From the NCBI GenBank assembly GCA_964384235.1, contig CAYLJX010000005.1:5289-69288 (forward strand): 64,000 bases of DNA, written 5' to 3'. Below are positions 1 to 64,000 of the stretch, in pieces; positions within the stretch are counted from its first letter, which is position 1; the number at the start of each line of letters is the position of its first letter. The translations under genes and the position numbers were made by a program. This DNA is from an uncultured Bdellovibrionales bacterium (GTDB lineage Bacteria; Patescibacteriota; Minisyncoccia; Moranbacterales; UBA1568). The notes under the pieces were generated by a model that saw only the letters and a list, made by a program, of their open reading frames with translations, was not told the origin of the DNA and made no database searches.

Positions 1-2274
1 TCCATGCAGGTCACCAAGGCGGACGACTCCAAGGAACGCTTCGATCTCGGCAAGATCCAGGCCGTCTTCGACCGGGCTGTGAAAGGATATGAGGAACAGT
101 GCCGCTTCGAGGATCTCATCGAGGCCTTCAAGAAGAACATCGTCGAGGACATCAAGACGTCCGATATCGTCAAGCTTCTCGTCAAGACCTGCATCGATCT
201 CGTCACGGTCGAAAACATCGCGTGGCAGAATGTCGCCGCCCGCATCCTCTTGGGCGACCTGTACAAACAGGCCGTCAAGAACCGCGGCATCAAGCACAAT
301 CAGATCTACACGCCGGAAAGCTACAAGGCTCTCTTCGAGGACTACGTCAAGAACGGTCTCTATTTCAAGGATTTCTATCAGTACTACTCGGGTGAGGATA
401 TCCTCGAGGCGGGCCGCCACCTCTCCATGGAGACCGATGAGACGTACGAATACACCACCATCCTCTCGCTCGCCAAGCGCTACCTCCTCAATCCCAACAA
501 GGTGGTCAAGGAGCTTCCGCAGGAAATGTACATGTCGGTCGCGCTCTTTCTCGCCATCCCCGAGAAACGCGAAAACCGGCTCAAGTTCGCCCTCGAGATC
601 TATGAACACTGCTCCAAGCAGCGCATCTCCCTCCCGACGCCCACCCTCATCAACGCCCGCACCAATTATCACCAGCTCTCCTCCTGCTTCAAGATCAACG
701 TCGACGACGATCTGCGTGGTATCTATCACGCCATCGAGAACATGGCGCAGATCTCCAAATTCGGCGGCGGTGTCGGTGTCTATCTCGGCAATATCCGCTC
801 CCGTGGCGGCATGATCCGCGGCATCGAAGGCGTCTCCGGCGGCATCAACCCCTGGGTCAAGGTGATCAACGACACAGCGGTCGCCGTCAATCAGTTAGGG
901 AGCCGCCTCGGCGCCATCTCAGTGACGCTCGATTTCTGGCACCGCGACATCCATGACTTCCTTGATCTTCAGACGGAGACCGGCGACATCCGCTCCAAGG
1001 CCTTCGATATCTTTCCGGCCGTCTCCGTACCCGATCTCTTCATGCGTCGGCTCCAGGAAGACGGAGATTGGACCCTTCTTGATCCGCACGAGGTCCGTCG
1101 TTTCTATGGCAAGGCCCTCCAGGATCACTTCGGGGACGAATTCGACGCTTTCTATGTCGAACTCGAAAAGGACGAGCGTCTCAAGATGAAGCAGACCATC
1201 AAGGCCAAGGAACTCTTCAAGAAATTCCTCAAGACCACCGTGGAAACCGGCATGCCCTACGTCTTTTTCCGCGACACGGTGAACCGTCTCAATCCCAACA
1301 AGCACGCCGGCAACATCTATTCCACGCAGCTCTGTACCGAGATCTGCCAGAACACCTCCGCGACCAAGTTCGTCGAGGAAGAACTGGAAGACGGCAAGAT
1401 TGTCATCAAGTACGAGCCCGGCGACCTGGTCGTCTGCAACCTCGCTTCCATCAACGTCGCCAAGGTCTTCGAGGATAAGGACATCGAGACGGTCTTCCCG
1501 GTGGTCATGCGCGTCCTCGACAACGTGATAACGCTGAACTACTACCCCATCAAGGAAGCCGAACGGACTGCGCTGCGTTACCGGAGCGTCGGCCTCGGCT
1601 ACCTCGGGCTCGCCGAATACCTCGCCACTCACAACCTCGCCTACGAAAGCGCCGAGGCGAGAGAAGTCGTCGACAAGCTCTTCGAGCGCTACGCTTACCA
1701 CACCTACCGCGCCTCCGTCGACCTCGCCAAGGAACGTGGCCACTACGAACTCTACCCGGGAAGCGAATACGAGAAAGGTATTCTCCTCGGCCATGACCGC
1801 GCATGGTTCGCCCAGAATACGGCGCACGGCAAGGACTGGGAGAAACTCTTCGACGACATGAAGGAGAGTGGGGTACGCTTCGGCTACCACACCGCTCCCG
1901 CCCCCAACACCTCGACGGCCGGCGTCGTCGGCACCACCGCGGCCCTGCTCCCCATCTACAAGCGCTACTTCGTCGAAACCAACCTCTCCGCCCCGACCGT
2001 GCGCGTCGCGCCCAAGCTCTCCAAGGAAAACTTCTGGTACTACAAGGAGTACGTCAACATGGACATGGGGGATGTCATCAACATGATCGCCGTCATCTAC
2101 AAGTGGGTGGACCAGTCGATCAGCTTCGAGTGGATGATCGATCCGGCCCGCGTCTCGCCGGCCCAGCTCTACGGCTACTACACCAAGGCCTGGGAAGACG
2201 GCGTCAAGACCGTCTACTACGTGAGGAGTCTCTCCGCGGAAGTGAAAGACAACTGTGTCAGCTGCAGCGGGTAA
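1..2274 (+). CDS. nrdA: Ribonucleotide reductase class I alpha subunit, 5' partial at window edge
   Basis: 756-aa ORF continuing from the window start; ATP-cone-like N-terminus; catalytic-site motifs CTEICQN and VCNLASINV; followed directly by nrdB. Confidence 0.9.
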   Translation, partial: SMQVTKADDSKERFDLGKIQAVFDRAVKGYEEQCRFEDLIEAFKKNIVEDIKTSDIVKLLVKTCIDLVTVENIAWQNVAARILLGDLYKQAVKNRGIKHNQIYTPESYKALFEDYVKNGLYFKDFYQYYSGEDILEAGRHLSMETDETYEYTTILSLAKRYLLNPNKVVKELPQEMYMSVALFLAIPEKRENRLKFALEIYEHCSKQRISLPTPTLINARTNYHQLSSCFKINVDDDLRGIYHAIENMAQISKFGGGVGVYLGNIRSRGGMIRGIEGVSGGINPWVKVINDTAVAVNQLGSRLGAISVTLDFWHRDIHDFLDLQTETGDIRSKAFDIFPAVSVPDLFMRRLQEDGDWTLLDPHEVRRFYGKALQDHFGDEFDAFYVELEKDERLKMKQTIKAKELFKKFLKTTVETGMPYVFFRDTVNRLNPNKHAGNIYSTQLCTEICQNTSATKFVEEELEDGKIVIKYEPGDLVVCNLASINVAKVFEDKDIETVFPVVMRVLDNVITLNYYPIKEAERTALRYRSVGLGYLGLAEYLATHNLAYESAEAREVVDKLFERYAYHTYRASVDLAKERGHYELYPGSEYEKGILLGHDRAWFAQNTAHGKDWEKLFDDMKESGVRFGYHTAPAPNTSTAGVVGTTAALLPIYKRYFVETNLSAPTVRVAPKLSKENFWYYKEYVNMDMGDVINMIAVIYKWVDQSISFEWMIDPARVSPAQLYGYYTKAWEDGVKTVYYVRSLSAEVKDNCVSCSG

Positions 2275-2315
2275 ATCAACGAACAATCAACAAAGAACAG
2301 CGAACAGAAAATGCT

Positions 2316-3356
2316 ATGACGGAAATACACCAAAACGCGATCTTCAATCCGGCAGGGGACGATGATGTCTCACACCGCACCATCATCAAAGGCGCGACGA
2401 CGGGCCTCTTCAACCTCAACGCTACCAAGTACCCCTGGGCCAAGGCCCTCTACCAGGTGATGATCGGCAACTTCTGGGTCCCGGAAAAGGTTTCCGGTCT
2501 CAAGGACGACGCCCGGGCCTTCCATGCCGACCTCACCCCCGAGGAACAGAAGGCTTACAAAGGCATCCTTTCCTTCCTCATCTTCCTCGACTCCATCCAG
2601 ACCGTGAACCTGCCCCACTTCTCCGACTATGTCACCTCGCCGGAAGTGAATCTCATCCTCTCCATCCAGGCCTACCAGGAAGCCATCCACTCCCAGTCCT
2701 ACGCCACCATCCTCGAATCAGTGGTGGATTCCAACGAGCGCGAAGAGATCTACTACTTCTGGCGCACCGACCAGATCCTCCTGGAACGAAACAAGTATAT
2801 CGGCCAGATCTATCAGGACTTCATCGATGCCCCTTCGGACAAGAGCTTTTTCCGCGGTATCGTCGCCAATTTCCTCCTGGAGTCCCTCTACTTTTACAAC
2901 GGTTTCGCCTTCTTTGACACGTTGGTCGACCACATGAAGATGGTGGCGACCGGCCGTATGATCGCCTATATCCGCCGCGACGAGCTCACCCACGTAACCA
3001 TCTTCGCCAACCTCATCCGCGAGATCAGGAAAGAATTCCCCGACATCTATGACGAAAACCTCATCCGCGACATGATGAAAACCGCCGTCGACCAGGAGAT
3101 CGAGTGGAGCCGGCATATCCTCGGCGACCGCATCCCCGGCATCAACGGCGAAACGACCGAAGGCTATACCAAGTGGCTCGCCAACAACCGCCTCGCCATG
3201 CTCAATATCTCCCCGCTCTACCCCGAAGCCCTGGAAAACCCCTACAAGCACCTCGATCGCCTGCAGGACGTGAACGCCGACAAGGGAAACTTCTTCGAGA
3301 CGACGGTCGTCAACTACACGCAGTCCTCGAGCCTCAACGGCAGCTGGGATTTCTAA
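2316..3356 (+). CDS. nrdB: Ribonucleotide reductase class I beta subunit
   Basis: In-frame ATG at 2316 (MTEIHQNAIFNP...) inside the longer track ORF; ferritin-like di-iron protein immediately downstream of nrdA. Confidence 0.85.
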   Translation: MTEIHQNAIFNPAGDDDVSHRTIIKGATTGLFNLNATKYPWAKALYQVMIGNFWVPEKVSGLKDDARAFHADLTPEEQKAYKGILSFLIFLDSIQTVNLPHFSDYVTSPEVNLILSIQAYQEAIHSQSYATILESVVDSNEREEIYYFWRTDQILLERNKYIGQIYQDFIDAPSDKSFFRGIVANFLLESLYFYNGFAFFDTLVDHMKMVATGRMIAYIRRDELTHVTIFANLIREIRKEFPDIYDENLIRDMMKTAVDQEIEWSRHILGDRIPGINGETTEGYTKWLANNRLAMLNISPLYPEALENPYKHLDRLQDVNADKGNFFETTVVNYTQSSSLNGSWDF

Positions 3357-3385
3357 GGCCTCAAGAAACGTACGAGTAGTATCAC

Positions 3386-3417
3386 AAAAATCCTCTTTCG
3401 AAAGAAGAGGATTTTTG
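3386..3417. terminator. Bidirectional rho-independent terminator after nrdB
   Basis: Hairpin aaaaATCCTCTTtcgaaaGAAGAGGATttttt with A-run and T-run on either side. Confidence 0.6.
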
Positions 3418-3470
3418 TAAAAAAAGAAAAGAGTTGTGATATAATGATGACACATATCTTTCTTTTTGTT

Positions 3471-4814
3471 ATGAACAAAAATAAAATCTTGTCGATTTTT
3501 TCCGTTTTCTTCTTGCTTGGATTCTTCGCATTCGTCAACGATGCCACCGCCAAGATGTGCGGCAGTGACAATACCGGTTCATGCCAAGTAGCCTGTTCCG
3601 GCAGCCAAAGATCGATCAATGACTCTACCAATGCCTGTTCCGGAGCATTGTCTGGGGCAGGCGGAACGGTATGCTGCTCACCCGCACAGGTGTCCGAGTG
3701 GCCATCGGCCCAGTGCTACGCCCTTGGCGGAGCCGCTGCGACTGATTGCGCCGACCAGTCGAACACGTTCGACGCTGGCATTCTCCTGACATCGGATTGC
3801 AAACCCTCTGTCCGCTGCTGTCTCCCGAGCGGGAAATTCAATGCCAGCAATCCTCTCCCGAATCCGCAGGCATGTACTACGAAGAGTTGCACAGATACCT
3901 CCGGTCAGCGCTGCACAAGCGGACCCCTTACAACCTGTAATGCTGGGGAACGAAATGTCACCGATGTCTGCCCAAGCAACGGAATATGCTGTCAGACCGT
4001 TCCACCGAACAATAATACAGGGAACGGGAACGGCTCTGGAAGCACCGGCACCGGCCTGACCGGGCAACTGAACTACACCCTCCTTGAAAAGATCCCTGGT
4101 GCGGAAGAGGCGGGAAGCGACCTCAAGAGCTATCTCGAGGCCCTCTACAAAATCGCCCTGGTTCTGGTGACGCTCTCCGCTGTCCTCATGCTCTCCATCG
4201 GCGGCTTCATGTACCTGACGAGCGCCGGGAACACCGCCCAGATGGGCAACGCCAAGGGCGTCATCACCGATGCCCTCATCGGCCTCGTCATCGCCCTCTT
4301 CGCCTGGCTCCTCCTCTACGTCATCAACCCCGATTTCGTCGGTGGAAGCATCAACGGCCTCTCGCCGGTAAGCGTCGCTCCCGGCTATTCACCTGCCGTC
4401 CCGGTCTCCGTCGAAGGCCAGTACACTCACGCTGAAGCCGTCGCCGCACTTCAGGCCCAAGGCATCAGCGTCACCAGCAGCGGCAACTGCAGCGACCAGA
4501 GCAACAAAACCTGCACCAGTCTGCAGGGTATCCCCAAATCCACCGTCGATAACCTCATCAAACTCAAGCAGGGATGCGGTTGCAGCTTTTCCGTTACCGG
4601 CGGAACAGAAGTCGGTCATGCATCGCACGGAACCGGGCGGGCAGTCGTGGATGTAAGCCTGTCGCTCAGATCATTTCTTCTCAACAACAAGGGATCTTTG
4701 ACCTCCCAATACAACGTCATCAAGATCTGTGCCACCAAAGACAATCAGGACGTCGCCATGGGCTGCTCATATATCGAACCACAACCGCACTTTCATCTTG
4801 TCTTTAAGTCATAA
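3471..4814 (+). CDS. Cysteine-rich secreted protein with a TrbC/VirB2-like (T4SS-pilin-like) two-helix membrane module and a C-terminal possible metallo-hydrolase-like domain
   Basis: Extended -10 TGaTATAAT at 3436-3444 overlaps the track start 3444, so the likely start is ATG 3471 (MNKNKILSIF... signal peptide ending AxA). About 25 Cys in the first ~200 aa, an Asn/Gly linker, then two hydrophobic helices flanking a short polar loop (IGGFMYLTSAGNTAQMGNAKG...ALIGLVIALFAWLL). The C-terminal region carries an H...D...HFH pattern. Confidence 0.5.
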   Translation: MNKNKILSIFSVFFLLGFFAFVNDATAKMCGSDNTGSCQVACSGSQRSINDSTNACSGALSGAGGTVCCSPAQVSEWPSAQCYALGGAAATDCADQSNTFDAGILLTSDCKPSVRCCLPSGKFNASNPLPNPQACTTKSCTDTSGQRCTSGPLTTCNAGERNVTDVCPSNGICCQTVPPNNNTGNGNGSGSTGTGLTGQLNYTLLEKIPGAEEAGSDLKSYLEALYKIALVLVTLSAVLMLSIGGFMYLTSAGNTAQMGNAKGVITDALIGLVIALFAWLLLYVINPDFVGGSINGLSPVSVAPGYSPAVPVSVEGQYTHAEAVAALQAQGISVTSSGNCSDQSNKTCTSLQGIPKSTVDNLIKLKQGCGCSFSVTGGTEVGHASHGTGRAVVDVSLSLRSFLLNNKGSLTSQYNVIKICATKDNQDVAMGCSYIEPQPHFHLVFKS

Positions 4815-4825
4815 TCTTCTCCTTT

Positions 4826-5968
4826 GTGAGAAAGGTTTTCTATATCTCCTTCGGTCTCCTTATCCTGGTGCTCATCTTCCTGGGCGCCTACAATTTCGCG
4901 TTCCGTAACAACGTCAACAGCCCCGTCGCCGATCCGAACAAGAAAGAGATCAGGACGAACGACCAGACAAAAGGAACTTTCCAGCCGGCGACCGCCATCG
5001 CCAGTCCGGTGAACGAAAATCTCCTTGCTCCCGTCATCGGCTCCGACGGCACCCTCTACTACTACTCCCTCGACGACAAAAGCCTCAAAAAATCCACCCT
5101 GGAAGGGAAAAACAAAACGGTTCTCTTGAGCGACTTCCCCGGCACTCCGACCCGTATCCTCTGGTCCCCGAGAAAAGACAAGGTGCTCATTCTCCTCAAA
5201 GCAGAAAACGGGGCGTCCCAATGGTATTTCGCCGAACTCGGCAACCGGACGCTCGTTCCCCTGAAACCGGAAATCGGGCGCCTCACCTGGGACAATCTCG
5301 GCGAGAAGATCTTTTACCAGTATACGGACCAAAAAAGCGGTGAAAAAACGCTCAATGTCGCCAGTCCTGACGGCAGCAACTGGAAAACTCTCACCGCTCT
5401 CGGGAACCGGGATTCTTTCATTACAGCCATTCCGAAAAGTACCGTCGTCGCCTTCTGGAACCGACCCAATGCCCTGGAAAAGACCGTTTTGGAAAGCATC
5501 GGCTGGAACGGTGATGACCGTCACACGCTTCTCACTGATCAGTTCGGTGCCGACTACCTCTGGTCGCCGAGCGGGGACAGGATCCTGGTGAGCACTAGTA
5601 GTGAGAAGGGAGGCAACACCCTCTCGCTCAACCTGATGAACGGCCAGGGCGGCGAATACCGGTCCCTCTCCGTCCCGACCCTCGTCTCCAAAGTCGTCTG
5701 GTCCAAAGACGACCGGACCATCTACTACGCCCTACCTGGTGCTTTACCGGAAAACACCGTTCTTCCCAATGATTACTTCGAAAAGCCGCTCTACACGACC
5801 GACACCTTCTGGAAAATGGATGTCGTGACAGGAAAGAAAGATCGTCTCGTGGAGCTTAAAGAGGTGACCCAGAGCTTCGATGTGACTGACTTTCTCCTTT
5901 CTCCCGAAGAAGATACCCTTTTCTTCACCGACCGGCAGACGCACCGGCTGTACCGGATCGAATTGTAA
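4826..5968 (+). CDS. Membrane-anchored beta-propeller (TolB/PD40-like repeat) protein
   Basis: GTG start with an N-terminal TM helix; repeated DGS/SPDGS/WSKDDR motifs typical of PD40 propeller blades. Confidence 0.5.
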   Translation: MRKVFYISFGLLILVLIFLGAYNFAFRNNVNSPVADPNKKEIRTNDQTKGTFQPATAIASPVNENLLAPVIGSDGTLYYYSLDDKSLKKSTLEGKNKTVLLSDFPGTPTRILWSPRKDKVLILLKAENGASQWYFAELGNRTLVPLKPEIGRLTWDNLGEKIFYQYTDQKSGEKTLNVASPDGSNWKTLTALGNRDSFITAIPKSTVVAFWNRPNALEKTVLESIGWNGDDRHTLLTDQFGADYLWSPSGDRILVSTSSEKGGNTLSLNLMNGQGGEYRSLSVPTLVSKVVWSKDDRTIYYALPGALPENTVLPNDYFEKPLYTTDTFWKMDVVTGKKDRLVELKEVTQSFDVTDFLLSPEEDTLFFTDRQTHRLYRIEL

Positions 5969-7184
5969 GGGGAGGAAAAAAACCTAGTACTAGTACCGTC
6001 CAGAAAGCGGAGGCGAGGTCAGTCTTGAAGTACGGCGTGTCCGTCAGGCCGTATACGAGATAGAGAAGGAGCAGAGCGATACACAACAGCCGAAAAAATC
6101 TCTCGTCCGAAGAAGCTGTCCGCACCCGTTTCCACTGCTCCCGAAACCACACGGTCACCATCCCGATGAACCCGATGAGTCCGATCAAGCCTGTCTGAAG
6201 CCACAAAGCCAGATAGAGACTGTGCGGCTGCGGTACCGCCCACTCCAGATAGGGCGGAAAATACTGTTGATACTCCAGGTACACTTCCTGGAAGCGTCCG
6301 ATACCGATACCGAGAAGAGGGCTGTCTTCGATCATTCTTTCCGCCGAACGCCAGATCATCATCCGCGAAGCGAGTGAGGAGCGCTCGTCAAACGACACGA
6401 GGTCTTGCCACTTGTCCGTGTCTTTCTCGAAGAAAAAGAACGCTCCTCCGACCATGGCCACTGCCAAAAAAGTGAGGGTGGTCGCTTTAAAACGGGATTT
6501 TCCTTCTTGCTTACAAGAAAGTCCAAAAAAAATCCCGGCAACAGCAAGTGCTCCCCAGACACCGTATGAGTGCGTCTGATACAGGGCAAAGAGAAGAAAC
6601 ATAGCACTCAAAACAAAGAAAAAGCGAGGAAGAAAACTTCCTGAAATACGGTGAAGATAAAAAGCGATGAGGACTCCGGGCGAAAGAAAAATCGCCAGGT
6701 AATTCGGGGAGCCATACCAGGCGGACAGCCGGCCGTCATAGGTGACCTTACCAAGAACGAGATACGCGAGACTCGCCGCCGCCGTCAACACGAGAGCACC
6801 GAGCCACGCAAGCAGTATCCGCTTCCGATCACCTTCTTCGCCGACCTGAAGCCAGAGAAAAGCATAGAGCAAAGGGAACGCAAACCAGCTTTTGAGCATC
6901 CCGAGACCAGTGAACGTCTGTGGATTATACAGGAAGGATAACCAGGCTCCGAGAAGAAAAAGGTTGAGAAAGAGGATGAACCAAACAGAAACCAGGTCCG
7001 CGCCTCGAAACGTACACTGTTTTCTGAAAACCCCTGCCACAAACAAAAAAATGGCCGCCAAAACGAATCCCTCCGAAATATAGATCGGTAACCCAAGAAA
7101 AACCGCCTTCACCCGCGCGAAGGGAAGAGAAAGAATCACCCCCAAAAGAAGCCATTTTGTACCCCGGAGGAAAATGGAAGACAT
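5925..7184 (-). CDS. O-antigen ligase family (Wzy_C) polytopic membrane protein
   Basis: Many TM helices; conserved ...IWRSAERMIEDSPLLGIGIGRFQ...PHSLYL... O-antigen ligase core. The track start is 7250; an in-frame ATG at 7184 (MSSIFLRG) is the more likely start. Confidence 0.6.
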   Translation of the reverse strand: MSSIFLRGTKWLLLGVILSLPFARVKAVFLGLPIYISEGFVLAAIFLFVAGVFRKQCTFRGADLVSVWFILFLNLFLLGAWLSFLYNPQTFTGLGMLKSWFAFPLLYAFLWLQVGEEGDRKRILLAWLGALVLTAAASLAYLVLGKVTYDGRLSAWYGSPNYLAIFLSPGVLIAFYLHRISGSFLPRFFFVLSAMFLLFALYQTHSYGVWGALAVAGIFFGLSCKQEGKSRFKATTLTFLAVAMVGGAFFFFEKDTDKWQDLVSFDERSSLASRMMIWRSAERMIEDSPLLGIGIGRFQEVYLEYQQYFPPYLEWAVPQPHSLYLALWLQTGLIGLIGFIGMVTVWFREQWKRVRTASSDERFFRLLCIALLLLYLVYGLTDTPYFKTDLASAFWTVLVLGFFPPLTIRSGTAGASAGR

Positions 7185-7293
7185 AGGGTAATTATTACCA
7201 AACGTAGCACTCGCCAGATTCTGGAGGCAGGCGAGCGGCCATGACTCCAAGGCTCAGACTCGAAGAGAGTGGCGGTAAAATCGGGTTAACCCG

Positions 7294-7584
7294 TTAAATT
7301 TGCTTATTCACCTTCACTTCCCTCACTTCTTCCTTGCCGATGATCTCGTTGATCCGATCACAGAGATACTTCCGACGGAGAAAGACCTCGCTTGCCCAAA
7401 GGGAACTCCGGGGACTGAGGAAAAGTTTTTTTTCCTTGTAGAACGTCGGGATGATATTTTCTCCGCCACGTATCCCATACTCCTCAACTAAGACGCGCTT
7501 ACAGATATGGAAGAGGGTTTTTTCGTCGATTTCCTGGGGAACGACTATCTTTTTCGTCGGGAGAAGCTCCTTGAGAGTTCGCAT
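7294..7584 (-). CDS. DUF721/DciA-like small protein downstream of dnaN
   Basis: 96-aa ORF lying 2 nt after dnaN; size, position and C-terminal ...WASEVFLRRKYL...INEIIG... resemble DUF721 (DciA) family members found next to dnaN/recF. Confidence 0.45.
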   Translation of the reverse strand: MRTLKELLPTKKIVVPQEIDEKTLFHICKRVLVEEYGIRGGENIIPTFYKEKKLFLSPRSSLWASEVFLRRKYLCDRINEIIGKEEVREVKVNKQI

Positions 7585-7586
7585 AC

Positions 7587-8735
7587 TTATTTGCGAATGG
7601 GCATCATGAGATAAATATATCGTTGATCTGGTTTTTGCGTTTCATCCATCATCCGAAGAGCGGCTGGGGTAGTGCTCGCATTCGCCAGAAAGACTATTTT
7701 TTCACCCGAGAGCGCCGAAAGTCCCTCGAGAATGTAGCGCGGATTGAAAACCATCCGAAGCTCTCCCTCTCCCTGAAGAAATTGCACCGGAAGCACCGTC
7801 TGATTTTCCCCGATTTCCTGGGATTGTGATGCGACGATACAGATATTTTTCCCTGTATCGAAAGAGAGCGAAACCTCTCCGGAGCTGTACGACGAAAACG
7901 TGCTGGCGATCTTTATCGCCCGCAACAGATCCTCTTTTTGAAAGATTCCCTGGACAGAGAAGGTTTCCGGGAGAATCTGCTTGTAATCAGGGAATTTTCC
8001 GTTGATGCTCCGAGAAATCACCTGTGCCTCGTCTATCCCGAAGAAAATCTGATTCTCCTCCAGGGCGATCTTCACTTCCTTACTTTCCGGAGTGATGACG
8101 CGGAAAATTTCCTGAAGGGTGTTCGCAGGAATGATAAGAGTGGGATTCTTCTGAAGAAACTCTCGGTAACCAGCCCCGAGATCGGAAAGTATCACCTTTT
8201 CTTCCGCCAACCGGAAACTGTCCGTCGCCACGATATGCATTTCCCCCTCAAAAAATGAGATATACGCCCCGGTAAGTTCGAGTCGAGCCTCATTGATGCT
8301 GACACAAAAAAGAATGCGTGAGAGGGCATTTTTGAGCTCCTGGGCTGGTAAGGCGAAGAAATATTCCTTCTTGTACTGAGGAATGATAGGAAAATCCTTT
8401 CCATCCAACCCTTTCATCTTCATCTGATAGGTCGAAGCGGTCACTTTAAGTGTCTGTCCTTCCGTTTCCAACTCCAACACATCCCCCGAGGGAAGATTAT
8501 GGATGAAATTAGAAAGAATCTTGGCCGGGACCGTGATCCGCCCCTCCCGCTCGATCTTGGCCCCGATATGGGAGATGACACCAATCTCGAGATTGGTGGC
8601 GGAAAGCTTCAATCTTCCGTTCTCCGTCTCCAAAAGAAAGTTACTGAGGATAGGAAGAGTGGTTTGTTTTCCTACGACTCGTTCAAGATGAGAGAGGGCT
8701 CGACTCAGATTTTCCTGCGTACAGACCAGTTTCAT
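7587..8735 (-). CDS. dnaN: DNA polymerase III beta sliding clamp
   Basis: 382 aa; N-terminus MKLVCTQENLSRALSHLERVV...LPILSNFLLE typical of DnaN; immediately downstream of dnaA. Confidence 0.92.
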   Translation of the reverse strand: MKLVCTQENLSRALSHLERVVGKQTTLPILSNFLLETENGRLKLSATNLEIGVISHIGAKIEREGRITVPAKILSNFIHNLPSGDVLELETEGQTLKVTASTYQMKMKGLDGKDFPIIPQYKKEYFFALPAQELKNALSRILFCVSINEARLELTGAYISFFEGEMHIVATDSFRLAEEKVILSDLGAGYREFLQKNPTLIIPANTLQEIFRVITPESKEVKIALEENQIFFGIDEAQVISRSINGKFPDYKQILPETFSVQGIFQKEDLLRAIKIASTFSSYSSGEVSLSFDTGKNICIVASQSQEIGENQTVLPVQFLQGEGELRMVFNPRYILEGLSALSGEKIVFLANASTTPAALRMMDETQKPDQRYIYLMMPIRK

Positions 8736-9005
8736 ACGGTTCCCGTTAATAAGTAATATATTCTCTTATTATATATAAATTTATTATTATGATTAGTGTG
8801 GTGGATATCTGGATAACTCTCTCTTTTGCTTTAGAATAGGTATTTTTTATTCCCATTCTCGGAGAATATATTTTTTGGTTTCAAGGAAACTTTTGTGGAT
8901 AAGGAGAAAGAGTATATTTTTTGTATTTTTTCTCCACGCTCACCGGCAAGTTATCTCCACTTTATTCACTGGAAATTTGAACTTATACACCGGTATTAAC
9001 AGACA
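8736..9005. promoter_or_regulatory. oriC core: AT-rich unwinding element plus DnaA boxes in the dnaA-dnaN spacer
   Basis: Perfect DnaA box TGTGGATAA at 8894-8902; near-perfect boxes cTGGATAAC (8808-8816), GTGGATATC (8801-8809) and TTATCtCCAC (8950-8961); AT-rich tract ttattatatataaatttattattatgatta at 8766-8795. Confidence 0.7.
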
Positions 9006-10427
9006 CTAACTGTAATACAGGCGTTCTTTCAGGACACTAAGTTCTTCTTTGAGGCGGAGATTCGTTTCCCTTCCCGTATCTATCTTTTCAAACGCGTGCA
9101 GGGCGGTCGTGTGGTCACGGCCACCAAGGAGTTCCCCGATGGTGGAAAACGGCGTCTGGAGTTCGCTTCGGAGGAGGTACATCATGACCTGGCGCGGATG
9201 GGCAATCTCTTTTTTCCGGCCCTTTTTCACCAGATCTTCCTTGGTGACACCGTAATAATCGACGATGACCTTGAAAATATCGTCTGACTGGAGATTTTTC
9301 TTGTTGATCTCGATGAGCTGAGCAAGGATTTTCTCCGTATTTTCCAGAGTCGGAGGGAATTTGTGGAATTCCGAGTAGGCGATGACGCGGTTGAGTGCTC
9401 CTTCTAGCTCGCGGATGTTCTGGGTGATGTGTTCGGCGATGTAGCGGAGCGCGTTTTCCTCGATTTGAAAGCCTTTTTCATCCACTTTTGACTGCAGGAT
9501 GGCGAGACGGGTCTCCAGGGTCGGACGGCTGATATCGGTGATCATACCCCCTTCAAAACGGGAACGGAGCCGGTCTTCCAGAGTCGGAATAGCCTTGGGC
9601 GGGCGATCGCTCGAGATGACGATCTGTTTGTTGAGCTGGTACAGGGCATTAAAGATATGGAAAAACTCATTCTGGGTCTTTTCGCGACCGGAGAGAAACT
9701 GCACGTCGTCGATGATGAGGAGATCCATCTGCTGGTAGTATTCCTTGAACTTGTCGATGTTCTGATTCTTGATGGAATCGATGAGTTCGGTGGTGAATCG
9801 TTCGGAAGTGATGTATTTGATGCGTTTTTCCGGAGCATTTTTCACCACTTCGTTGCCGATGGATTGGAGGAGATGGGTCTTTCCCAGGCCGACACCACCA
9901 TAAATGAAGAGCGGGTTGTACACCATCCCGAGGTTTTGTGAAACGGCGTAGCAGGCCGCGCGGGCGAGTTCGTTGTTCTCGGCCACGATGAAATTCTCGA
10001 AGGTGTAGCGGCTGTTGAGATTGGATTCGTGAAAAACAGGCGTACTCGGTGCCTGTGCCGGAGAGCCGAAAAACGGCTTCTCAATGATCTTTTTCCGGAC
10101 AAATCCGGTTTCCACCGATACCGAACCGGGCGCCTTGACGGCATCGATGTTTTTGACGGGATTCTGTGGAGGAAGAGGTTTGTCTTGGGTGATGAGGCAG
10201 CGGATTTCCTGGATGTCCGGCTGGATTGATTTGAGAGCCCGGAGGATGTAGAGATTATACTTATTTTCCAACCATTCCTTGGCAAAGCCGTTCGGGACGG
10301 CGATAGTGACCACCCCGTTTTCATTGCTCAGGACGCTGGTATTCTTGAACCACGTGACGAAATTCGCCTTGGAAATGGAAAGTTCTATCTGTCCCAAAAC
10401 CGCTTTCCAAAGCTCTTCGTTGGTCAT
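9006..10427 (-). CDS. dnaA: Chromosomal replication initiator DnaA
   Basis: 473 aa; AAA+ Walker A GVGLGKTHLLQSIGNE; C-terminal DnaA-box-binding domain; canonical origin context. Confidence 0.95.
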   Translation of the reverse strand: MTNEELWKAVLGQIELSISKANFVTWFKNTSVLSNENGVVTIAVPNGFAKEWLENKYNLYILRALKSIQPDIQEIRCLITQDKPLPPQNPVKNIDAVKAPGSVSVETGFVRKKIIEKPFFGSPAQAPSTPVFHESNLNSRYTFENFIVAENNELARAACYAVSQNLGMVYNPLFIYGGVGLGKTHLLQSIGNEVVKNAPEKRIKYITSERFTTELIDSIKNQNIDKFKEYYQQMDLLIIDDVQFLSGREKTQNEFFHIFNALYQLNKQIVISSDRPPKAIPTLEDRLRSRFEGGMITDISRPTLETRLAILQSKVDEKGFQIEENALRYIAEHITQNIRELEGALNRVIAYSEFHKFPPTLENTEKILAQLIEINKKNLQSDDIFKVIVDYYGVTKEDLVKKGRKKEIAHPRQVMMYLLRSELQTPFSTIGELLGGRDHTTALHAFEKIDTGRETNLRLKEELSVLKERLYYS

Positions 10428-10619
10428 AGAGGTCTGTCTTTAAACAAGTGAAAAGTATTATATCACCTCTTGTTTCCCGAGGCGAGGAGCTGAAAGAGAG
10501 AAATCGTGGATAACCGGTGTATAAGTGGACAACGTCGGGGAATGGCTCTGTGTTGACTTTTTTTGCGTTTGCTGGCACACTGGTAACACATTGTTTTGTC
10601 TTAATCTACATCGAATCGT
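10428..10619. promoter_or_regulatory. dnaA/rpmH divergent promoter region with additional DnaA-box-like sites
   Basis: cGTGGATAA at 10505-10513 and AAGTGGACAA nearby; second half of a bipartite origin as in Bacillus-type oriC. Confidence 0.5.
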
Positions 10620-10760
10620 ATGTCAAAGAGAACGTACCAGCCAAAGGCGAGAAAGCGGACCCGTCGTCACGGCTTTCTTGAGCGGATGCGTACCAAGGGT
10701 GGTCAGGCAGTGATTACCCGTCGTCGCCGACAGGGACGCAAGAAGCTCTCGGTGGCTTAA
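10620..10760 (+). CDS. rpmH: 50S ribosomal protein L34
   Basis: Hand-translated 46-aa [49 protein letters not shown] (below the track size cut-off); classic rpmH-rnpA-yidC-jag order. Confidence 0.95.
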
Positions 10761-10771
10761 AAAAGGGTCGT

Positions 10772-11110
10772 ATGCTGGATCGGCGCTTTCGTCTGAGGAA
10801 AAAGGAAGACTTTGATCGGGTTTTTCGTCAGGGGAAGCCCCTTTTTTTTGGGGAAATCGCCTGTCGGGTGGCGCCTAATGCCCTTCCGCATCTCCGGGTA
10901 GGCTTTTCGTTCAGCAAAAAGTATCTTCCCAAGGCGGTCTCTCGCAATCGCTTGCGCCGCCTTCTTTCGGAGAGCTTGGCTCTTTCCAAGGATCAGTGGC
11001 CGAAAACAGGGGCGGATATCGTGTTTTTTGTCGTAAAAAAACCCGCATCGCTCACACTTGATGGTATACTGCCTGTAGTTTCCATGACTCTGGAAAAGTT
11101 AAACAAATAA
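10772..11110 (+). CDS. rnpA: RNase P protein component
   Basis: 112-aa basic protein; MLDRRFRLRKKEDFDRVFRQGK... and ...RNRLRRLLRE-like motif; downstream of rpmH. Confidence 0.9.
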   Translation: MLDRRFRLRKKEDFDRVFRQGKPLFFGEIACRVAPNALPHLRVGFSFSKKYLPKAVSRNRLRRLLSESLALSKDQWPKTGADIVFFVVKKPASLTLDGILPVVSMTLEKLNK

Positions 11111-11113
11111 GAC

Positions 11114-11851
11114 TTGCTCATTATGATGGAATTTTTCGATACCCTCGTCTATCAGCCGCTCTACAATGTCCTGGTTTTCCTGTATAACGCTGTTCCCGGA
11201 CAGGATTTCGGTATCGCCATCATCCTGACGACGATCGCTCTCAAGACGGTTCTCATCCCGCTTTCCAAACAGCAGATCGTTTCCCAGAAGAAACTCCAGG
11301 AGCTGCAGCCGAAGATGAAGGAGATCCAGCAGAAGCACAAGCACGACAAGGAGCAGCAGACCAAGGCGCTCATGGAGTTCTACAAGGAAAACAAGGTCAA
11401 TCCGTTCGGAGGATGCCTGCCGCTCATCATCCAGCTCATCTTTCTCATCGCGATCTATCGCGTCATCATCAATATTTCCGATGCCGGATTTGTAGTAAAC
11501 GCAAGCGATCTCTACCCGTTCGTGAGCAACCCCGGATCGGTGAACCATCTATTCCTCTCGTTCATGGATCTGACCCGGCCGAACTACGTCCTCGCGCTTC
11601 TTTCGGCGGTAGCCCAGTATTTTCAGACAAAAATGCTTTTCCCAAGCCAAAAGAACGAATCTTCCGAGAAAGAGGACTCAACGCAGCCTGATTTTGCCGC
11701 TATAATGAATAAGCAGATGCTGTATCTCGGTCCCGGCCTCACCTTCTTCATCGGTGTGACCTTTCCGGCAGCTCTCTCGCTCTACTGGCTCTTCTCGACG
11801 CTCTTCATGATTTTCCAGCAGAAATTCATCTTTAACGTACGGAAAGGATAA
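11114..11851 (+). CDS. yidC: Membrane protein insertase YidC/Oxa1 (short form)
   Basis: 245 aa; TM helices and conserved ...KQQIVSQKKLQELQPKMKEIQQKHK...NPFGGCLPLIIQLIFLIAIY...; origin-proximal position. Confidence 0.88.
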   Translation: MLIMMEFFDTLVYQPLYNVLVFLYNAVPGQDFGIAIILTTIALKTVLIPLSKQQIVSQKKLQELQPKMKEIQQKHKHDKEQQTKALMEFYKENKVNPFGGCLPLIIQLIFLIAIYRVIINISDAGFVVNASDLYPFVSNPGSVNHLFLSFMDLTRPNYVLALLSAVAQYFQTKMLFPSQKNESSEKEDSTQPDFAAIMNKQMLYLGPGLTFFIGVTFPAALSLYWLFSTLFMIFQQKFIFNVRKG

Positions 11852-11856
11852 CCTCT

Positions 11857-12342
11857 ATGGACAGCACAGCCCTCAACGAAACACTCAAAAAAATCCTTCT
11901 CGAAGTCCTCGGGAAGATGGGATTTTCGGCCGAGGTGGAAGTGTCGGAAGAAGCCGGTGAACCGGAACCGACGCTCCACTGTGCCGTCCAGGTCCAGGGA
12001 GACCAACATTTTCTCATCGGACAGCATGGAATCAATCTGGCAGCGCTTCAATACGTGGTGCGGGCGATATTCCGTAAGCAGACCGGGGAGCGGACGAACA
12101 TCGTGGTGGATGTGAACGGCTATTACGCCGACAAGCGGGCGCTCATCGAGAAAGAAGCGGAAAAAGCGGCAGAGGAAGCCCTGGAAAACCAGATATCCGT
12201 CGCGCTCCGGCCGATGCTTCCCTATGAACGGAAGATCGCTCATGCCTATCTTTCCAAGAATCCTTCCATCATGACCGAAAGTGTCGGAAAGGGAGAAGAC
12301 CGCAAGGTCATGGTGCGCCCCCGTCCGCAAACGGAAGCGTAG
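11857..12342 (+). CDS. jag: Jag/SpoIIIJ-associated KH-R3H RNA-binding protein
   Basis: 161 aa; KH domain (FLIGQHGINLAALQYVV) and R3H region; follows yidC. Confidence 0.85.
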   Translation: MDSTALNETLKKILLEVLGKMGFSAEVEVSEEAGEPEPTLHCAVQVQGDQHFLIGQHGINLAALQYVVRAIFRKQTGERTNIVVDVNGYYADKRALIEKEAEKAAEEALENQISVALRPMLPYERKIAHAYLSKNPSIMTESVGKGEDRKVMVRPRPQTEA

Positions 12343-12358
12343 TCCTTGAAAACCTCTC

Positions 12359-13813
12359 ATGGCCCTGGCTCGAAAAATCGCCTATAACGTGGTCTTCAAC
12401 TCCTTCTTCAAGGTGTTTTCCACGGTGGCGCTCTCCCTTTTTTCCATCCGTCTCATCACGGGATATCTCGGTCAGGACGGTTTCGGAAAGTATGCGACCG
12501 TACTGGCTTTTTTCGCGTTCTTTTCGGCGGTGGCCGATCTGGGGTTGGGGACGGTGACGGCTCGGGAGATTTCCCGCGAAGGAGCCGACGAAGGTCGTAT
12601 CCTGGGAAATGTCGTGACGCTCCGGCTCCTGTCTTCCCTCGGGCTCATTCTTGTCGCTCCGCTTCTCATTTTCTTCTTCGATTATTCCACCGATCTCAAG
12701 ATCGGCATCTTTTTTGCAGCTCTCGCTATCCTGTTCTCGACGTTTTCCTTGGTTCTCAACGGAATCTTTCAGAAGAATCTCGCCATGGACAAGGTGGCCA
12801 TGGTCGAGTTCTGCGGAAAAATCCTCCAGGTCGGCCTGGTGGTACTCATTGTCAAGGAAGACTTCGGCTTTCTCGCCATCGCAGCGACGCTCCTCGCTTC
12901 GCTTTCCTTCAATGCCCTGGCAGCTTTTACCTTAAGTCGTCGGTATGCGACCTTTCGTTTGCGCATAGATTTTCCTTTTTGGAAAAGCTTTCTCAAGGAG
13001 TCCTGGCCGATGGGCATGACGGCTCTCATCACGTTTTTCTACTTCAAGATGGACACCATCCTTCTTTCGGTGATGCAGTCGTCGGCCCATGTCGGTATCT
13101 ACAATGTCGCCTACAAGATCCTCGAGAACCTGATCTTCTTCCCGGCGATGCTCGCCGGCCTCATCCTCCCCTTGCTTTCGCGCTTCATTTTCACACGACG
13201 GGCGCAGTTTGAGGAGATTGCCGACAAGACATTCAAGGTCTTCTGGATCATCATCATTCCTCTGGTGGTCGGGACGTTTTTCCTGGCGCAGGATATCATC
13301 ACCATCGTGAGCGGTACGGGCTTTCCGGAATCGGTCACCGTGCTCCGCATCCTCGTTTTTTCTCTGGCCTGCATCTTTTTCGGACACTACTTCAACATGC
13401 TGCTTCTGGTCGGCAATGCCCAGAAACGTCTCATGCAGACTCTTCTTTTGGCCGCTGCGTTCAACCTCTCCCTGAATTTCTTCCTTATCCCCCGGTATTC
13501 GTATCTCGGATCGGCGTTGACGGCGGTGGCGACCGAACTCTTGGTGGTGTTCCTGACGGCGTTCCTGACCCGCCGGTACATCCGGTATGTCCCTTCATTC
13601 GAGAGCTTCTGGAAAATCCTGCTTTCAGGAAGCGCGATGGCGATTGCGGTCTTTTTCCTGGAGCCGGTTTCTTTTCTGCTCGCGGGATTTTTCGGAGTCC
13701 TCGTCTATTTCGGCGTGTTGTGGATGACTCGGGCGATCACTTCCGACGAAATCAGAAGTCTCTTTCCTCACAAGGGGGAAGAGATACCGGACGCGGAATA
13801 TCCGGTGGCATAG
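12359..13813 (+). CDS. Polysaccharide biosynthesis protein / oligosaccharide flippase (Wzx-like, MOP superfamily)
   Basis: 484 aa with ~12-14 TM helices; RfbX/Wzx-like N-terminus; adjacent to glycosyltransferases and a Wzy-like ligase. Confidence 0.7.
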   Translation: MALARKIAYNVVFNSFFKVFSTVALSLFSIRLITGYLGQDGFGKYATVLAFFAFFSAVADLGLGTVTAREISREGADEGRILGNVVTLRLLSSLGLILVAPLLIFFFDYSTDLKIGIFFAALAILFSTFSLVLNGIFQKNLAMDKVAMVEFCGKILQVGLVVLIVKEDFGFLAIAATLLASLSFNALAAFTLSRRYATFRLRIDFPFWKSFLKESWPMGMTALITFFYFKMDTILLSVMQSSAHVGIYNVAYKILENLIFFPAMLAGLILPLLSRFIFTRRAQFEEIADKTFKVFWIIIIPLVVGTFFLAQDIITIVSGTGFPESVTVLRILVFSLACIFFGHYFNMLLLVGNAQKRLMQTLLLAAAFNLSLNFFLIPRYSYLGSALTAVATELLVVFLTAFLTRRYIRYVPSFESFWKILLSGSAMAIAVFFLEPVSFLLAGFFGVLVYFGVLWMTRAITSDEIRSLFPHKGEEIPDAEYPVA

Positions 13814-13832
13814 GGTTCACACGAGAACGGTT

Positions 13833-14696
13833 ATGGGGAACAGGGTGGCTATCATCGTGCTGCACTACAAGAACGGACACCTGGAATCATGCCTGGAGTC
13901 CCTGTTTCGGCTGACGTACGAAGAAAAGGAAGTGATCGTCGTGGACAATGCTTCGGAAGACGGTTCCCTGGAAAAGGTGAAGCAGAGGTTTCCGCAGTGT
14001 CTTTTCATCGAAAACGGGAAAAATCTCGGATTTGCCGGAGGGATGAATGTCGGTATCCGGGCGGCCTTGGAACGAGGGGCGGATTGGATATGGCTTTTCA
14101 ACAATGATGCCGTTGCGGAAGGAAACTCCCTTTCTGTGCTCATGGGCGCGGCAGAAGGAAACAGGAAGGCCGGATTGTTCAGCCCCGTTATCTTGGATGC
14201 TTCTGGTCGAAACGTCTGGTTTGCCAAGGGAAGGGTGAACTACCTGCGGATGCGCACGGAACATCAGACGGTGTCACAAGCGTCGCTTCGGGAAGCATCC
14301 TATCCGAGCCAGATCCTTACCGGGTGTGCTCTCCTTATCAACAGGACAGTGATAGAACGTATCGGACTTCTCGATGAGCGGTTTTTTCTTTATTACGAGG
14401 ACGCGGACTATTCCCTGCGGGCGCTCAAGGCGGGTTTCGAGAACATCGTCGTTCCCGGGGCCCGCGTCTATCACGGCGAACAGAGTCGTTCCAATCCTGA
14501 CAAAGTTTATCATCTGGTTCTTTCAGGACTGCTTTTCTTTGCGACACATGCTCCCTGGTACTGGAGGCTCTATCTGGCGGCGTATGGTACAATACGGAGA
14601 CTGAAAAACGCATTCGATGTCCGTTTCAGGAGGGGCGGCACGTCGTTACGGGTACGGGAAGCGTACCGAGACTACCTCCATGCAAGAAATACCTGA
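13833..14696 (+). CDS. Family 2 glycosyltransferase
   Basis: N-terminal VAIIVLHYKN...VIVVDNASEDGS, DxD-like region and GFAGGMN motif typical of the GT2 GT-A fold. Confidence 0.8.
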   Translation: MGNRVAIIVLHYKNGHLESCLESLFRLTYEEKEVIVVDNASEDGSLEKVKQRFPQCLFIENGKNLGFAGGMNVGIRAALERGADWIWLFNNDAVAEGNSLSVLMGAAEGNRKAGLFSPVILDASGRNVWFAKGRVNYLRMRTEHQTVSQASLREASYPSQILTGCALLINRTVIERIGLLDERFFLYYEDADYSLRALKAGFENIVVPGARVYHGEQSRSNPDKVYHLVLSGLLFFATHAPWYWRLYLAAYGTIRRLKNAFDVRFRRGGTSLRVREAYRDYLHARNT

Positions 14697-15459
14697 ATTT
14701 TCCCTTATTTTCGTCAATTACCGGAGCGCCCGGTATCTTTCCCGGGCCCTGCGGAGTCTGTTCGCTTCCGAGAAAAAAGGCTCTTTCGAGGTTATCGTCG
14801 TGAACAATGACGAGAAAGAGGAACGCGTGCTTCAGGGGCTGCGGCAGTTTTTCCCTTTTCAATTGATCCAAAGCGGATCCAATATCGGTTTCGGTGCGGC
14901 TAATAATATCGGGGTGAGCGTCGCAAGAGGAAGCCTCATCGGATTTCTCAATCCCGATACGTTCTGGGAAGGAGAAAAGCTCCCAAACATTTCCCGGTCC
15001 TTTTCATCATATTCGAACGGAGGAGTACTGGGACTGGGGCTCATCGACGGGAAAGGAGAGCGTGAAACGTGGAGCGCGGGGCGATTTCCGACCCTTTTTC
15101 GGATAGTATGGAACAATATCGCCGGAGGGTATTTCTTGGGACAGGATGAATCCGTGGAATGGGTAAGCGGCGGAGCGCTCTTTATCCGCAAAGACGTCTT
15201 TCAGGGAATCGGCGGTTTCGATGAACGGTTTTTTCTGTACTTCGAGGATGTGGATCTCTGTGTCCGGGTGAAAGAAATCGAATACGAGGTGCGACTCGAT
15301 CCGCAGATGAACCTTCGGCACTATGGAGGAAAGAGTCATTTTTCCCGGGGGCGTCAGAAAATGGATTTTTTCCGTTCCCAGGATCGTTATTTTCGGAAGC
15401 ATCGGCCTTGGGAATACGTGGGTTTAAGAGTATTGCGATTTCTCCGGTATGGGTTCTGA
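14680..15459 (+). CDS. Family 2 glycosyltransferase (second copy)
   Basis: FSLIFVNYRSARYL...VIVVNNDEKEE...GFGAANNIG motifs. Start taken at ATG 14680 (MQEIPEF), overlapping the upstream gene by 17 nt; the track start is 14617. Confidence 0.75.
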   Translation: MQEIPEFSLIFVNYRSARYLSRALRSLFASEKKGSFEVIVVNNDEKEERVLQGLRQFFPFQLIQSGSNIGFGAANNIGVSVARGSLIGFLNPDTFWEGEKLPNISRSFSSYSNGGVLGLGLIDGKGERETWSAGRFPTLFRIVWNNIAGGYFLGQDESVEWVSGGALFIRKDVFQGIGGFDERFFLYFEDVDLCVRVKEIEYEVRLDPQMNLRHYGGKSHFSRGRQKMDFFRSQDRYFRKHRPWEYVGLRVLRFLRYGF

Positions 15460-16738
15460 AGAGACCGAAAAAGAAGGAAGGATGCTCCACTGGCTGCTTG
15501 GGGGGTATTTTTTCATTCTCCCTTTCCAGTTCGCGCTCAGTCCCCTTCCTGGTATCGATCTTCCTTTGATGCGGGCAGGCTCTCTCATCTTGGTGCTTCT
15601 GTGGCTTTCTTTCGGTCTTTTCAGGCGTCGGATCGATCTTCCTCGGAGTCCGATAGCTCTTTTTTTGGTAAGCTTTCTCGCTCTTTCGCTCTTTTCTTTC
15701 TTTGTCGCGGAAAACCAGTCGTGGTTCGTAAGAAAGAGTCTTTTTCTACTCTCGTTTCTTCCGTTTTTCTTCGTCATCGCGGCAGGAACCGTGAAGCCGC
15801 AAGAAAAAGTTTCTCTCGCCAAGGCCTTCGTCTCCGGCGCCGCCCTCTCTGCGGGCATCGGCATCCTTCAGTTCCTCTCCCAGTTCGTCTTTTCGGTGGA
15901 AACCGTTTTTTCTTTCTGGACGCGGTCGGCGCTGCCGATATTCTTGGGCCGATCGTTCGGAGAGGTGGTGGCGACATACCCGAGCCTCCTGGTCAATATC
16001 GGTGGGGAGACGGTTTTGCGCGCCTCTTCGCTGTTCCCAGACCCGCACATGGCCGCCTTTTATTTCGGTATGGCGTTTCCGATCGCTCTCGCCCTCTCTT
16101 TTCTGGTACAAGGAAAGAAAGAAAAGAAGTGGCTGCTTGCCGCTTCGGCTTTTCTTTTGGCAGCGGATCTGCTGACGTTCTCGCGAGGCGGATATGTCGG
16201 ACTGTTTGGAGCCGGCCTTATCGGTGCCGGAATATTCTTCGGTCGGAAAGTTTCCGCGAAGAAACTCATAACCGGCAGTATGGTAATCCTGCTCCTTGGC
16301 GTTCTCTTCGTAGCGAGCCCTGTGGGGGAACGCTTCCTATCGAGCTTTTCTCCGAGTGACGGATCGAACAGCGAGCGTCTCCGGCTGTGGCAGGAGGGTC
16401 TGGGGCATCTCTCGGAGCAGCCCTTTTTCGGGTACGGCTTGGGGAATTACCCGCTCATCGTCAAGCCGAGCGCGGCGTATCGTGAGCCGATCTATGCGCA
16501 CAACCTCTATCTCGATATCGCCCTTGAGACAGGACTTGCCGGCCTCGTGTTTTTTCTCCTTTTTCTTTTCGGATCTCTGTCCATAGCGTGGCGGAAGTGG
16601 AAAAAAAGTGTCGATATTTTTTCCTTAGGAATCTTCTTTTCCCTTCTGGTCTTCTCTTTTCACGCGTTTTTCGAGACCCCACTCTTTTCAGTGCATATCC
16701 TGCCGATACTTCTTCTCTTGACCGCGCTTGCGGTATAA
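15449..16738 (+). CDS. O-antigen ligase/polymerase (Wzy_C domain) membrane protein
   Basis: Many TM helices; FSRGGYVGL...RLRLWQEGLGHLSEQPFFGYGLGNY...HNLYLDIALETGLAGL motif; ATG overlaps the upstream stop (ATGGGTTCTGA). Confidence 0.7.
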   Translation: MGSEETEKEGRMLHWLLGGYFFILPFQFALSPLPGIDLPLMRAGSLILVLLWLSFGLFRRRIDLPRSPIALFLVSFLALSLFSFFVAENQSWFVRKSLFLLSFLPFFFVIAAGTVKPQEKVSLAKAFVSGAALSAGIGILQFLSQFVFSVETVFSFWTRSALPIFLGRSFGEVVATYPSLLVNIGGETVLRASSLFPDPHMAAFYFGMAFPIALALSFLVQGKKEKKWLLAASAFLLAADLLTFSRGGYVGLFGAGLIGAGIFFGRKVSAKKLITGSMVILLLGVLFVASPVGERFLSSFSPSDGSNSERLRLWQEGLGHLSEQPFFGYGLGNYPLIVKPSAAYREPIYAHNLYLDIALETGLAGLVFFLLFLFGSLSIAWRKWKKSVDIFSLGIFFSLLVFSFHAFFETPLFSVHILPILLLLTALAV

Positions 16739-16839
16739 TAACGGGCATCGACCCGATTTTACCGTCACCTCGCTCGCCTGCCTGCCGGTAGGCAGGGAAA
16801 CGAAAATGAATTTTCGTTTCACTCGCTACGTTCGGTAAT

Positions 16840-16865
16840 AAAAACCTCCCAAAAGGAGGTTTTTA
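16840..16865. terminator. Bidirectional terminator between the convergent wzy-like and PBP genes
   Basis: aaaaaCCTCCcaaaaGGAGGttttt. Confidence 0.6.
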
Positions 16866-16892
16866 AATCTTTAAATATAAAGATAGAGATTT

Positions 16893-19436
16893 TCAGAAGT
16901 CCACTTTGATATCCTTCTTGTCCTTCGCTTTGTTTCCATTATCATCCTCCAGTTCCACTTCTATCGTCAGCGTCGTGTGGTTCTTGTCCGCAGGAACGTT
17001 GTAGGAGACGGAATAGGGCTTGGAACCGGTCGAACCGGCATCGGAACCGTCGACGGTATACTTCACCCGTTTGACACCGTACGGGGCATCGACACTTGAA
17101 CTGAGAGCGAAAGAAGCGCTGTTACTGTCCCCGACAGTGAGTTTGACGGATGGTTGGTAGTCCTTGAAATCATCTTCCTTACACTCGTCTTTGGGCGGTT
17201 CGGCGAGGACGACGTCCTTTTTCTTGTCATACCAGTCCTCGACGCCTTTTTCCCAGTTCTTGTACTGTGCGTCGCGATCCGGTTTTTCCGGGATGGGTCC
17301 GCGCGGGTTCTCCCGATTGACATAAAAGAGGATGTCGTGGTCGCTGATGAAATCCTTCTTGTCTACGTCCTTGTCCCGGCAGTACTTGTTGGCCAGGCAG
17401 TATTTGTCATCCTCATCCGGAATCTCGCATACTTTCAAGTCTTCTTCCATCTCGAGCTTGCCATTGAGCATCGGTTTGTTGATTTTTCCGTCCTCATCCC
17501 CGATCTCATCGTCGGAATCGTACTTGGGAAATCCTTCCATGGCGTAGTTTCCGAGGGTCTTGTCCAGGAAGGCCCGCCAGATAGGGGCGGCGACATTGAC
17601 ACCGTCGGCCCCGGCCGCCATCGCGGAATTGTCGTTGTTGCCGGCCCAGACGCCGACCGCGAGTCCGGGAGTGTATCCGATCGTCCAGCCGTCACGGAAC
17701 TCGTTGGTCGTACCGGTCTTGGCGGCCACGGCCCGGTTGTCGAAGCGCAGCGGATTATTCTCGCCGAACACCCATGCCCGATTCTCATTGTTCGACATGA
17801 CCGAATCAAGCATCGCCACATATTTTTCCTCCACGACCCGTTCTCCGGCATCCGTTTTGAATTCTTCCACGAGGTTTCCTTTAGGATCCTCGATGCGGAG
17901 AATAGCGGTTTTTTGATGCTTGATTCCGCCGGTGGCAAGCGTGCTGTAGGCGCTCACATGATCGAGAAGCTTCACTTCGCCACCGCCCAAGACGAGTGAG
18001 AGTCCGAGACGATCGGGGGAATTGAGTCCGGTGATGCCGAGGTTTTTAGCCATTTGGATAGCGTCTTTGACACCGACCAGGTAGAGGGTCTTGACGGCCG
18101 GGATGTTGAGCGATCCGCCGAGCGCCTTGGCCATAGAGAGCGGACCGTGGAACTTCCCGTCGTAGTTGTTGGGTTCGTAGCTTTTCCCTTCAGCGGTCTC
18201 GAACTGGGTTTTGACGTCGTAGAGCATCGTTTCCGGGATGTAGCCTTTGGAAAAGGCGGTGAGATAGACATAGGGCTTGAAGGAAGAACCCGGCTGCCGG
18301 TCGCGGATGGCGACATTGACGTTGCCATCGATGCTTTCGTCGAAGTAGTCCTTGGAACCGACCATGGCGAGGATCTGACCGGTCTTGGGATCCATGGCGA
18401 CCAAGGCGGCGTTCGAGGCCTTCCATTTCTTGTTTTTTTCCGCTCCCTCACGCACCGCCTGTTCGGCGATCTGCTGTTTGTCCCAGTCGAGCGTGGTGAT
18501 GACCTTGTACCCGCCCTGTTCCACCGCGCTGTCACCGTACTTCTGTTGCAGATAGTCCTTGATGTACATGACGAAGTGCGGGGCGGCGATGATGTCCTTC
18601 TGAGGTTTGATCTTTTCAATGGTATTGGCATTGATGGCCTCGTTCATCTGCTCCTCGGTGATGTAGCCGAGCTTCTGCATCTGCTTGAGAGCAAAGGCTT
18701 GACGGCCGGAAAGGGCGTCGGTGTGCGATCCATACGGCGAATAGTAGGTCGTCGCCTGTGGGAGAGCGGCGAGGAGGGCCGCCTCGTCGAGGGTGAGTTC
18801 CCGGGCCGGTTTGCCGAAGAACGTCTGGGCAGCCGCCTCGATACCGTAGGCGTTGGAACCGTAGGGGATTTCGTTGAGATACATCGCCAAGATCTCATCC
18901 TTGGAGAACTTGGTCTCGATCTCGAGGGAGAGGATGGCTTCCTTCATCTTGCGGATGAGGGTCTTTTCGTTGGTGAGCAGGGAGTTTTTGACGAACTGCT
19001 GGGTGATGGTCGAACCGCCCTGGGTCTTGCCGAGCTGGACGATGTCCTTGAAGATCGAGCGCAGGATAGAGGTGATCTTGATACCGTGGTGGTTGTAGAA
19101 GTCCTGGTCCTCGAGGGAAAGGGTGGCGGCGCGGACGACCTCCGGGATATCCTTGAAATCGATGATGGTGCGCTTCTCCTCGCCGTGCACCTCATAGAGG
19201 AGGTGAGTGCCGGTCCGGTCATAGATCTTGGTCGATTCGGCGATGAAGCGCTTGTTGACGCTTCCCGGGCTGGGGAGGTCCTTGGCGATATACGCGAAGG
19301 CGCCGACGGTCGTGAGGAACCCGAGGGCGAAGAGAATGATCAGGGTTTTCCAGGCGATGCCCCAGAACTTCGATTTCGGCTTGTTTTCGGTGTTTGTTTC
19401 AAACTTCGGCCTTCTGTGGAAACGAAAAAAACGCAT
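16893..19436 (-). CDS. Class A penicillin-binding protein (transglycosylase/transpeptidase) with a C-terminal extension
   Basis: 847 aa; N-terminal TM helix; GT51 motifs (EDQDFYNHHGI, GGSTITQQ); transpeptidase SSFKP and KTGTT motifs; about 200 extra C-terminal residues, acidic and Ig-like. Confidence 0.9.
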   Translation of the reverse strand: MRFFRFHRRPKFETNTENKPKSKFWGIAWKTLIILFALGFLTTVGAFAYIAKDLPSPGSVNKRFIAESTKIYDRTGTHLLYEVHGEEKRTIIDFKDIPEVVRAATLSLEDQDFYNHHGIKITSILRSIFKDIVQLGKTQGGSTITQQFVKNSLLTNEKTLIRKMKEAILSLEIETKFSKDEILAMYLNEIPYGSNAYGIEAAAQTFFGKPARELTLDEAALLAALPQATTYYSPYGSHTDALSGRQAFALKQMQKLGYITEEQMNEAINANTIEKIKPQKDIIAAPHFVMYIKDYLQQKYGDSAVEQGGYKVITTLDWDKQQIAEQAVREGAEKNKKWKASNAALVAMDPKTGQILAMVGSKDYFDESIDGNVNVAIRDRQPGSSFKPYVYLTAFSKGYIPETMLYDVKTQFETAEGKSYEPNNYDGKFHGPLSMAKALGGSLNIPAVKTLYLVGVKDAIQMAKNLGITGLNSPDRLGLSLVLGGGEVKLLDHVSAYSTLATGGIKHQKTAILRIEDPKGNLVEEFKTDAGERVVEEKYVAMLDSVMSNNENRAWVFGENNPLRFDNRAVAAKTGTTNEFRDGWTIGYTPGLAVGVWAGNNDNSAMAAGADGVNVAAPIWRAFLDKTLGNYAMEGFPKYDSDDEIGDEDGKINKPMLNGKLEMEEDLKVCEIPDEDDKYCLANKYCRDKDVDKKDFISDHDILFYVNRENPRGPIPEKPDRDAQYKNWEKGVEDWYDKKKDVVLAEPPKDECKEDDFKDYQPSVKLTVGDSNSASFALSSSVDAPYGVKRVKYTVDGSDAGSTGSKPYSVSYNVPADKNHTTLTIEVELEDDNGNKAKDKKDIKVDF

Positions 19437-19547
19437 AGAAAATACAGTTAAGTGTCTCCATTACCAAGCGTAGCGAGCGAAACGAAGGCTTGTTTTCGTT
19501 TCCGAGCGAAGCGCCGGTAAAAACGGACCTGTCGTTATTGTATACCA

Positions 19548-19583
19548 TAAAACAAGCAAAAAGAGAAGCCGCGAGAGCTTCTC
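19548..19583 (-). terminator. Rho-independent terminator of the ATP-grasp operon
   Basis: Minus-strand AGAGAAGCucucgcgGCUUCUCUUUUUGCUUGUUUU directly after the stop at 19584. Confidence 0.6.
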
Positions 19584-20465
19584 TTATAAGGAGTGAAGCG
19601 AAGATTTTCCTGAATGTTTTTTTAGGGCATACTCGACGATGTGTTCGGCGGGGTTGATGCCGGTGGCTTTCTTGAACGCCTGCCACTGCGGAGTATGGTT
19701 GACTTCCAAAATGCTGTATCCGGAGGAGGTTTCCACGAGATCCACTCCGGAGACTTCGTATCCTAGCGTGGCAGTAGCCTGTCTGGCGATATCTTCCATT
19801 GCTGGGGTTGTTGCGATTGCCTCACTCTTTGCTCCAAGGGAAGCATTTGAACGTATGTCACTATCGAGTACATGTCGTCGGATGGCGCCGAGCACTTTGC
19901 TGCCGATAATAAAAATGCGGATATCGGAACGTATCGGCAGATATTCCTGAAAGAGGTGAGATCTGGAATGTTCCTTGAAAAAATCAAGGACCTCACCTTT
20001 CGTTTTGAGGAGCGAGATATCTTCCCCGCGAGCGCCATCAATCGGTTTGGCTATGAGCGGCAGACCAAGATGTTCCAGGGTTGTTTCAAGGATTTCAAGA
20101 GAGGACGTATAGAGGGTTTTCGGGTGTGGGAGTCCTGCACTTTGGAAAAGTTGCGCTTGGGAAGCTTTGTTGGCGATGTCCTTGGTGGCGACAGCATCAT
20201 CAACGATTGTTTTTTTTGCATGGAGCGCGGCGCGGCTGAGGATTCTTGCCAAGCGAAAGTTTTTCTCGAATCCGCGAAAGAGAAAGATGTCCGTTTCATC
20301 GAGAAGAGAGATGTCATTCCATATCACGCGGAAGGAATGGTCCTCCGAGAAGAATCCGATCTCGGAGAGGAGGGTGGTACGGGACTGATGGCCGGCCTTC
20401 TCTATCGCCTCGATGAGGTCGAGGGTGTTTTCCGATCGACGCGATCCGATGATGGTAAAGCGCAT
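19584..20465 (-). CDS. RimK-like ATP-grasp ligase (alpha-L-glutamate ligase family)
   Basis: Internal ATG (MRFTIIGSRRSEN) used as start; the track ORF begins at a TTG at 20642 that overlaps the upstream gene. RimK-like motifs: LPLIAKPIDGARGEDI, DIRIFIIGSKVLGAIRR, DIRSNASLGAK, GVDLVETSSGYSILEVNHTPQW. Confidence 0.7.
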   Translation of the reverse strand: MRFTIIGSRRSENTLDLIEAIEKAGHQSRTTLLSEIGFFSEDHSFRVIWNDISLLDETDIFLFRGFEKNFRLARILSRAALHAKKTIVDDAVATKDIANKASQAQLFQSAGLPHPKTLYTSSLEILETTLEHLGLPLIAKPIDGARGEDISLLKTKGEVLDFFKEHSRSHLFQEYLPIRSDIRIFIIGSKVLGAIRRHVLDSDIRSNASLGAKSEAIATTPAMEDIARQATATLGYEVSGVDLVETSSGYSILEVNHTPQWQAFKKATGINPAEHIVEYALKKHSGKSSLHSL

Positions 20466-20472
20466 AAGAATT

Positions 20473-21477
20473 TCAGAGCGAAAGACCGGGGAAGAGATCG
20501 TTGAGGAGGATTCCTGATATGTCGGTCGCTGTGCCCTCGACGAGCGGTTTTTCGTGCATGTTGTGGTAGGGGCGGGAATTGATTTCCAGAATGGTGTATT
20601 CTGATCTGCTGATATCCGGAGAAATGATGTCGATTCCGGCAAAGGTCAGACCGACCGCCTCGGTCGCGGCGATGCAGGCAGCCTTGGTGTCGGGATGGAC
20701 CTCGGATGTGCAGTCGATGGCGCGACCGCCGTCCGACATGTTGAGATTGTGTCGCAGGCGAAGCGTAGATCCTTTGGGAAGCACCGAACGGAAAGTCAGA
20801 TGCTCCTTTTTCAGGGTGGCCCTTACGGATTTGTCGATGCGTATCTCGAATCCCTTGTCACGTGTTTTATTGAAGGCTTGGATAAGTTCATCGATGGATG
20901 ATGTACCGTCGCCGATGACACTTGCCGGAACCTTGTTGACGCAGGCCAAGACCCTGTTTTTGAAGACGATGAGGCGGTATTCTTTTCCATCAACCATCTC
21001 TTCGACGATGAAGGGTGCCTTCCCCTTGTCTTTGGAAGCTTTTGAGAATTTCTGTGCCAAGGGAATAGCCTGCGCGAGTTCTTTCTGGGAGGAAATGTTC
21101 CAGGTGACTCCTCGGGCGAGCGATGAGTCCAGCGGTTTGCAGATGAGAGGGAAAGAAAGAGAAGACGTTTTTATTTTCCGTCTGCATTCCGAGAGCGAAG
21201 AAGCGACGATCCCTTTCGGGACGGAGATGCCGTTTTCCATCAGAACCGTTTTGGTGGCAAGCTTGTTGGTGACGGCTGCGTTGCCGTACCTCTTCGTAAG
21301 AGGGATATACCATTCGGTCGTAAAGATATCCTTCCCGTCGTAAGAGAGCTTGTATACTTTCGGTGCATCCATAAGGATCTCGACCGAAACCCCGAGCTCG
21401 AGAGCGCGGTTCATGAACGATCTGAATCCGCCGTGCTTGAAGCGTTTGATGTCTTCTTTGGTGAGTACTTTTTTCAT
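20473..21477 (-). CDS. Cyanophycin-synthetase-N-terminal-like ATP-grasp ligase
   Basis: Start taken at internal ATG (MKKVLTKEDI), 7 nt after the upstream stop. Strong resemblance to the CphA-type ATP-grasp: PASVIGDGTSSIDELI, LRLRHNLNMSDGGRAIDCTSEVHPDTKAACIAATEAVGLTFAGIDIISPDIS...ILEINSRPYHNMHEKP. Confidence 0.65.
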   Translation of the reverse strand: MKKVLTKEDIKRFKHGGFRSFMNRALELGVSVEILMDAPKVYKLSYDGKDIFTTEWYIPLTKRYGNAAVTNKLATKTVLMENGISVPKGIVASSLSECRRKIKTSSLSFPLICKPLDSSLARGVTWNISSQKELAQAIPLAQKFSKASKDKGKAPFIVEEMVDGKEYRLIVFKNRVLACVNKVPASVIGDGTSSIDELIQAFNKTRDKGFEIRIDKSVRATLKKEHLTFRSVLPKGSTLRLRHNLNMSDGGRAIDCTSEVHPDTKAACIAATEAVGLTFAGIDIISPDISRSEYTILEINSRPYHNMHEKPLVEGTATDISGILLNDLFPGLSL

Positions 21478-21484
21478 AATGGTC

Positions 21485-22897
21485 TTACTTGTGCTTATTC
21501 GTATCGATAAGAAATCTTCCCAGATTTTTCCGTCCGATGATGACAGGGTATTCCAGCTGTGATCGGTCGATGATCGATACGCGAGCGGGGATTTCCGCGC
21601 CGTCGAGAACAAAGGATATCTTCACCTTCGGTCGCATCGTGAAGCCGTTGGAGGAATAGGTGAATGCGATGCCGTCCAGGTCCGGGTGGGCATTCTTGTA
21701 TTTCGCATCGTACTGGTCCGAAACCTGTTTCAGTTCCTCGCGGTTTCCGGATTCCGGCTTCGGAATGGTCTCGAAAAACTCGAGCACCGAAGAAAATCCC
21801 AACTGTTTGGCGAGTTCGGTGTCGATGGAGGTGGAGTCGGCGCCGGTGTCGATCTTGGCCTCCACCTCGATCTCCTTGCCGTCCTTGCCGATGAGCTTCA
21901 CTTTCTCCACGGTGCCGATGACGCGCTTGCCGGAGAGCTCCTCGATTTCCTCCTCGATCTCGCCGCCGAAGATGTTTTTCGCGACGCGCATGCCGTGCTC
22001 GACGGATTTGATCTTGAGACCTTGGACGCGCGTGAGGCGTTCCTTGAGACCGGAGAGGTTGGCGAGCTGGATGGAGAGTCCCGGGCGGGCGTTGAGCTCG
22101 AGGATGACCGGGCCCTGTTCGCGGTCGATGGCGATGTCGGCGCCGAGGAAACCGAGGCCGGAGATCTCCTGTGCCTGGATGGCCATGCGGAGGATGTCTT
22201 TCCAGTAGGGGATCTTGATACCGGAGAGGACCAGGCGGGTGCCGGGGACGTATTCGATCAAGTGTCCCTTGCCGAGGATGGCGGTCGTCGTGGTGCCGGA
22301 GGCGAGGTCGATGCCGACCCCGACCGCACCCTGCTGAAGGTTCGCCTTGCCGTCGGAGGCACGCGTCGGGAGGCGAAGCATCGCCATGACGGGCACGCGG
22401 TTGAAGACGATGACGCGGATGTCGGGGATACCCTTGAAGGTGTAGGGCTTGAAGAGTTTCAGGAGCTTGAGACGTTCCTCGAAAAAGGCGACGTCGGGAG
22501 TGTTGGCGAGGGAGAAGGAACCGTCGAGGATGTTTCGGATATGGTTCTTGAGGTCCTCGATGGTGATGACGGTGCCGTCGGCCTTGATCCATCCATCGAC
22601 ACCGTTCTTCTTACGCGCGTAGACGACGAGGATGCCTTCACCGCCGAAGCCGCGATTGGGCTTGAGGGCGAAGCTGTTGGGTAGGGTCGACCAGTCGAAA
22701 CGTTCCAGTTCCTCATGGGTGCGGATCTTGCCGATCAGTCCGGAGACGCCCAAACCGTTTTTCTTGAGGATGCGTTTGCAGAGGAGTTTGTTGTCGGCGA
22801 TCTCCCGGCCATGCGCGCGGTTGTAGGAGCGGATGTAGGAGAGGTTCCGCGCGTTCATGCCGAGGAGGCCACGGCTTTTGGTGAAGAGTTCGAGCAT
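21485..22897 (-). CDS. Fusion: alpha-L-glutamate-ligase-related ATP-grasp (N-terminal) plus clan AA DTGA retropepsin-like protease domain (C-terminal)
   Basis: N-terminal LGMNARNLSYIRSYN...FALKPNRGFGGEGI...GADIAIDREQGPVILELNARPGLSIQ is ATP-grasp-like. The C-terminal ~150 aa carry the DTGA active-site signature (EAKIDTGADSTSID) and a ...VIIGRKNLGRFLIDT tail typical of DUF785/RimK-associated aspartic proteases. Confidence 0.65.
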   Translation of the reverse strand: MLELFTKSRGLLGMNARNLSYIRSYNRAHGREIADNKLLCKRILKKNGLGVSGLIGKIRTHEELERFDWSTLPNSFALKPNRGFGGEGILVVYARKKNGVDGWIKADGTVITIEDLKNHIRNILDGSFSLANTPDVAFFEERLKLLKLFKPYTFKGIPDIRVIVFNRVPVMAMLRLPTRASDGKANLQQGAVGVGIDLASGTTTTAILGKGHLIEYVPGTRLVLSGIKIPYWKDILRMAIQAQEISGLGFLGADIAIDREQGPVILELNARPGLSIQLANLSGLKERLTRVQGLKIKSVEHGMRVAKNIFGGEIEEEIEELSGKRVIGTVEKVKLIGKDGKEIEVEAKIDTGADSTSIDTELAKQLGFSSVLEFFETIPKPESGNREELKQVSDQYDAKYKNAHPDLDGIAFTYSSNGFTMRPKVKISFVLDGAEIPARVSIIDRSQLEYPVIIGRKNLGRFLIDTNKHK

Positions 22898-22961
22898 AGT
22901 CTAAAAAGACAAAAGGCAAGAGGCAGTAGGCAGGAGGGAGAAAAAGAATTCAACGTGCCTT

Positions 22962-23618
22962 TTAAAAGTTTCGCAAGATTTTTCGGAAGCGAAAATATTC
23001 TGTCAGTCGCAATCCCGTCCACTTGCCGAGGCCGAGGTTCACGAGGAACGTGAAGAGTACGGCCCACGGATACTGCAGGAAGAAGGTGGTGAGCGTTTCG
23101 GAACTCACGAGGAAGTAGCCGACGACAGAGATGATGAGCGTTTCGACGGCGAGGAGAAAGGCGACGCGCGTGCCCTTTTCGATCTGGGTGGCGACGAATT
23201 TTTCCGTGAGCGTGATCATGATGAGGAGGGGGAAGATGGAAACGGACGCCAGGCCGGTGCGCTGGAACATGCCGCCGAAGACGAGGATGCCGAGGATGGC
23301 GAGCGAGACGATGGAGAGAGTGATGGCGACGCGCGGGAGGTAGAGGAGGCGGAAGCGCCGCAGGGCGTAGCGCGAGAGCATTCCCACCAGGATGATGGCG
23401 ACAAAGATGGCGATGCCGTACTTCACGCCGTTCGGATCAAAGGCGAGCAGGGCGAACGTGATGATGGACGGCGTATAGATGCCGAAAGCCTTGATGCCGA
23501 CCACCTGGCGGAAGAAGGCGACGAGCGTGGCGATGACGGGCAGCATCAACAGGAGCTGTACCGTCTGGAGCGGCACGCCCTGTTCGACGAAGAAGAGGAT
23601 GAAAGGATGGTAGTCCAT
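22962..23618 (-). CDS. Polytopic (~6-7 TM) membrane protein, first gene of the ATP-grasp operon (7TM module of ATP-grasp/transglutaminase-type systems?)
   Basis: 218 aa from ATG 23618 (MDYHPF); almost entirely hydrophobic helices; position upstream of the ATP-grasp genes. Confidence 0.45.
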   Translation of the reverse strand: MDYHPFILFFVEQGVPLQTVQLLLMLPVIATLVAFFRQVVGIKAFGIYTPSIITFALLAFDPNGVKYGIAIFVAIILVGMLSRYALRRFRLLYLPRVAITLSIVSLAILGILVFGGMFQRTGLASVSIFPLLIMITLTEKFVATQIEKGTRVAFLLAVETLIISVVGYFLVSSETLTTFFLQYPWAVLFTFLVNLGLGKWTGLRLTEYFRFRKILRNF

Positions 23619-23735
23619 ATGCTTAAAAACTCGAAATACGAAACCCGAAATACTAAACAAATCCTAAAATCGAAGCGATAAATCCCAAATACTCGTTTAA
23701 AATTTCTGTTTTGAAATTTAGATTTTGTTTCGGAT

Positions 23736-24233
23736 TTAGGTATTCGAATTTCGGATTTTTTCCATCCTTCTCCTGCTCGCATGGCAGAGCGCGATGGCGA
23801 GGGCGTCGGCGGTATCGTCGGGCTTCGGGATGCTCGGGAGCTTCAGGACGCTCTTCACCATCAATTGTACCTGGGTTTTGTCCGCTCTCCCATAATTCGT
23901 CAAGGCCTGCTTGACTTCCAGGGGAGTGTAACCGGAAATACTAACACGTAAACGCTCCAATGTCAAGAGAATGACGCCGCGTGCCTGTGCTACTGAAATG
24001 GCGGTTTTTTGGTTGTTGAAGAAGAAGAGTTCTTCCACTCCCGCCTCTTCCGGCCGGTACTGATCGACGATGGCTCCGATATCGTCGGCGATTTCCGCGA
24101 GACGCTTCTCAAGGGGCAGATCTTTGGACGTCGAAATATGGCCGTAGGCGACCGAAACCGCCTTCCCGCCGTTTGTTTCGATGACGCCCCACCCCACCGT
24201 CGCCGTCCCCGGATCGATGCCTAAAATGCGCAT
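23736..24233 (-). CDS. ruvC: Holliday junction resolvase RuvC
   Basis: MRILGIDPGTATVGWGVIE... with catalytic D and E residues. Internal ATG at 24233 is used as start; the track start 24338 is an upstream extension. Confidence 0.85.
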   Translation of the reverse strand: MRILGIDPGTATVGWGVIETNGGKAVSVAYGHISTSKDLPLEKRLAEIADDIGAIVDQYRPEEAGVEELFFFNNQKTAISVAQARGVILLTLERLRVSISGYTPLEVKQALTNYGRADKTQVQLMVKSVLKLPSIPKPDDTADALAIALCHASRRRMEKIRNSNT

Positions 24234-24332
24234 AGACTTACTTATAATTGACAACAAGTCTAGGATAAGTCGAAAATATCTTCTTGTCATTCTTTTTGAG
24301 TAAAGAAGCGGTAGATCCTGTTTTTCTGATGT

Positions 24333-24364
24333 ACACAATCCATAACAACTGTTATGGATTGTGT
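24333..24364. promoter_or_regulatory. Perfect 15-2-15 inverted repeat, candidate operator (SOS/LexA-type?) upstream of ruvC
   Basis: ACACAATCCATAACA-ac-TGTTATGGATTGTGT lies 100 bp upstream of the ruvC start, in a divergent promoter region. Confidence 0.4.
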
Positions 24365-24453
24365 GAAGGAACTTTTTGGATAAGAGGATTTCCTTGAAGG
24401 AAAGGGTGGTTATTTAGTATAGTATCGATAGATAATGATTTATACCGCGTCGT

Positions 24454-24753
24454 ATGGAAATGGAAAAATTCTATTCCCGGAAGGCATATGAGAACGCGAA
24501 GGACGATCATGAGAGGGAAGAACTTCTTGATCTCGCACGAGAGGAAGCAAAGAAGATGAATGATGATTTAATGCGGCAAGAGAAGGCGGAGGAAATGGAG
24601 AAGGAGCACAGAACGCTCGATGATAAAGAAATACTGGGAGGACTGGAAGGGCCAATAGGTGACGATGAAGTGCAAGGGACAATGGACGACACTGGCACCC
24701 CTCTCTCGCCTGATGAAGAAAAAGGTCTCGATGATAAGAAGAAGGAAGAATGA
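24454..24753 (+). CDS. Small acidic hypothetical protein (Glu/Asp/Lys-rich)
   Basis: 99-aa ORF in a divergent intergenic region with its own downstream hairpin plus T-run (24763-24800); low-complexity composition. Confidence 0.35.
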   Translation: MEMEKFYSRKAYENAKDDHEREELLDLAREEAKKMNDDLMRQEKAEEMEKEHRTLDDKEILGGLEGPIGDDEVQGTMDDTGTPLSPDEEKGLDDKKKEE

Positions 24754-24830
24754 TGACACAAAAAGCTTCGACGAATACTGTCGGAGCCTTTTCTTTCTAA
24801 CAAGCTAACGAAGCTAGTGAAGCTAAAAAG

Positions 24831-25547
24831 CTAGTTTAGATTGTCCCACACCGTCTGGACATCTCCGTGGTCGTCGAGGGTCTCGCGGAGTTTCTCGTAC
24901 GTGGCGAGGTCGTCGTCCGAGAGGGTGACGGTCTGGGTGGGGAGGTAGCCGAGCTCGGCGGATTCCGGGGCCATGTTTTTTCCTTCGAAATACGTGCGGA
25001 CAGTCTGGAGGTTGTCTGGTTTGGTGACGACGAGAAAGACCTTGTCTTCGATCCGGAAGTCGTCGGCACCGGATTCGAGCGTCTCGTTCTCCAGTGTCTC
25101 GACGGGATACTTGTCCGTGTCGAAGGCGATGAGACCGTGGCGCGAAAATATGAAGGAGACCGATCCAGTGGGGACGAACTTGCCGCCGCCCTTGGTGAGG
25201 ATGTTCTTCACCTCGCTCACCGCGCGGTTCTTGTTGTCGGTGATGCATTCGATGAGGAGGGCGACCTGTCCGGGACCATACGCTTCGTAGGTGAGCTCCT
25301 CGAGGGCCGCGCCTTCCTTGAGCTCGCCGGTGCCGCGCTTGATGGCACGCTCGATATTCTCCTTGGGCATGTTGACGGCCCGGGCGTTGTCGATGACGAG
25401 GCGGAGCTTGAAGTTGGCATCAGGGTCGCCGCCCTCGCGCGCCGCGATGGTGATGAGACTCCCAAGCTTAGTGAAGACGGCCGCACGCTTGTTGTCCTGG
25501 GCTTCCTTTCTATGTTTGATACCTGACCACTTATTATGTCCTGACAT
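24831..25547 (-). CDS. yebC: YebC/PmpR family DNA-binding transcriptional regulator
   Basis: MSGHNKWSGIKHRKEAQDNKRAAVFTKL... is the canonical YebC N-terminus. Internal ATG 25547 is used; lies in a ruvC-yebC-ruvB neighbourhood. Confidence 0.9.
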   Translation of the reverse strand: MSGHNKWSGIKHRKEAQDNKRAAVFTKLGSLITIAAREGGDPDANFKLRLVIDNARAVNMPKENIERAIKRGTGELKEGAALEELTYEAYGPGQVALLIECITDNKNRAVSEVKNILTKGGGKFVPTGSVSFIFSRHGLIAFDTDKYPVETLENETLESGADDFRIEDKVFLVVTKPDNLQTVRTYFEGKNMAPESAELGYLPTQTVTLSDDDLATYEKLRETLDDHGDVQTVWDNLN

Positions 25548-25564
25548 ATTCTTGGCAGACTTGC

Positions 25565-25692
25565 CTATTTGGCGCATTCCTTCGTTGCAAGTTCCGGTGC
25601 GCGACGCCGTACTTGCATCAGTACGGCTCGGCGTGCCATCGGGCACCCCTCGCTTCGCTCCTCGCTTGCGCCTCGGACTGCATCCAAATATG
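25565..25692. repeat. Structured intergenic repeat, family A, copy 1
   Basis: CTATTTGGCGCATTCCTTCGTTGCAAGTTCCGGTGCGCGACGCCGTACTTGCATCAGTACGGC...CTTGCGCCTCGGACTGCATCCAAATATG is near-identical to 52334-52439 and has a diverged copy at 27963-28055. Confidence 0.6.
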
Positions 25693-25787
25693 CAAGTCTT
25701 TACGATTGCAGGTAAAGATTTTGAACAAAAGAATTGTAGCCTATCTGAGCCAAAAAGAAAACCCCTCCACTCGGGAGGGGTGGAGGG

Positions 25788-26366
25788 CTATGCATTCCCT
25801 GCGTTCTTGATGGCGGTGGCCATCTTTTGGATGTTTTGATCGGCAGACTGCTGCGAGAGCCGCATGATCCGGTCCTTGATGCGATACGGATCAGGCACCT
25901 GGCGAAAGACGAAGCGTTCCTCTTCGGCGGCCGTCTGGACCAAGACGTCGCCGTAGTTTAGCACCGTCGGGATGAGTCCTTGGACGATCGTGGTCACGTC
26001 CTGGACGTTGGAAAATTTGAGCTCGCTCGTGTGACGTACGAACAGTCCCTTCTGTTCGATATTGATGATGCGTTCGTCGGTGATGATCCACACGTCGAAG
26101 TAGTAGTCGATCCAGATGAGAAAGCTGTAGAGCCAAAGGAAGACGAAGAGCGTGTTCTCGACGAAGAGGAAAAATCGCCCCTGTTTTTCACCGAGCTCGG
26201 GGAAGAGGAGTGAGACGAAGATGAGGCTCCCGAGAAGTGCGAACGTGAGCAAGAAAACCGCGATGAAGTGCGTGAGGATGTTGAACCAGTGGCGGTGGAT
26301 GACTTCCTGCACCCGTTCGCCGTCGTGCTGGCCTTGGAAGTGATAGCGACTAAAATCCTTTCCCAT
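25788..26366 (-). CDS. Bacterial PH-domain (bPH_2/YdbS-like) membrane protein
   Basis: Internal ATG 26366 (MGKDFSRYHFQ...) is used. Two TM helices are followed by a PH-like beta region, as in the DUF304/bPH_2 family. The track start 26567 is a Ser-rich extension that overlaps a terminator. Confidence 0.55.
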   Translation of the reverse strand: MGKDFSRYHFQGQHDGERVQEVIHRHWFNILTHFIAVFLLTFALLGSLIFVSLLFPELGEKQGRFFLFVENTLFVFLWLYSFLIWIDYYFDVWIITDERIINIEQKGLFVRHTSELKFSNVQDVTTIVQGLIPTVLNYGDVLVQTAAEEERFVFRQVPDPYRIKDRIMRLSQQSADQNIQKMATAIKNAGNA

Positions 26367-26580
26367 AGCTCTTAGGTAAAAATGAATCGAACGGGAGCGA
26401 GAAGAAGATGAGTGCGTTGGTGAGGAGGAGCACAGTGAGAACGGTAAGGAAGAGGACGACAGCAAAGAACGCCATCCGCTTGCTGAGCGAATAGCGGACG
26501 ATATGGAAGACGATGAAGAGCGCTGTCGCGACATACGCGAAGAAGAGAACGGTATACAAGAGACCAAGTACAGTTTTCAT
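26350..26580 (-). CDS. Small two-TM membrane protein
   Basis: 76-aa hydrophobic ORF overlapping the start of the PH-domain gene; may be co-translated. Confidence 0.3.
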   Translation of the reverse strand: MKTVLGLLYTVLFFAYVATALFIVFHIVRYSLSKRMAFFAVVLFLTVLTVLLLTNALIFFSLPFDSFLPKSYGKGF

Positions 26581-26615
26581 CGATGTGTTTGTTTCTTTTT
26601 ATATTCTACAACAAA

Positions 26616-27650
26616 CTACAACAGTTTGTCCTGGTGGTTTTCCGGGGGAGTGATGTCGAGATGCCTGTAGCCGTGCTCGGTGACGACACGGCCGCGCGGG
26701 GTGCGGGCGATGAAGCCCAATTGGATGAGATACGGTTCGTAGACATCCTCGATGGTCTGGATCTCCTCGCCCGTGACGGCGGCGATGGCCTGGATGCCGG
26801 CCGGGCCGCCCCTGAACTTCTCGATGACGGTCTTGAGGATATGCCGGTCGGTCGGTTCGAGTCCGAGAAAGTCGATCTCGTAGAGGGCGAGGGCTTCCTG
26901 CGCGAGATCCTCGGTGATGGTCGGTTCGTCCTTGGTCTCCACGAAGTCGCGCACGCGCTTGAGGATCCGGTTGGCGACGCGCGGGGTCTGGCGGCTGGAG
27001 TGGGCGATGGCCCGAGCGCCGCCTTCGTCGATGCCGATGTTTAAGATGCCGGCGGAGCGGCGGACGATCCGCTCGATCTCTTCCGGCGTGTAGAACTCGA
27101 GGCGGTGCGTGGAGCCGAAGCGGTTGCGCAGGGGATTGGTGAGCGAGCCGAGGCGGGTGGTGGCACCGATGAGCGTGAAGCGCGGCAGATCGAGCTGGAT
27201 GGTGCGGGCGGCCGGTCCTTTGCCGATGATGATGTCGAGCTTGTAGTCCTCCATGGCCGGGTAGAGGACCTCCTCGATGGACTTGTTGAGGCGGTGGATC
27301 TCGTCGATGAAGAGCACGTCGCCGTCCTCGAGGTTGGTGAGGATGGAGCCCAAGTCGCCGACACGCTCGATGGCGGGGCCGGAGGTGACTTTGATACCGA
27401 CACCCATCTCCTTGGCGATGATGTTGGCAAGTGTCGTCTTGCCCAAGCCTGCCGGACCGTAGAGGAGGACGTGGTCGATGGATTCTTTGCGCTTCTTGGC
27501 GGCCTGGATGAAGATGTCGAGGTTGCGCTTGATCTTTTCCTGGCCGACGTAGTCCTCGAAACGCTTTGGGCGGAGCGTATTGTCGAGGTTCTGGTCCTCG
27601 ATCTTTTCTTCCCGGCTTTCTTCAGGTGTGATGGCAGCGGTATTTAACAT
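26616..27650 (-). CDS. ruvB: Holliday junction branch migration helicase RuvB
   Basis: AAA+ Walker [20 protein letters not shown], sensor motifs and a winged-helix C-terminus. Confidence 0.93.
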
Positions 27651-27962
27651 ATTTTTGGCTTATATATGGGGTGAAATACGGACTCGTGTCACTTGATTGT
27701 ACCACTGCTTGACACAAAAACAAAGATGTGCTATTCTCAGGGGTCGTTTCGAAAAGCTCGAAACCGGTTTTTTGCAAGGGTGGCTTCATCTGTAGACAAT
27801 TGGGGATCACTATCTTTTGTCCTCAATCATGGGAACAACTGTCCAGACACGGGTAGGGTGGTTTCGGCTGCGCTATTCCTCGACACTGTTCCTTTCCTCC
27901 GACTCCTAATGTTAGAGGGTTGTCTACAGGTGAAATTACCTTTGGTGGCAGGAGTTTCTGTG

Positions 27963-28055
27963 TCGGCACATTCCTTTGTTGCTGCTCCGGTGCGCGACAA
28001 CGTACCCTACGAGTACGTCTTACTGTGCTCCTCGCAGCGCCTCGGACTGTACTCG
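27963..28055. repeat. Structured intergenic repeat, family A, diverged copy 3
   Basis: GGCACATTCCTTTGTTGCTGCTCCGGTGCGCGACAACGTACCCTACGAGTACGTC...GCGCCTCGGACTG aligns to copies 1 and 2 with a compensatory change in the internal hairpin. Confidence 0.45.
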
Positions 28056-28120
28056 ACACAAAAACTCTTTTAAGTTGACTGTATACTCTTCGTTAGTCGC
28101 ATAGAAAAGTTAGTCGCATA

Positions 28121-28152
28121 GAAAAAAGAAGCTCTGCGGAGCTTCTTTTTTG
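28121..28152. terminator. Bidirectional terminator downstream of the tandem PilB gene
   Basis: aaaaaaGAAGCTCTGCGGAGCTTCtttttt; preceded by a direct repeat GTTAGTCGCATAGAAAA x2. Confidence 0.6.
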
Positions 28153-28178
28153 TTTGTCTTTCGAATCGCTTTCCAAGC

Positions 28179-31100
28179 CTATTCTTCCGTGACGCGTTCG
28201 ATCTCTTCGAGAGTGGTCTTGCCTTCGAGGACGGAGAGAATGCCGTCCTGGGCGAGGGTGATCATGCCGTTCTCGATCGCCTTGCTTTCGATCTCGTGGG
28301 CGAGCGCTCCTTGGGTGATCAGGGCGGCGATGTCTTTGTCGAGAGAGAGGACCTCGCTTATGATGACCTGCCCGTTGAAGCCGCTCCCGTTGCATTCGGG
28401 GCAGCCCTTGGCACGGAAGAGGGAAACAGTGTCAGATACCTGTTTTTTGAGTGCGGGTGGCAGCGTGGCGATGATTTTTTCCATGAGCGCGCGTTCTTCC
28501 GGGGTGGTGTCGGATTTTTCTTTGCAGTGGTCGCAGAGGCGGCGCACCAGGCGCTGCGCGATGAAGGCGTTCCCGGCGTTCGCGAGATCGTCGCTGCTGA
28601 TACCCATGCCGAGAAGGCGGGGAATGGTGCCTGAGGCGTTGTTGGCATGGAGCGTCGAGAGGACGAGGTGGCCGGTGACGGCGGCCTGGACGGCGATTCC
28701 CGCGGTCTCCTGGTCGCGGATCTCACCGATCATGAGGATGTCAGGGTTCTGCCGGAGAAGCGAACGGAGTGCGGTGGCGAAGGTGTATCCGTCCGCCTCG
28801 TTGATCTGGGTCTGGAGCAGTCCCGGGATCTGATACTCGATCGGGTCCTCGACGGTGATGATCTTGATTTCCGGCGTGTTGATGTGGGAGAGGAGGCTGT
28901 AGAGCGTGGTAGTCTTGCCGGAGCCGGTCGGACCGGCGTTGAGGATGATGCCATAGGGCTTCTTCACGGCTTCCAGGATGCGGTCGAGGTTTTCCTGGCG
29001 GATGTCGAGGGACTCGAGCTTGAGGGAAGTGGCGGACTTGTTGAGGAGACGCATCACGACCGTCTCGCCGAAGCCGCCGAGGATGAGCGAGAGACGGACA
29101 TCGATCTTGGTGTCGGTGACGGAGCCGTAGGGTTCCTGGAGGGTGAGAGAGAAGCGTCCGTCCGTGACCCCGGCGCGTTCGCCTGATTTCAATCCGGCGA
29201 AGATCTTGATCTGGCCGAGGATGGCCGGGTATTCGTCCAGAGGAAAGGAGAGGGCGTTCTTGAGAATGCCGTCGATACGGTAGCGGACCAGGACGTTCTC
29301 TTCGGTCGGTTCGATGTGGATGTCGCCGGCCCGCAGGAGGAGCGCCGCCGCAAAGACCGTCTTGAGGAAGGTCTGCTGGTCGATCGTCCCGACGTAGGCG
29401 GCGAGGTCGTCGAGCGAGGCGAGGTGGGTTTCGGTTTCCGCGAGGATCGCCGGCGAGAGGAAGGAGTGCGACGAGAGGGCGCTCGGCATGAGTTCCGCGT
29501 AGACTTTCTTGAGCATGTCGCCCTGATCCGCCACGCGCCAGACTTCCTCGAAGGTGGTGATGCCCTCGATGGCCTTGAGGATACCGTCCTGGGTCATGGT
29601 GATCATACCGTCCTCGAGGGCGACCTTGGTGATCTCGTCTTCGGTGCCGAGATCGTTGATGATCTTGATGAGGGTCGGGCTCATGACGAAGACTTCGAAG
29701 ATGCCGATCCGGCCACGATAGCCGGTGAAGTGACACTCCGCGCAGCCGGCCGCTTTCCAGAGCTTGTCGATGGTCTTGGGGACGGTGATCTTGGCCTTGG
29801 GGGAAACGATGGAGATGAGCTGCTTGAGGGAGGCGACGGTCTCTTCGGCCGGGGCGTAGGACTCTCTGCAGGACGGGCAGAGCTTGCGGACGAGGCGCTG
29901 CGCGATGAGGGCGTTGACGGAAGAAGTGATGAGGTTCGGTTTGACGCCGAGCTCGAGGAGGCGCGGGATGGAGGCCGGGGCGCTGTTGGCGTGGAGCGTC
30001 GAGAGGACGAGGTGGCCGGTGAGGGCAGCGTTGATGGCGATGTCGGCGGTCTCGTCGTCTCGGATCTCGCCGACGAGGATGACATCCGGGTCCTGGCGGA
30101 CGACGGCGCGCAGGGCTTGGGCGAAGGTGTAGCTCTTGCTTTTGGAGACCTCCGTCTGGAGGATGCCGGGAAGGTTGTATTCGATCGGATCCTCGACGGT
30201 GATGATCTTGACGCCGGGCTGGTTGATGGTGTTGAGCAGACTGTAGAGTGTGGTGGTCTTGCCGGAGCCGGTCGGACCGGTGTTGAGGATCATTCCGTGA
30301 GGCTTCTCGATCTGCTTGCGCACTTCCTCATAGGCGAGGCCGCGCAGTCCGAGGTCTTCTACTTCGACGATGATGTCGTCGCTACTGAGGAGACGCATGT
30401 TGAGGCTTTCACCGTGCTTGCCGGGGATGCTGTTGACACGGATGTCGATACGCTTTTCATCCATGGTGACGAAGAAGTGTCCGTCCTGGGCCCGGTCCCG
30501 CACGTTGAGGCGCATCTTGCCGAGCATCTTGATGCGGGAGAGCGCGAGGTGATAGATATCCGGGGAAAATTTCCCCACGTCTTGCAGGACGCCGTCGATA
30601 CGGTAGCGGAGGCGCGCATCATCTTCTTCCGGTTCGATATGGATGTCGCTCGCCTTCATCTTCTTGGCGCCGGCCAGGATGACTTCCAGGATGTTCGAGA
30701 CGGAAGTCTGGTGCAGGTTGTCCTTGAGCTGGAGGAGGGCGCCGAAGTTCTCCTCGAATTTCTCGAGATCGTTTCCCGAGAGGTTGACCCGTATCAGGTC
30801 CAGGCTTTCCAAGAGCGAGGTCCGGGTGTAGGCGGCGAGGGCTTTCTCGAAGGACGGTCGGGAAACGACGTGGAGAGTGGTATCCCAGCCATGCCCGGAG
30901 GCGAGTGTCTGAACGTACTCGAGCGTTGCCTGGTTTCCAGGATCGACGATGGCGATGTGGGTCGTCTCGCCGGTCTTCTGGAAGAGGGCGACCTCATGTT
31001 TCTTTGCGTCTTCCTTGGGAATGAGCGCGAGGTCCTCGGGATCGAGCGGGAAGAGGTGGAGATCGATATAGGAGAGACCGTTTTTGGCGGCGAGTGTCGC

Positions 31101-31208
31101 GGCCTCCTCTTCGATCGAGGCTTCGTGCATCTTCTTGAGGAGCGCGTCGGCCCTGGCTTGCTTTTCGGGATCGCCGATTGAAGGGATGGAGGAGATGACT
31201 TTGGGCAT
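28179..31208 (-). CDS. Tandem-fused double GspE/PilB-family secretion ATPase (N1-N2-CTD-N2-CTD in one polypeptide)
   Basis: 1009-aa uninterrupted ORF. An N-terminal T2SSE_N domain is followed by two complete ATPase modules, each with Walker A GPTGSGKTTTLYSLL, an Asp box, Walker B DPDVILVGEIRD / NPDILMIGEIRD, a His box TGHLVLSTLHAN and a tetracysteine motif (CPSC...CAEC and CDHC...CPEC). Confidence 0.85.
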   Translation of the reverse strand: MPKVISSIPSIGDPEKQARADALLKKMHEASIEEEAATLAAKNGLSYIDLHLFPLDPEDLALIPKEDAKKHEVALFQKTGETTHIAIVDPGNQATLEYVQTLASGHGWDTTLHVVSRPSFEKALAAYTRTSLLESLDLIRVNLSGNDLEKFEENFGALLQLKDNLHQTSVSNILEVILAGAKKMKASDIHIEPEEDDARLRYRIDGVLQDVGKFSPDIYHLALSRIKMLGKMRLNVRDRAQDGHFFVTMDEKRIDIRVNSIPGKHGESLNMRLLSSDDIIVEVEDLGLRGLAYEEVRKQIEKPHGMILNTGPTGSGKTTTLYSLLNTINQPGVKIITVEDPIEYNLPGILQTEVSKSKSYTFAQALRAVVRQDPDVILVGEIRDDETADIAINAALTGHLVLSTLHANSAPASIPRLLELGVKPNLITSSVNALIAQRLVRKLCPSCRESYAPAEETVASLKQLISIVSPKAKITVPKTIDKLWKAAGCAECHFTGYRGRIGIFEVFVMSPTLIKIINDLGTEDEITKVALEDGMITMTQDGILKAIEGITTFEEVWRVADQGDMLKKVYAELMPSALSSHSFLSPAILAETETHLASLDDLAAYVGTIDQQTFLKTVFAAALLLRAGDIHIEPTEENVLVRYRIDGILKNALSFPLDEYPAILGQIKIFAGLKSGERAGVTDGRFSLTLQEPYGSVTDTKIDVRLSLILGGFGETVVMRLLNKSATSLKLESLDIRQENLDRILEAVKKPYGIILNAGPTGSGKTTTLYSLLSHINTPEIKIITVEDPIEYQIPGLLQTQINEADGYTFATALRSLLRQNPDILMIGEIRDQETAGIAVQAAVTGHLVLSTLHANNASGTIPRLLGMGISSDDLANAGNAFIAQRLVRRLCDHCKEKSDTTPEERALMEKIIATLPPALKKQVSDTVSLFRAKGCPECNGSGFNGQVIISEVLSLDKDIAALITQGALAHEIESKAIENGMITLAQDGILSVLEGKTTLEEIERVTEE

Positions 31209-31249
31209 ATTGGTTTTCTGGTTACGCTTTGTTTCCCTTATTGTACCGC

Positions 31250-31300
31250 AAAGGGGTTTTTTTGAGTATGAAAAACCCCTCTCTTTCGAGAGGGGTTGAA
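31250..31300 (-). terminator. Terminator hairpins after the DHH-family gene
   Basis: GGGGTTTTTTTGAGTATGAAAAACCCC and CCCCTCTCtttcgAGAGGGG; on the minus strand the latter is followed by a U-run. Confidence 0.55.
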
Positions 31301-31320
31301 GGTTTTGCCGGAGGAGGATT

Positions 31321-32472
31321 TTATGACGGCAAGGTCTTGAATATCTGCTGCCACTTCTCTATCGTCTTGAGTTCGGCTTCCTCGAGGCTCCTCGCGTCGA
31401 CGGTGAAGGAGAAGAGATCGCCCTGAAGTTCGCCTTCCCGGAAACGCTCGGCGAGCGCCGTGAGATTCTCCTGGGAAACGGCCTTGACGATGCCGCGCAC
31501 CATCGAGACAGATTCCGGATAGAGGAGGAGGAAGAACGTGGCGGAAGAATAGTTGCTCTTGATGCGTTCCAGGACGGCCGGCAGGTCCTCGACGCGCGAA
31601 CGGCTCTGCACGAGGTCCTCGAGGGAGACGGGCGCCCAGATGAGCTTGAGCTCCTCGTTCCATTTGACTCCCGCCATGACGCGGCCCCAGAGTTTGAGGA
31701 GATTGAGGGGCTGCGTCTTGTAGAGCGAACGGACGATTTTCTGCTGGTCGGCGCCTTTGTCCATGAGCTGGGAGGCGAGCTGGAGCGCTTTGGGAGTAGT
31801 ATTCTTTTTCTGGAAGCTCTCCGTGGCGGAGATGATGCCGGTGAGGAGACATTCCGCTATTCTTTCGTCAATGGCGTCGGGAGCGGCACGTTCGATGAGC
31901 TCCGTCGCGATCTCGGAAACGGACGAAGCGGTGATGTCGACGAAGTTTACCTGACCGAAGAGTTCGTTCTGCGAATGGTTGTCGATGTTGATGAGCGGGA
32001 TCTCGTAGAAGATGTCGGCGTTGTTCTCGTAGATCTTCCCGACGGATTCCTTGTCCGGGGCACCGACGATGAGACACAGGTCGAACTTGAACTGCGCGGG
32101 GATGAAGGAGAAATCGCGCGGGTCGATGGTGTTGTGCTCGGGCGTGAGGTAGATGCGGAGCTCCTGACCGACCGTCTCGGTGCGCACGTCGATGATCTTG
32201 TTGCGTTCGGTGTTGAAGGAAAGCACGAAGTCGCGCGCTCCCTCGATGGCCGAGAGGAGTCCTTCCGGTTCCGGGAGGAACGCGAGCTCAGTCTTGTCGC
32301 GGAGCACGTTGTCGCCGGCCACCGTCGCGTCCTTGCCATGCTTCTTGAGAAAGAAGGCGAGGGCGTAGGCGGAAGCGACGGCATCGCGGGTGGGATAGGT
32401 CGGGAGGAGAATGAGGGGACGGGAGGATTTTTTGAAGAGTTCCTGGAATTGTTGGACAGAGGTCAAGGACAT
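31321..32472 (-). CDS. DHH/DHHA1 family phosphoesterase-like protein (NrnA-like) with degenerate catalytic motifs
   Basis: DHH-family architecture with a C-terminal DHHA1-like GGGH-less region. Motif III reads IDNH instead of DHH and motif I reads PTRDAVAS instead of PDGDAxGS. Start at internal ATG 32472. Confidence 0.55.
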   Translation of the reverse strand: MSLTSVQQFQELFKKSSRPLILLPTYPTRDAVASAYALAFFLKKHGKDATVAGDNVLRDKTELAFLPEPEGLLSAIEGARDFVLSFNTERNKIIDVRTETVGQELRIYLTPEHNTIDPRDFSFIPAQFKFDLCLIVGAPDKESVGKIYENNADIFYEIPLINIDNHSQNELFGQVNFVDITASSVSEIATELIERAAPDAIDERIAECLLTGIISATESFQKKNTTPKALQLASQLMDKGADQQKIVRSLYKTQPLNLLKLWGRVMAGVKWNEELKLIWAPVSLEDLVQSRSRVEDLPAVLERIKSNYSSATFFLLLYPESVSMVRGIVKAVSQENLTALAERFREGELQGDLFSFTVDARSLEEAELKTIEKWQQIFKTLPS

Positions 32473-32729
32473 ACGATCGGAAAGGCAAAAGTCAAAAGAC
32501 AAAAGTCAAAACGGGCTGAAACTGGGGAGCGGGTAAGAAATCAAGATACCAGAGGAAAACGTTCGTGTCAAACGAAGACGCATTTCACAAGAAGTAATAA
32601 TATAGAGTACTATGAGAATGTTTTTTATTTGTCATTCCGAGCGATTCCGCGTTGCGGAAGAGTCGAGGAATCTATTTAAGCACAAAAAAGATCCCTCGGC
32701 TTCGCTCGGGATGACAGTTTTATAAGCAT

Positions 32730-33173
32730 ATGAAACAATACACCACTCATTCCGCGGAAGAAACGAGAGAACTTGGCAAAGAGATTGCCAAGACGTTGCG
32801 GCCAAAGACACTCGTGTGTCTTACGGGCGATCTCGGTGCAGGCAAGACGACCCTGGTGCAGGGTTTACTTGAAGAGCTGGGCGCCGAGCGCCCCTACGTC
32901 AGTCCTACGTTTGTTATCATGAAACAGTACGACCTTGAAACATCGAATGCGAACGGCATCGTACGTATCTACCACGCCGACGCCTACCGCGTCGAGACCA
33001 AGGACTTCGAGACCATCGGTTTCTCCGAATGGCTCTCCGACCCAGAGGGCCTCACTCTCCTCGAGTGGCCCGAGCGCGTCGCGGAGCTTCTTCCGCCTCA
33101 GTGCATCGAGATATCGCTCAAGAGCGTGAGCGAAACAGACCGGGAAATTTCCGTGGAACAAAAAACTGCCTGA
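32730..33173 (+). CDS. tsaE: tRNA threonylcarbamoyladenosine biosynthesis ATPase TsaE
   Basis: 147 aa; Walker A LTGDLGAGKTTLVQGLL; typical YjeE size. Confidence 0.85.
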   Translation: MKQYTTHSAEETRELGKEIAKTLRPKTLVCLTGDLGAGKTTLVQGLLEELGAERPYVSPTFVIMKQYDLETSNANGIVRIYHADAYRVETKDFETIGFSEWLSDPEGLTLLEWPERVAELLPPQCIEISLKSVSETDREISVEQKTA

Positions 33174-33218
33174 ACAGGCAGTTTTGCTTTCTTTGAGCCA
33201 AAGAAGTATACTCACAGT

Positions 33219-35846
33219 ATGGAAAAGAAGCCGAAAAAACTGGTGTTGTTGGATGGGAACGCGCTTATTCATCGGGCGTACCATGCGCTGCCGCCGCTGA
33301 CGACCAAGGAGGGAGAGGTGGTCAATGCGGTGTACGGTTTCGCGATGACCTTGCTCGCGGTTGTGGAGAAATTCAAACCCGACTATATCGCGGCATCGTT
33401 CGATCTCGCCGGGCCGACCTTCCGTGACGGGCTGTACGAAAAGTACAAGGCGACGAGGCAGAAAGCACCAGACGATCTCTACGCGCAGATCCCTCGGGTG
33501 AAGGAAGTGGTGCGAGCCTTCAATATCCCCATTTACGAGCAGGAAGGTTTTGAGGCAGACGACTGCGTGGGGACGCTCGCTCGTCAGGCGGAAAAAGAAA
33601 ACGTCGAGACGATCATCGTGACCGGTGACAACGACGCGCTCCAGCTCGTGACACCGCTTACGAAAGTGTTTTCCATCCGCAAGGGCATCAAGGATCTCGT
33701 CCTCTACGATGAGGCGGCAGTCGAGGCGAAGTATGGTTTCAAGGCGGCGAACATTCCCGATTACAAGGGGCTCGCCGGCGATGCTTCGGACAATATTCCC
33801 GGCGTGAAGGGCATCGGGGACAAGACGGCCTGTGATCTCCTGAAACGATACGAAACGCTCGAAAACCTCTACGATCATCTCGACGAGCTCAAGGACGCGG
33901 TGCACAAGAAGTTGGAAGCGGACAAGGAGAACGCCTTTCTCTCGAAGAAGCTCGGTACGATCGATACTAATGCACCGGTACAGATCAATCTTTCTCATGC
34001 GGTGGCGGTCGAATATGACCGGGTGCAGGTGACGGAGCTTTTTCGGGACTTGGGATTTTTCAGTCTCCTCAAGAGACTCGGGACGAATGATGGTGACAAG
34101 GGACAAGCGACAAGTGACAAGAGAGATACCAAGACAGGAAACAAGGCGAAGTCAAAGAAACTGAAGAGCAGTGAAGAGGTGGAGAAGTGGTTGGAAAAAA
34201 ACAAGGGCAAGGGTGTGGCGGTGTGGATCGGGAAGGGCGAAGCGTCGCTCTTCGGCGGTGAGGGAATCGCCGAGGTGAAGTTCGCGACTTCCGAGGATGA
34301 ACAGACGGTTGTCGTGTGGAACGATGAGACGAAACGAATACTGAAGATATTTTTGGAAGATACGAAACGGCCCAAGATCGTCTACGACGCGAAGGCCATG
34401 ATGCACCTCTTGGCGAATGAAGACATCGGACTCGGAGGCGTCGCGCGCGACGTGCTCCTCATCGCTTACCTCCTCCACTCCGGCGGCAACGTCGAATTCG
34501 AGCAGCTCGTCTTTCAGGAGCTCGGGCACGATCATTCCGACGCGGAAGCGGCGCACCTCTACGGCGTGAACGCGCGCCTCGGCGAACAGATGAAAAAGAT
34601 ATCTTCCGAGCAGGAGGCGGGCCGCACACTCCTCGACGTCTACGGTGAGATCGAACTCCCGCTCATCCCGGTGCTCTTCCGGATGGAACGTCACGGTATC
34701 CGTCTCAACGGGAAAAAATTCGAAGCGCTCTCGAAGGAACTGGAACAGGAACTGAAAGCGCTCGAACAAGACATCCACATGTTCGCCGGAAGAGAGTTCA
34801 ATATCAACTCGCCCAAGCAGCTTTCCGAAGTGCTCTTCACCGATCTCAAGATCCCGACTACCAACATCAAGAAGACCAAGACGGGCATCTCCACCGCGTC
34901 GACGGAACTGCAGAAGCTCGCCGAGTATCCGATCGTCGCGAAGATCGAGAGCTATCGCGAACTCTTCAAACTCAAGACTACCTATCTCGACGTCCTGCCG
35001 ACACTCGTCGACAAGAACTCGCGCCTCCATACCACATTTCACCAGGCCGTGGCGGCGACAGGGCGGCTCTCGTCATCCGATCCCAACCTGCAGAACATTC
35101 CCGCGCGTAATTCCTGGAGCGAGCGCGTGCGTGGAGCGTTCGAGGCGAGCGAGGGATACGTGCTCGTCGGAGCGGACTACTCGCAGATCGAGCTTCGCGC
35201 CATGGCGCACATGTCAGGAGACCCGTCGCTTGTCGAGTCTTTTAAAAAGGGCGAGGATGTCCATCGTACGACGGCATCGGTCGTCTTCAAGGTGAAGCCG
35301 GAGGAAGTGAACGCCGATATGCGACGCCAGGCCAAAGTCTTCAACTTCGGCATCATGTACGGGATGGGGAGTTTCGGACTCTCGCAGGCGGCGCAGATCG
35401 ACCAGAAGGAAGCGGCGACATTCATCGCGGAATACTTCAAGAAATTCGCGCGCGTGAAGGAGTTCATGGAGACGATGAAGCAGCAGGCGCGCGAGAAAGG
35501 ATACGTCGAGACGGAGGCGGGGCGTCGTCGCTACGTGCCGGAGATCGAGAGCGGCAACGTGCAGATCGTCCGGGCCGCGGAACGAATGGCGATCAACATG
35601 CCGATTCAGGGACTGGAAGCGGATATCGTGAAGCTCGGAATGATCCAAGTGGACAAGATCGTCCGTGAGTACGGCGACGATGCGCGCATGGTCCTCCAGG
35701 TCCACGACGAGCTCATCTTCGAAGTGCGCAAGGAAAAAGCGGACGCTTTCGCGAAGGAGATCAAGAAAGCGATGGAGAGCGCTTATCCTCTCCGTGTCCC
35801 TCTCATCGCCGAAGTAGCCATCGGAAAGAACTGGGGAGAGATCTGA
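33219..35846 (+). CDS. polA: DNA polymerase I
   Basis: 875 aa; N-terminal 5'-3' exonuclease (LVLLDGNALIHRAYHAL); polymerase motifs A, B and C (DYSQIELR, RRQAKVFNFGIMYG, VHDELIFE). Confidence 0.95.
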   Translation: MEKKPKKLVLLDGNALIHRAYHALPPLTTKEGEVVNAVYGFAMTLLAVVEKFKPDYIAASFDLAGPTFRDGLYEKYKATRQKAPDDLYAQIPRVKEVVRAFNIPIYEQEGFEADDCVGTLARQAEKENVETIIVTGDNDALQLVTPLTKVFSIRKGIKDLVLYDEAAVEAKYGFKAANIPDYKGLAGDASDNIPGVKGIGDKTACDLLKRYETLENLYDHLDELKDAVHKKLEADKENAFLSKKLGTIDTNAPVQINLSHAVAVEYDRVQVTELFRDLGFFSLLKRLGTNDGDKGQATSDKRDTKTGNKAKSKKLKSSEEVEKWLEKNKGKGVAVWIGKGEASLFGGEGIAEVKFATSEDEQTVVVWNDETKRILKIFLEDTKRPKIVYDAKAMMHLLANEDIGLGGVARDVLLIAYLLHSGGNVEFEQLVFQELGHDHSDAEAAHLYGVNARLGEQMKKISSEQEAGRTLLDVYGEIELPLIPVLFRMERHGIRLNGKKFEALSKELEQELKALEQDIHMFAGREFNINSPKQLSEVLFTDLKIPTTNIKKTKTGISTASTELQKLAEYPIVAKIESYRELFKLKTTYLDVLPTLVDKNSRLHTTFHQAVAATGRLSSSDPNLQNIPARNSWSERVRGAFEASEGYVLVGADYSQIELRAMAHMSGDPSLVESFKKGEDVHRTTASVVFKVKPEEVNADMRRQAKVFNFGIMYGMGSFGLSQAAQIDQKEAATFIAEYFKKFARVKEFMETMKQQAREKGYVETEAGRRRYVPEIESGNVQIVRAAERMAINMPIQGLEADIVKLGMIQVDKIVREYGDDARMVLQVHDELIFEVRKEKADAFAKEIKKAMESAYPLRVPLIAEVAIGKNWGEI

Positions 35847-35882
35847 AACAGCGATCGGTATTTAGAAAACATACCTTATATT

Positions 35883-36800
35883 ATGAACATGGAGAGATTC
35901 AGATTACCGGAGGAAATGTCCCGGGCATCACGGGAAGCATCGTCTGAGCGAGAATCGGAAGAGAGGTTTTACGATTTGCTTGAGACGTTGGTACCCCAAT
36001 TGAGAGAACGGTGGGAGAGGGAACTGGAAGAGAAGGTCGGGACCGGCGAGATGGATTTTTCTCAGGCATGTCGGAAAATAGAAAGCGTCATCGCTGAACG
36101 GGAAAAGGCGCTCTATCATTCGTATACACCCGTCACGAAAGGCTCGTTCGATTGGATGGAGATCCCGCTCGAGAGCGAGAAGCTCAACAGTACCGTCGAA
36201 AGACTGCTTTCCTCCCGTCTTGAGGAAAACCTGCTGGGAAGCGGGGCCGTTGCGAAGGTGTACCGTGTCGAAAATACCGAGAGTATCTGCGTGAAGGTGG
36301 TCGAGAACGAGCAGACATATCGCATGGGGAACACCATTTTTCAGGAATCCCAGTTTTTGGAAGATTTGTCCGATTATGAGGTGGACGGGGTGAGGACGCC
36401 GCATTTCATCCAGTGTTTTTCCGGAGGAAGGATGAACGCGATCGTTATGGAAGAGATACGTGGGGCGAGTCTCGAGCAGATCATGAACGGGGATGAGGGG
36501 TTTCCGGAGCAGTTCGATTTTTCCGATTTCTTCGCGCGACTGAAGCGTTACTTCGAGGCCCTGCATCGAAAGAATTATTTTCATCTGGATATAGCCCCGC
36601 GCAACATCATGGTGGATAGGGAAACCGGTCTGCCGGTCGTCATCGATTTCGGGAAAGCGAAACACTTCCAGTTTTCGGAGGAGGTCACGCTGGAAGCGGA
36701 AAGGGACCTGGCCGGTTTTGAGGCGGTCAAAGCCGAGACAAAGAACTTCCTGGGAGGGAAGTCTCGGAAGGGCAGTATTGACAAAAAATCGTTTCTCTAG
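35883..36800 (+). CDS. Protein-kinase-like fold protein (atypical eukaryotic-like kinase / APH-like)
   Basis: Gly-rich loop LGSGAVAKVY, lysine in ICVKVV, catalytic loop HLDIAPRNIMV (HxDxxxxN) and VIDFGKA (DFG). Confidence 0.6.
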   Translation: MNMERFRLPEEMSRASREASSERESEERFYDLLETLVPQLRERWERELEEKVGTGEMDFSQACRKIESVIAEREKALYHSYTPVTKGSFDWMEIPLESEKLNSTVERLLSSRLEENLLGSGAVAKVYRVENTESICVKVVENEQTYRMGNTIFQESQFLEDLSDYEVDGVRTPHFIQCFSGGRMNAIVMEEIRGASLEQIMNGDEGFPEQFDFSDFFARLKRYFEALHRKNYFHLDIAPRNIMVDRETGLPVVIDFGKAKHFQFSEEVTLEAERDLAGFEAVKAETKNFLGGKSRKGSIDKKSFL

Positions 36801-36824
36801 TATAAATAACCCACCCTATATCCT

Positions 36825-37040
36825 ATGGAGGAAGACGTGTTCTCGAAAAAGCTCTTGGAAAAAGCCCGGAAAGAAGCACAAGTGATGCTCAAAGAAGGGC
36901 GCAGTGAAGGAGAAATCGTAGCAGGGAAAAAGGGGAAGCTGCGCATCACCGAGAATGCTGAAAAGGACGCAATGACGTCGTTTGAAATCGAGGGACGAAG
37001 ATTCTTCATCGTCCTTCCGAAACGTGACCTGGTTGCTTGA
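36825..37040 (+). CDS. Small hypothetical protein
   Basis: 71-aa ORF filling the gap between the kinase and fpg; no recognisable motifs. Confidence 0.25.
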   Translation: MEEDVFSKKLLEKARKEAQVMLKEGRSEGEIVAGKKGKLRITENAEKDAMTSFEIEGRRFFIVLPKRDLVA

Positions 37041-37077
37041 AGTTTGCGGCCAGGTTTTTTGTTGGAAATTTTTCATT

Positions 37078-37929
37078 ATGCCTGAACTGCCTGAAGTACA
37101 AACGGTCGTGTCGCAGCTGGGACGGAAAGTCACCGGCCTGAGAGTAGAGGGTTTTTGGACGGACTGGCCGAAGCAGGTTCGGGTGCCGCTTCGGACGCTC
37201 AAGAAGCAGATCGTCGGTGCGACCATCATCGGCACGCGCCGCTTCGGCAAGCACATCGTGATCGATCTCGGAAACGGTCTCTCGATCCTCATCCATCTCA
37301 AGATGACGGGGCACCTCCTCGTGAAGACACCGGCTAACCGGGACGCGAAGCACTTCAGAGAGGACCCGTACAATCAGTTCATCCATCATATTTTCATGCT
37401 CTCCCATGGGACGACCGTCGAGTTTTCCGACATGCGCAAGTTCGGTTGGATCGACGTGGTGGAGAGTCATCAGGTAGACAAGGTGGCGAGCGTCGCAGCC
37501 TTGGGTCGTGACGCGCTGTCCAAAGAGATGGATCTCGGACACTTCTCTGAGATCCTTGCTCGCAATACAAACAAGAAGATCGGTGCGTTGCTTCTCGAGC
37601 AGGAAAAAATCGCCGGCATCGGAAACATCTATCGGAGCGAGATACTCTTCCGGGCCGGTATCCGTCCCGTGCGCCTGACCGGATCGCTCACTCGCAAAGA
37701 GAAGGAGAAGCTTTTCGAAAAGATGAAAGAGACGCTCAAGGAAGCGACGAGGCTTCGTGGCACGTCGGACGGCGATTTTCGTGACACGAGCGGCAAACAA
37801 GGGAGTTTCCAGAAGACACTTTTCGTCTACGACCGCGAAGGAGAGCCGTGCAAGAAATGTGGTACAATGGTGGAGCGTAAAAAGATAGGACAACGGAGTG
37901 CTTTTTATTGCCCCCGCTGTCAGAAGTGA
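37078..37929 (+). CDS. mutM: Formamidopyrimidine-DNA glycosylase
   Basis: Starts MPELPEVQTV (catalytic Pro2/Glu3); H2TH region; C-terminal zinc finger CKKCG...CPRCQK. Confidence 0.92.
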   Translation: MPELPEVQTVVSQLGRKVTGLRVEGFWTDWPKQVRVPLRTLKKQIVGATIIGTRRFGKHIVIDLGNGLSILIHLKMTGHLLVKTPANRDAKHFREDPYNQFIHHIFMLSHGTTVEFSDMRKFGWIDVVESHQVDKVASVAALGRDALSKEMDLGHFSEILARNTNKKIGALLLEQEKIAGIGNIYRSEILFRAGIRPVRLTGSLTRKEKEKLFEKMKETLKEATRLRGTSDGDFRDTSGKQGSFQKTLFVYDREGEPCKKCGTMVERKKIGQRSAFYCPRCQK

Positions 37930-37940
37930 CACCGATAGGT

Positions 37941-37965
37941 GTCATCCCGGACTCGATCCGGGATC
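37941..37965. repeat. Short hairpin repeat, family C, copy 1
   Basis: TCATCCCGGACTCGATCCGGGATC (8-bp stem, 5-nt loop) recurs at 47617-47641 with a conserved 3' flank (C)YSGTAGWAA. Confidence 0.45.
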
Positions 37966-38018
37966 CTGTAGTAAATAAGTAAGATCCTGAACCAAGTTCA
38001 GGATGACAATATATAAAT

Positions 38019-39119
38019 ATGTCGAATAGCAAAAAAATCATCGTCGTGGTGGTCGCGATCGCCATCGTCGGTATCGGGTATTTCGTCTTCGGCAAGAAAG
38101 ACGCCCGGAAGCCGATCGAGCTTAACAACAAGGGGCAGTCGGTGCAGCAGGAATCCGGTCCTATCAATACCGGTCCCGTGAGTCCGATCTCGGGGCTTCC
38201 CTGTGACAACTGGAACCGCCGGCCTATCGCCGTGATGCAGCCCTCCGATGTTCCGGCCCGTCCGGCAGCCGGATTCGCCGCGGCGGACATGGTCGTCGAG
38301 ATGCCGGTCATCACCGCTTCGGTCACGCGACTCATGGGTGTGTATGTCTGCAATGATCCTGAGGACGTCGGTTCGATGCGTAGTTCCCGCCATGACTTCA
38401 TCCACCTGGCCAAGGGCCTCGACGCCATCTATGTCTCCTGGGGCGGTTCGCACTTCGCCAAGGAGAAACTCAACGAGGGCGTGATCGACAACCTCAACTG
38501 CAACAACGACGGCGGCAAGTCGGCCGGCCAGTACTGCTACCGCAAGGAAGTCGGCAAGGACGGCATCGTGCGCGGTGTCGATACCGGCTATGCCAAGTTC
38601 GCCAAACTCTTGGAGGCTGCCAAGGACAACGGGTACCGCTTGGAGGGAAAGTTCAGCGGGTACAAGCACACGGCTGAGACTCCCACGGAAGAACGCCCCA
38701 AGGGTGGACACCTCCGCGTCGCTTTTGCCGGGCCGTTCGCGGCGGAATATGACTACAACCCTGAGAACAATACGTTCCTGCGCACCTGGGGCGATGTGCC
38801 CGATGTCGATCGCAACACCAAGGAGCGTGTCGCACCAAAGAACGTGATCGTCCTCATGGCACAATCGGAGCAGATCGAGGGCCAGTACAACAACGTGCAG
38901 CTCGGTGACCCGTGGTTCGACTCGAGCGACTCCGGCGACGCCACCTACTACATGAACGGCAAACAGTACCGCGGTACCTGGAAGAAGGACAAGTCGAGCA
39001 TCGACAGCAAACTGCAGTTCCTCGACGAATCCGGCAACGAGATGGCCTTCGTCCCGGGGCAGATGTGGGTCGAGGTCCTCGAACCCGGCCAGGGTCACAA
39101 GTGGGTTCCGACGGAATAG
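38019..39119 (+). CDS. DUF3048-like membrane-anchored protein (YerB-like)
   Basis: N-terminal TM helix, then a ~340-aa domain with ...RRPIAVMQPSDVPARPAAGF... resembling the ARPQSGL motif region of DUF3048. Confidence 0.45.
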   Translation: MSNSKKIIVVVVAIAIVGIGYFVFGKKDARKPIELNNKGQSVQQESGPINTGPVSPISGLPCDNWNRRPIAVMQPSDVPARPAAGFAAADMVVEMPVITASVTRLMGVYVCNDPEDVGSMRSSRHDFIHLAKGLDAIYVSWGGSHFAKEKLNEGVIDNLNCNNDGGKSAGQYCYRKEVGKDGIVRGVDTGYAKFAKLLEAAKDNGYRLEGKFSGYKHTAETPTEERPKGGHLRVAFAGPFAAEYDYNPENNTFLRTWGDVPDVDRNTKERVAPKNVIVLMAQSEQIEGQYNNVQLGDPWFDSSDSGDATYYMNGKQYRGTWKKDKSSIDSKLQFLDESGNEMAFVPGQMWVEVLEPGQGHKWVPTE

Positions 39120-39274
39120 AGTCAGGAATCAAGAATTGAGAATCAAGAAAAAAGAGAGGCGAAACCTCTCTTTTTCCTTATAATCCCTATTCTCTATTCA
39201 TGATTCTCTATTCTTCTTTGAAGTTTCATCCCTCTCTCTGAATCCGCTATACTGGAGAAGTATCACTGAATCAT

Positions 39275-40240
39275 ATGATTTTACTCCTTCATGGTGAAGA
39301 CGGTTTCCGGGTCAATCGCAGGCGGTTGGCGTTGCAGCAGGCGTTTGCCAAAAAGTACCCTGGTGCTGATATCTTTACCTTTGATTTTGAAGACCGGCGG
39401 TCGCTTGCCGATGTGCGCGAGGCTGTGTCGCTCTGCGAGGGAGGGTTGTTCGCGAGCGAAAAGCTCGTCGTCATGTTGCATCTCATGTCGCTGGAAGGGG
39501 AGAGCGAGAAGTTTCTCATAGAGTTTCTCAAGGCGTTCAAGAAAGATACGGTCAGCAAAACGACGCTCCTCTTCGTCGAACCAGGGAAGATCAAGAAGAC
39601 GCAGCCGATAGCGAAGTGTCTCCTCAAGGAGGCGGACAAAGTGGAAACATTCGAAAAGATGTCCGAGGCGGAAGCGGCGGCCTATATCAAAAAAGAACTG
39701 AAAAGTATCGATGACGCGATGAGCTTTTCCCGGGACGGTCTTCAAACGTTTCTCTCAGTGACTGGCGGTTCAAGCGCGCGGATGCGAAGCGAGCTCGAGA
39801 AGCTCTCGAATTTCAAGCCGGGAGAGATGATCGAGAAAGAAGACGTGCTCATGTTGTCACGGATGCCGTCGGAGAGCGCGATCTTCGAGGCGCTCGACAG
39901 TCTCGGCCGCGGTGAAAAGGAAAAAGCACTCACGCTCCTCTCCCGCGAGGCGGACAAGCCGGAAGGGGTGTTTCCGGTCCTCGGGATGTGCGCGTGGCAG
40001 GTGCGAAGGATGCTTCTCGTCCGTGATGCCTTCGACGGCGGGGTACGGCGGCCGGGTGATATCGCGAGCGCGACCAAGCTCGCGCCCTTCGTTGTGCAGA
40101 AGACGCTTGGCTCGATCGAATATTTCCCCCTCACTCGTATCAAAGCCGGCCTTTCGCTTCTCTCCGAGTTCGATACCAAGATGAAGACCGGCGGCATGAC
40201 TCCCCAGGCGGCGTTGGATCTCTTTGTGTGGAAATTCTAG
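39275..40240 (+). CDS. holA: DNA polymerase III delta subunit
   Basis: 321 aa; starts MILLLHGEDGFRVNRR...; HolA-like AAA+ lid architecture. Confidence 0.7.
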   Translation: MILLLHGEDGFRVNRRRLALQQAFAKKYPGADIFTFDFEDRRSLADVREAVSLCEGGLFASEKLVVMLHLMSLEGESEKFLIEFLKAFKKDTVSKTTLLFVEPGKIKKTQPIAKCLLKEADKVETFEKMSEAEAAAYIKKELKSIDDAMSFSRDGLQTFLSVTGGSSARMRSELEKLSNFKPGEMIEKEDVLMLSRMPSESAIFEALDSLGRGEKEKALTLLSREADKPEGVFPVLGMCAWQVRRMLLVRDAFDGGVRRPGDIASATKLAPFVVQKTLGSIEYFPLTRIKAGLSLLSEFDTKMKTGGMTPQAALDLFVWKF

Positions 40241-40293
40241 AGAGATGTATCATGTATAAAGTATTACGTATCCTGTATGAGGGGAATACGGTA

Positions 40294-40324
40294 TTAAAAA
40301 CATAAAACCGCCGAGAGGCGGTTT
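40294..40324. terminator. Bidirectional terminator between holA and rpsT
   Basis: aaaaCCGCCgagaGGCGGtttta. Confidence 0.55.
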
Positions 40325-40356
40325 TATACATCATACAAGATACAAAATACACGATA

Positions 40357-40626
40357 CTACTTCGTTGCCGCCTTCTTCACCAGCGCATTGAGGCGGGATT
40401 TCTTGCGGGCGGCAGTGTTCTTCTTGACGATACCCTTGGCCGCGGCCTTGTCGAGGGCCTTGATGGCGACCTTGAGGGTCTTCTGAGCATCATCGACTTT
40501 TCCGGCCGAGACGGCTTCGCGGGTCTTCTTGATGGCGCTCTTTACGACACCTTTGACGATCTTGTTGCGCGCGGTCTTCTTGTCGGTGACGCGCATGTAC
40601 TTCTTGGCGGCTTTCTTGATGGGCAT
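40357..40626 (-). CDS. rpsT: 30S ribosomal protein S20
   Basis: 89-aa Lys/Ala-rich protein: MPIKKAAKKYMRVTDKKTARNK... Confidence 0.9.
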   Translation of the reverse strand: MPIKKAAKKYMRVTDKKTARNKIVKGVVKSAIKKTREAVSAGKVDDAQKTLKVAIKALDKAAAKGIVKKNTAARKKSRLNALVKKAATK

Positions 40627-40739
40627 AACGTTACAAAGTCAAAAATCAAAAGTTAAAAGTTTCGGAGCTGAGACATAACCATTTGTAGCATGGGAGCGCG
40701 CTTTTGGCAAGGGAAAGGGAAAAGTGCTAGTCTAGGAGT

Positions 40740-41312
40740 ATGATCGCACAATTGCAAGGAAAAATAGCGGGAATAAACGGAAACTCCATCATCCTCATGG
40801 TCGGGGGCGTGGGATACAAGGTGTTCGTCTCCCCGTATACCCTGGGCAAACTCGTTGGAAGAGTGGACGACGTGCTCCTCCATATCTACACTCAGGTACG
40901 CGAAGACATCCTCGCGCTCTATGGTTTTCTCGACGAGGAAGAGCTCAACATGTTCGAGCTTCTCATCTCCGTGTCCGGTATCGGACCCAAGGTCGGTCTC
41001 TCGATCCTTTCCATCGCGAACGTCAATACTATCAAGACTGCCATCGTCAACAAAGACCCCTCGATCCTCACGCGCGTCTCGGGAGTCGGCAAAAAGACCG
41101 CCGAGCGCGTCATCGTGGAACTTCAGAACAAAGTGGATGCCTTGGGTGTAGAAGATCAGGCCGGGGCGCTCGTCGGACAGGAAGCCCTCGAGGCGCTTAC
41201 GGCCCTCGGCTATTCCGTGACGGAAGCCCGTGAGGCGCTCAAGCTCGTGCCGGTGGAAGTCTCCGACGTCGGTGCGCGCGTCCGCCAGGCACTGAAGAAC
41301 CTGGGAAGGTAG
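40740..41312 (+). CDS. ruvA: Holliday junction DNA helicase RuvA
   Basis: MIAQLQGKIAGINGNSIILMVGGVGYKV... with OB fold, HhH motifs (GIGPKVGLSIL, VSGVGKKTAERV) and a C-terminal domain. Confidence 0.9.
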   Translation: MIAQLQGKIAGINGNSIILMVGGVGYKVFVSPYTLGKLVGRVDDVLLHIYTQVREDILALYGFLDEEELNMFELLISVSGIGPKVGLSILSIANVNTIKTAIVNKDPSILTRVSGVGKKTAERVIVELQNKVDALGVEDQAGALVGQEALEALTALGYSVTEAREALKLVPVEVSDVGARVRQALKNLGR

Positions 41313-41462
41313 ATTCCAAATCCCAAGTACCAAAATACAAACAAACCACGAATATCAATGACCAAAATCACAAAACGGTTTTTTAGGACATTGGAGTTTT
41401 GGTGATTGGAATTTTTTTGGAAATTGGGATTTGGTGCTTGGTACTTGTGTAACGACACTACT

Positions 41463-42470
41463 ATGGAAAACGAACTCACATTTTTGCAGAAACATTCGCC
41501 GGACGGAGGATTCCTCCAGTCGGAGCATTGGCGGAGGTTTCAGGAGGCAGCCGGGCATAGGGTGGTGCACGTCGAGGGGGCCGGCTTCCTCGCGAGCGGC
41601 ATCGTGCACGAGCTGCCGGTCGTCGGGGAGTACGTGTATTTTCCGCGCGGGCCGGTAGTGGATATGGGGCATACCGACCTCTCCGTCGTGGTCAAGGAGA
41701 TGGCACGTGCGTCCAAAAAAATCGGTGCCAAGTGGCTGCGAGTAGAGGTGGCCGATGAACGGATCGTCGAGAAGCTTCGGACGTTCTTCTACGAGCGGGT
41801 GGTGCGGGCGCCGCACGACGTGCAGCCGCGGGAAATCCTCGTCGCGGATCTCACCTCTACGGAAGAGGAATTGCTCACCAAGATGAAACAGAAGACGCGC
41901 TACAATATCCGTCTTGCGGAAAAGAAGGGTGTCAGAGTCTTTGAGACGCGCGAGAAGAAGTACCAGGAGGCATTTCTGAAACTCATCGAGGCGACAGCCG
42001 GGCGCAAGGAGATCGTGGCACATCCGCTCTCGTACTATCGGAAATTCTTCGAAGCGTTTCCGGCGGATGTCTGCAAGCTCTTTGTTGCGGAGTATGAGGG
42101 GACCGTGCTCGCGGCGAACATCGTGGCGCAGTACGGCAACTTCGCCTACTATCTCCACGGAGGATCGAGCAGCAAGCACCGCGATCTCATGGCGCCGTAC
42201 CTCCTCCAGTGGCACCAGATGCAGGAGATGAAAAAACGCGGCTGCCGTTTCTACGATTTCGGCGGCGTACGCGTCGCCACCAAGGGCGAGGGGAACGGTT
42301 CCTGGGATGGCATCACGCGCTTCAAGCAGGGCTTCGCTCCTGAGGCGACGCCTCTCCTTCTTCCGGGGGCCTATGACATCATCCTCGACGAAAAGCATTA
42401 TTCGCTCTACAATTATCTGCGCCATATGAAGCAGAGCTACGTGTATCTCAAGAAATTCTTCGGCCGGTAA
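41463..42470 (+). CDS. FemAB-family peptidoglycan interpeptide-bridge aminoacyltransferase (FemX-like)
   Basis: Start at ATG 41463 (MENELTFLQKHSPDGGFLQSEHW); conserved FemAB C-terminal region ...YYLHGGSSSKHRDLMAPYLLQWHQM...FYDFGGV; adjacent to a Mur ligase. Confidence 0.7.
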   Translation: MENELTFLQKHSPDGGFLQSEHWRRFQEAAGHRVVHVEGAGFLASGIVHELPVVGEYVYFPRGPVVDMGHTDLSVVVKEMARASKKIGAKWLRVEVADERIVEKLRTFFYERVVRAPHDVQPREILVADLTSTEEELLTKMKQKTRYNIRLAEKKGVRVFETREKKYQEAFLKLIEATAGRKEIVAHPLSYYRKFFEAFPADVCKLFVAEYEGTVLAANIVAQYGNFAYYLHGGSSSKHRDLMAPYLLQWHQMQEMKKRGCRFYDFGGVRVATKGEGNGSWDGITRFKQGFAPEATPLLLPGAYDIILDEKHYSLYNYLRHMKQSYVYLKKFFGR

Positions 42471-43732
42471 TGTCAAACTTTTTCCACACATTGAAAAACC
42501 TTGTCCCGCAGGGGATGAAGAACCGGTATCACTTGGCGCAGGCGGTCATCGCGTGCGTCGTTTTCGGTTTTCCGGCGAGGCGGTTGACTGTCATCGGTGT
42601 GACAGGGACGAACGGCAAGACGACGACGACGCAGCTCATCGCACGCATCCTGGAGAAATCAGGAAAGCGGGTAGCGCTCGCCTCGACGATCAACTTTCAG
42701 ATCGGTGAGAAGCAATGGACGAACGCGTCGAAGTTCACGACACTCTCTTCGTGGCGGATCCAGAAATTCCTGCGCGAGGCGGCCGAGGCCGGATGCGAGT
42801 ACGCCGTCATCGAGACGTCGTCGCATGCCCTCGATCAGAACCGCGTGTGGGGTATTCCCTACCGCATCGCCGTCCTCACCAACGTGACGCGCGAACATCT
42901 CGATTATCATAAGACGATGGACGAGTACCGCAAGGCCAAGTGCAAACTCTTTGAGATTGCCAAAGAGGGTGTGGTCAATCTCGATATGGAAAATCCGGAA
43001 TATTTCTGCAATCTCTCTGGAAAATCATTCCTCACCTATAGCACCAAGGACGCGCAGGCACATCTCTTCGCAAAGGATATCGAACTCGACTTCAAGGGAA
43101 CGGAATTCACCGTGGACGAGATGCGTTTCCGGTTGTCGCTCCCGGGCCTCTTCAACATCGAGAACGCGCTCGCGGCCCTTGGTGTGGCACGGCTTCTCAA
43201 GATTGATTTCGAGATTGCCAAAGTCGCGCTTGAGAGCGTGACGGGTGTGTCAGGACGGATGGAACTCGTACCCAACGACATCGGTGCGGATATTCTCATC
43301 GACTATGCCGTGACGCCCGACGCCTTTGAGAAGCTCTACGCGTCGATCCTACCTCTCAAGATTCCCGGGACCAAGATCATCCATGTTTTCGGCGCATGCG
43401 GGGAGCGTGATCGGGGCAAGCGCCCGATGCTCGGAGAGATCGCTTCCGGTTACGCCGATGTCATCATCCTTACCAACGAGGATCCGTACTACGAGGACCC
43501 GGAGCGTATCATCGATGAGATAGAAAATGGCGTAACAAAAAAGAAAAATAATTTCTACCGTATTTTCGACCGCCGCGAAGCCATCCGTCAGGCGCTCTCT
43601 CTCGCGGAGCTCGGCGACATCGTCCTCATCACCGGCAAGGGCGCGGAGGAAACGATAGCGATAGGCGACAAGCGTCTTCCCTGGAACGAACGACAGGTGA
43701 TAGAGGAGGAACTTCGCGCCTTGAAGGGATGA
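42470..43732 (+). CDS. murE: Mur ligase family protein (MurE-like UDP-MurNAc-tripeptide synthetase)
   Basis: P-loop VIGVTGTNGKTTTTQLIARIL; central and C-terminal Mur ligase domains; compact at 420 aa. Confidence 0.75.
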   Translation: MSNFFHTLKNLVPQGMKNRYHLAQAVIACVVFGFPARRLTVIGVTGTNGKTTTTQLIARILEKSGKRVALASTINFQIGEKQWTNASKFTTLSSWRIQKFLREAAEAGCEYAVIETSSHALDQNRVWGIPYRIAVLTNVTREHLDYHKTMDEYRKAKCKLFEIAKEGVVNLDMENPEYFCNLSGKSFLTYSTKDAQAHLFAKDIELDFKGTEFTVDEMRFRLSLPGLFNIENALAALGVARLLKIDFEIAKVALESVTGVSGRMELVPNDIGADILIDYAVTPDAFEKLYASILPLKIPGTKIIHVFGACGERDRGKRPMLGEIASGYADVIILTNEDPYYEDPERIIDEIENGVTKKKNNFYRIFDRREAIRQALSLAELGDIVLITGKGAEETIAIGDKRLPWNERQVIEEELRALKG

Positions 43733-43802
43733 TTCTATATATAAAAGAAAGAGCGGCCGCCTCGATGGGTCAGCCGCCCGGCTTTTTCTGCGCAAGTCCC
43801 GT

Positions 43803-44225
43803 TCAAACGGCAGGGCGAAGTCCTGCATGTTTTAGTGTCGAGTGTCTTTGAAGGACTCCTCGGAGGAGATCGGCCACGTCTTGATCTATGCCTTGATCGG
43901 TCATCGTTTCGATAAACCGTTCAGAGCAAAGCGCGATGAGATGCTGATCGAGAAAGTCGCTGATGAAGCTTAGCACGGAGGCGCGATCTTTTGTGGCTTG
44001 CAGAGTGCGGTACAGAGGAATGACTTGAGAGGAAAACTCCTCGACTTCCACGAAAGCGATGATTTCGTGGGCGGGGCAGGGAAAACCGCGTGGGTTGGCG
44101 AAGTAGTTCTCGTTGGCGCGGACCACGCAGTGGAAGTAGCCGAGATCGTCTCTCTCCAGCCTTTTTCCTAGGCAAAGGAATACCCGGATTTCGGAAACAT
44201 CTTGACTGCCGACCTGGTCTGGCAT
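43803..44225 (-). CDS. Hypothetical protein
   Basis: 140-aa ORF with a strong SD (AAGGAGAGAAccATG); convergent with murE; no recognisable motifs. Confidence 0.4.
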   Translation of the reverse strand: MPDQVGSQDVSEIRVFLCLGKRLERDDLGYFHCVVRANENYFANPRGFPCPAHEIIAFVEVEEFSSQVIPLYRTLQATKDRASVLSFISDFLDQHLIALCSERFIETMTDQGIDQDVADLLRGVLQRHSTLKHAGLRPAV

Positions 44226-44347
44226 GGTTCTCTCCTTAGCGCGTGGTGGGTGGAAGGTACTGCGAAATATTTCCCACTTTAGGGAAAAGAAAGACGGTTG
44301 TCAACAGACAACCGCCTCGGATACCAAGAAGGATTTTGAGAGAAACC

Positions 44348-44788
44348 CTACAGGGCGAGGGCGATGAAGACGATAGTCAGGACGAAGCCGACGACTCCGC
44401 CGACGATGACCTCGCTCACGCGGTGCCCCACGCGTTCCTTGAGACGGGGAAACCGCTCCTTGTCGATGTGGAGCTGCTCGACGAGCATGTTGAGGTAGCG
44501 TCCCTGATCGCCCAGGTGCATCCGGAGACGGGCAGCGTCGTCGATGACGATGAAGGCGAGCACTGCTGACAGGGCGAAGGCGCCGGTGTGCACGCCCTCA
44601 TAGTAGCCGACGGTCGTGAGGAGCGAGACGACGAGGGCGGTATGGGCGCTCGGCATGTGCCCATGAGTGAAGACGTATTCGAAATTCCAACCGTGTCTGA
44701 TGGAATAGACGACAAACTTGATGAGTTGTGTGAGGATGCCGACCGTGATCGGAATGAGGAAAACGGCGTAGTCGTTGAGCCAGGACAT
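44348..44788 (-). CDS. Divergent PAP2 family (DUF212, YuiD-like) membrane protein
   Basis: TM helices with HGHMPSAHTA, matching the HSGGMPSSHSA signature of DUF212; followed by a terminator hairpin CGGTTGTCaacaGACAACCG. Confidence 0.65.
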   Translation of the reverse strand: MSWLNDYAVFLIPITVGILTQLIKFVVYSIRHGWNFEYVFTHGHMPSAHTALVVSLLTTVGYYEGVHTGAFALSAVLAFIVIDDAARLRMHLGDQGRYLNMLVEQLHIDKERFPRLKERVGHRVSEVIVGGVVGFVLTIVFIALAL

Positions 44789-44908
44789 AGTGGTTGTGCT
44801 AGGTTTAATGGCTCCAGTATATCATGTCCCGCCACGTTCCGGCAGTTGCATTTTCCTCTTGTTTTGCTACTCTGAAGGCAAGGGGGGTCTACCATTAAAC
44901 TGAAAATT

Positions 44909-45463
44909 ATGAGTGTCTCATTGGTCATCCTGTTAGTCGCGGTATTTTTCGTCCTCTACGCGGTAGCCGTGTATAACGGCCTGGTCCGCCTCAAGATGCG
45001 CACGGAGGAGGCCTGGAGTGACATCGACGTCCAGCTCAAGCGCCGCTACGACCTCATCCCGAACCTCGTGAACACCGTCAAGGGCTACGCGACCCACGAG
45101 CGCGAGGTACTCGAAAAGGTGACCGAAGCGAGGACACGCGCCATGCAGGCCGGGAACGCCCACGACAAGGCCGAAGCGGAAAACATACTTACCGGCACGC
45201 TCAAGAGTCTCTTCGCTGTCGCGGAAAACTACCCCGATCTCAAGGCCAACCAGAACTTCCTCGAACTCCAGCGCGAGCTCTCCGACACCGAGAACAAGAT
45301 CCAGGCCGCGCGCCGCTTCTACAACGGCAACGTGATGGAGCTCAATACCAAGGTGGATTCGTTCCCGTCCAACATCGTCGCCGGGATGTTCAACTTCGGG
45401 AAGCGCGAATTCTTCGAACTCGAGGAGGAAGCCGCCAAAGAACCGGTCAAGGTCCAGTTTTAG
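44909..45463 (+). CDS. lemA: LemA family protein
   Basis: N-terminal TM helix then [30 protein letters not shown], typical of LemA; upstream of htpX as commonly seen. Confidence 0.85.
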
Positions 45464-45571
45464 AATCAAGAATCAGGAATCAGGAATCAGGAATGGAAAG
45501 AGAACTCTTTCCATTTTTGTACTAAAGCATTCATAATTCTTGATTCATAATTCTCAATTCTTCCTCATCCT

Positions 45572-46477
45572 ATGGCTACGCTCTACAACCAATACGACAA
45601 GAACAGCCGGCTCACCTGGGTCTACCTCACTTTGTTCCTGGTCCTGGTCATCGGGGTGGGGTATATCTTCGCCGGGGCCTTCGGCGACAGTTCCATCCTC
45701 TATATCGCCGTCATCGTCTCGATCCTCATGAGTTTCGCCTCCTACTGGTGGAGCGACAAGATCGTCCTCTCCATGAGCGGCGCGCACGAGGTCGATCCCA
45801 AGGATCCGAACGGTCTCGAGCTCTACCGTCTCGTGGAGAACCTCGCCATCACGGCAGGACTCCCGACGCCCAAGGTATACATCATCGAAGACACGGCCAT
45901 GAACGCTTTCGCCACTGGTCGCAATCCCGAGCACGGTGTCATCTGCTTCACGACCGGCATCATCAACCGTTTGGAACGGAACGAACTGGAAGGTGTGGCG
46001 GCGCACGAGCTCTCGCACATCGGCAATCGTGATACGCTCGTATCGACAGTCGTCGTCATCCTGGTCGGCATCGTGGCGCTCCTCGCGGACTGGTTCCGTC
46101 ACATGGCATTCTGGGGAGCGGGGAACCGCGACAACGACAACCGTAGCGGGCAGGCACAAGTGATCTTCTTTGTCATCGGGATCGTGCTCTCTATCCTGGC
46201 GCCGATCGCCGCGACCTTGATCCAGCTCGCGATTTCGAGGAAGCGCGAGTTTTTGGCGGATGCCTCCGGCGCGCTTCTCACGCGCTACCCCGAGGGTTTG
46301 GCTTCGGCCCTCCAAAAGATTTCCGGTGACACGGAACCCCTGGAGGCGGCCAACCGCGCCACCGCCCATCTCTACATCGCCAACCCCTTCAAGGGGAAAA
46401 ATATCGCCAAGCTCTTCATGACCCACCCGCCTATGGAAGAACGCATCGCCGCGCTCCGAGGAATGGAAGTGAAATAA
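45572..46477 (+). CDS. htpX: Zinc metalloprotease HtpX (M48)
   Basis: Four TM helices; HELSH zinc motif (AAHELSHIGNRD); typical HtpX C-terminal region. Confidence 0.88.
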   Translation: MATLYNQYDKNSRLTWVYLTLFLVLVIGVGYIFAGAFGDSSILYIAVIVSILMSFASYWWSDKIVLSMSGAHEVDPKDPNGLELYRLVENLAITAGLPTPKVYIIEDTAMNAFATGRNPEHGVICFTTGIINRLERNELEGVAAHELSHIGNRDTLVSTVVVILVGIVALLADWFRHMAFWGAGNRDNDNRSGQAQVIFFVIGIVLSILAPIAATLIQLAISRKREFLADASGALLTRYPEGLASALQKISGDTEPLEAANRATAHLYIANPFKGKNIAKLFMTHPPMEERIAALRGMEVK

Positions 46478-46490
46478 ACCAGGTAGGAGC

Positions 46491-46664
46491 GTCTTCCGTA
46501 ATTTCTTTTTTCTTCCCTTTCCTTCCGCCGAACATGTCCGACTCACTCTGCCGAACGGGGAGCTGTCCTGTCGAGACCATCCGTCACGCTCGACCGTTAC
46601 CGGCTCGCTCGTCGCACATGTGACCGACGTCAGCTGGCGAAGAGAAAAAGAAATTACGGAAGAC
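46491..46664. repeat. MITE-like element: 25-bp terminal inverted repeats flanking ~123 bp
   Basis: GTCTTCCGTAATTTCTTTTTTCTTC (46491-46515) versus its reverse complement GAAGAGAAAAAGAAATTACGGAAGAC (46639-46664), with one indel. Confidence 0.5.
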
Positions 46665-46674
46665 TTCTTTGCTT

Positions 46675-47190
46675 ATGTCGTCTCCTTATCAGGAATTTGC
46701 ACAAAAGGCGAGAGAGCGCTTTCTGGAAAAACGGAAGAAGATGGCGGCAGGGACGGGGCAGTACCAGTTCACGATGCACGCGCAGTACAAGATGCGGCAG
46801 TACGGTCTCTCCGAACAGCGCGTGAAGAGCGTCATCAGAAGTCCTAAGCGTCGCGAGGAAGGCATCGTAAAAGATACCGTCGCCGTCATGCAACCGGTCT
46901 CCGTGAAGCGCAGCACCGACGGTAAGGAGGCATGGAAACAGGAGATATGGGTGATGTTTGTTGTAAAAGGTGCTAGGCAAGAGGCAAAAGATAATAGGCG
47001 GAAAATGGCAGAGAGCAAGAAGAGAGGCGTTGAAAAAAGTTCTATTGCCTATCCTCTCCTGCCTTCTGCCTACAAAGTAATCAGTGCCTGGCGGTACCCG
47101 GGAGTCAGCCCGAAACGCAACCCTATTCCTGAAGATATTTTGCGGGAACTGGAAGATGGGAGTATACTGGGGGAAGAGGAGGGGGTTTAA
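46675..47190 (+). CDS. Hypothetical protein
   Basis: ATG 46675 (MSSPYQEF...) lies just inside the TTG track start; basic, with no confident motifs. Confidence 0.4.
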   Translation: MSSPYQEFAQKARERFLEKRKKMAAGTGQYQFTMHAQYKMRQYGLSEQRVKSVIRSPKRREEGIVKDTVAVMQPVSVKRSTDGKEAWKQEIWVMFVVKGARQEAKDNRRKMAESKKRGVEKSSIAYPLLPSAYKVISAWRYPGVSPKRNPIPEDILRELEDGSILGEEEGV

Positions 47191-47214
47191 TATTAAGAAT
47201 TAAATTCCAGTAGT

Positions 47215-47601
47215 ATGGAAGGAGAAAACATGCAGCAGGGGATGGGGGGGGAGCAGGGAGCACCGCAGCAGGCTCCGATGGGCGGACAGAGCGACGCGGA
47301 GCAGAACAAGGTCATGGCGATCGTCGGATACATCATCCCGATCCTGTTCTTCATCCCGCTTGTGACCGATGCCAAGAACAGCCCGTTTGCCAAGTTCCAT
47401 GCCAACCAGCAGCTCGTGCTCCTTTTGGCGGGTATCGCGGTGAACGTCGTCGGAACGATCATTCCGGTCCTCGGTTGGTTCATCATCCTGCCGCTCGGAA
47501 CGATCGCCCTCATCGTGTTGGCCGTCATGGGTATCATCCATGCCGCCAAGGCCGAGATGAAGCCGCTTCCACTTATCGGCAGCTTCTCGATTATCAAATA
47601 A
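47215..47601 (+). CDS. Small membrane protein, DUF4870-like
   Basis: Gly/Gln-rich N-terminus, then KVMAIVGYIIPILFFIPL...FAKFHANQQLVLLLAG and two more TM helices. Confidence 0.5.
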   Translation: MEGENMQQGMGGEQGAPQQAPMGGQSDAEQNKVMAIVGYIIPILFFIPLVTDAKNSPFAKFHANQQLVLLLAGIAVNVVGTIIPVLGWFIILPLGTIALIVLAVMGIIHAAKAEMKPLPLIGSFSIIK

Positions 47602-47616
47602 CCCTGAGCTTGTCGA

Positions 47617-47641
47617 AGGGTCATCCCGGACTCGATCCGGG
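47617..47641. repeat. Short hairpin repeat, family C, copy 2
   Basis: Same TCATCCCGGACTCGATCCGGGATC hairpin as at 37941; followed by the terminator GACCCCGATttttATCGGGGTttttt (47652-47690). Confidence 0.45.
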
Positions 47642-47720
47642 ATCTCGTAGAAACACCAAAAAGACCCCGATTTTTATCGGGGTTTTTGCTTTTTATAAGC
47701 CACAAATCATCTCTCTAGTC

Positions 47721-47749
47721 TTGACAGGACCCGTTTTTTGGAGTATACT
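47721..47749 (+). promoter_or_regulatory. Near-consensus sigma70-type promoter for the lipoprotein gene
   Basis: TTGACA, 17-nt spacer, TATACT; the downstream SD GAGGAGAG precedes ATG 47824. Confidence 0.55.
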
Positions 47750-47823
47750 ATATGGTCAAGTAAGATCTTTGACAATTATCAATCAGGCACGACCCGTGCC
47801 GCCTTCCTCTGAGGAGAGAAATC

Positions 47824-48240
47824 ATGTTTGCGAATATCATCAAGGGTCTGGTGGCTGCGGTTCTCGCCTCGCTGCTGTCCGGCTGTTTGCTGACGACTGG
47901 TGGTCCGCGCTACCAAGGCGAAATCGAACGGGTACAGGATCGGATCGTGGAGAATGCTGTCGATGCTACCACGTGCGGTGCCTCGTCTCTGATGGACAAG
48001 GCAGTGCAGCGGCTGGTGGCACGCGGTAACAGCTACAACAACTACGCGAACCAGGCGAACTTCATCGCCTGCCGCGCTCAAGAACGCGCCCAGCGCCAGC
48101 AGGAATATTGGCAAGCGCAGGCTCGCGCCGAGCAACGCCGCATGGAGCAGCGCCAGAACGCCCCGCAGTGTTACTACACGAAGCAAGGAGGCAAAGTGCA
48201 GGAATACTGCACGGAACGCGTCTACGAGCAGTGGAGGTGA
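47824..48240 (+). CDS. Lipoprotein, hypothetical
   Basis: Signal peptide with lipobox LLSGC; Gln/Arg-rich coiled C-terminal half; four Cys. Confidence 0.55.
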   Translation: MFANIIKGLVAAVLASLLSGCLLTTGGPRYQGEIERVQDRIVENAVDATTCGASSLMDKAVQRLVARGNSYNNYANQANFIACRAQERAQRQQEYWQAQARAEQRRMEQRQNAPQCYYTKQGGKVQEYCTERVYEQWR

Positions 48241-48395
48241 CAGAACATCGTTACCCTCCACAAGACCGGTTGTTCAAGAAGAAGCAATTCTTCGAGAGCA
48301 GCCGGTTTTTACATTCCTGCGGAATATTTTTTAAGGTATACTGGATATGAATTCATCCTACTGCCTACGACCTAATACCTAATGTCTGTTCAAAA

Positions 48396-49835
48396 ATGAA
48401 ACAAACAAAAATCGTCGCGACCATCGGGCCGGCATCGGAATCCAAAGAGATGCTCCGGAAACTCGTCGAGGCCGGCATGAACGTCGTACGGCTCAACTTC
48501 TCCCACGGCGAACACGCGTGGCATAGGGACATCATCAACCGCGTGCGCGAGCTCTCTCATGAGCTCAATCTTCCCATCGGTATCCTTGCCGACCTCCAGG
48601 GGCCGCGCATCCGTACGGAAGTGAAGGATGAACACAAGGTGAAAAAAGGCGACATGTTCCGTGTGAGCGACATCGGCAAGAAAGAGACGCTTACCATCGA
48701 CGATGCACAGGAGAACGAGCCGATGGTGCTTCTCGATATGCCGGGTATCGCGAGCGACCTGCAAGTCGGACATATGATCCTCATCGAGGACGGGACGCTC
48801 CAGCTCAAGGTGATCGAAGTCAGAGACAGCTTCGTGCGAGCCGAGGTGCAAAACGACGGCACGCTCAAGAATCGGAAAGGCGTGATCCTGCCGGACTCGA
48901 AGCTTACTCTTCCGATTCTCTCCGAGAAGGACAAGAAGGATCTCGCGTTCGTACTCGAGGAAGGGGTGGATTTCGTAGGATTGTCCTTTGTCGGATCGGC
49001 GGAGGATATCGCGAGTGTGCGCGAGGAGATGAAACATGTCCTCGGCGAGGGTGCGAATTTCCCGCAGCTCGTCTCCAAGATCGAGCGCAAGGAAGCCATC
49101 AAGAATCTCGCAAGCATCATCCAGGCGTCGGACGCGGTGATGGTGGCACGCGGCGATCTCGGTATCGAGATGCCGGAGTCGGAAGTGGTCATCCTCCAGA
49201 AGGAGATCATCGCCGAGAGTCTCAGGGCCATGAAGCCGGTCATCGTCGCGACGCAGATGATGAAGTCCATGACGGAGAATCCGCAGCCGACGCGGGCCGA
49301 AGTCTCGGACGTGTCCAACGCGGTCATCGATCATGCCGACGCGGTGATGCTCTCCGAGGAATCGGCTATGGGCAAGTATCCGGTGGAGACGGTCGCCATG
49401 ATGCGGGAAATCATCGAGAAGACCGAAGAATCTCCCTTCGACGATCTCTACCAGGCGCTCGACCTCAACTTTCGAAGCGAATATGCGGTCATGATCCGAA
49501 GCGTCTACGAACTGGCCAAAAGTTTTCGCACCAAGGCGATCCTCCTTCTCTCCATGAGCGGATTCACGGCGCGGCTTCTCTCTCACTTCCGTCCGGAAAG
49601 CAGGCTCTACGTCGCGACCAACAGTCGCTCGACCTGGCAGCAGCTCTCCCTCGTGTGGGGCATCGACCCGTACCTCTTCGATGGTGATCAGGAGCTCGAT
49701 ACCCTCGTCGAACGTCTCATGCAGGCGACGGAAACAGATGGGAAACTGAGCCGTGGCGACCAGGTCGTCGTCTTCCATGGCCGCACGCCGGACCAGGAGA
49801 CGCTCAAACTTGTCGGAATCAGGGAAATACGATAG
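48396..49835 (+). CDS. pyk: Pyruvate kinase
   Basis: MKQTKIVATIGPASESKEMLRKLVEAGMNVVRLNFSHG and MVARGDLGIEMP motifs. Confidence 0.95.
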   Translation: MKQTKIVATIGPASESKEMLRKLVEAGMNVVRLNFSHGEHAWHRDIINRVRELSHELNLPIGILADLQGPRIRTEVKDEHKVKKGDMFRVSDIGKKETLTIDDAQENEPMVLLDMPGIASDLQVGHMILIEDGTLQLKVIEVRDSFVRAEVQNDGTLKNRKGVILPDSKLTLPILSEKDKKDLAFVLEEGVDFVGLSFVGSAEDIASVREEMKHVLGEGANFPQLVSKIERKEAIKNLASIIQASDAVMVARGDLGIEMPESEVVILQKEIIAESLRAMKPVIVATQMMKSMTENPQPTRAEVSDVSNAVIDHADAVMLSEESAMGKYPVETVAMMREIIEKTEESPFDDLYQALDLNFRSEYAVMIRSVYELAKSFRTKAILLLSMSGFTARLLSHFRPESRLYVATNSRSTWQQLSLVWGIDPYLFDGDQELDTLVERLMQATETDGKLSRGDQVVVFHGRTPDQETLKLVGIREIR

Positions 49836-49853
49836 ACTGCCTTGCGTACTTTT

Positions 49854-49940
49854 GGAAAGGTGGCCGAGTGGTTTAAGGTACTTGCTTGGAAAGCAAGCGT
49901 AGGGGAAACCCTACCGAGGGTTCGAATCCCTCCCTTTCCG
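49854..49940 (+). tRNA. tRNA-Ser (anticodon GGA)
   Basis: Hand fold: acceptor stem GGAAAGG/CCTTTCC, D-arm GCCGAGTGGTTTAAGGT, anticodon arm CTTGC-TTGGAAA-GCAAG, long variable arm CGTAGGGGAAACCCTACCG, T-arm GAGGG-TTCGAAT-CCCTC; CCA not encoded. Confidence 0.85.
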
Positions 49941-50040
49941 CCTTGTGCGGGAAAAAGTTTACCTGCCGGAGGCAGGTAAACGCAGGGAAATCCATCCCTC
50001 ATCACTCTAATTTTTTTAACAAGCTTTAAGGGGAAAAGCT

Positions 50041-50364
50041 ATGAAGGATATGATCAATGGGTTTTTCGAATTCATCCGGACGCAGGGGGTCATCGGTCTC
50101 GCGGTCGGTTTTATCCTGGGCGGCGCCGTGTCCAAGGTGGTGACGGCCCTGGTGACGGATATCATCAATCCGCTCCTCGGTATCGTGCTCGGGGCGGCCG
50201 AAGGGTTGAAGACGGCGAAACTGAGTGTCGCCGGATCAGAAATCCTCTGGGGGGACTTCGTGGCGGTACTGATCGATTTCATCATCATCTCCGCGGTCGT
50301 GTACTTCGGCGTGAAGGGGGTCGGCCTCGACAAACTCGACAAGAAGAAAGAGGAAAAGAAATAA
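50041..50364 (+). CDS. mscL: Large-conductance mechanosensitive channel
   Basis: 107 aa; MKDMINGFFEFIRTQGVIGLAVGFILGGA... is the canonical MscL TM1. Confidence 0.9.
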   Translation: MKDMINGFFEFIRTQGVIGLAVGFILGGAVSKVVTALVTDIINPLLGIVLGAAEGLKTAKLSVAGSEILWGDFVAVLIDFIIISAVVYFGVKGVGLDKLDKKKEEKK

Positions 50365-50526
50365 GTATCGCGGTTTTTTCGAACAATATCATCGTGCGCA
50401 CGATTTCCAGCGGCCGTTAGAAAATGTGTGCAAAAAGGAGAAGTCTCTGTCGATCGGCAGGGATTTTTCGTTTTCTCAAAAAGAGGGGTATAATGCCGGG
50501 TGAACTTTACTCGTAACGATGTATCT

Positions 50527-51669
50527 ATGAAAAAGAACGATTTTGGAAAAAAAGCGCTTGCCGTCCACAAAAAACTCAAAGGAAAAGTCGAAATCAGGCC
50601 GAAAGCCAAGGTGACAAACAAGGCGGACTTGAGTGTCTATTACACACCCGGCGTGGCCGCCGTCTCGTCATATCTCGCGACGCACAAGGACAAACTGCGC
50701 GATTATACGATGAAGCGCAACACCGTGGCGGTCATCTCGGACGGATCGGCGGTCTTGGGGCTCGGGAACATCGGCCCGGAAGGGGCGCTCCCCGTGATGG
50801 AGGGGAAAGCCATGCTCTTCAAGGCCTTGGCGGATGTCGACGCCATTCCGATTGTCCTCGACACGCAGGAGACCGACGAGATCATCTCGACCATCCGGCA
50901 CATCGCCCCGGCGTTCGGCGGGATCAATCTTGAGGATATCGCCGCACCGCAGTGTTTCGAAGTGGAACGGAGACTTCATGAAGTGCTCGACATTCCGGTC
51001 ATGCACGACGATCAGCACGGGACGGCCATGGTGGTGCTCGCCGGTCTCATCAATGCCTTCAAGGTGGTGAAGAAGAACCCGAAGAAATCAACGGTGGTCG
51101 TGGTCGGAGCGGGAGCGGCGGGAAATGCTATTACCAGTCTTCTGTTGAAGTTCGGTATCGGGAACCTCATCATGGTGGACAGTCGCGGCATCGTGAGCGT
51201 CGATCGCAATGATATGAACCCTTTCAAGGTGGCCATCGCCCGCGTGACCAACAAGGAAAAGCGCACCGGGTCGCTCGACGAGGCGCTCAAGGGTGCGGAT
51301 GCGCTCGTCGGCGTGTCCAAGGGCGGTGCGGTGACGGCGGCTCATGTCAAAAGCATGGCCAAGGACCCGATCATCTTCGCGCTGGCCAATCCGACGCCGG
51401 AAATCATGCCGGATGTCGCCACAAAGGCCGGGGCGGCGGTCGTGGCCACCGGACGATCGGATTTTTCCAACCAGATCAACAACTCGCTCGGCTTCCCCGG
51501 TATCTTCCGCGGCGCGCTCGATCACGGTGTGAAACAGATCACGGAGGAAATGCTCTTGAAGGCGGCCAAGAATCTCGCGGCGCTCGTCAAAAAGCCGGCC
51601 AAAGAATCAATCATTCCCAACACCTTTGACAAGCGCGTCGTCAAAGCTGTCGCTTCCGCAATCCGCTAG
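50527..51669 (+). CDS. NAD(P)-dependent malic enzyme (short form)
   Basis: Start at ATG 50527, downstream of a TATAAT at 50489-50494; the track GTG start overlaps that promoter. Motifs LSVYYTPGVAAV and VVVGAGAAGNAI (Rossmann). Confidence 0.88.
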   Translation: MKKNDFGKKALAVHKKLKGKVEIRPKAKVTNKADLSVYYTPGVAAVSSYLATHKDKLRDYTMKRNTVAVISDGSAVLGLGNIGPEGALPVMEGKAMLFKALADVDAIPIVLDTQETDEIISTIRHIAPAFGGINLEDIAAPQCFEVERRLHEVLDIPVMHDDQHGTAMVVLAGLINAFKVVKKNPKKSTVVVVGAGAAGNAITSLLLKFGIGNLIMVDSRGIVSVDRNDMNPFKVAIARVTNKEKRTGSLDEALKGADALVGVSKGGAVTAAHVKSMAKDPIIFALANPTPEIMPDVATKAGAAVVATGRSDFSNQINNSLGFPGIFRGALDHGVKQITEEMLLKAAKNLAALVKKPAKESIIPNTFDKRVVKAVASAIR

Positions 51670-51741
51670 TTTAGCGGTAAAAAATTCTTCGATTGTTGAA
51701 AAATTTGTATGTTATAATGGAGGTACTTAAAAAACTCCATT

Positions 51742-52323
51742 ATGGAAAATCCATACGTTTCTTCGTCATCGTCGGTTCCGGTGAAACGGCACTCCGGCGT
51801 CGTCAAGTGGGCGCTCGTCATCGGTATCGCCATCGTCATCAACCTCTTTCTCACGTACCTCGTGCGTGTGATCTATCACGAGCCGGAATTCGAGGGTTTC
51901 TGCCCCGAGGAGCAGGTCAACGAAGCCATCGAGACGAAAGATGAGTGTCTCCAGGTGGGCGGGCAGTGGAACGAGAACGTCGATGCCAAGCGTCCGATGA
52001 TCCAGGGAGAGACCCCGCAGCCTATTGGTTATTGCAACCCGAACTTCACCTGCAGCAGGAATTACGAGGAGGCGGCCAAAGTCTACAACCGGAACGTCTT
52101 CATCGTGTTCGTGACGGTAGGGATCCTACTTCTGGTCGCAAGTATCTTTCTTTCCGGAGTGGAAGCCATCTCGCTCGGTCTCTCCTTCGGCGGCGTGCTC
52201 GCGCTCGTCGTCGGGTCCATGTGGTACTGGTCGGATATGAACGATATCCTGCGCGTCATCGTTCTGGGTGCGGCGCTTCTAGGATTGTTGTTTGTTACTT
52301 GGAAGAAATTCAGAAACGAATAG
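51742..52323 (+). CDS. Hypothetical membrane protein (3 TM, Cys-containing extracytoplasmic loop)
   Basis: 193-aa ORF with hydrophobic helices; no family assignment. Confidence 0.4.
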   Translation: MENPYVSSSSSVPVKRHSGVVKWALVIGIAIVINLFLTYLVRVIYHEPEFEGFCPEEQVNEAIETKDECLQVGGQWNENVDAKRPMIQGETPQPIGYCNPNFTCSRNYEEAAKVYNRNVFIVFVTVGILLLVASIFLSGVEAISLGLSFGGVLALVVGSMWYWSDMNDILRVIVLGAALLGLLFVTWKKFRNE

Positions 52324-52333
52324 AGAAATCTTT

Positions 52334-52439
52334 CTATTTGGCGCATTCCTTCGTTGCAAGCTCCGGTGCTCGACGCCGTACTTGCATCAGTACGGCTTTC
52401 TCTACTCCTCACTTGCGCCTCGGACTGCATCCAAATATG
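52334..52439. repeat. Structured intergenic repeat, family A, copy 2
   Basis: Near-identical to 25565-25692 apart from a ~30-nt internal indel. Confidence 0.6.
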
Positions 52440-52475
52440 AAAATTTTCGTAAAAAGAAGGTAGTTTCAGTTACAT

Positions 52476-53078
52476 ATGCAAGAAACCAAAGAAACCAAAG
52501 AAACTTTAGTTCCTCAGGAAAATGTTCCGGAGGAAACAAAAAAAGATTCTTCCAAAGAAGGCCTGTTTGGGGCACTTCTGATGATTATCGTCATCGTGCT
52601 GATGATCGTGGCGCTTGGCCTCGTCGGATGGTACGGGTACGGGAAGTGGCAGGGAAAACAGGTAAAGGAACAGGCACCTTCGATTACGACGCTCAAATCG
52701 AACGGTTTTCAGCCGATGCAGGAAGAAAAACCCGAACAGACTGCGGCAGAGGAGCCGAAAAGGGAAGAAGTGAAACTGGAAGCCGTAAAAGACGCGAAGA
52801 CTGTCCAAATAAGTGTTCTCAACGGCGGGGCAGCCAAGGGGAGCGCTGGCGTGGTGGCGGATCTGCTCAAGAAGGAGGGGTATACGAAAGTGACCGCTGG
52901 CAACACGACGGCTGACTATACCGGAACGACGGTCTATTACGGGAGCGGCCTGGAGAAAGAAGCCGAGGCCCTGAAAACGAGCCTTGTCAAAAAGTACCCT
53001 CAAGCGACGATCAAACCGGCAGTAGCGACCAACAAGGAAACGACCACGGCCCCGCTTACGGTCATCCTCGGGAAGTAA
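52476..53078 (+). CDS. LytR_C (LytR/CpsA/Psr C-terminal) domain membrane protein
   Basis: N-terminal TM helix, then ...KTVQISVLNGGAAKGSAGVVADLLKKEGYTKVTAGNTTADYTGTTVYYG..., matching the LytR_C signature. Confidence 0.6.
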   Translation: MQETKETKETLVPQENVPEETKKDSSKEGLFGALLMIIVIVLMIVALGLVGWYGYGKWQGKQVKEQAPSITTLKSNGFQPMQEEKPEQTAAEEPKREEVKLEAVKDAKTVQISVLNGGAAKGSAGVVADLLKKEGYTKVTAGNTTADYTGTTVYYGSGLEKEAEALKTSLVKKYPQATIKPAVATNKETTTAPLTVILGK

Positions 53079-53109
53079 AGCGGTCAATACAAAAAAAAGA
53101 AGTGTACGT

Positions 53110-54651
53110 ATGAATCTGCGCGTCAAAGCGTTCCTAGCCATCGTCTTCGTGCTCGTCGTCCTGTTCTCGGCCTTATATGCCATCCTGTCGCGGGTTCTGA
53201 TTGCCGATTTTCTGGATATCGAGCAACGTGAGGCGATCGATCATGCCGCTCGCGTGACGGATGCCTTGGAAAACAAGACCGAGGAACTTTCTATCAAGCT
53301 GTCGGACTGGGGGCAATGGGATGACACGTATGCGTTCGTCCAGGATCGGAATCAGGAGTATATTGATTCCAACCTTCAGGATGCGGCGTTGCAGATCCTT
53401 CGCATCAATTTTGTTATCATTGCTGATAATAATGATCAGATCGTTTTTGAGAAACACGTCGACTCGGAAGGAAAAGCTCAACCGGTTCCCGAGAGTCTCA
53501 AGGGGTATTTTTCTCCAAGAAGCGCGCTCTTGAGCCATGAGAATGTCGAGCATGCCCATCGAGGTATCCTCGTGCTGCCGGAGGGAGCGATCATCCTCGC
53601 GTCCCGGACGATCACGTCGAGCGACGGGACAGCTGAACCGCTTGGAACGATCTCGTTCGCCTATTTCATCGATGAGGATGTCCTCGAACATCTCTCACAG
53701 CTCACGCATCTCTCGGTAGAGTTTGTTCCGTATGCCGGAGCCAGCCTCTCGGCCGATTATCAGAAGGCTTTTCATGCCGTTTCGCAGGAACAGCGTTCTT
53801 TTCTCCGTCTCGATGACGAACATTCCCTTTCAGCGTTCGCGCTCATGGACGATATCTTCGGTGAGCCGGCACTTTTGGTAAAAACGACGATGAGCAGGGA
53901 GGTCTACGAGAAAGGAAAAGGAACCGTCACGATCTTCTTCTGGGTGATGGCCGGGGTAGGAGCCACAGTCGTTTTCGTGGTGTTCCTCCTGTTCGAGTTT
54001 CTGGTGCTCAAGAAGATCTTCCGTCTCAACTGGGAAGTAGGCAAGATCCGTGAGAGCGGAGACCTGCGTACGCGTCTTTCCTATTATGGAAAAGACGAGT
54101 TTTCCAAGCTTTCCGACGCGATCAATCAGATGCTCTCGTCCCTTCAGCGGCTCGAGGTCAAGAAGCGCGAGAGCGAGGAGCGCTTCCAGGCCATCGCCGA
54201 TTCGGTACCGGTCATGATCTGGATAGCCGACCGCAAAGGGAACTTTACCTATGTCAACAAGACTTGGCTCGATTTCAGTGGTCGGACGATAGAGAGTGAG
54301 CTCGGCAGCGGCTGGAAGGAGCGCGTCCATCCGGATGACCTGACGGAAGTGGAGAAGATCACGGCGGAAACCGGAAAAAATCCCGTGCCGTTCCACGCCG
54401 AGACGCGTCAGCGCCACAAGGACGGAACCTATCGCTGGCTCTTTGTCACCGGTATCCCACAGTTCGATCGCCGTGGCGTTTTCAAAGGATATATCGGTTC
54501 CAGTGTCGACATCACCGAGCGCAAGGAGAATGAGGAAAAGCAGCAGGAGTACATCGGGGAGATCGAAAACATGAACAAGATCATGGTCGCCCGGGAGCTC
54601 AAGATGATCGAGCTCAAGGAGAAGATCCAGAGGATGCAGCATGACGGATAA
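53110..54651 (+). CDS. Membrane sensor protein: CHASE4-like periplasmic domain, HAMP, PAS; no transmitter domain
   Basis: TM1, a ~250-aa periplasmic region with WGQWDDTYAFVQDRNQEYIDSNL (CHASE4-like), TM2, a HAMP-like linker, then a PAS domain (GNFTYVNKTWLDFSGR...HKDGTYRWL). Ends by an 11-nt overlap with the next gene. Confidence 0.6.
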   Translation: MNLRVKAFLAIVFVLVVLFSALYAILSRVLIADFLDIEQREAIDHAARVTDALENKTEELSIKLSDWGQWDDTYAFVQDRNQEYIDSNLQDAALQILRINFVIIADNNDQIVFEKHVDSEGKAQPVPESLKGYFSPRSALLSHENVEHAHRGILVLPEGAIILASRTITSSDGTAEPLGTISFAYFIDEDVLEHLSQLTHLSVEFVPYAGASLSADYQKAFHAVSQEQRSFLRLDDEHSLSAFALMDDIFGEPALLVKTTMSREVYEKGKGTVTIFFWVMAGVGATVVFVVFLLFEFLVLKKIFRLNWEVGKIRESGDLRTRLSYYGKDEFSKLSDAINQMLSSLQRLEVKKRESEERFQAIADSVPVMIWIADRKGNFTYVNKTWLDFSGRTIESELGSGWKERVHPDDLTEVEKITAETGKNPVPFHAETRQRHKDGTYRWLFVTGIPQFDRRGVFKGYIGSSVDITERKENEEKQQEYIGEIENMNKIMVARELKMIELKEKIQRMQHDG

Positions 54652-56407
54652 GGAAATGGACAAAAAGAACGCCCCGGACGGGGACAATCTGGGGGGATTT
54701 CTCACGCCTGAACACGAGGAGCTCTTTGAGGGTCTTCAGAATTTCGAGGAAGGGTACATCGAGAATCTTCGTGAACGCAACCGGTTTCTGGAAGACACCC
54801 GTCGGGCGATTTTCAACATTCTCGAGGACGTGGCCGAGTCAGAGGAGGAGCTTCGCAAAAAGACGGATGAACTGGAAAAGTTCCGCAAAGCCGTCGATAC
54901 GAGCTTCGATCATACGATCATCACGGATCCCGACGGCATCATCCTGTATGCCAACCATGCCGCCGAGATCCTCACGGGATACACGAAAGAAGAGATGCTC
55001 GGCAAGCGTCCGTCACTCTGGGGGCACCAGATGCCAAAAAAATTCTACGAAATTCTCTGGAGAACCATCAAGGAAGAGAAGCAGAGCTATGTGGGCGAGC
55101 TCACGAACCGTCGCAAGGACGGGACGAAGTTCCTGGCAAGCATCCGTATCTCCCCTATCCTGGACAAGCAGGGGGAGATACGGCAGTACGTCGGCGTGCT
55201 TCGGGACATCACCGAGGAACGCAAGATCCAGCTCAAGATCATCCGTCATTCCACGGAACTGGAGAAGGCCAACGTCCGCATCGAGGAGGAAAAGGAGCGC
55301 GCCGAAGGCATCCTGCGCTTCCTCAAGTCCATCGGTGAGGGCGTCTTCGCGACTGACGCGGACGACCGTATCATCTTTATGAACGAGACGGCCGAAGTCT
55401 TCTCCGGGAAGAAGTTCGCCCCGGACGAGAGGCCGGCGTACAAGGAGATGTTCTCGTTCGAGCGCGGCGATCACCTGGAGAAAAAGTCCTTCTCCCCGGT
55501 GGCGCTCGCCTATTCCAAGGGCGCTACGATCGCTTTTCCGGAAAAATCGTATCTTTTGCAAGGGGAGAAACGTTTGCCGGTATCCGGTACCTCGTCGCTC
55601 ATTATGGACGGCAGCGGAAAAGTCATCGGCACCATCACAGTCTTCCAGGACGTGACCAAGGAGCGCGGACTGGAGAAGATGAAGGATAGCTTCCTCTCGG
55701 TCGCGGCGCATCAGTTGCGCACCCCGCTCGGGAGCATGCGCTGGAGCATGGAGATGCTTCTTTCCGGCGACCTTGGTAAGCTGCCCAAGGAGGCCAAAGA
55801 GGCCGTCGCGATGCTCTACGAGAACAGCCAGCGCATGGCGACCCTGGTGGACGACCTTCTTGATGTTTCCCGTATCGACCAGGGACGCTCCAAGGAGGCG
55901 ATCGAGGAAACGGATCTCCTGAATCTCCTGAAGCAGGTGATGGAGACGCTTGCCGGTGAAGCCGAAAAGCGCGTTGTCACTGTCGTGTCTCATTTTCCCA
56001 AGACCAGGAGTCTCCCGGTTTCCGTCGCACCCAAGCATTTTTATGAGGCCATGGAAAACCTCCTGTCCAACGCCATTAAGTACAACCGTCCTGATGGGTC
56101 GGTGACGCTCTCCGTCGAGGAAAAGGAAGGTAAACTTCTCATCCGGGTCGCGGATACCGGTATCGGCATCCCCAAGGATGATCAGGAGAAGGTGTTCGGG
56201 AAATTCTTCCGTGCCGGGAACGCCGTCCTCAAGGAGACGGAGGGTAGCGGTCTCGGTCTCTCCGTGGTAAAATCGTACGTGGAGGAGTGCAAAGGCCGCA
56301 TCTGGTTCGAAAGTGAGGAAAATATCGGCACGATCTTCTTCGTCGAACTTCCGTATCTCAAGAAAAAAACGGCGCGCCCACGAAAGAAACTGGAAAAGGG
56401 CGCTTAA
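54641..56407 (+). CDS. Cytoplasmic multi-PAS sensor histidine kinase
   Basis: PAS repeats; HisKA H-box SVAAHQLRTPLGSM; HATPase_c N, G1 and G2 boxes (NAIKYNRPDG, DTGIGIPKD, GSGLGLSVVK). Confidence 0.85.
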   Translation: MTDKEMDKKNAPDGDNLGGFLTPEHEELFEGLQNFEEGYIENLRERNRFLEDTRRAIFNILEDVAESEEELRKKTDELEKFRKAVDTSFDHTIITDPDGIILYANHAAEILTGYTKEEMLGKRPSLWGHQMPKKFYEILWRTIKEEKQSYVGELTNRRKDGTKFLASIRISPILDKQGEIRQYVGVLRDITEERKIQLKIIRHSTELEKANVRIEEEKERAEGILRFLKSIGEGVFATDADDRIIFMNETAEVFSGKKFAPDERPAYKEMFSFERGDHLEKKSFSPVALAYSKGATIAFPEKSYLLQGEKRLPVSGTSSLIMDGSGKVIGTITVFQDVTKERGLEKMKDSFLSVAAHQLRTPLGSMRWSMEMLLSGDLGKLPKEAKEAVAMLYENSQRMATLVDDLLDVSRIDQGRSKEAIEETDLLNLLKQVMETLAGEAEKRVVTVVSHFPKTRSLPVSVAPKHFYEAMENLLSNAIKYNRPDGSVTLSVEEKEGKLLIRVADTGIGIPKDDQEKVFGKFFRAGNAVLKETEGSGLGLSVVKSYVEECKGRIWFESEENIGTIFFVELPYLKKKTARPRKKLEKGA

Positions 56408-56426
56408 TCCGAGATAATCCCCGCAT

Positions 56427-56801
56427 ATGGCTGACACTAAGTATGTTTTGGTCGTGGAAGACGATCCGTTTTACGGCAATATCTACAAGACCAAGCTTTC
56501 CAAGGAAAAGATCGTCGCGGAAATCGCTCACAACGGCAACGAGGCGCTCAAGATCGCCCGTGAAAAGAAGCCGACGCTGGTCCTTATGGACCTCATCATG
56601 CCGGAGAAGGACGGCTTTGAGGCGCTCGCGGAATTCAAGGCGGACCCCGCCCTCAAGGATGTCAAGGTGATCATCCTCTCCAATCTCAGTCAGGAAGAGG
56701 ACATCCAGCGGGTCCTGGATCTCGGGGCGGCGGAATACCTGATCAAGGCGAACGTGCCGATCCAGCAAGTGATCATGAAGATCAAGGAGAATCTCGCGTA
56801 A
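56427..56801 (+). CDS. Single-domain response regulator (CheY/PilH-like receiver)
   Basis: VLVVEDDPFYG...LVLMDLIMPEKDG...KVIILSNL has the REC-domain D/D/T/K residues. Confidence 0.85.
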   Translation: MADTKYVLVVEDDPFYGNIYKTKLSKEKIVAEIAHNGNEALKIAREKKPTLVLMDLIMPEKDGFEALAEFKADPALKDVKVIILSNLSQEEDIQRVLDLGAAEYLIKANVPIQQVIMKIKENLA

Positions 56802-56825
56802 ACAGTCTTCTCTCGATATGCGTCT

Positions 56826-58520
56826 ATGAATGACATCCTCAATCAGGATGAACTGAAGAGCGTCCTCCTGGATTCCGGTATCGTGAGCGAGGAGCAGATG
56901 AGGATGGCGGAGGAGCGTATGCGGGAGGGAGGGACGCTTGCGGAAGCGCTTCTTTTTTACAGTTTCATCTCCGACGAGGAGCTCGGGCGGCTTCTCTCGG
57001 ATTCTCTGGGGCTCCCGTTCGTTTCCCTGCGGCAGGCGTTCATTTCGGACGAGGTGCTGCGGATCATCCCGGAAATCGTCGCCAAGAAACATCGGATCAT
57101 AGCCTTTGCTTTGGATGAAAACGGTCTTTCGGTGGCCATGGCCGATCCGGGCGATCTGGAAATACGAAATTTTCTCGAGAAAAAGACCGGGCTTCCGGTC
57201 AAGGTTTCCTATACGACCGAACGCGAGATCCGAAACGCGCTTTCCCTGTACAAGAAGGAACTGCAAGCGGCCTTTCAGGATATCCTGGTGTCGGATATCG
57301 AGTCGGCGGGGGAAGGCGCGGGCGAATCCGATCCGCCCATCATCCGCATCGTCGATACGCTGGTGGCGTATGCCTATGAGAACCGTGCCTCCGATATCCA
57401 TCTCGAGCCGCGCGAGGACGAGATGCTGGTCCGCTTCCGTATCGACGGTGTCCTTCATGACATCGTGAAGCTTCCGGCCACCCTGCATCCCCAGGTGATC
57501 GCCCGTCTCAAGATCCTCTCCAGTCTGCGTACCGACGAGCATCAGGTGCCGCAGGACGGCAAGATCGAGTTCGTCCTCGAGAACGGGGAGCATCTCGATG
57601 TCCGCGTCTCTCTCATCCCCACGACGGAAGGGGAGAAAGTCGTGCTCCGTCTCCTCTCGGATCGGTCACGGCAGTTCTCGCTCTCCAATCTCGGGATGTC
57701 CCGGGATACGCTCGAGATCCTCAAGGTCGCCTATGAGAAACCGTACGGCATGGTACTCGTCACCGGGCCGACCGGTTGCGGCAAGACGACGACACTCTAT
57801 TCGGTGCTCAAGCTTCTGAACCGCCGGGAGGTCAACATCGTGACGATCGAGGATCCGGTAGAATACGACGTGGAGGGCGTGAGTCAGATCCAGGTCAATC
57901 CGGACGTGGATCTCACCTTCGCGACGGGACTCCGCTCCATCCTCCGTCAGGATCCAAACATCATATTGGTCGGCGAGATCCGCGACGACGAGACGGCTGG
58001 CATCGCGGTGAACCTGGCCATGACCGGTCACCTCGTCCTCTCGACCTTGCATACCAACAACGCCGCTACGTCCATCCCGCGTCTCATCGACATGCATATC
58101 GAGCCGTTCCTCATCGCTTCGACGGTGAATGTCATCATCGCCGAGCGCCTGGTGCGGGAGATCCATGCCGCCTGCCGGGTGAGCGAGGAAATCGCAAGCA
58201 CGGAGCTTCTCGAAAAGATCGGGGAAAAACCGTACGCGAAAGTGTTCGGTCAGGCCGAGGAGGGAAAGAACATCCGTCTCTACCGCGGCAAGGGCTGCGA
58301 CGCGTGTCACGGGACCGGCTACGAGGGACGCACGGGTATCTTCGAGGCGCTTGTGCTCGATGACAGGCTGCGTGAGGCGATCGTCGATCAGGCTGATGCG
58401 GATACGATCGAGCGCCTGGCGGTCGAGAGCGGCATGCGGACGATGTTCGAGGACGGACTGCTCAAAGTGCAACAGGGGATCACGACGCTCGATGAAGTCT
58501 TGAGGGTGACGAAGGAATAG
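56826..58520 (+). CDS. pilB: Type IV pilus assembly ATPase PilB (GspE family)
   Basis: N-terminal T2SSE_N domain; Walker A GPTGCGKTTTLYSVL; Walker B PNIILVGEIRD; His box TGHLVLSTLHTN; tetracysteine-like CDACHG. Confidence 0.9.
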   Translation: MNDILNQDELKSVLLDSGIVSEEQMRMAEERMREGGTLAEALLFYSFISDEELGRLLSDSLGLPFVSLRQAFISDEVLRIIPEIVAKKHRIIAFALDENGLSVAMADPGDLEIRNFLEKKTGLPVKVSYTTEREIRNALSLYKKELQAAFQDILVSDIESAGEGAGESDPPIIRIVDTLVAYAYENRASDIHLEPREDEMLVRFRIDGVLHDIVKLPATLHPQVIARLKILSSLRTDEHQVPQDGKIEFVLENGEHLDVRVSLIPTTEGEKVVLRLLSDRSRQFSLSNLGMSRDTLEILKVAYEKPYGMVLVTGPTGCGKTTTLYSVLKLLNRREVNIVTIEDPVEYDVEGVSQIQVNPDVDLTFATGLRSILRQDPNIILVGEIRDDETAGIAVNLAMTGHLVLSTLHTNNAATSIPRLIDMHIEPFLIASTVNVIIAERLVREIHAACRVSEEIASTELLEKIGEKPYAKVFGQAEEGKNIRLYRGKGCDACHGTGYEGRTGIFEALVLDDRLREAIVDQADADTIERLAVESGMRTMFEDGLLKVQQGITTLDEVLRVTKE

Positions 58521-58635
58521 TGGAAAAATTCCTAATTCCCAATTCCTAATTTCTAATAAAAATCCCAATGCCTATTTTTGAAGTTAAAAAATTGGACATT
58601 TCATTGGGAATTGGAAATTAGATATTGGAAATTTT

Positions 58636-59694
58636 TTGAGTATGTTTTCTTCGGTCAGTCATTTGGAAAAAATGCTTTTCACCCGGGAGTTCTCGGTGCT
58701 CTTGAAGAGCGGTGTGCCGCTTCGCGAAGCGCTTGTTTCGCTTGAGGGGAAGGCACGGAGAGGAAGCATGCGCAAAGTCTTGCAGGATATCGAAAGCCAT
58801 ATCGAGAACGGCCAACCGCTCTCCCAGGCTCTTTCGCGCTTCCCCAAAGTCTTCGATCCGCTCTACGTGAACCTGGTGAGGATAGGTGAGGCGTCGGGGA
58901 CGCTTCCGGAGAACCTGGAGTTTCTCTCTCATGAACTCGACCAAGCCTATCAGCTTCGCAAGAAGATCCAAGGAATCCTTCTTTATCCGTCGATTGTCTT
59001 CACGCTGGCGCTTGGGTTAGGGGCGGCCATCAGTGTTTTCATCCTGCCGCGTCTCATCCGGCTTTTCGATTCTTTCGATGTCGCGTTGCCGCTCTCGACA
59101 CGTATCCTTCTCGGTGTCGCTTCTTTCATGGAAGCGAACGGAGTGCTTTTTTTCGCGGTTCTTTTTTTGTTCCTTATCGTATGGCGCGTGGTCGTGTCGC
59201 TTCGGACGGTCCGACCGTACTGGCACCGGTTTCTTCTTTCCCTTCCCGGCCTTGGAACATTCTTTCAGGACGTCGCCGCGGCGCGTTTCTGCCGTGATAT
59301 GGGCGTGATGCTCCGAAGCGGCCTGCCTCTCCTGGAGGCGCTTGAGACGGAGGAGCAGGTGATGGAGAACCGGGCCCTGGCCCGTCTTATCAAAGAGCTC
59401 TCCCGCGCGGTGGCGTCGGGACAGTCGCTCGCCGAAGAATTGGAACAGGAACGCTACGCGCTCATTCCGTCGCTTGCGGCGAAGATGATCTCTGCCGGCG
59501 AAAAAACCGGTCGTCTGGGAGAAACGTTTCTCTATCTGGAGAACTTCTTCGAGACGGAAGTGGATCGTCGCGTCAAGAACATGACCGTGCTGTTCGAACC
59601 GATGCTCCTTGTCGCGATCGGCCTCCTCGTCGCGTTTCTCGCGCTTGCTATTCTCACACCCATCTACTCTTTGACAGGCTCCGTGCATCGTTAA
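58636..59694 (+). CDS. pilC: Type IV pilus platform protein PilC (GspF family)
   Basis: Two GspF repeats with TM helices; LLYPSIVF and GEKTGRLGE motifs. Confidence 0.85.
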   Translation: MSMFSSVSHLEKMLFTREFSVLLKSGVPLREALVSLEGKARRGSMRKVLQDIESHIENGQPLSQALSRFPKVFDPLYVNLVRIGEASGTLPENLEFLSHELDQAYQLRKKIQGILLYPSIVFTLALGLGAAISVFILPRLIRLFDSFDVALPLSTRILLGVASFMEANGVLFFAVLFLFLIVWRVVVSLRTVRPYWHRFLLSLPGLGTFFQDVAAARFCRDMGVMLRSGLPLLEALETEEQVMENRALARLIKELSRAVASGQSLAEELEQERYALIPSLAAKMISAGEKTGRLGETFLYLENFFETEVDRRVKNMTVLFEPMLLVAIGLLVAFLALAILTPIYSLTGSVHR

Positions 59695-59698
59695 AACA

Positions 59699-60124
59699 AT
59701 GAAAGCATTCACTTTGATCGAAGTCCTTCTTACCGTGGCGCTTCTCTCGATCGTTGTACTCGTCGTCTCGCCGTTCATGGGACGATTTCTGTTCGCTCAG
59801 AATCTCCCGATCGCCGTCGATGAGCTGCGCGGCAGCCTCGTCAAGGCGAGAGAGTACAGTCTGCTGGGAAAGAATGGTTCGCAATGGGGCGTGGCGGTTT
59901 CCGGAGAGCGTATCATCCTTTTTAGTGGCGATACGTTCGCCGGTCGGGACGTGTCGTTCGATGAAACGTACGATATTCCGTCGGGAGTGACGCTTACCGC
60001 TTCGGACGAAGTCGTCTTCGCCCGAGTGAGCGGTGTCCCGAACACGTCCGTGTCCTATGCTTTTTCCCATGATTCCGAAACGAGAAACTATTCGTTGAAC
60101 GCCGCCGGTGTGCTCGGCGAGTGA
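59699..60124 (+). CDS. Type IV (pseudo)pilin-like protein
   Basis: Class III signal MKA|FTLIEVLLTVALLSIVVLVV (Ala at -1, Glu at +5). Confidence 0.7.
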   Translation: MKAFTLIEVLLTVALLSIVVLVVSPFMGRFLFAQNLPIAVDELRGSLVKAREYSLLGKNGSQWGVAVSGERIILFSGDTFAGRDVSFDETYDIPSGVTLTASDEVVFARVSGVPNTSVSYAFSHDSETRNYSLNAAGVLGE

Positions 60125-60163
60125 AAATACCATGTACATAACTTCTCACGGTCGTGACAAATT

Positions 60164-60652
60164 ATGTACAGGGAAGAAATGAGAAGTATGAGGAAGAGTT
60201 TTCAGAAAGGATTTTCGCTGATCGAACTTATACTCGCCGGGGCAGTGTTTAGCGTGTTCGCGTGGGGCGTGGTCGAGGTGCTCGCCTTCGGACTGGAGAA
60301 TGACGCGCTCGGCGAAGAGATGGGTATCGCCACCGCCTATGCGACGGAAGGGATGGAAGCGGTGCGGTCTATCAAAGCGAAGAGTTTCGATAATCTCGAC
60401 GTGACGGCGGCGACCGGTATCGATCGGGAGGACGGTGAATGGATCTTTTCCGGTACGGATAACACGGACGGTAAGTACACACGCGTCATCTCGGTAGTGG
60501 CGGTCGATCGGGACGGTGATGGCAACATCACGGAAAGCGGTGGAAGCGATGATCCCGATACGCGCAGGGTGACCGTGACGGTTTCATGGAACACTGCGCC
60601 TTCGCGTCCGGAGTCCGTGGTATTGGAAACATACCTCACACGCTGGAAATAA
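60164..60652 (+). CDS. Type IV minor pilin-like protein
   Basis: ...MRKSFQKG|FSLIELILAGAVFSV prepilin motif; the true start is probably the third in-frame ATG (60188). Confidence 0.7.
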   Translation: MYREEMRSMRKSFQKGFSLIELILAGAVFSVFAWGVVEVLAFGLENDALGEEMGIATAYATEGMEAVRSIKAKSFDNLDVTAATGIDREDGEWIFSGTDNTDGKYTRVISVVAVDRDGDGNITESGGSDDPDTRRVTVTVSWNTAPSRPESVVLETYLTRWK

Positions 60653-60669
60653 CTATCCCTGATCGCTTT

Positions 60670-61215
60670 ATGGACTTTACGGACTTGAAAAACTTTAAAG
60701 ACTTGAAAGGATTCACGCTCTTCGAAGTCATCCTTTACCTCGCCATCTTTTTTTTGATGGCGGTCGCCCTGTTGAATTTTTCCTGGGACATGCTGGACCT
60801 CGGGACCAAGGATCGGACGCTCCGGACGACCGTGTCCGATGCGCGCTTCATAAGCGAGCGGCTCACGTCGCTCATCCGAACCTCGTCCGGCGTGGATGAC
60901 GGTGCCTCGGTCCTGGATGATGACAATGGACGACTGGTGCTTACGAAGCTCGGTTCGAGTGATACGGTGACGATCGATATCCAGAACGGCCTGGTGACCG
61001 TGACGGAGACGGGGCAGCCGGCAATGGCACTTCACTCCGCTGATACGGAGGTGCCGATACTCAGGTTTCAGAAGTACGGCTCGGCCGCTGATGGTTCCGA
61101 GTATGCGGGATTCTCGTTTACGCTCCAGTCGGCCGGATCTGGAACGACCCGCGCTCCGTATGAGGCGACGACGACGCTTCGGGGCGGAGCGTTCTTGAGA
61201 AATAATGGTCTCTAA
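60670..61215 (+). CDS. Type IV minor pilin-like protein with extended leader MDFTDLKNFKDLKG|FTLFEV
   Basis: Internal ATG 60670; 14-aa leader then G|FTLFE(+5) and a hydrophobic helix. Confidence 0.65.
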   Translation: MDFTDLKNFKDLKGFTLFEVILYLAIFFLMAVALLNFSWDMLDLGTKDRTLRTTVSDARFISERLTSLIRTSSGVDDGASVLDDDNGRLVLTKLGSSDTVTIDIQNGLVTVTETGQPAMALHSADTEVPILRFQKYGSAADGSEYAGFSFTLQSAGSGTTRAPYEATTTLRGGAFLRNNGL

Positions 61216-61235
61216 TCCTGATTCTCGGAACCTTT

Positions 61236-61655
61236 ATGGACTTTACGGACTTGAAAAACTTTACGAACTCGAAGGGTTTTGTTGCAATCATCACCGTTCT
61301 GACGCTTCTCGTGTTCTCGCTTTCGCTCACGCTCGCGACCACGTACCTCTCCATCGGTGAGGCGAAAAGCGCCCTCGCGCTCTCACAGGGGGAAGCGGCA
61401 CTCGCGCTCACGGAAGGCTGTGCGGAGGACGCACTCATCCTGAGCGGACGTGACGAGAATTATACAGGAGGGAGCTATTCATATCTCGGCGGTGCGTGCG
61501 CGGTGGATATAAGCAAGGACCTTTTGGAGTGGACGATCGATGTCGTCGGTACCAGGGATGGTTTCGAACGGCACCTTGAAATCGTGGTGCTGCGCGTACC
61601 GGGCCTCCTCGGATTGCCGGCGACACTTACGCTTCAGAGCTGGCTCGAGAAATGA
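61236..61655 (+). CDS. Pilin-like protein with the same extended leader MDFTDLKNFTNSKG|FVAIITVL
   Basis: First 28 nt are identical to the 60670 gene; hydrophobic helix after KGF; no Glu at +5. Confidence 0.55.
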   Translation: MDFTDLKNFTNSKGFVAIITVLTLLVFSLSLTLATTYLSIGEAKSALALSQGEAALALTEGCAEDALILSGRDENYTGGSYSYLGGACAVDISKDLLEWTIDVVGTRDGFERHLEIVVLRVPGLLGLPATLTLQSWLEK

Positions 61656-61675
61656 AAAACGGGTAGAATACCTGT

Positions 61676-62515
61676 ATGTTTGAGAAAAAACGTTACGTAT
61701 TGTTCGTCGGAAAACGCTTCATCGAACCGGGGATGGTGACGCTTGGGAAAACCGCTTCGTTCGAGGGGGGTGAGGCTCTTTCCTATACGAGTGAAACGCT
61801 TGCCGATGCGCTGCGGAACATCCGGGAGAGAGCGACAGGAAAAGTCCGCGTGGTCCTGAGCGAAGAGTTGGTCTATGTGACGGAAATTTCCTTTCCCGCC
61901 GGTACCTCCGTCACTCGCGAATCGATCCGGGAGAAAGCGGAAGAATTCATTCCTGATGACTTGCATGATTCGCAGTGGGACTTTGAAACGCTTCACTATA
62001 CGGAGAAACGGAAGGAATCGGAAACCTTGGTGCAGGTCGCGATGATAGAGCGTTCGTTTGCCGAAGCGTTCAAGGCTGCGCTTGCGATCGCGCCCCTTCC
62101 TCTCGAAAGCGTCGTGCCGGAATCCTACGCCCTCGCGTCCTTTATGGCTGATCGGGGAGGCGTCTCGGTCATCGTGGAACGGGATCGCGAGTCGACGGTG
62201 CTGGTCGCGACGGAACAGGGATCGGTCATCTCGACGTATGTGCAGGATTCCGTGACGACAGATGGCCTCTCGCTCTTTCTTGGCTTCGTGAAGGGGAAAG
62301 GAAAAGAGGTCAAGCGGATCGTTTTCTCCCACTTTGCCGAAGAAGAAGTGGCGCCCTTCAGAATCTTTGAAGAGCAGGGGTATGAGGTTCTCGCGGAGAA
62401 TTACAATCCGCTCATCGGAGCGGCAGCGCAGGACATCTCCGGCCGTGACGAATCGGTACTCAACATCGATATCTTCCAGACAAACAAAAAGCCCTGGTGG
62501 AGGTTCCGGTCATAA
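61676..62515 (+). CDS. Hypothetical soluble protein in the pilus cluster (possibly PilM-like assembly protein)
   Basis: 279 aa with no TM helix; sits between the minor pilins and pilA where pilM often lies; weak similarity only. Confidence 0.3.
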   Translation: MFEKKRYVLFVGKRFIEPGMVTLGKTASFEGGEALSYTSETLADALRNIRERATGKVRVVLSEELVYVTEISFPAGTSVTRESIREKAEEFIPDDLHDSQWDFETLHYTEKRKESETLVQVAMIERSFAEAFKAALAIAPLPLESVVPESYALASFMADRGGVSVIVERDRESTVLVATEQGSVISTYVQDSVTTDGLSLFLGFVKGKGKEVKRIVFSHFAEEEVAPFRIFEEQGYEVLAENYNPLIGAAAQDISGRDESVLNIDIFQTNKKPWWRFRS

Positions 62516-62618
62516 GCTGATATAATGAAATTGTCATGCTGAACTTGTTTCAGCATCTTTTCCGGGAAAACATTGTAAAGATTCCGAAACAAGTTCGGAA
62601 TGACGGGTCAAACGTTGT

Positions 62619-63080
62619 ATGCAAAAACACAAAGGCTTCACCCTCATCGAAATCCTCCTCGTCATCGGCATCATCGCTGTGTTGGCGGCGGTCGTCGTCG
62701 TCGCTCTCGACCCGGCCAAACGCTTTGCCGACGCCCAGAACTCACGCCGCCTCTCCGATATCCAGAGCGTCCTCTCGGCCGTGCAGCAGTACATCGTCGA
62801 CAACAAGGGCTCGCTCCCGAGCGGTCTGGAAACGACCGAGAAGCAGATCGGCACCGGCGGGAGCGGCTGCGAAGTCTACGGCGAACACTGCAACGTCAGC
62901 GTAGGAAGCTGTGTGGACCTTTCGAGCGACCTTGCCAAGTATCTCAAAGCCATGCCGTACGACCCCGTGACCGGTGCGGCCGAAGCGACCCATTACTCCA
63001 TCCAGACCGATGCTAACAATATCGTGACTGTGACCGCCTGCGATTCGACGGATGCCACCATCTCGTCCGTTTCCCGTTAA
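62619..63080 (+). CDS. pilA: Type IVa major pilin (PilA-like)
   Basis: MQKHKG|FTLIEILLVIGIIAVLAAVVVVAL is the canonical class III signal; C-terminal Cys pair. A TATAAT at 62521-62526 and two 5'UTR hairpins precede it. Confidence 0.85.
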   Translation: MQKHKGFTLIEILLVIGIIAVLAAVVVVALDPAKRFADAQNSRRLSDIQSVLSAVQQYIVDNKGSLPSGLETTEKQIGTGGSGCEVYGEHCNVSVGSCVDLSSDLAKYLKAMPYDPVTGAAEATHYSIQTDANNIVTVTACDSTDATISSVSR

Positions 63081-63091
63081 GCTCTCCCGTC

Positions 63092-64000
63092 ATGAAGGGG
63101 CTGACATTCAAAAAAATCCTCCGAACCCTCATCTCGCTTCCGGCGGGATGTTTTCTCATTTTTGCCTTTCCTGCGAGCACTAACTATCAGCTCAAGGATT
63201 TCAACTACGGCGGCGGAGGGGTGGGGAACGGCAGCTCCTCGAACTATTCTCTCATGGGGACGGCCGGAGAACAGAGCGCCGGTTCGCTCGACGGCACGAC
63301 CTATGACCTCGGTCCGGGACTGGTCTTTACCAACCAGGCTAATGTCCCGCCGGCGCCCACTTTCACCAATCCGAGCAACTACTACAACAAACTCAAAATC
63401 GTCCTCAATACAGGAAGCAACCCGAGCGATACGGTCTTTGCCATCGCGATAAGTTCCGATAACTTCGCCTCCGATACGCGCTACGTCCAGAGTGATGACA
63501 CGGTCGGATCGACGCTTGGTCTCGAGGACTACCAGACGTATACCGCCTGGGGCGGTGCGTCCGGCACCATGATCATCGGTCTTTCGGCCAACACCACCTA
63601 CACCGTCAAGGTCAAGGCCTGGCAGGGTAAGTTTACCGAGACGGGTTATGGTCCGACCGCTTCGGTCGCCACCGTCGGCGCCACGATGACCTTCGATATC
63701 GATGTCGCTCCGACGGATCAGGATAACAGCGTATCGACAACCACATTCAACAACCTGTATGCCGGAACAGTTACGGACAGCGTGGACAAGGTCTGGGTGG
63801 ACTTCATCACCAACGGCGAGAACGGCGGCAGGGTCTACGTCGTCGCCTCCAACGCCGGACTGACGAGCACCGTCGCCGCCTACACGATCAATGCGGTCAC
63901 CGGCAACCTCTCCAGCCTGAACGAAGGCTTCGGCGCGCAGAGCGATACCGCGACCAACGGCCTTTCGGAAGTGACCCTGTACGACCAGACCGGGAGCACA
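63092..64000 (+). CDS. Large secreted/cell-surface protein, 3' partial (pilus-associated?)
   Basis: Open frame from ATG 63092 to the window end, absent from the track because it has no stop; signal peptide/TM MKGLTFKKILRTLISLPAGCFLIFAFPA, then a Gly/Ser/Thr-rich beta-type region. Confidence 0.55.
   Translation, partial: MKGLTFKKILRTLISLPAGCFLIFAFPASTNYQLKDFNYGGGGVGNGSSSNYSLMGTAGEQSAGSLDGTTYDLGPGLVFTNQANVPPAPTFTNPSNYYNKLKIVLNTGSNPSDTVFAIAISSDNFASDTRYVQSDDTVGSTLGLEDYQTYTAWGGASGTMIIGLSANTTYTVKVKAWQGKFTETGYGPTASVATVGATMTFDIDVAPTDQDNSVSTTTFNNLYAGTVTDSVDKVWVDFITNGENGGRVYVVASNAGLTSTVAAYTINAVTGNLSSLNEGFGAQSDTATNGLSEVTLYDQTGST

What the first reader, a model, noticed from the sequence alone, without database searches (positions are those of the whole stretch)
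3444..4814. Cysteine-rich secreted protein carrying a TrbC/VirB2-like conjugative-pilin module
The protein has four parts: a signal peptide, a ~200-aa region with about 25 Cys, an Asn/Gly linker, and two hydrophobic helices around a short polar loop (IGGFMYLTSAGNTAQMGNAKG / ALIGLVIALFAWLLLYVIN). That two-helix topology is the one found in TrbC/VirB2 T4SS pilins and in the T4SS-pilin family reported from CPR bacteria. A ~150-aa C-terminal domain follows, with an H...D...HFH arrangement reminiscent of LAS/M15 zinc peptidases.

A pilin module sandwiched between a disulfide-rich ectodomain and a putative hydrolase is unusual. It could be a surface appendage subunit with an adhesin or cell-wall-cutting function. 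The gene has its own extended -10 promoter and sits between a terminator and a TolB-like propeller gene.
Basis: partly seen in the sequence, partly recalled or inferred. Interest (0 to 1): 0.6.

Follow-up and report, generated by a model that had tools for sequence, protein, structure and literature searches.

The report
T4SS pilin fused to wall-cutting peptidase
This gene from an ultrasmall Moranbacteria (CPR/Patescibacteria) genome encodes a conjugation-type (VirB2-like) pilin membrane hairpin carrying a cysteine-rich surface domain on one end and a zinc peptidoglycan-peptidase-like domain on the other; I found no description of such a fusion, and it may show how these epibionts get a secretion apparatus through cell walls.

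Summary
ORF 3444-4814 (+) is real, though the true start is probably M10 at 3471. It encodes a signal peptide, three 6-Cys modules (18 Cys, not ~25), an Asn/Gly linker, a two-helix hairpin and a 130-aa C-terminal domain.

- **Hairpin:** it matches Pfam PF18895 T4SS_pilin above the curated cut-off.
- **C-terminal domain:** no Pfam or PDB sequence match. A confident AF2 model (pLDDT 92) finds mainly LAS zinc peptidases (MepA, Sonic hedgehog-N, M15 endolysins). The LAS site residues H395, D403, E445, H449 and H451 are conserved.
- **Family size:** 1,827 clusters at 50% identity. Of 135 representatives, 101 also match PF18895.
- **Domain swapping:** at the same syntenic locus in other Moranbacteria, the pilin hairpin is fused to NlpC/P60 or SLT domains instead. 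This argues that the C-terminal domain cuts peptidoglycan.
- **T4SS link:** the gene directly follows a VirB4/PrgI/TraC-like cluster in about 10 of 80 genomes. In one RNR-type genome it sits about 33 kb from a pilin-less T4SS cluster on the same contig. The window itself holds no T4SS genes.

Best reading: a VirB2-like T4SS subunit that carries a wall-cutting enzyme. Pilus formation and enzyme activity are untested. It is a new variant of a known kind.

The parts
3384..3418 (+). Intrinsic-terminator-like hairpin ending the upstream ribonucleotide reductase genes
   Evidence: 15-bp stem, -18.3 kcal/mol, z = -6.2 against shuffles, followed by UUUUU.
3437..3445 (+). Extended -10 promoter-like box TGATATAAT
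   Evidence: Pattern match. It overlaps the first ATG at 3444 and was not called by the sigma-70 scan, which requires a -35 element. Promoter function is inferred.
3471..4814 (+). Probable true coding sequence (M10 to stop). The mechanical ORF starts at 3444.
   Evidence: Homologues align from query residue 10 and share the MxKNK start. The -10 box overlaps the ATG at 3444.
3471..3551 (+). Signal peptide (MNKNKILSIFSVFFLLGFFAFVNDATA, ending in an AxA site)
   Evidence: Hydrophobic segment at aa 13-36. The cleavage site is inferred from the sequence; no signal-peptide predictor was available.
3552..3992 (+). Cys-rich ectodomain: three modules (aa 37-78, 79-126, 127-183), each ending in CC, 18 Cys in total
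   Evidence: Orthologues carry 0, 6, 12, 18 or 24 N-terminal Cys, i.e. 0-4 modules. There is no Pfam match. In the AF2 model only module 2 is confident (pLDDT 85-92), and there is no PDB fold match.
3993..4058 (+). Asn/Gly/Thr-rich flexible linker (aa 184-205)
   Evidence: Sequence. pLDDT is below 50 in the model.
4059..4334 (+). VirB2-like T4SS-pilin module: conserved Y.LLE.IPG motif, TM1 (aa 236-258), polar loop TSAGNT..AK (259-273), TM2 (274-296), conserved INPD
   Evidence: PF18895 at 33.3 bits, above the gathering score of 26.6. A sub-threshold NF045849 hit to a pilin-like conjugal transfer protein. 71% mean identity across 77 homologues. It is the only such ORF in the window.
4335..4418 (+). 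Pro/Ser/Val-rich linker (aa 298-325)
   Evidence: Lowest conservation in the protein, 29%.
4419..4811 (+). LAS-type zinc-peptidase-like domain (aa 326-456). Putative site residues: E389, H392, H395, D403, E445, H449, H451. It has 6 Cys.
   Evidence: AF2 pLDDT 92.4. Foldseek top hits are ShhN, MepA, ChiX, LysECD7 and VanX, and phage Peptidase M15/M15A and MepK with probability up to 0.99. The motif GHASHGTG..VD / PHFH parallels MepA's GGHASHQTGLDVD / AHMH. Conservation is shown.
4826..5968 (+). Conserved partner gene: N-terminal TM segment plus a possible beta-propeller, 380 aa, starting 11 nt after the stop codon
   Evidence: It lies immediately downstream of the pilin gene in about 80 of 85 related loci, including those next to a T4SS cluster. 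Only weak TolB/PD40/DUF5050 hits.

Best explanation
The gene encodes the VirB2-like (PF18895) component of the monoderm-type type IV secretion system of a Moranbacteria (Patescibacteria) cell, built as a three-part fusion.

Proposed mechanism, with each step marked as shown or inferred:
- After Sec export and signal-peptide removal, the two hydrophobic helices form a membrane hairpin with the short polar loop in the cytoplasm. Both ends are then outside the cell. This topology is inferred from the sequence. It is consistent with 24 Cys lying only in the two end domains.
- The N-terminal end displays three disulfide-rich modules of unknown fold. A binding or adhesion role is inferred only from their variable copy number.
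- The C-terminal end displays a LAS-family zinc peptidase. The fold and the conserved H/D/E/HxH site are shown. Catalysis is inferred.
- The hairpin is the part that engages the T4SS, and possibly polymerises as VirB2 does. This is inferred from family membership, its extreme conservation and gene neighbourhood.
- The hairpin thereby holds a peptidoglycan-cleaving enzyme where the apparatus must cross a cell wall. That is first the cell's own wall and, if the hairpin is extruded, the host's wall.

The 380-aa membrane-anchored neighbour is probably co-transcribed and co-functional.
For: - PF18895 matches above its curated cut-off. Of 135 diverse proteins that share the C-terminal domain, 101 hit PF18895 and 7 hit TrbC/VirB2.
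- The hairpin is the best-conserved region: 71% against 51% and 29%.
- The C-terminal model has pLDDT 92.4. Its best fold matches are nearly all LAS peptidases.
- H395 and H451 are invariant, H449 is in 77/78, D403 in 67/78, and E445 is at least 90% conserved. The arrangement matches the LAS site of ShhN (H141, D148, E177, H181, H183; PMC4102407) and the MepA motifs.
- The rare non-pilin partners of this domain are PG_binding_1, PG_binding_3, 3D and SLT.
- At the same syntenic position, other Moranbacteria fuse the same hairpin to NLPC_P60, SLT_3 or SLT, all above their Pfam cut-offs, or to other HxH-ending LAS-like domains.
- The gene is the next-to-last gene of a LysM-CHAP / PrgI / TraC-like / VirB4 cluster in about 10 of 80 loci.
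- In Moranbacteria UBA1302, an RNR-type locus like the window's lies on the same 68-kb contig as a T4SS cluster that has no pilin gene of its own.
- Published work reports VirB2-like pilins as widespread and, in one species, essential in Patescibacteria T4SSs, which often lie near dnaA (PMC12102498, PMC10633639).
Against: - No T4SS gene lies within the 64-kb window. The rest of this genome could not be examined.
- About 65 of 80 orthologues sit beside ribonucleotide reductase and cell-envelope genes rather than T4SS genes.
- The protein is 3-4 times larger than typical VirB2 pilins. No evidence shows that a subunit with two bulky ectodomains can polymerise.
- His to Asp spacing is x7, whereas MepA has x6.
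- T4SS clusters in this clade already encode a LysM-CHAP hydrolase, so a second wall-cutting enzyme is not obviously needed.
Confidence: 0.6

Rival explanations
1. It is a housekeeping membrane-anchored autolysin. The two helices are only an anchor, evolutionarily derived from a pilin, and the enzyme remodels the cell's own wall during growth or division, independently of any T4SS.
For: It sits in a conserved single-copy position near oriC among envelope genes: Wzy_C, glycosyltransferases, a flippase and PBP1. In about 65 of 80 genomes it is not adjacent to T4SS genes. There are no T4SS genes in the window.
Against: The hairpin is more conserved than the catalytic domain and includes conserved loop and flanking motifs (Y.LLE.IPG, TSAGNT, AK, INPD) that an anchor would not need. 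It matches PF18895 above threshold. It lies directly at the end of T4SS operons in about 10 loci, and those clusters have no other pilin. The rapid turnover of the hydrolase type is odd for an enzyme tuned to a cell's own wall.
Confidence: 0.2
2. It is a polyprotein precursor. As with the C-terminal processing of TrbC-type pilins (my recollection of RP4 TrbC/TraF biology), the protein is cut after TM2 near the conserved INPD motif. This would release a small mature pilin and a free secreted peptidase. A CPBP/Rce1-like intramembrane protease encoded in the T4SS clusters could do the cutting.
For: INPD at aa 294-297 is at least 94% conserved, directly before the least conserved linker. An Rce1-like protease gene (25.1 bits against a gathering score of 22.4) lies two genes upstream of the pilin gene in L005, with a counterpart in L092. 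Interchangeable C-terminal hydrolase domains fit a releasable cargo.
Against: There is no direct evidence of cleavage. The N-terminal Cys-rich modules would still remain on the pilin. The window contains no homologue of that protease.
Confidence: 0.12
3. The C-terminal domain is a non-catalytic LAS-fold binding module, as Sonic hedgehog-N is commonly regarded. It would be used together with the Cys-rich modules purely for adhesion to a host surface.
For: The top PDB fold hit is ShhN. ShhN has the LAS zinc site but no proven peptidase activity (PMC4102407).
Against: The full set of zinc-ligand and catalytic-type residues is conserved across hundreds of diverged sequences. The domain is replaced by bona fide hydrolase families (NlpC/P60, SLT) in orthologues, and it co-occurs with PG-binding domains.
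Confidence: 0.08

Closest known systems
VirB2/TrbC/TraA conjugative pilins and the Patescibacteria VirB2-like pilins (Pfam PF18895; pilin arrays of Ca. Southlakia epibionticum ML1 and Nanosynbacter TM7x)
   Same: Signal peptide plus a two-helix hairpin with a short polar loop. PF18895 match above threshold. Relatives also hit TrbC. Association with a VirB4/PrgI cluster and with the oriC region in related genomes (PMC12102498).
   Different: The precursor is 447 aa with about 150-aa ectodomains on both ends, rather than a small pilin of roughly 100-150 aa. It is a single gene rather than an array. In this window it is not next to T4SS genes. Polymerisation is unknown.
LAS zinc peptidases: E. 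coli MepA (M74, PDB 1u10), M15 enzymes (VanX 1r44, ChiX 5opz, phage L-Ala-D-Glu endopeptidases, MepK) and Sonic hedgehog N-domain
   Same: The predicted fold retrieves these proteins. The motif order H-x-x-H...D then E-x3-H-x-H is shared. The local identity GHASH.TG is shared with MepA, and E-x3-H-x-H is as in ShhN.
   Different: No Pfam or PDB profile hit. His to Asp spacing is x7, not x6. It has a conserved TGGTE motif and 4-6 conserved Cys. It is tethered to a pilin hairpin. Activity and substrate are unknown.
VirB1-type T4SS peptidoglycan hydrolases of monoderm systems (PrgK, TcpG, TraG of pIP501; SLT and CHAP/NlpC-P60 domains)
   Same: A membrane-tethered wall hydrolase encoded with a T4SS. 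Syntenic orthologues of this gene carry SLT, SLT_3 or NlpC/P60 domains.
   Different: Here the catalytic domain is LAS-type and the tether is a VirB2-like hairpin rather than a single TM helix. The clade's T4SS clusters additionally encode a separate LysM-CHAP protein.
Modular type IV pilins such as Streptococcus sanguinis PilB and PilC (from my memory of the literature; not checked here)
   Same: The concept of a conserved pilin assembly module with a functional globular module grafted on for display.
   Different: These belong to a different and unrelated pilin superfamily (type IV pili, not T4SS). Their modules are adhesins, not peptidoglycan hydrolases.

Membership tests
Pfam PF18895 T4SS_pilin (Patescibacteria VirB2-like pilins) | Profile HMM score at or above the curated gathering threshold | tested here: met
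   33.3 bits against 26.6, E = 5.3e-8, aa 231-294 covering profile positions 9-71 of 71.
Pfam PF18895 T4SS_pilin (Patescibacteria VirB2-like pilins) | Signal peptide followed by two hydrophobic helices separated by a short polar loop | tested here: met
   Kyte-Doolittle peaks at aa 13-36, 233-260 and 272-298. No dedicated topology predictor was available.
Pfam PF18895 T4SS_pilin (Patescibacteria VirB2-like pilins) | Encoded with T4SS genes (VirB4, PrgI/VirB3, VirB6-like) | tested here: inconclusive
   Not met in the 64-kb window. Met for orthologues in about 10 of 80 loci. In UBA1302 a T4SS cluster lies on the same contig.
Pfam PF18895 T4SS_pilin (Patescibacteria VirB2-like pilins) | Small protein consisting essentially of the hairpin | tested here: not met
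   447-456 aa, with about 170 aa N-terminal and about 160 aa C-terminal to the hairpin.
Pfam PF18895 T4SS_pilin (Patescibacteria VirB2-like pilins) | Assembles into, or is required for, a T4SS pilus or channel | not testable with these tools
   Needs experiments or multimer modelling.
Pfam PF04956 TrbC/VirB2 | Profile HMM match | tested here: not met
   No hit for the query at E <= 1. 7 of 135 relatives hit, with a best E of 3e-6.
LAS metallopeptidases (M15, M74, Hedgehog-N) | LAS fold (zinc ligands carried on a common antiparallel beta-sheet) | tested here: met
LAS metallopeptidases (M15, M74, Hedgehog-N) | Conserved His...Asp and His-x-His zinc-site motifs in that order | tested here: met
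   H395 78/78, D403 67/78, H449 77/78, H451 78/78, and E445 at least 90%. D403 is invariant and H395 and H449 are at least 90% conserved in 135 diverse representatives. Spacing is H-x7-D, against x6 in MepA.
LAS metallopeptidases (M15, M74, Hedgehog-N) | Sequence-profile membership of a curated peptidase family (Peptidase_M15, M15_2/3/4, M74, HH_signal) | tested here: not met
   No such Pfam hit for the query or for 33 relatives, even at E <= 10. No PDB profile hit. hhalign against MepA aligned only a 13-residue motif at probability 3.5%, and against MepK found nothing.
LAS metallopeptidases (M15, M74, Hedgehog-N) | Zinc binding and peptidoglycan peptidase activity | not testable with these tools
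VirB1-like T4SS wall hydrolases | SLT/lysozyme-like or CHAP/NlpC-P60 catalytic domain | tested here: not met
   The query has neither. Syntenic orthologues do: NLPC_P60 at 27.5 bits, SLT_3 at 30.6 and SLT at 27.0, each above its cut-off.

The most novel reading that the evidence does not exclude
The hairpin really polymerises, so Moranbacteria build a T4SS filament whose surface (or tip) is studded with peptidoglycan hydrolases and disulfide-rich binding modules. This would be a 'wall-drilling' pilus that digests its way through the host cell wall to establish the epibiotic connection.

The interchangeable hydrolase types (LAS, NlpC/P60, SLT) and the variable number of Cys modules (0-4) would then reflect adaptation to different host wall chemistries.
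Probability: 0.15. Interest if true: 0.85.

Novelty: new variant of a known kind. Interest (0 to 1): 0.62.

Why it matters
Patescibacteria T4SSs are essential for epibiotic growth in the one species tested, yet their function is unknown (PMC10633639, PMC11665869). They are unusual among monoderm systems in encoding VirB2-like pilins (PMC12857230).

This work shows that in a whole clade the only VirB2-like gene found with the T4SS is a fusion to a peptidoglycan hydrolase, with interchangeable hydrolase types. That gives a concrete, testable idea of what the 'pilin' does. It may also explain why most pilin-bearing genomes lack a recognisable VirB1 (PMC12102498).

The work also defines a large LAS-like domain family, about 1,800 clusters at 50% identity, that no curated profile tested here captures.

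Tried and rejected
- **Sequence searches on the C-terminal domain.** Pfam at E <= 10 on 33 members and a PDB profile search gave only noise.
- **hhalign.** Against E. coli MepK it found nothing. Against MepA it aligned only the 13-residue zinc-motif segment.
- **Genome scan.** The diverse alignment A2 was too divergent to seed a genome scan. A3 was used instead.
- **N-terminal ectodomain.** The AF2 model was only partly confident (pLDDT 68.8) and had no PDB fold match. Its fold and role remain unknown, so I make no adhesin claim beyond inference.
- **Regulatory scans.** The sigma-70 and terminator scan called neither the -10 box nor the upstream hairpin. Both were checked separately.
- **Locating a VirB4 on the window's own contig.** I tried matching contig lengths among VirB4 homologues. 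No match to the 80,391-bp contig appeared among the 120 listed, so the presence of a T4SS in this genome is unresolved.
- **Other pilin paralogues or arrays in the window.** None found.
- **Phage or mobile-element origin.** Considered and rejected: the locus is a stably syntenic chromosomal oriC-proximal region.

Full report
**1. What is in the sequence**

The ORF 3444..4814 (+) is real and encodes 456 aa. A 15-bp hairpin followed by a U-run at 3384-3418 (-18.3 kcal/mol, z = -6.2) ends the upstream ribonucleotide reductase genes. An extended -10-like box, TGATATAAT, lies at 3437-3445. That box overlaps the first ATG, and homologues begin at the equivalent of M10 with a shared MxKNK start. The true start is therefore most likely 3471, giving 447 aa. 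The generic promoter and terminator scan called neither feature.

Hydropathy shows three hydrophobic segments: aa 13-36, which is signal-peptide-like and ends in ATA, then aa 233-260 and aa 272-298. The protein has 24 Cys. Eighteen lie in aa 39-183 and six lie in the C-terminal domain, with none in the hairpin.

**2. The hairpin is a T4SS-pilin-family module**

- Pfam PF18895 (T4SS_pilin) matches aa 231-294 at 33.3 bits, above the gathering score of 26.6 (E = 5e-8).
- NCBIfam gives a sub-threshold hit to the Mbov_0395 pilin-like conjugal transfer family.
- Among 77 homologues, TM1-loop-TM2 is the most conserved region. Mean identity to the query is 71%, against 51% for the C-terminal domain and 29% for the linker.
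- Several motifs are invariant or nearly so: Y.LLE.IPG, GGF.YLTSAGN, AK and INPD.

This level of conservation is not what a simple anchor would show. With the signal peptide removed and two membrane spans, both termini should be extracytoplasmic. That fits the restriction of Cys to the two end domains. The topology is an inference.

**3. The C-terminal domain is LAS-like**

It has no Pfam or PDB sequence match, even at permissive thresholds. An AlphaFold2 model built from a 33-sequence alignment is confident (pLDDT 92.4, pTM 0.87).

Foldseek against the PDB gives individually weak hits (E = 0.065-5), but they are nearly all LAS proteins: Sonic hedgehog N-domain, MepA, ChiX, LysECD7, the RB49 L-Ala-D-Glu peptidase and VanX. 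Against BFVD the best hit has probability 0.99 (E = 1.5e-3). The list is dominated by Peptidase M15/M15A, MepK-like and tape-measure peptidase domains.

The motifs agree with this assignment:
- The query has VGH392ASH395GTGRAVVD403 and E445PQPH449FH451.
- E. coli MepA has GGHASHQTGLDVD and AHMH.
- ShhN's site is H135, H141, D148, E177, H181 and H183 (PMC4102407).

Conservation of the site residues is high. H395 and H451 are invariant, H449 is present in 77/78 homologues, D403 in 67/78, and E445 is at least 90% conserved. In 135 diverse representatives, E389 and D403 are invariant.

Two differences from known LAS enzymes remain: an H-x7-D spacing where MepA has x6, and no curated family membership.

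**4. Size and architecture of the family**

A profile of the C-terminal domain finds 1,827 representatives at 50% identity with E <= 1e-3, and 972 with E <= 1e-10. Most have a signal peptide, two TM segments and then the domain.

Of 135 representatives scanned with Pfam, 101 hit PF18895, 7 hit TrbC/VirB2 and 1 hit TraA. The few other partners are PG_binding_1, PG_binding_3, 3D and SLT, all of which are peptidoglycan-related.

**5. The N-terminal region**

It consists of modules of about 42-57 aa, each ending in CC. Orthologues have 0, 6, 12, 18 or 24 N-terminal Cys, which corresponds to 0-4 modules. The window protein has three. Only module 2 is modelled confidently, and nothing in the PDB resembles the model. 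Its function is unknown.

**6. Genomic context**

The window is a chromosomal oriC-proximal region. It holds RNR, the target gene, a 380-aa partner gene, Wzy_C, DciA, dnaN, dnaA, rnpA, yidC, polysaccharide genes, PBP1, ruvABC, polA and type IV pilus genes. It holds no VirB4, VirB6 or VirD4, and it has only one hairpin ORF.

A scan of GTDB representative genomes found 406 related loci, almost all in Candidatus Moraniibacteriota. The 80 best were fetched and examined:
- About 65 have the order RNR, pilin gene, 380-aa partner, Wzy ... dnaA.
- About 10 instead have T4SS genes directly upstream of the pilin gene: p695, p431, PrgI, TraC-like, VirB4, a CPBP-like p214 and p878.

In those clusters, the fusion or a tandem pair of fusions is the only VirB2-like ORF detected.

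In Moranbacteria UBA1302, an RNR-type locus (L078, about 17 kb into the contig) shares a 68-kb contig with a complete T4SS cluster at about 50-63 kb. That cluster has no pilin gene. So genomes with the window's arrangement can carry the T4SS elsewhere. Whether this genome does could not be tested.

**7. Hydrolase-domain swapping**

Syntenic orthologues keep the hairpin (36-72% identity), but their C-terminal domains differ:
- the LAS type seen here;
- a type with the canonical M15 motif S.H..G.A.D plus HIH, with a sub-threshold Peptidase_M15_4 hit;
- other LAS-like domains that end in HxH;
- NLPC_P60 (27.5 bits, gathering score 23);
- SLT_3 (30.6 bits, gathering score 27);
- SLT (27.0 bits, gathering score 21.3).

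Replacement of one wall-hydrolase family by another at a fixed locus is strong comparative evidence that the C-terminal domain's job is to cut peptidoglycan.

**8. Interpretation**

The best-supported reading is a VirB2-like T4SS subunit that tethers a peptidoglycan peptidase, plus Cys-rich modules, to the outer face of the membrane or to a filament. The enzyme would then clear the wall where the apparatus passes.
- Shown: family membership, conservation, fold-level similarity to LAS peptidases, the domain swapping and the neighbourhoods.
- Inferred: topology, catalysis, interaction with the T4SS, polymerisation and the target wall.

Three rivals remain open: a T4SS-independent autolysin, a polyprotein processed at the conserved INPD motif, and a non-catalytic adhesin.

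**9. Comparison with the literature**

Recent work describes VirB2-like pilins, pilin arrays and oriC-proximal T4SSs in Patescibacteria, and notes that most pilin-bearing genomes lack VirB1 (PMC12102498; PMC12857230; PMC10633639). I found no description of pilin-hydrolase fusions.

Pfam does have a lysozyme-like family, SLT_3 (PF18896), numbered next to PF18895. The LAS version is not captured by any profile tested here. I therefore rate this a new variant of a known kind.

Noticed in passing
L005:6675-7319 (and L092:12452-13114): A CPBP/Rce1-like intramembrane protease gene (PF02517, 25.1 bits against a gathering score of 22.4) sits inside the Moranbacteria T4SS clusters, two genes upstream of the pilin-hydrolase gene. 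It is a candidate pilin-processing enzyme. No homologue is present in the window.
   Followed up: partly
window 4826-5968: A 380-aa protein with an N-terminal TM segment and only weak beta-propeller signals (TolB, PD40, DUF5050, all sub-threshold). It is almost invariably the gene immediately downstream of the pilin-hydrolase gene, including in T4SS-adjacent loci, so it is probably a functional partner of unknown role.
   Followed up: partly
window 28179-31208 (-): A 1009-aa protein with two T2SSE matches (751 bits) plus an MshEN domain. It appears to be a tandem fusion of two PilB/GspE-type ATPase units.
   Followed up: no
window 19584-23660 (-): A cluster of a RimK-like ATP-grasp gene, an ATPgrasp_ST plus Zn_protease fusion, and a 7TM_transglut membrane protein. 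This resembles a peptide-modification or transglutaminase-associated system.
   Followed up: no
window 53110-62515: A CHASE4/PAS sensor, a PAS histidine kinase and a response regulator, followed by type IV pilus genes: a PilB-like T2SSE, a PilC-like T2SSF and a weak T2SSL/PilM-like gene.
   Followed up: no
window 7294-7584 (-): A DciA-family gene (29.6 bits against a gathering score of 24) lies directly beside dnaN and dnaA. This indicates a DciA-type helicase loader at the origin region.
   Followed up: no
L012, L014-L017 and many other loci: Many MAG records titled 'uncultured Bdellovibrionales' carry this Moranbacteria-specific syntenic block (RNR, pilin gene, partner, Wzy ... dnaA). The record titles are probably taxonomic mislabels.
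   Followed up: no
L062:7087-10780, L087:7131-9944, L086, L070: Four loci carry two tandem hairpin-hydrolase genes rather than one. This suggests local duplication of the fusion gene, reminiscent of the pilin arrays reported in other Patescibacteria.
   Followed up: partly
window 40653-42491, 43803-44928, 45554-48029, 51742-53183, 60337-61035: Several ORFs of 140-380 aa in these stretches have no Pfam match at E <= 1e-3.
   Followed up: no
window 5925-7250 (-) and 15449-16738 (+): Two Wzy_C (O-antigen ligase-like) genes bracket a flippase and two GT2 glycosyltransferases around the origin. This envelope-polysaccharide block is conserved next to the pilin-hydrolase pair in related genomes.
   Followed up: no

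Follow-up and report, generated by a model that had tools for sequence, protein, structure and literature searches.

Amidoligases were reportedly surveyed by comparative genomics by Iyer et al. in 2009. Two experimentally studied systems now come closest to the locus described here. In Pseudomonas, rloABC has been studied genetically, crystal structures of RloA have been solved, and RloA cleaves polyglutamate in vitro (Lormand et al., mBio 2025, PMC12239564). Its products are RloA, a secreted retropepsin, RloB, in which an inactive transglutaminase domain is joined to a 7TM module, and RloC, an ATP-grasp ligase. The Rlo operon is a stress-tolerance operon, and its mutants are defective in cell shape and in the tolerance of beta-lactams and hypo-osmotic conditions (PMC12239564). 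Loss of rloB or rloC suppresses the loss of the proteases (PMC12239564), and therefore the material that the protease has to process is produced by the ligase together with the 7TM protein. The second system is a RimB-RimK hybrid, which was purified and is proteolytically active (Little et al., JBC 2025, PMC11957791); in addition to trimming, RimB stimulates poly-alpha-Glu synthesis by RimK fourfold (PMC11957791). A first-pass annotation of the DNA studied here had stated that no member of this family was characterized, a view that these two studies have made outdated. Full-text searches of the literature gave no match for the Pfam and TIGRFAM identifiers used below, nor for MATCAP/DUF1704 together with ATP-grasp.

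We propose that a four-gene cluster in the window, the 64-kb stretch of DNA analyzed here, is probably the Moranbacteria (CPR) form of the Rlo system, in which an acidic peptide is made and trimmed in a membrane-coupled manner. The features of the locus are as follows.

23625..23760, minus strand: AT-rich imperfect palindrome that covers the stop codon of ruvC and the spacer between ruvC and the 7TM gene (59-nt arms, 71% complementary)
22962..23618, minus strand: stand-alone 7TM membrane protein (218 aa; PF14402), homologous to the C-terminal half of RloB
21485..22897, minus strand: fusion protein (470 aa) of a PF14397/TIGR02291 ligase and a C-terminal PF05618 DTGA retropepsin
21968..22897, minus strand: RloC-type ATP-grasp amide ligase domain (PF14397), fusion residues 1-310
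21914..21967, minus strand: invariant acidic linker GGEIEEEIEELSGKRVIG, fusion residues 311-328
21488..21913, minus strand: retropepsin-like aspartic protease domain of the RimB/RloA family (PF05618), fusion residues 329-470
21848-21850, minus strand: predicted catalytic D350, in the DTGA of the retropepsin domain
20473..21477, minus strand: accessory ATP-grasp ligase, CphA-G-like (334 aa), member of the variable cassette
19584..20465, minus strand: accessory RimK-family ATP-grasp ligase (293 aa), member of the variable cassette
19561..19585, minus strand: intrinsic-terminator-like hairpin at the cluster end (10-bp stem, 5-nt loop, T-run); it overlaps the stop codon of the last gene

Four co-directional genes followed by a terminator had been described in the first-pass annotation, and the whole layout was recovered: the window's ORF list places all four on the minus strand at the same positions, separated by 64, 7 and 7 nt, and the hairpin with its T-run closes the cluster. 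On an identical environmental contig, an independent gene caller produced the same four products. Profile searches bore out the proposed domains (PF14402; PF14397 plus PF05618; the G region of TIGR02068; TIGR00768), and the proposed kinship with predicted 7TM/ATP-grasp/DTGA systems was correct. The gaps between the genes are, as had been argued, too short for a substrate ORF, and we found no credible ORF with an acidic tail or run in the 64-kb window, where the one acidic C-terminus belongs to a spurious overlapping ORF. A defence system was also considered, and PADLOC returned no match for any of the four proteins.

Like rloABC, the cluster holds PF05618, PF14402 and PF14397 in one operon. 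In Desulfotalea and Persicirhabdus, the ligase has stand-alone relatives that belong to canonical operons of the order PF05618, PF14400+PF14402, PF14397, and the window's proteins match the parts of such operons at 43% identity for the ligase (E 8e-72), 26% for the retropepsin (E 2e-10) and 27% for the 7TM protein (E 3e-10, against residues 307-498 of the RloB-like protein of Desulfotalea). The ligase domain of the fusion scored 233 bits (5e-69) against PF14397 and 292.7 bits against TIGR02291, slightly below the trusted cutoff of 314.2, but only 38.6 bits against TIGR00768, for which the cutoff is 143.4. RimK, ArgX and LysX were its top Foldseek matches in the PDB, and K79, the GFGGEG loop, D254 and E267-x-N269 are invariant among 96 homologues.

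The C-terminal domain carries the motif EAKIDTGADSTSID and scored 28.3 bits against PF05618 (gathering score 27). It aligns with the sequences of the RloA crystal structures 9g58 and 9g59, over the full domain span in the case of 9g58 (E 1.7e-6), and among the BFVD matches of its predicted structure were phage acid proteases, HIV-1 Pol and a peptidase of the DDI1 type, so that the earlier proposal of a retropepsin fold in the DTGA region stands. The NCBIfam equivalog models for RloA1-3 gave 31 bits against cutoffs of 210-280, and the domain is therefore a member of the family, not an RloA orthologue. Mutagenesis of RloA identified K46, R114 and R137 as polyGlu-binding residues, next to the catalytic D48 (PMC12239564). 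By our reading of the alignment, these would correspond to K348, R422, R445 and D350 of the fusion, and K348, R422, R445 and the motif D350-T-G-A are all invariant in the same 96 homologues. The likeness to rloABC thus extends to the catalytic DTGA and the polyGlu-coordinating K/R/R, which are intact.

Between the two domains lies the acidic linker, in which G311, G312, E313, I314, E315, E319, S322, G323 and G328 are invariant among the 96 homologues and E316, E317 and E320 almost so. Its pLDDT is below 50; fused relatives keep the motif until identity falls to about 45-54%, and it decays at greater divergence. RimB needs at least 5-6 contiguous Glu (PMC11957791) and RloA at least 8 (PMC12239564); since the linker has at most three, below both minima, self-cleavage of the fusion at this Glu-rich stretch is speculation.

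The 7TM protein matched PF14402 with 96 bits (3e-27), and its alignment with the NCBIfam RloB model (508 positions) was confined to positions 305-507; in its 218 aa the transglutaminase-like domain (PF14400) is absent. Its start codon is backed by 50 homologues, and homologue length was 217-235 aa in all 120 listed. The AF2 model has seven TM helices and a C-terminal helix (pLDDT 70), and the positive-inside charge distribution implies a topology, judged by eye, with the N-terminus predicted to be outside and the C-terminus inside.

Several differences set the locus apart from the Pseudomonas operon. The protease forms the C-terminal part of a fusion with the ligase and is predicted to be cytoplasmic, whereas RloA is secreted, with a signal peptide and disulfide cysteines; no signal peptide or hydrophobic segment was found in the fusion (maximum 19-residue hydropathy 1.2), and no cysteine occurs in residues 326-470. 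Because of this difference in location, the order of export and cleavage may not be the one used in Pseudomonas. RloB is defined by a periplasmic, inactive transglutaminase-like domain, which the 7TM protein does not have. The genes run B then C::A instead of A-B-C, and a variable cassette of further ligases follows downstream. The host is also a CPR bacterium, whereas RloB was reported to be 96% proteobacterial (PMC12239564), so the Rlo family reaches far beyond Proteobacteria. In its coupling of a cytoplasmic retropepsin to an alpha-L-glutamate-type ATP-grasp ligase in a single polypeptide, the fusion resembles RimBK instead. However, RimBK has its protease at the N-terminus and a true RimK as ligase, whereas the fusion has the opposite domain order and a ligase of the RloC type; RimBK also has no 7TM partner and was reported mainly from Flavobacteriales and Rhodobacterales (PMC11957791).

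Relatives of the fusion are found in at least 450 species-level genomes, and it is full-length in 78 of the 80 loci kept, the two exceptions being truncated by contig ends. The conserved unit is the 7TM gene plus the fusion gene, at the syntenic site RuvB–YebC–RuvC–7TM–fusion–[cassette]–PBP1A. At every locus with both ends present these two genes are adjacent and co-directional, with a median spacer of 22 nt (n = 82 loci). Fusion of the protease to a ligase and a 7TM protein standing alone had been noted as departures from the described architecture; both are present here, but they are what Moranbacteria and related CPR lineages normally have and no local peculiarity. Among 150 listed cluster representatives, three have the 7TM protein fused to the ligase, one of them cyanobacterial (Oscillatoria), and about 47 of the 150 listed relatives carry a MATCAP-type peptidase fused to the ligase. 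One relative's 7TM protein bears extracellular PKD domains. The external domain is thus exchangeable (transglutaminase-like, PKD or none), and this, together with the fusions of 7TM protein and ligase, argues for the 7TM module as the direct partner of the ligase.

The two downstream genes are far less constant. The CphA-G-like ligase aligned with TIGR02068 at positions 203-472 only (205.6 bits, 1e-60; cutoff 850) and with residues 217-482 of PDB 7wac (E 6e-39), and its orthologues in relatives are 44-51% identical, compared with 63-78% for the core genes. The RimK-family ligase scored 155.4 bits against TIGR00768, above the cutoff of 143.4, but 79.8 bits against the 331 of the S6-ligase equivalog PRK10446, and it also fell under the cutoffs of the MptN and LysX equivalog models; it matched E. 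coli RimK (5zct) with E 7.6e-21. Its closest relative is 44% identical, and the gene is missing from most relatives. We counted about 33 cassette arrangements among 59 genomes, with about 0-4 accessory ligases of several families per relative, next to genes for Mur-type ligases, glycosyltransferases, YdjC and MATCAP peptidases. One relative has a cassette ligase matching the CphA M domain (TIGR02068 positions 481-860), and at least three keep the core without any cassette gene. The three distinct ligases pointed out earlier are therefore present, but as one state of a variable cassette and not as a fixed architecture. This variability suggests modular chemistry, in which the two downstream ligases probably extend or diversify the product.

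Upstream of the 7TM gene, the 117-bp region (23619-23735) is 71% AT, and the palindrome extends from it into the 3′ end of ruvC. An AT-rich imperfect palindrome had been proposed here as a possible operator; the palindrome is real, but the operator role found no support, as the sequence is unconserved and relatives have a ruvC-7TM gap of anything between -4 and 902 nt. As RNA it folds with -34.6 kcal/mol (z = -2.0), a marginal gain over shuffled sequence, and it matches no Rfam family. A riboswitch or leader was rejected, as Rfam yielded only a sub-threshold miRNA-precursor-like match that reflects the AT-rich hairpin. A search of the 117-bp spacer yielded no sigma-70-like promoter, and the nearest lies inside ruvC (23966-23938).

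Taken together, the function we regard as likeliest is that an acidic peptide or tail with alpha linkages is made and trimmed at the membrane, which in Moranbacteria is probably a single one. The ligase domain would add amino acids, most likely glutamate, by ATP-driven formation of alpha-peptide bonds, giving either a free acidic oligo- or polypeptide or an extended C-terminus of a target. A retropepsin homodimer would cut acidic stretches and so set chain length or release the product, as RimB does for RimK, and the 7TM protein would link these reactions to the membrane by serving as exporter, anchor or acceptor. We infer which amino acid is used, what kind of product is made and how the 7TM protein contributes, and name glutamate solely because the basic residues of the protease are conserved.

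An alternative that we hold possible but doubtful is that proteins are tailed and no polymer is synthesized, with the ligases adding, and the retropepsin removing, acidic residues at the C-terminus of a specific protein whose gene lies elsewhere, for example ribosomal protein S6 or a protein of the envelope. Such a reversible modification would be akin to that of RpsF by RimK/RimB or of tubulin by TTL/MATCAP. The tails of RpsF are the target of both RimK and RimB (PMC11957791), the last ligase of the cluster passes the RimK-family model, and the cluster contains no substrate gene, but that same ligase fails the S6-ligase equivalog and is missing from most relatives, and a ribosomal target would leave the invariant membrane partner unexplained. 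Pairing or fusion of the ligase in relatives with MATCAP-type carboxypeptidases, a family that removes the C-terminal tyrosine of tubulin, recalls the write-and-erase logic of the tubulin tail code (TTL/TTLL with MATCAP/CCP), although the window has no MATCAP and the likeness is limited to logic and domain families. The want of a credible acidic C-terminus in the window also weighs against tailing, as does the finding of no encoded polyGlu protein in Pseudomonas (PMC12239564). A cyanophycin-like storage polymer is very improbable: CphA-G-like and, in relatives, CphA-M-like ligases would make a branched poly-amino-acid reserve with the retropepsin as depolymerase, and the alignment of one accessory ligase with the CphA G domain and the M-domain-like ligase of one relative do recall CphA1. 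However, the CphA N domain is absent, the scores lie far below family cutoffs, the G-like and M-like genes are separate, dispensable and seldom found together, and a storage granule would not explain the obligatory 7TM partner.

Decoration of the envelope, which we consider rather unlikely, would have the ligases build a peptide on a sugar- or lipid-linked precursor (peptidoglycan-related or a surface glycopolymer), with the 7TM protein handling the lipid-linked intermediate and the variable cassette producing surface diversity between strains. The cassette always adjoins the PBP1A gene, but PBP1A lies on the opposite strand in three relatives and a terminator intervenes here, so this linkage may be plain synteny. 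Similarly, the cassettes of relatives contain GT4 glycosyltransferases, YdjC-type sugar deacetylase homologues, a PMT_2 glycosyltransferase and CphA-M/MurE-like Mur ligases, yet the window's own cassette has no sugar-handling gene and some relatives manage without any cassette. Cassette orthologues diverge far more than the flanks and their arrangements are many, and both this and the extracellular PKD domains fit a surface role, as do the phenotypes of the Pseudomonas mutants (PMC12239564); the conserved basic residues of the protease, however, favour an acidic peptide over a stem-peptide substrate. A related idea, to which we give little credence, is that the 7TM protein and the ligase-protease form a platform on which a fast-exchanging cassette builds lineage-specific non-ribosomal acidic peptides or glycopeptides for the CPR cell surface. 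If so, the locus would diversify much as O-antigen or capsule loci do, but with peptides as its products, and the driving force may be interactions with host cells or phages.

Returning to the Rlo-type system that we favour, the nature of the RloB/RloC product is the question left by the 2025 work in Pseudomonas, where it affects cell shape, the tolerance of beta-lactams and the formation of biofilms. In CPR bacteria the system consists of two proteins, a bare 7TM protein and a single-chain ligase-protease, that retain all predicted catalytic and substrate-binding residues, and this minimal form is probably more tractable for reconstitution and structure.

All four minus-strand ORFs were found at the positions that the first-pass annotation had assigned to them:

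22962-23618, minus strand, seven-transmembrane (7TM) protein
21485-22897, minus strand, 470-aa fusion of an RloC-type ATP-grasp ligase and a C-terminal DTGA retropepsin of the RimB/RloA family
20473-21477, minus strand, CphA-G-like ligase (gene 3)
19584-20465, minus strand, RimK-family ligase (gene 4)

The intergenic spacers are 64, 7 and 7 nt, the cluster ends in a hairpin with a T-run (19585-19561), and independent gene calls on an environmental contig with an identical locus (L084) gave products of 218, 470, 334 and 293 aa. On the same strand, RuvC, YebC, a bPH_2-domain protein and RuvB precede the cluster and PBP1A follows it. By its named homologues, the window belongs to Candidatus Moranbacteria/Moraniibacteriota, within the candidate phyla radiation (CPR).

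Residues 1-310 of the fusion are an ATP-grasp domain (PF14397, 233 bits; TIGR02291, 292.7 bits), whose nearest PDB structures are RimK, ArgX and LysX, while residues 329-470 exceed the gathering score of PF05618 and match the sequences of the RloA crystal structures 9g58/9g59 over the entire domain. Against viral structures, the AF2 model of the fusion (mean pLDDT 80) matched phage acid proteases, a DDI1-type peptidase and HIV-1 Pol, confirming the retropepsin fold that had been proposed for the DTGA region. K46, D48, R114 and R137 of RloA correspond, in an alignment read by eye, to K348, D350, R422 and R445 of the fusion, which are invariant in 96 homologues. A search of the retropepsin domain sequence for a signal peptide, a hydrophobic segment or a cysteine found none; the protease is like cytoplasmic RimB and unlike secreted RloA. 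The acidic, invariant linker FGGEIEEEIEE.SGK might, speculatively, be a pseudosubstrate or self-processing site, but none of its Glu runs reaches the five or more residues that RimB and RloA require.

The NCBIfam RloA and RloB models led us to two studies from 2025 that make the earlier statement that no member had been characterized outdated. Pseudomonas rloA-rloB-rloC encodes a secreted retropepsin, a protein joining an inactive transglutaminase to a 7TM domain, and an ATP-grasp protein (Lormand et al. 2025, PMC12239564). RloA is a dimer that cuts runs of at least eight Glu, coordinating its substrate through K46, R114 and R137, and without the three RloA paralogues the bacterium is impaired in osmotic and beta-lactam tolerance, in cell shape and in biofilm formation, phenotypes that are suppressed when rloB or rloC is deleted (PMC12239564). 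RimB trims polyGlu tails and stimulates poly-alpha-Glu synthesis by RimK, and a purified, naturally occurring RimB-RimK hybrid shows proteolytic activity (Little et al. 2025, PMC11957791). Stand-alone relatives of the fusion's ligase, about 40% identical, sit in canonical operons ordered PF05618, PF14400+PF14402, PF14397 in Desulfotalea psychrophila and Persicirhabdus sediminis. The Desulfotalea operon matches the ligase (43% identity, E 8e-72), the protease (26%, E 2e-10) and the 7TM protein (27%, E 3e-10).

The 7TM protein scores 96 bits against PF14402 and aligns only to the last 200 positions of the RloB model, so the transglutaminase-like half is absent. Its AF2 model has seven transmembrane helices and a C-terminal helix (pLDDT 70), and basic residues concentrated in two loops (87-96, 140-151) and the C-terminal tail imply, as read by eye, a predicted topology with the N-terminus out and the C-terminus in. 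Both periplasmic elements of Rlo, the RloA signal peptide and the RloB transglutaminase-like domain, are missing or relocated here. Moranbacteria probably have no periplasm, which would explain this difference. In one CPR relative (L089, 1870-3420), a 7TM protein at the equivalent YebC-RuvC-7TM-fusion site carries N-terminal PKD domains where the transglutaminase-like domain would be.

Relatives of the fusion are encoded in at least 450 species-representative genomes. We kept 80 loci, 51-83% identical, and the fusion is full length in all except the contig-truncated L064 and L077. For almost every locus, tblastn mapping gave the order RuvB ... YebC, RuvC, 7TM, fusion, variable genes, PBP1A, and the median 7TM-to-fusion spacer is 22 nt (82 loci). 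The fusion-to-PBP1A distance ranges from 179 to 5,517 bp, and an approximate, ORF-based count over 59 complete loci distinguished about 33 cassette arrangements, which contain 0-4 accessory ligases per locus; the cassette is absent in at least three genomes (L049, L054, L073). Its members include three kinds of ATP-grasp ligase, Mur ligases resembling the CphA M domain, enzymes that act on sugars (GT4 glycosyltransferases, YdjC and one PMT_2 glycosyltransferase), MATCAP peptidases and, among uncharacterised proteins, DUF3541 and others 550-650 aa long. DUF3541 is fused to RimK-type ligases in six loci (L006, L009, L017, L044, L063, L070), stands alone in three cassettes (L047, L048, L057), and in L090 (8633-9811) adjoins an Oscillatoria 7TM-ligase fusion. 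Gene 3 aligns to the cyanophycin synthetase G domain (7wac residues 217-482, E 6e-39) and lacks both the N and the M domain, and gene 4 scores above the cutoff of the RimK subfamily model and below those of all equivalog models with a known substrate. Orthologues of gene 3 share 44-51% identity and the top match of gene 4 reaches 44%, compared with 63-78% for the fusion in the same genomes. The translations of all three ligases retain the E-x-N metal-binding motif.

Among the best 150 clusters at 50% identity, the ligase occurs alone in 45, with a retropepsin in 43, with MATCAP in proteins of about 790 aa, whether or not a retropepsin-like domain could be detected, in 47, with retropepsin and YdjC in one, and fused to a 7TM protein in three, one from Oscillatoria. 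The DTG motif (D[TS]G[AS]) is invariant in the window's clade but missing in 39 of 42 cluster representatives picked by MATCAP-fusion size (740-830 aa; P0258-P0380), suggesting that the retropepsin-like domain of the MATCAP fusions is probably an inactive scaffold.

The palindrome between ruvC and the 7TM gene is real, with marginal predicted stability (z = -2.0), but its proposed role as an operator is not supported, as the spacers of relatives are unrelated in sequence and range from -4 to 902 nt, many below 25 nt. In short-spacer genomes the 7TM-fusion pair is probably transcribed by read-through from ruvC. Hairpins are over-represented at this position all the same (z < -2 in 9 of 33 relatives, z < -3 in 5); ruvC terminators or repeat elements, as opposed to an operator, may account for this excess. 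Many relatives' spacers (L017, L034, L036, L052, L023, L019, L018 and others) hold palindromes of tandem 7-9-nt AT-rich units whose sequence varies from genome to genome. A scan of the window found just one more long, close-spaced palindrome, an inverted repeat at 62533-62604 (28-nt arms, 86% complementary, 16-nt loop).

Elsewhere in the window, dnaA (9006-10427) and dnaN (7587-8735) lie on the minus strand and the GC skew switches sign near 8 kb, so the replication origin is probably at about 10.4-11.1 kb, just 9-13 kb from the Rlo-like locus. A 1009-aa protein with two T2SSE (PilB-like) ATPase stretches and an MshEN domain (28179-31208, minus strand) has a counterpart in L001, located upstream of ruvB. 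In the complete genome CP064994 (L002, 6587-7064), ruvC is broken over two reading frames, either by sequencing error or as a pseudogene, and is intact in the near-identical contig L003.

The observation of the operon was borne out and its interpretation partly supported. We propose that the ligase and endopeptidase would make and then trim an acidic alpha-linked peptide or tail at the cytoplasmic face of the dedicated 7TM membrane protein, and that lineage-specific cassette enzymes would elaborate the product. The locus could instead serve protein tailing, envelope glycopeptide decoration or cyanophycin-like storage.

In conclusion, this locus is a variant of the known Rlo-type system in which the protease is cytoplasmic and fused to the ligase, the 7TM partner stands bare, and the accompanying ligase cassette varies. 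This form is widespread in Moranbacteria.

Follow-up and report, generated by a model that had tools for sequence, protein, structure and literature searches.

Integron attC sites are imperfect palindromes, 57-141 nt long, in which structure is more conserved than sequence and one strand folds better. Long stem-loops, TA at each terminus and the occurrence of filled as well as empty sites characterise elements of the MITE/ERIC type (PMC3184786), and REPINs consist of two conserved REP arms of 20-40 nt, usually tagged by GTAG or CGTC, around a variable spacer (PMC3733652), with compensatory changes being common in their hairpins (PMC3116915). The repeat analysed here, Family A, occurs in three copies in the window, as the whole 64-kb stretch of DNA under analysis is called, and is a real, previously undescribed hairpin-forming intergenic repeat family with no named parent, best classed as being of the MITE/ERIC/REPIN kind. 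On balance it is probably a dispersed imperfect-palindrome repeat, non-coding and non-autonomous, that constitutes mobile or recently mobile DNA in a few Candidatus Moranbacteria lineages; a search of the literature on CPR repeats, MITEs or hairpins retrieved nothing specific.

The three copies on the + strand that the original prediction had put forward are borne out by the sequence, with limits at 25557-25699 (copy 1), 52321-52451 (copy 2) and 27950-28069 (copy 3). With up to three mismatches allowed, the 18-mer GGCGCATTCCTTCGTTGC matches exactly the three copy sites, three or more matches being reached in none of 100 shuffles, and an 18-mer of the 3' block equally matches at copy sites only (four matches observed, a number found in 0 of 100 shuffles), which is more than expected by chance. 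A covariance model built from four sequences scores the window copies with 124-141 bits and nothing else in the window above 16 bits. Covariance-model and nhmmer scans with filters off revealed no fourth copy, full or partial, in the window, and the density of Family A in the available sequence is low (3 per 64 kb).

Copy 1 is a full-length palindromic element of 143 nt (R1 128.8 bits, R2 124.4 bits) with the outer stem AGACTTGC.TATTTGG / CCAAATA.GCAAGTCT, copy 2 spans 131 nt (R1 140.5 bits) and is closed by GAAATCTTTC.TATTTGG / CCAAATA.GAAAATTTTC, and the diverged copy 3 covers about 120 nt (R1 123.7 bits) with GGAGTTTCTGTGTCG / CGACACAAAAACTC as its outer stem. The complementary ends TATTTGG/CCAAATA noticed initially are real, the helix being longer than noted with stems of 16-18 bp. 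Copies 1 and 2, 27 kb apart, are 97% identical over 64 nt (25565-25628 versus 52334-52397) and possess the same apical 8-bp hairpin, GCCGTACT-TGCATC-AGTACGGC, at 25606-25627 and 52375-52396 respectively; the predicted double change from C-G to A-U in this hairpin of copy 3 is genuine (alignment columns 55/74). As to the insertion of about 30 nt claimed to distinguish copy 1 from copy 2, a 30-nt segment (25628-25657) which carries the mini-hairpin GTGCC-ATCG-GGCAC (25633-25646) and occurs once in the window is indeed private to copy 1 in the alignment, but the net gain is 22 nt, since copy 2 has 8 nt in its place. While the cores of copies 1 and 2 are 97% identical, their outermost stem segments differ, each still being self-complementary, and copies 1 and 3 have the flank TGGCAG in common; this combination could derive from gene conversion between copies or from palindrome correction by template switching.

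Folded from either strand, each copy forms one long rod-shaped hairpin composed of the outer stem of 16-18 bp, a conserved core with purine-rich internal loops on one strand and the short apical hairpin. In an alignment of six members, namely the three window copies, L055a, L055b and L062, standard pairs occupy 97.7% of the pair cells, and 20 of the 39 pairs display changes on both sides (double compensatory), such as the replacement of UCC/GGA by UUC/GAA in L055b; none of 500 shuffles was as good, and slid partners left 31-42% paired. Structure and covariation are genuine and strong. Best conserved is the interior adjoining the outer stem, on the minus strand 5'-GAUGCAGUCCGAGGCGCAAG...CUUGCAACGAAGGAAUGCGCC-3' with GA-rich internal loops, and the outer stems are only loosely alike among the copies, with the shared pattern TAG(R)A(C)yTTyC...ATTTGG. 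Covariation does not decide between RNA and mobile DNA, because hairpin arms of mobile DNA such as REPINs also vary in a compensatory manner (PMC3116915).

The RNA folding z-scores range from -6.7 to -9.5 for the minus strand and from -4.1 to -7.4 for the plus strand (-7.6 and -5.1 in copy 3), and those of DNA folding from -3.1 to -6.4 across the copies (-6.4 for the minus and -5.1 for the plus strand of copy 1). In every copy the minus strand folds 6-13 kcal/mol better than the plus strand, its minimum-energy fold is well defined with an ensemble frequency of 0.12-0.33, and an invariant U-G pair is formed on the minus strand only. Selection on one particular strand is suggested; a strong strand asymmetry was abandoned, as the 14 G-U versus 2 A-C pairs counted at first became 8 versus 6 on the 38 pairs that the consensus structures of the two strands share, a ratio which makes the strand call weak.

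All six members are located in short spacers between co-directional genes and are very probably co-transcribed with their neighbours in either orientation, the '+' version being the one in the mRNA for four copies and the '-' version for two. In the window, the genes around copies 1 and 3 (T2SSE, RuvB, bPH_2, YebC) are on the minus strand and those around copy 2 on the plus strand, in agreement with the proposed independence of the element from the orientation of the neighbouring genes. Read on the minus strand, copy 1 is situated between the terminator of the bPH_2 gene and the start codon of YebC (25547), with its end 9 nt before the ATG and a promoter-like box, conserved in relatives, upstream at about 25725-25705. 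Copy 3, on the same strand, is positioned between the duplicated T2SSE ATPase gene and ruvB, starts approximately 12 nt past a GTATACA box and precedes a conserved leader of about 165 nt upstream of ruvB. Copy 2 resides between a gene for a protein of 193 aa and the LytR_C gene, both on the plus strand, and its first three bases are the TAG stop codon of the former. Promoter-like -10 boxes precede copies 1, 3 and L055b; in the consensus scans, no copy was flanked by a promoter-like site, and a single weak internal site resembling a terminator turned up. Among the 58 window ORFs scanned against Pfam, no transposase, RAYT, integrase, recombinase or HUH-nuclease domain was detected.

By its RuvB homologues, the organism belongs to Candidatus Moranbacteria / Moraniibacteriota, a lineage of the CPR (Patescibacteria). 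The window includes the neighbourhood of the replication origin at 7587-11851, with dnaN (7587-8735) and dnaA (9006-10427) on the minus and rnpA (10772-11110) and yidC (11114-11851) on the plus strand. A switch in the sign of the GC skew together with this dnaN-dnaA/rnpA-yidC region places the origin near 10.5 kb, with the three copies on one replichore. Though they share a replichore, an orientation tied to replication was rejected, as L062 has the same syntenic block with its copy in the opposite orientation. The claim of a single orientation accordingly holds within the window (n=3) and fails with L062, where the conserved ruvB neighbourhood contains the copy the other way round.

The surroundings of copy 3 contain further features of their own. 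Relatives with RuvB 86-93% identical share with the window the non-coding stretch of about 165 nt upstream of ruvB (27775-27944, minus strand; L065 95-255, L060 9720-9880), which is highly conserved in contrast to the spacer around it. Pairing of CCUGUAGACAA with UUGUCUACAG closes this stretch, which may be a structured leader or an ncRNA and had no Rfam match at E-values up to 1. Beside copy 3, at 28093-28128, the direct repeat GTTAGTCGCATAGAAAA occurs twice, with the T2SSE terminator on one side and the promoter-like GTATACA box on the other; absent from L065, it could be a candidate operator. The T2SSE gene itself (28179-31208, minus strand) encodes a protein of 1009 aa with two tandem T2SSE (PilB-like) ATPase domains, a fusion conserved in L060, and bears an internal DNA duplication with a period of 1344 nt and 76-79% identity.

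Outside the window, exact-pattern scans covering the JGI metagenomes and 185,579 species-representative genomes identified one other organism (L002, identical with L055); by this measure Family A is not widespread. A wide family was rejected, as the other pattern matches, L001 and 56 of the 57 metagenome loci L003-L059, fell by chance inside genes. The pattern demanded about 21 exact bases and missed diverged copies; L055b and L062 came from the covariance model. L055 is a Moraniibacteriota genome assembled from a metagenome in which L055a is located downstream and L055b (85 bits with the four-sequence model) upstream of ftsA, and in L062 a diverged copy follows immediately upon the stop codon of ruvB (28 bits, and 50 bits with a six-sequence model). 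Insertion into pre-existing palindromes, whereby the stems would be inverted unrelated flanks, was dropped as an explanation: L055a and L062, at different loci and in different species, share TAGAACCTTCA.

Ends of the form TA|G(R)A...T(Y)C|TA are found in copy 2, L055b and L062, and on one side only in L055a. TA is present at both ends of copy 2, L055b and L062 and at one end of L055a, copy 1 and copy 3, with TA itself being part of the palindrome. The form of the ends is compatible with a TA target duplication but no proof of it; a clean target-site duplication was not found among the copies, and no filled/empty pair had alignable flanks.

Previously described sequences did not account for the repeat. 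With Rfam 15 at the gathering threshold, a tRNA-Ser was the only match in the whole window, and in E-value mode, with E up to 10 allowed, copies 1 and 2 reached an E of 0.33 or worse at best, far below the family thresholds, so that a known RNA family is ruled out. The empty searches of plasmids, phages, viral contigs and E. coli equally dismiss a known IS end, plasmid or phage sequence. A coding fragment or small ORF is refuted by frame-breaking indels of 1 and 22 nt between copies and by the loss of the minus-strand ATG in copy 3. The known IS end and the coding fragment named in the original prediction as outcomes that would speak against it thus both found no match, and the Rfam scan which it proposed as a check returned no family.

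The T2SSE-ruvB-(small gene)-bPH_2-yebC-ruvC neighbourhood is syntenic in relatives, the Family A element is not. The bPH_2-yebC spacer that harbours copy 1 measures 75 bp in L063 and 123 bp in L062 and is taken up by an unrelated long inverted repeat in L060, and the T2SSE-ruvB spacer, site of copy 3, is empty in L065 (RuvB 93% identical) and L060. Downstream of ruvB the situation is reversed, L062 being occupied by its copy, inverted relative to ruvB, and the window having 48 bp only. The site of L055a downstream of ftsA is empty in L066, L069 and L072 with FtsA 88-92% identical to L055, and at the site of L055b upstream of ftsA only a 3' half-relic (nhmmer E 3e-7) persists in L066 and L067, thus in a relative with FtsA 91% identical; an intact copy is absent from 86 kb of sequence of those relatives. 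More distant relatives, L078 and L079, are empty at the site of copy 2, with spacers of 6 and 29 bp.

Variation extends into the species. The contigs L074 and L075 belong to the same species as the window (malic enzyme 100% identical, DNA about 97%) and retain of copy 2 the first ~33 nt only, followed by a short different spacer up to the LytR_C start codon. Two Logan contigs assembled from short reads of the organism in the window, L076 and L077, end within copy 2, which is the expected behaviour at a repeat. Gain, loss, truncation and decay of copies therefore take place on the timescale of strains and species, and the element, missing from relatives' spacers and with copy 2 partly deleted within the species, is dispensable at each locus. 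In the adjacent LytR_C gene, the start (window 52482-52508 versus L074 6105-6122) has one more 9-nt unit (GAAACCAAA) in the window than in the same-species contigs, which amounts to a 3-aa length polymorphism.

Multiple copies, of which some are near-identical, in non-syntenic positions and either orientation within transcribed spacers, together with insertion variants and decay, argue for a mobile repeat rather than a conserved regulatory RNA. Such a repeat would spread by transposition in trans, with the enzyme encoded elsewhere in the genome, and the TA|G(R)A... ...T(Y)C|TA ends of four of the six copies would be the counterparts of the TA-flanked termini of ERIC-type MITEs that they resemble. 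The complementarity of the hairpin might be kept because mobilisation needs it, or by palindrome correction during replication. Upon insertion the hairpin would join a 5' UTR (copies 1 and 3, L055b) or a 3'/intercistronic region (copy 2, L055a, L062) and may incidentally alter mRNA stability, processing or translation. Several observations speak against the mobile-repeat reading, namely the lack of a transposase, RAYT or integrase in the 58 window ORFs and of a parent IS with matching ends, and outer stems conserved only loosely, unlike the terminal inverted repeats of classical MITEs; nor did a clean target duplication emerge, TA being part of the palindrome and copies 1 and 3 being without TA on one side. 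A firm MITE call would take a parent transposase and a demonstrated target duplication, and variable arms around a conserved interior are unusual. The strong conservation of the core between species, internal-loop nucleotides included, could reflect function instead of recent spread or transfer, and the better folding of all copies on one strand hints at a strand-specific single-stranded form. It is conceivable, with a small probability, that the hairpin acts as a single strand, either as a new ssDNA- or RNA-mediated mobile element in a genome-reduced CPR organism or as a portable RNA module adopted by the host, a reading which fits an interior conserved more than the arms, the one strand that always folds better and stems that stay complementary despite cores 97% identical. 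In the host-adopted case, a protein would be bound by the conserved GA-rich loops (5'-UCC GA G GC...AA C GAA GGA-3') together with the invariant U-G pair.

Other functions have to be weighed against mobility. All six copies are in co-directional spacers and should be transcribed, the end of copy 1 is placed 9 nt before the YebC ATG, copies 1, 3 and L055b follow promoter-like -10 boxes, and the structure is strongly conserved; these features would suit a host-selected cis-acting RNA module in mRNAs, which affects processing or stability as RNase III substrate or 3'-end protector or serves as translational or attenuator element in the 5' UTR. Perfect stems of 16-18 bp are of the type that RNase III cleaves, and an rnc gene is present in a related locus. 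Such a module is nevertheless rather unlikely, as the orientation in the mRNA is mixed (four '+' versus two '-'), the neighbouring genes (YebC, RuvB, LytR_C, FtsA) are unrelated, and copies are missing from the same spacers of close relatives, with copy 2 partly deleted within the species. A family of trans-acting sRNA genes, transcribed from one strand and acting via GA-rich (minus) or CU-rich (plus) loops, could explain the well-defined minus-strand fold with its z-scores and ensemble frequency, the U-G pair invariant on this strand only and a core which is kept across species including unpaired nucleotides. The candidate loops resemble a Shine-Dalgarno or anti-Shine-Dalgarno sequence, with GAGGAG / GAAGGA motifs and, on the + strand of L055b, CACCTCCTT. 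On the other hand, promoter-like sites beside the copies did not emerge from the consensus scans, one weak internal terminator-like site apart, for four of the six copies transcription would have to run antisense to closely packed genes, the family occurs sporadically, without synteny and in a state of decay, the strand asymmetry on strand-neutral pairs is weak (8 G-U versus 6 A-C), and Rfam holds no relative, all of which renders sRNA genes quite improbable.

Highly improbable is a role as folded single-stranded DNA site for recombination or priming (integron attC, phage attP, ssi signal), recognised by an enzyme of the host or of a mobile element. The consistently better folding of one strand, the size of 120-150 nt and a conserved structure with variable outer-stem sequence recall attC, and direct copies occur in pairs on either side of one or two genes (copies 1 and 3 around bPH_2-RuvB, L055a and L055b around ftsA); yet the window encodes no integrase or recombinase, the copies are dispersed among housekeeping genes with no array, their ends are without GTTRRRY / RYYYAAC core sites, the conserved part is the interior, the reverse of attC, and the orientation relative to the origin is inconsistent, with L062 inverted versus the window in the same syntenic block. 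Each of these three alternatives is at odds with the mixed orientation, with the absence of promoters or terminators belonging to the copies themselves or with the dispensability of individual copies. A mobile repeat of the MITE/ERIC/REPIN kind thus stays the preferred reading; of the initial wording 'structured RNA/sRNA or REP-like', the structure with covariation and the REP-like/MITE-like behaviour are retained, and the sRNA part is unsupported.

Genomes of CPR/Patescibacteria are small and streamlined and usually described as repeat-poor, and to our knowledge their non-coding elements are almost unstudied. The window holds at least three families of palindromic intergenic repeats. The second family is distributed over four intergenic spacers (32630-32716, 37940-38008, 47620-47690 and 62533-62604) and consists of REPIN-like small-hairpin doublets bounded by TGTCATCC...GGATGACA (e.g. 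GTCATCCCGGACTCGATCCGGGATC). The third, GGAAACGAAA..TTCGTTTC.CTCGCTACG.T.GGTAAT, is present at 16795-16845 (+) and 19455-19505 (-), two inverted copies that flank a penicillin-binding-protein gene (16893-19436), and at a different locus in L060 (9615-9665). Between an M48 peptidase gene and the gene that follows, a separate long hairpin (46486-46669) consists of a GC-rich interior of 134 nt enclosed by a perfect stem of 20 bp, GTCTTCCGTAATTTCTTTTT / AAAAAGAAATTACGGAAGAC, and the same-species contig L074 begins inside it; as a fourth member of Family A it was rejected, the alignment being limited to the generic outer stem. An unrelated perfect inverted repeat of 20 bp, GCCCCGCACTAACTTTGCTT / AAGCAAAGTTAGTGCGGGGC, encloses an AT-rich loop in the bPH_2-yebC spacer of L060 (12960-13100), and such spacers appear to be recurrent sites of long hairpins. 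Tandem repeats with a period of 9 nt (CTTTAYGGA / CTTGAAAAA) are located at 60657-60731 and 61232-61288, about 570 nt apart, in the region of the pilin genes.

As Family A shows insertion/deletion polymorphism within a species and breaks short-read assemblies, it is useful for strain typing and the finishing of genome assemblies, and it can equally serve to guard against false sRNA or riboswitch calls and to search for its mobilising enzyme. Should the hairpins change how the neighbouring housekeeping genes yebC, ruvB and ftsA are expressed, regulatory variation would arise from them in organisms that have few regulators.

Compared with described systems, Family A resembles attC in being an imperfect palindrome with structure conserved over sequence and one strand folding better, but has neither R'/R'' core sites (RYYYAAC / GTTRRRY) nor a cassette array or intI, and its interior, not the stem base, is conserved. 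With REPINs, REP doublets mobilised by RAYT, it has in common that it is hairpin-forming, non-coding, multi-copy and extragenic with compensatory changes (PMC3116915), and the hairpin of REPINs is thought to matter in a single-stranded intermediate, a further likeness. Unlike in REPINs, the arms of Family A are variable and the interior is conserved, the ends are ATAG, with GTAG once, and the 64-kb window contains no RAYT gene. Family A differs from the classical MITEs (Correia/CREE, Nezha, Chunjie, RUP) by having no conserved terminal inverted repeat shared with an identified IS, no direct-repeat duplication shown and a low copy number in the available sequence; it corresponds to them with a size below 200 bp without transposase, a hairpin predicted to be very stable, sites that are filled in one genome and empty in a close relative, and overlap with gene ends, a stop codon being supplied or shared in copy 2 and L055a. 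The family members of about 120-151 nt also agree with MITEs in general, which are smaller than approximately 400 bp with no transposase or conserved ORF, and their filled sites have empty counterparts in L063, L062, L060, L065, L066, L069, L072, L078 and L079, as is typical of MITEs (PMC3184786).

From the enterobacterial ERIC/IRU (RU-1) repeats of 127 bp and the ERIC-type MITEs, Family A is set apart by the lack of sequence similarity, the host phylum CPR, poorly conserved outer arms with the centre best conserved and a target duplication that is not demonstrated. Copy 2 had no match in 5,426 complete E. coli genomes (sensitive blastn, 'distant' mode), and the ERIC2 primer sequence is absent from the window. 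Both are nevertheless imperfect palindromes, of about 125 bp, which fold into one long stem-loop, both occupy transcribed intergenic spacers in either orientation, and the positions of both vary between related genomes. ERIC size variants arise by internal insertions, as in Family A. Elements of the ERIC type have TA at both termini (PMC3184786), to which the TA-bounded ends of most Family A copies are a likeness.
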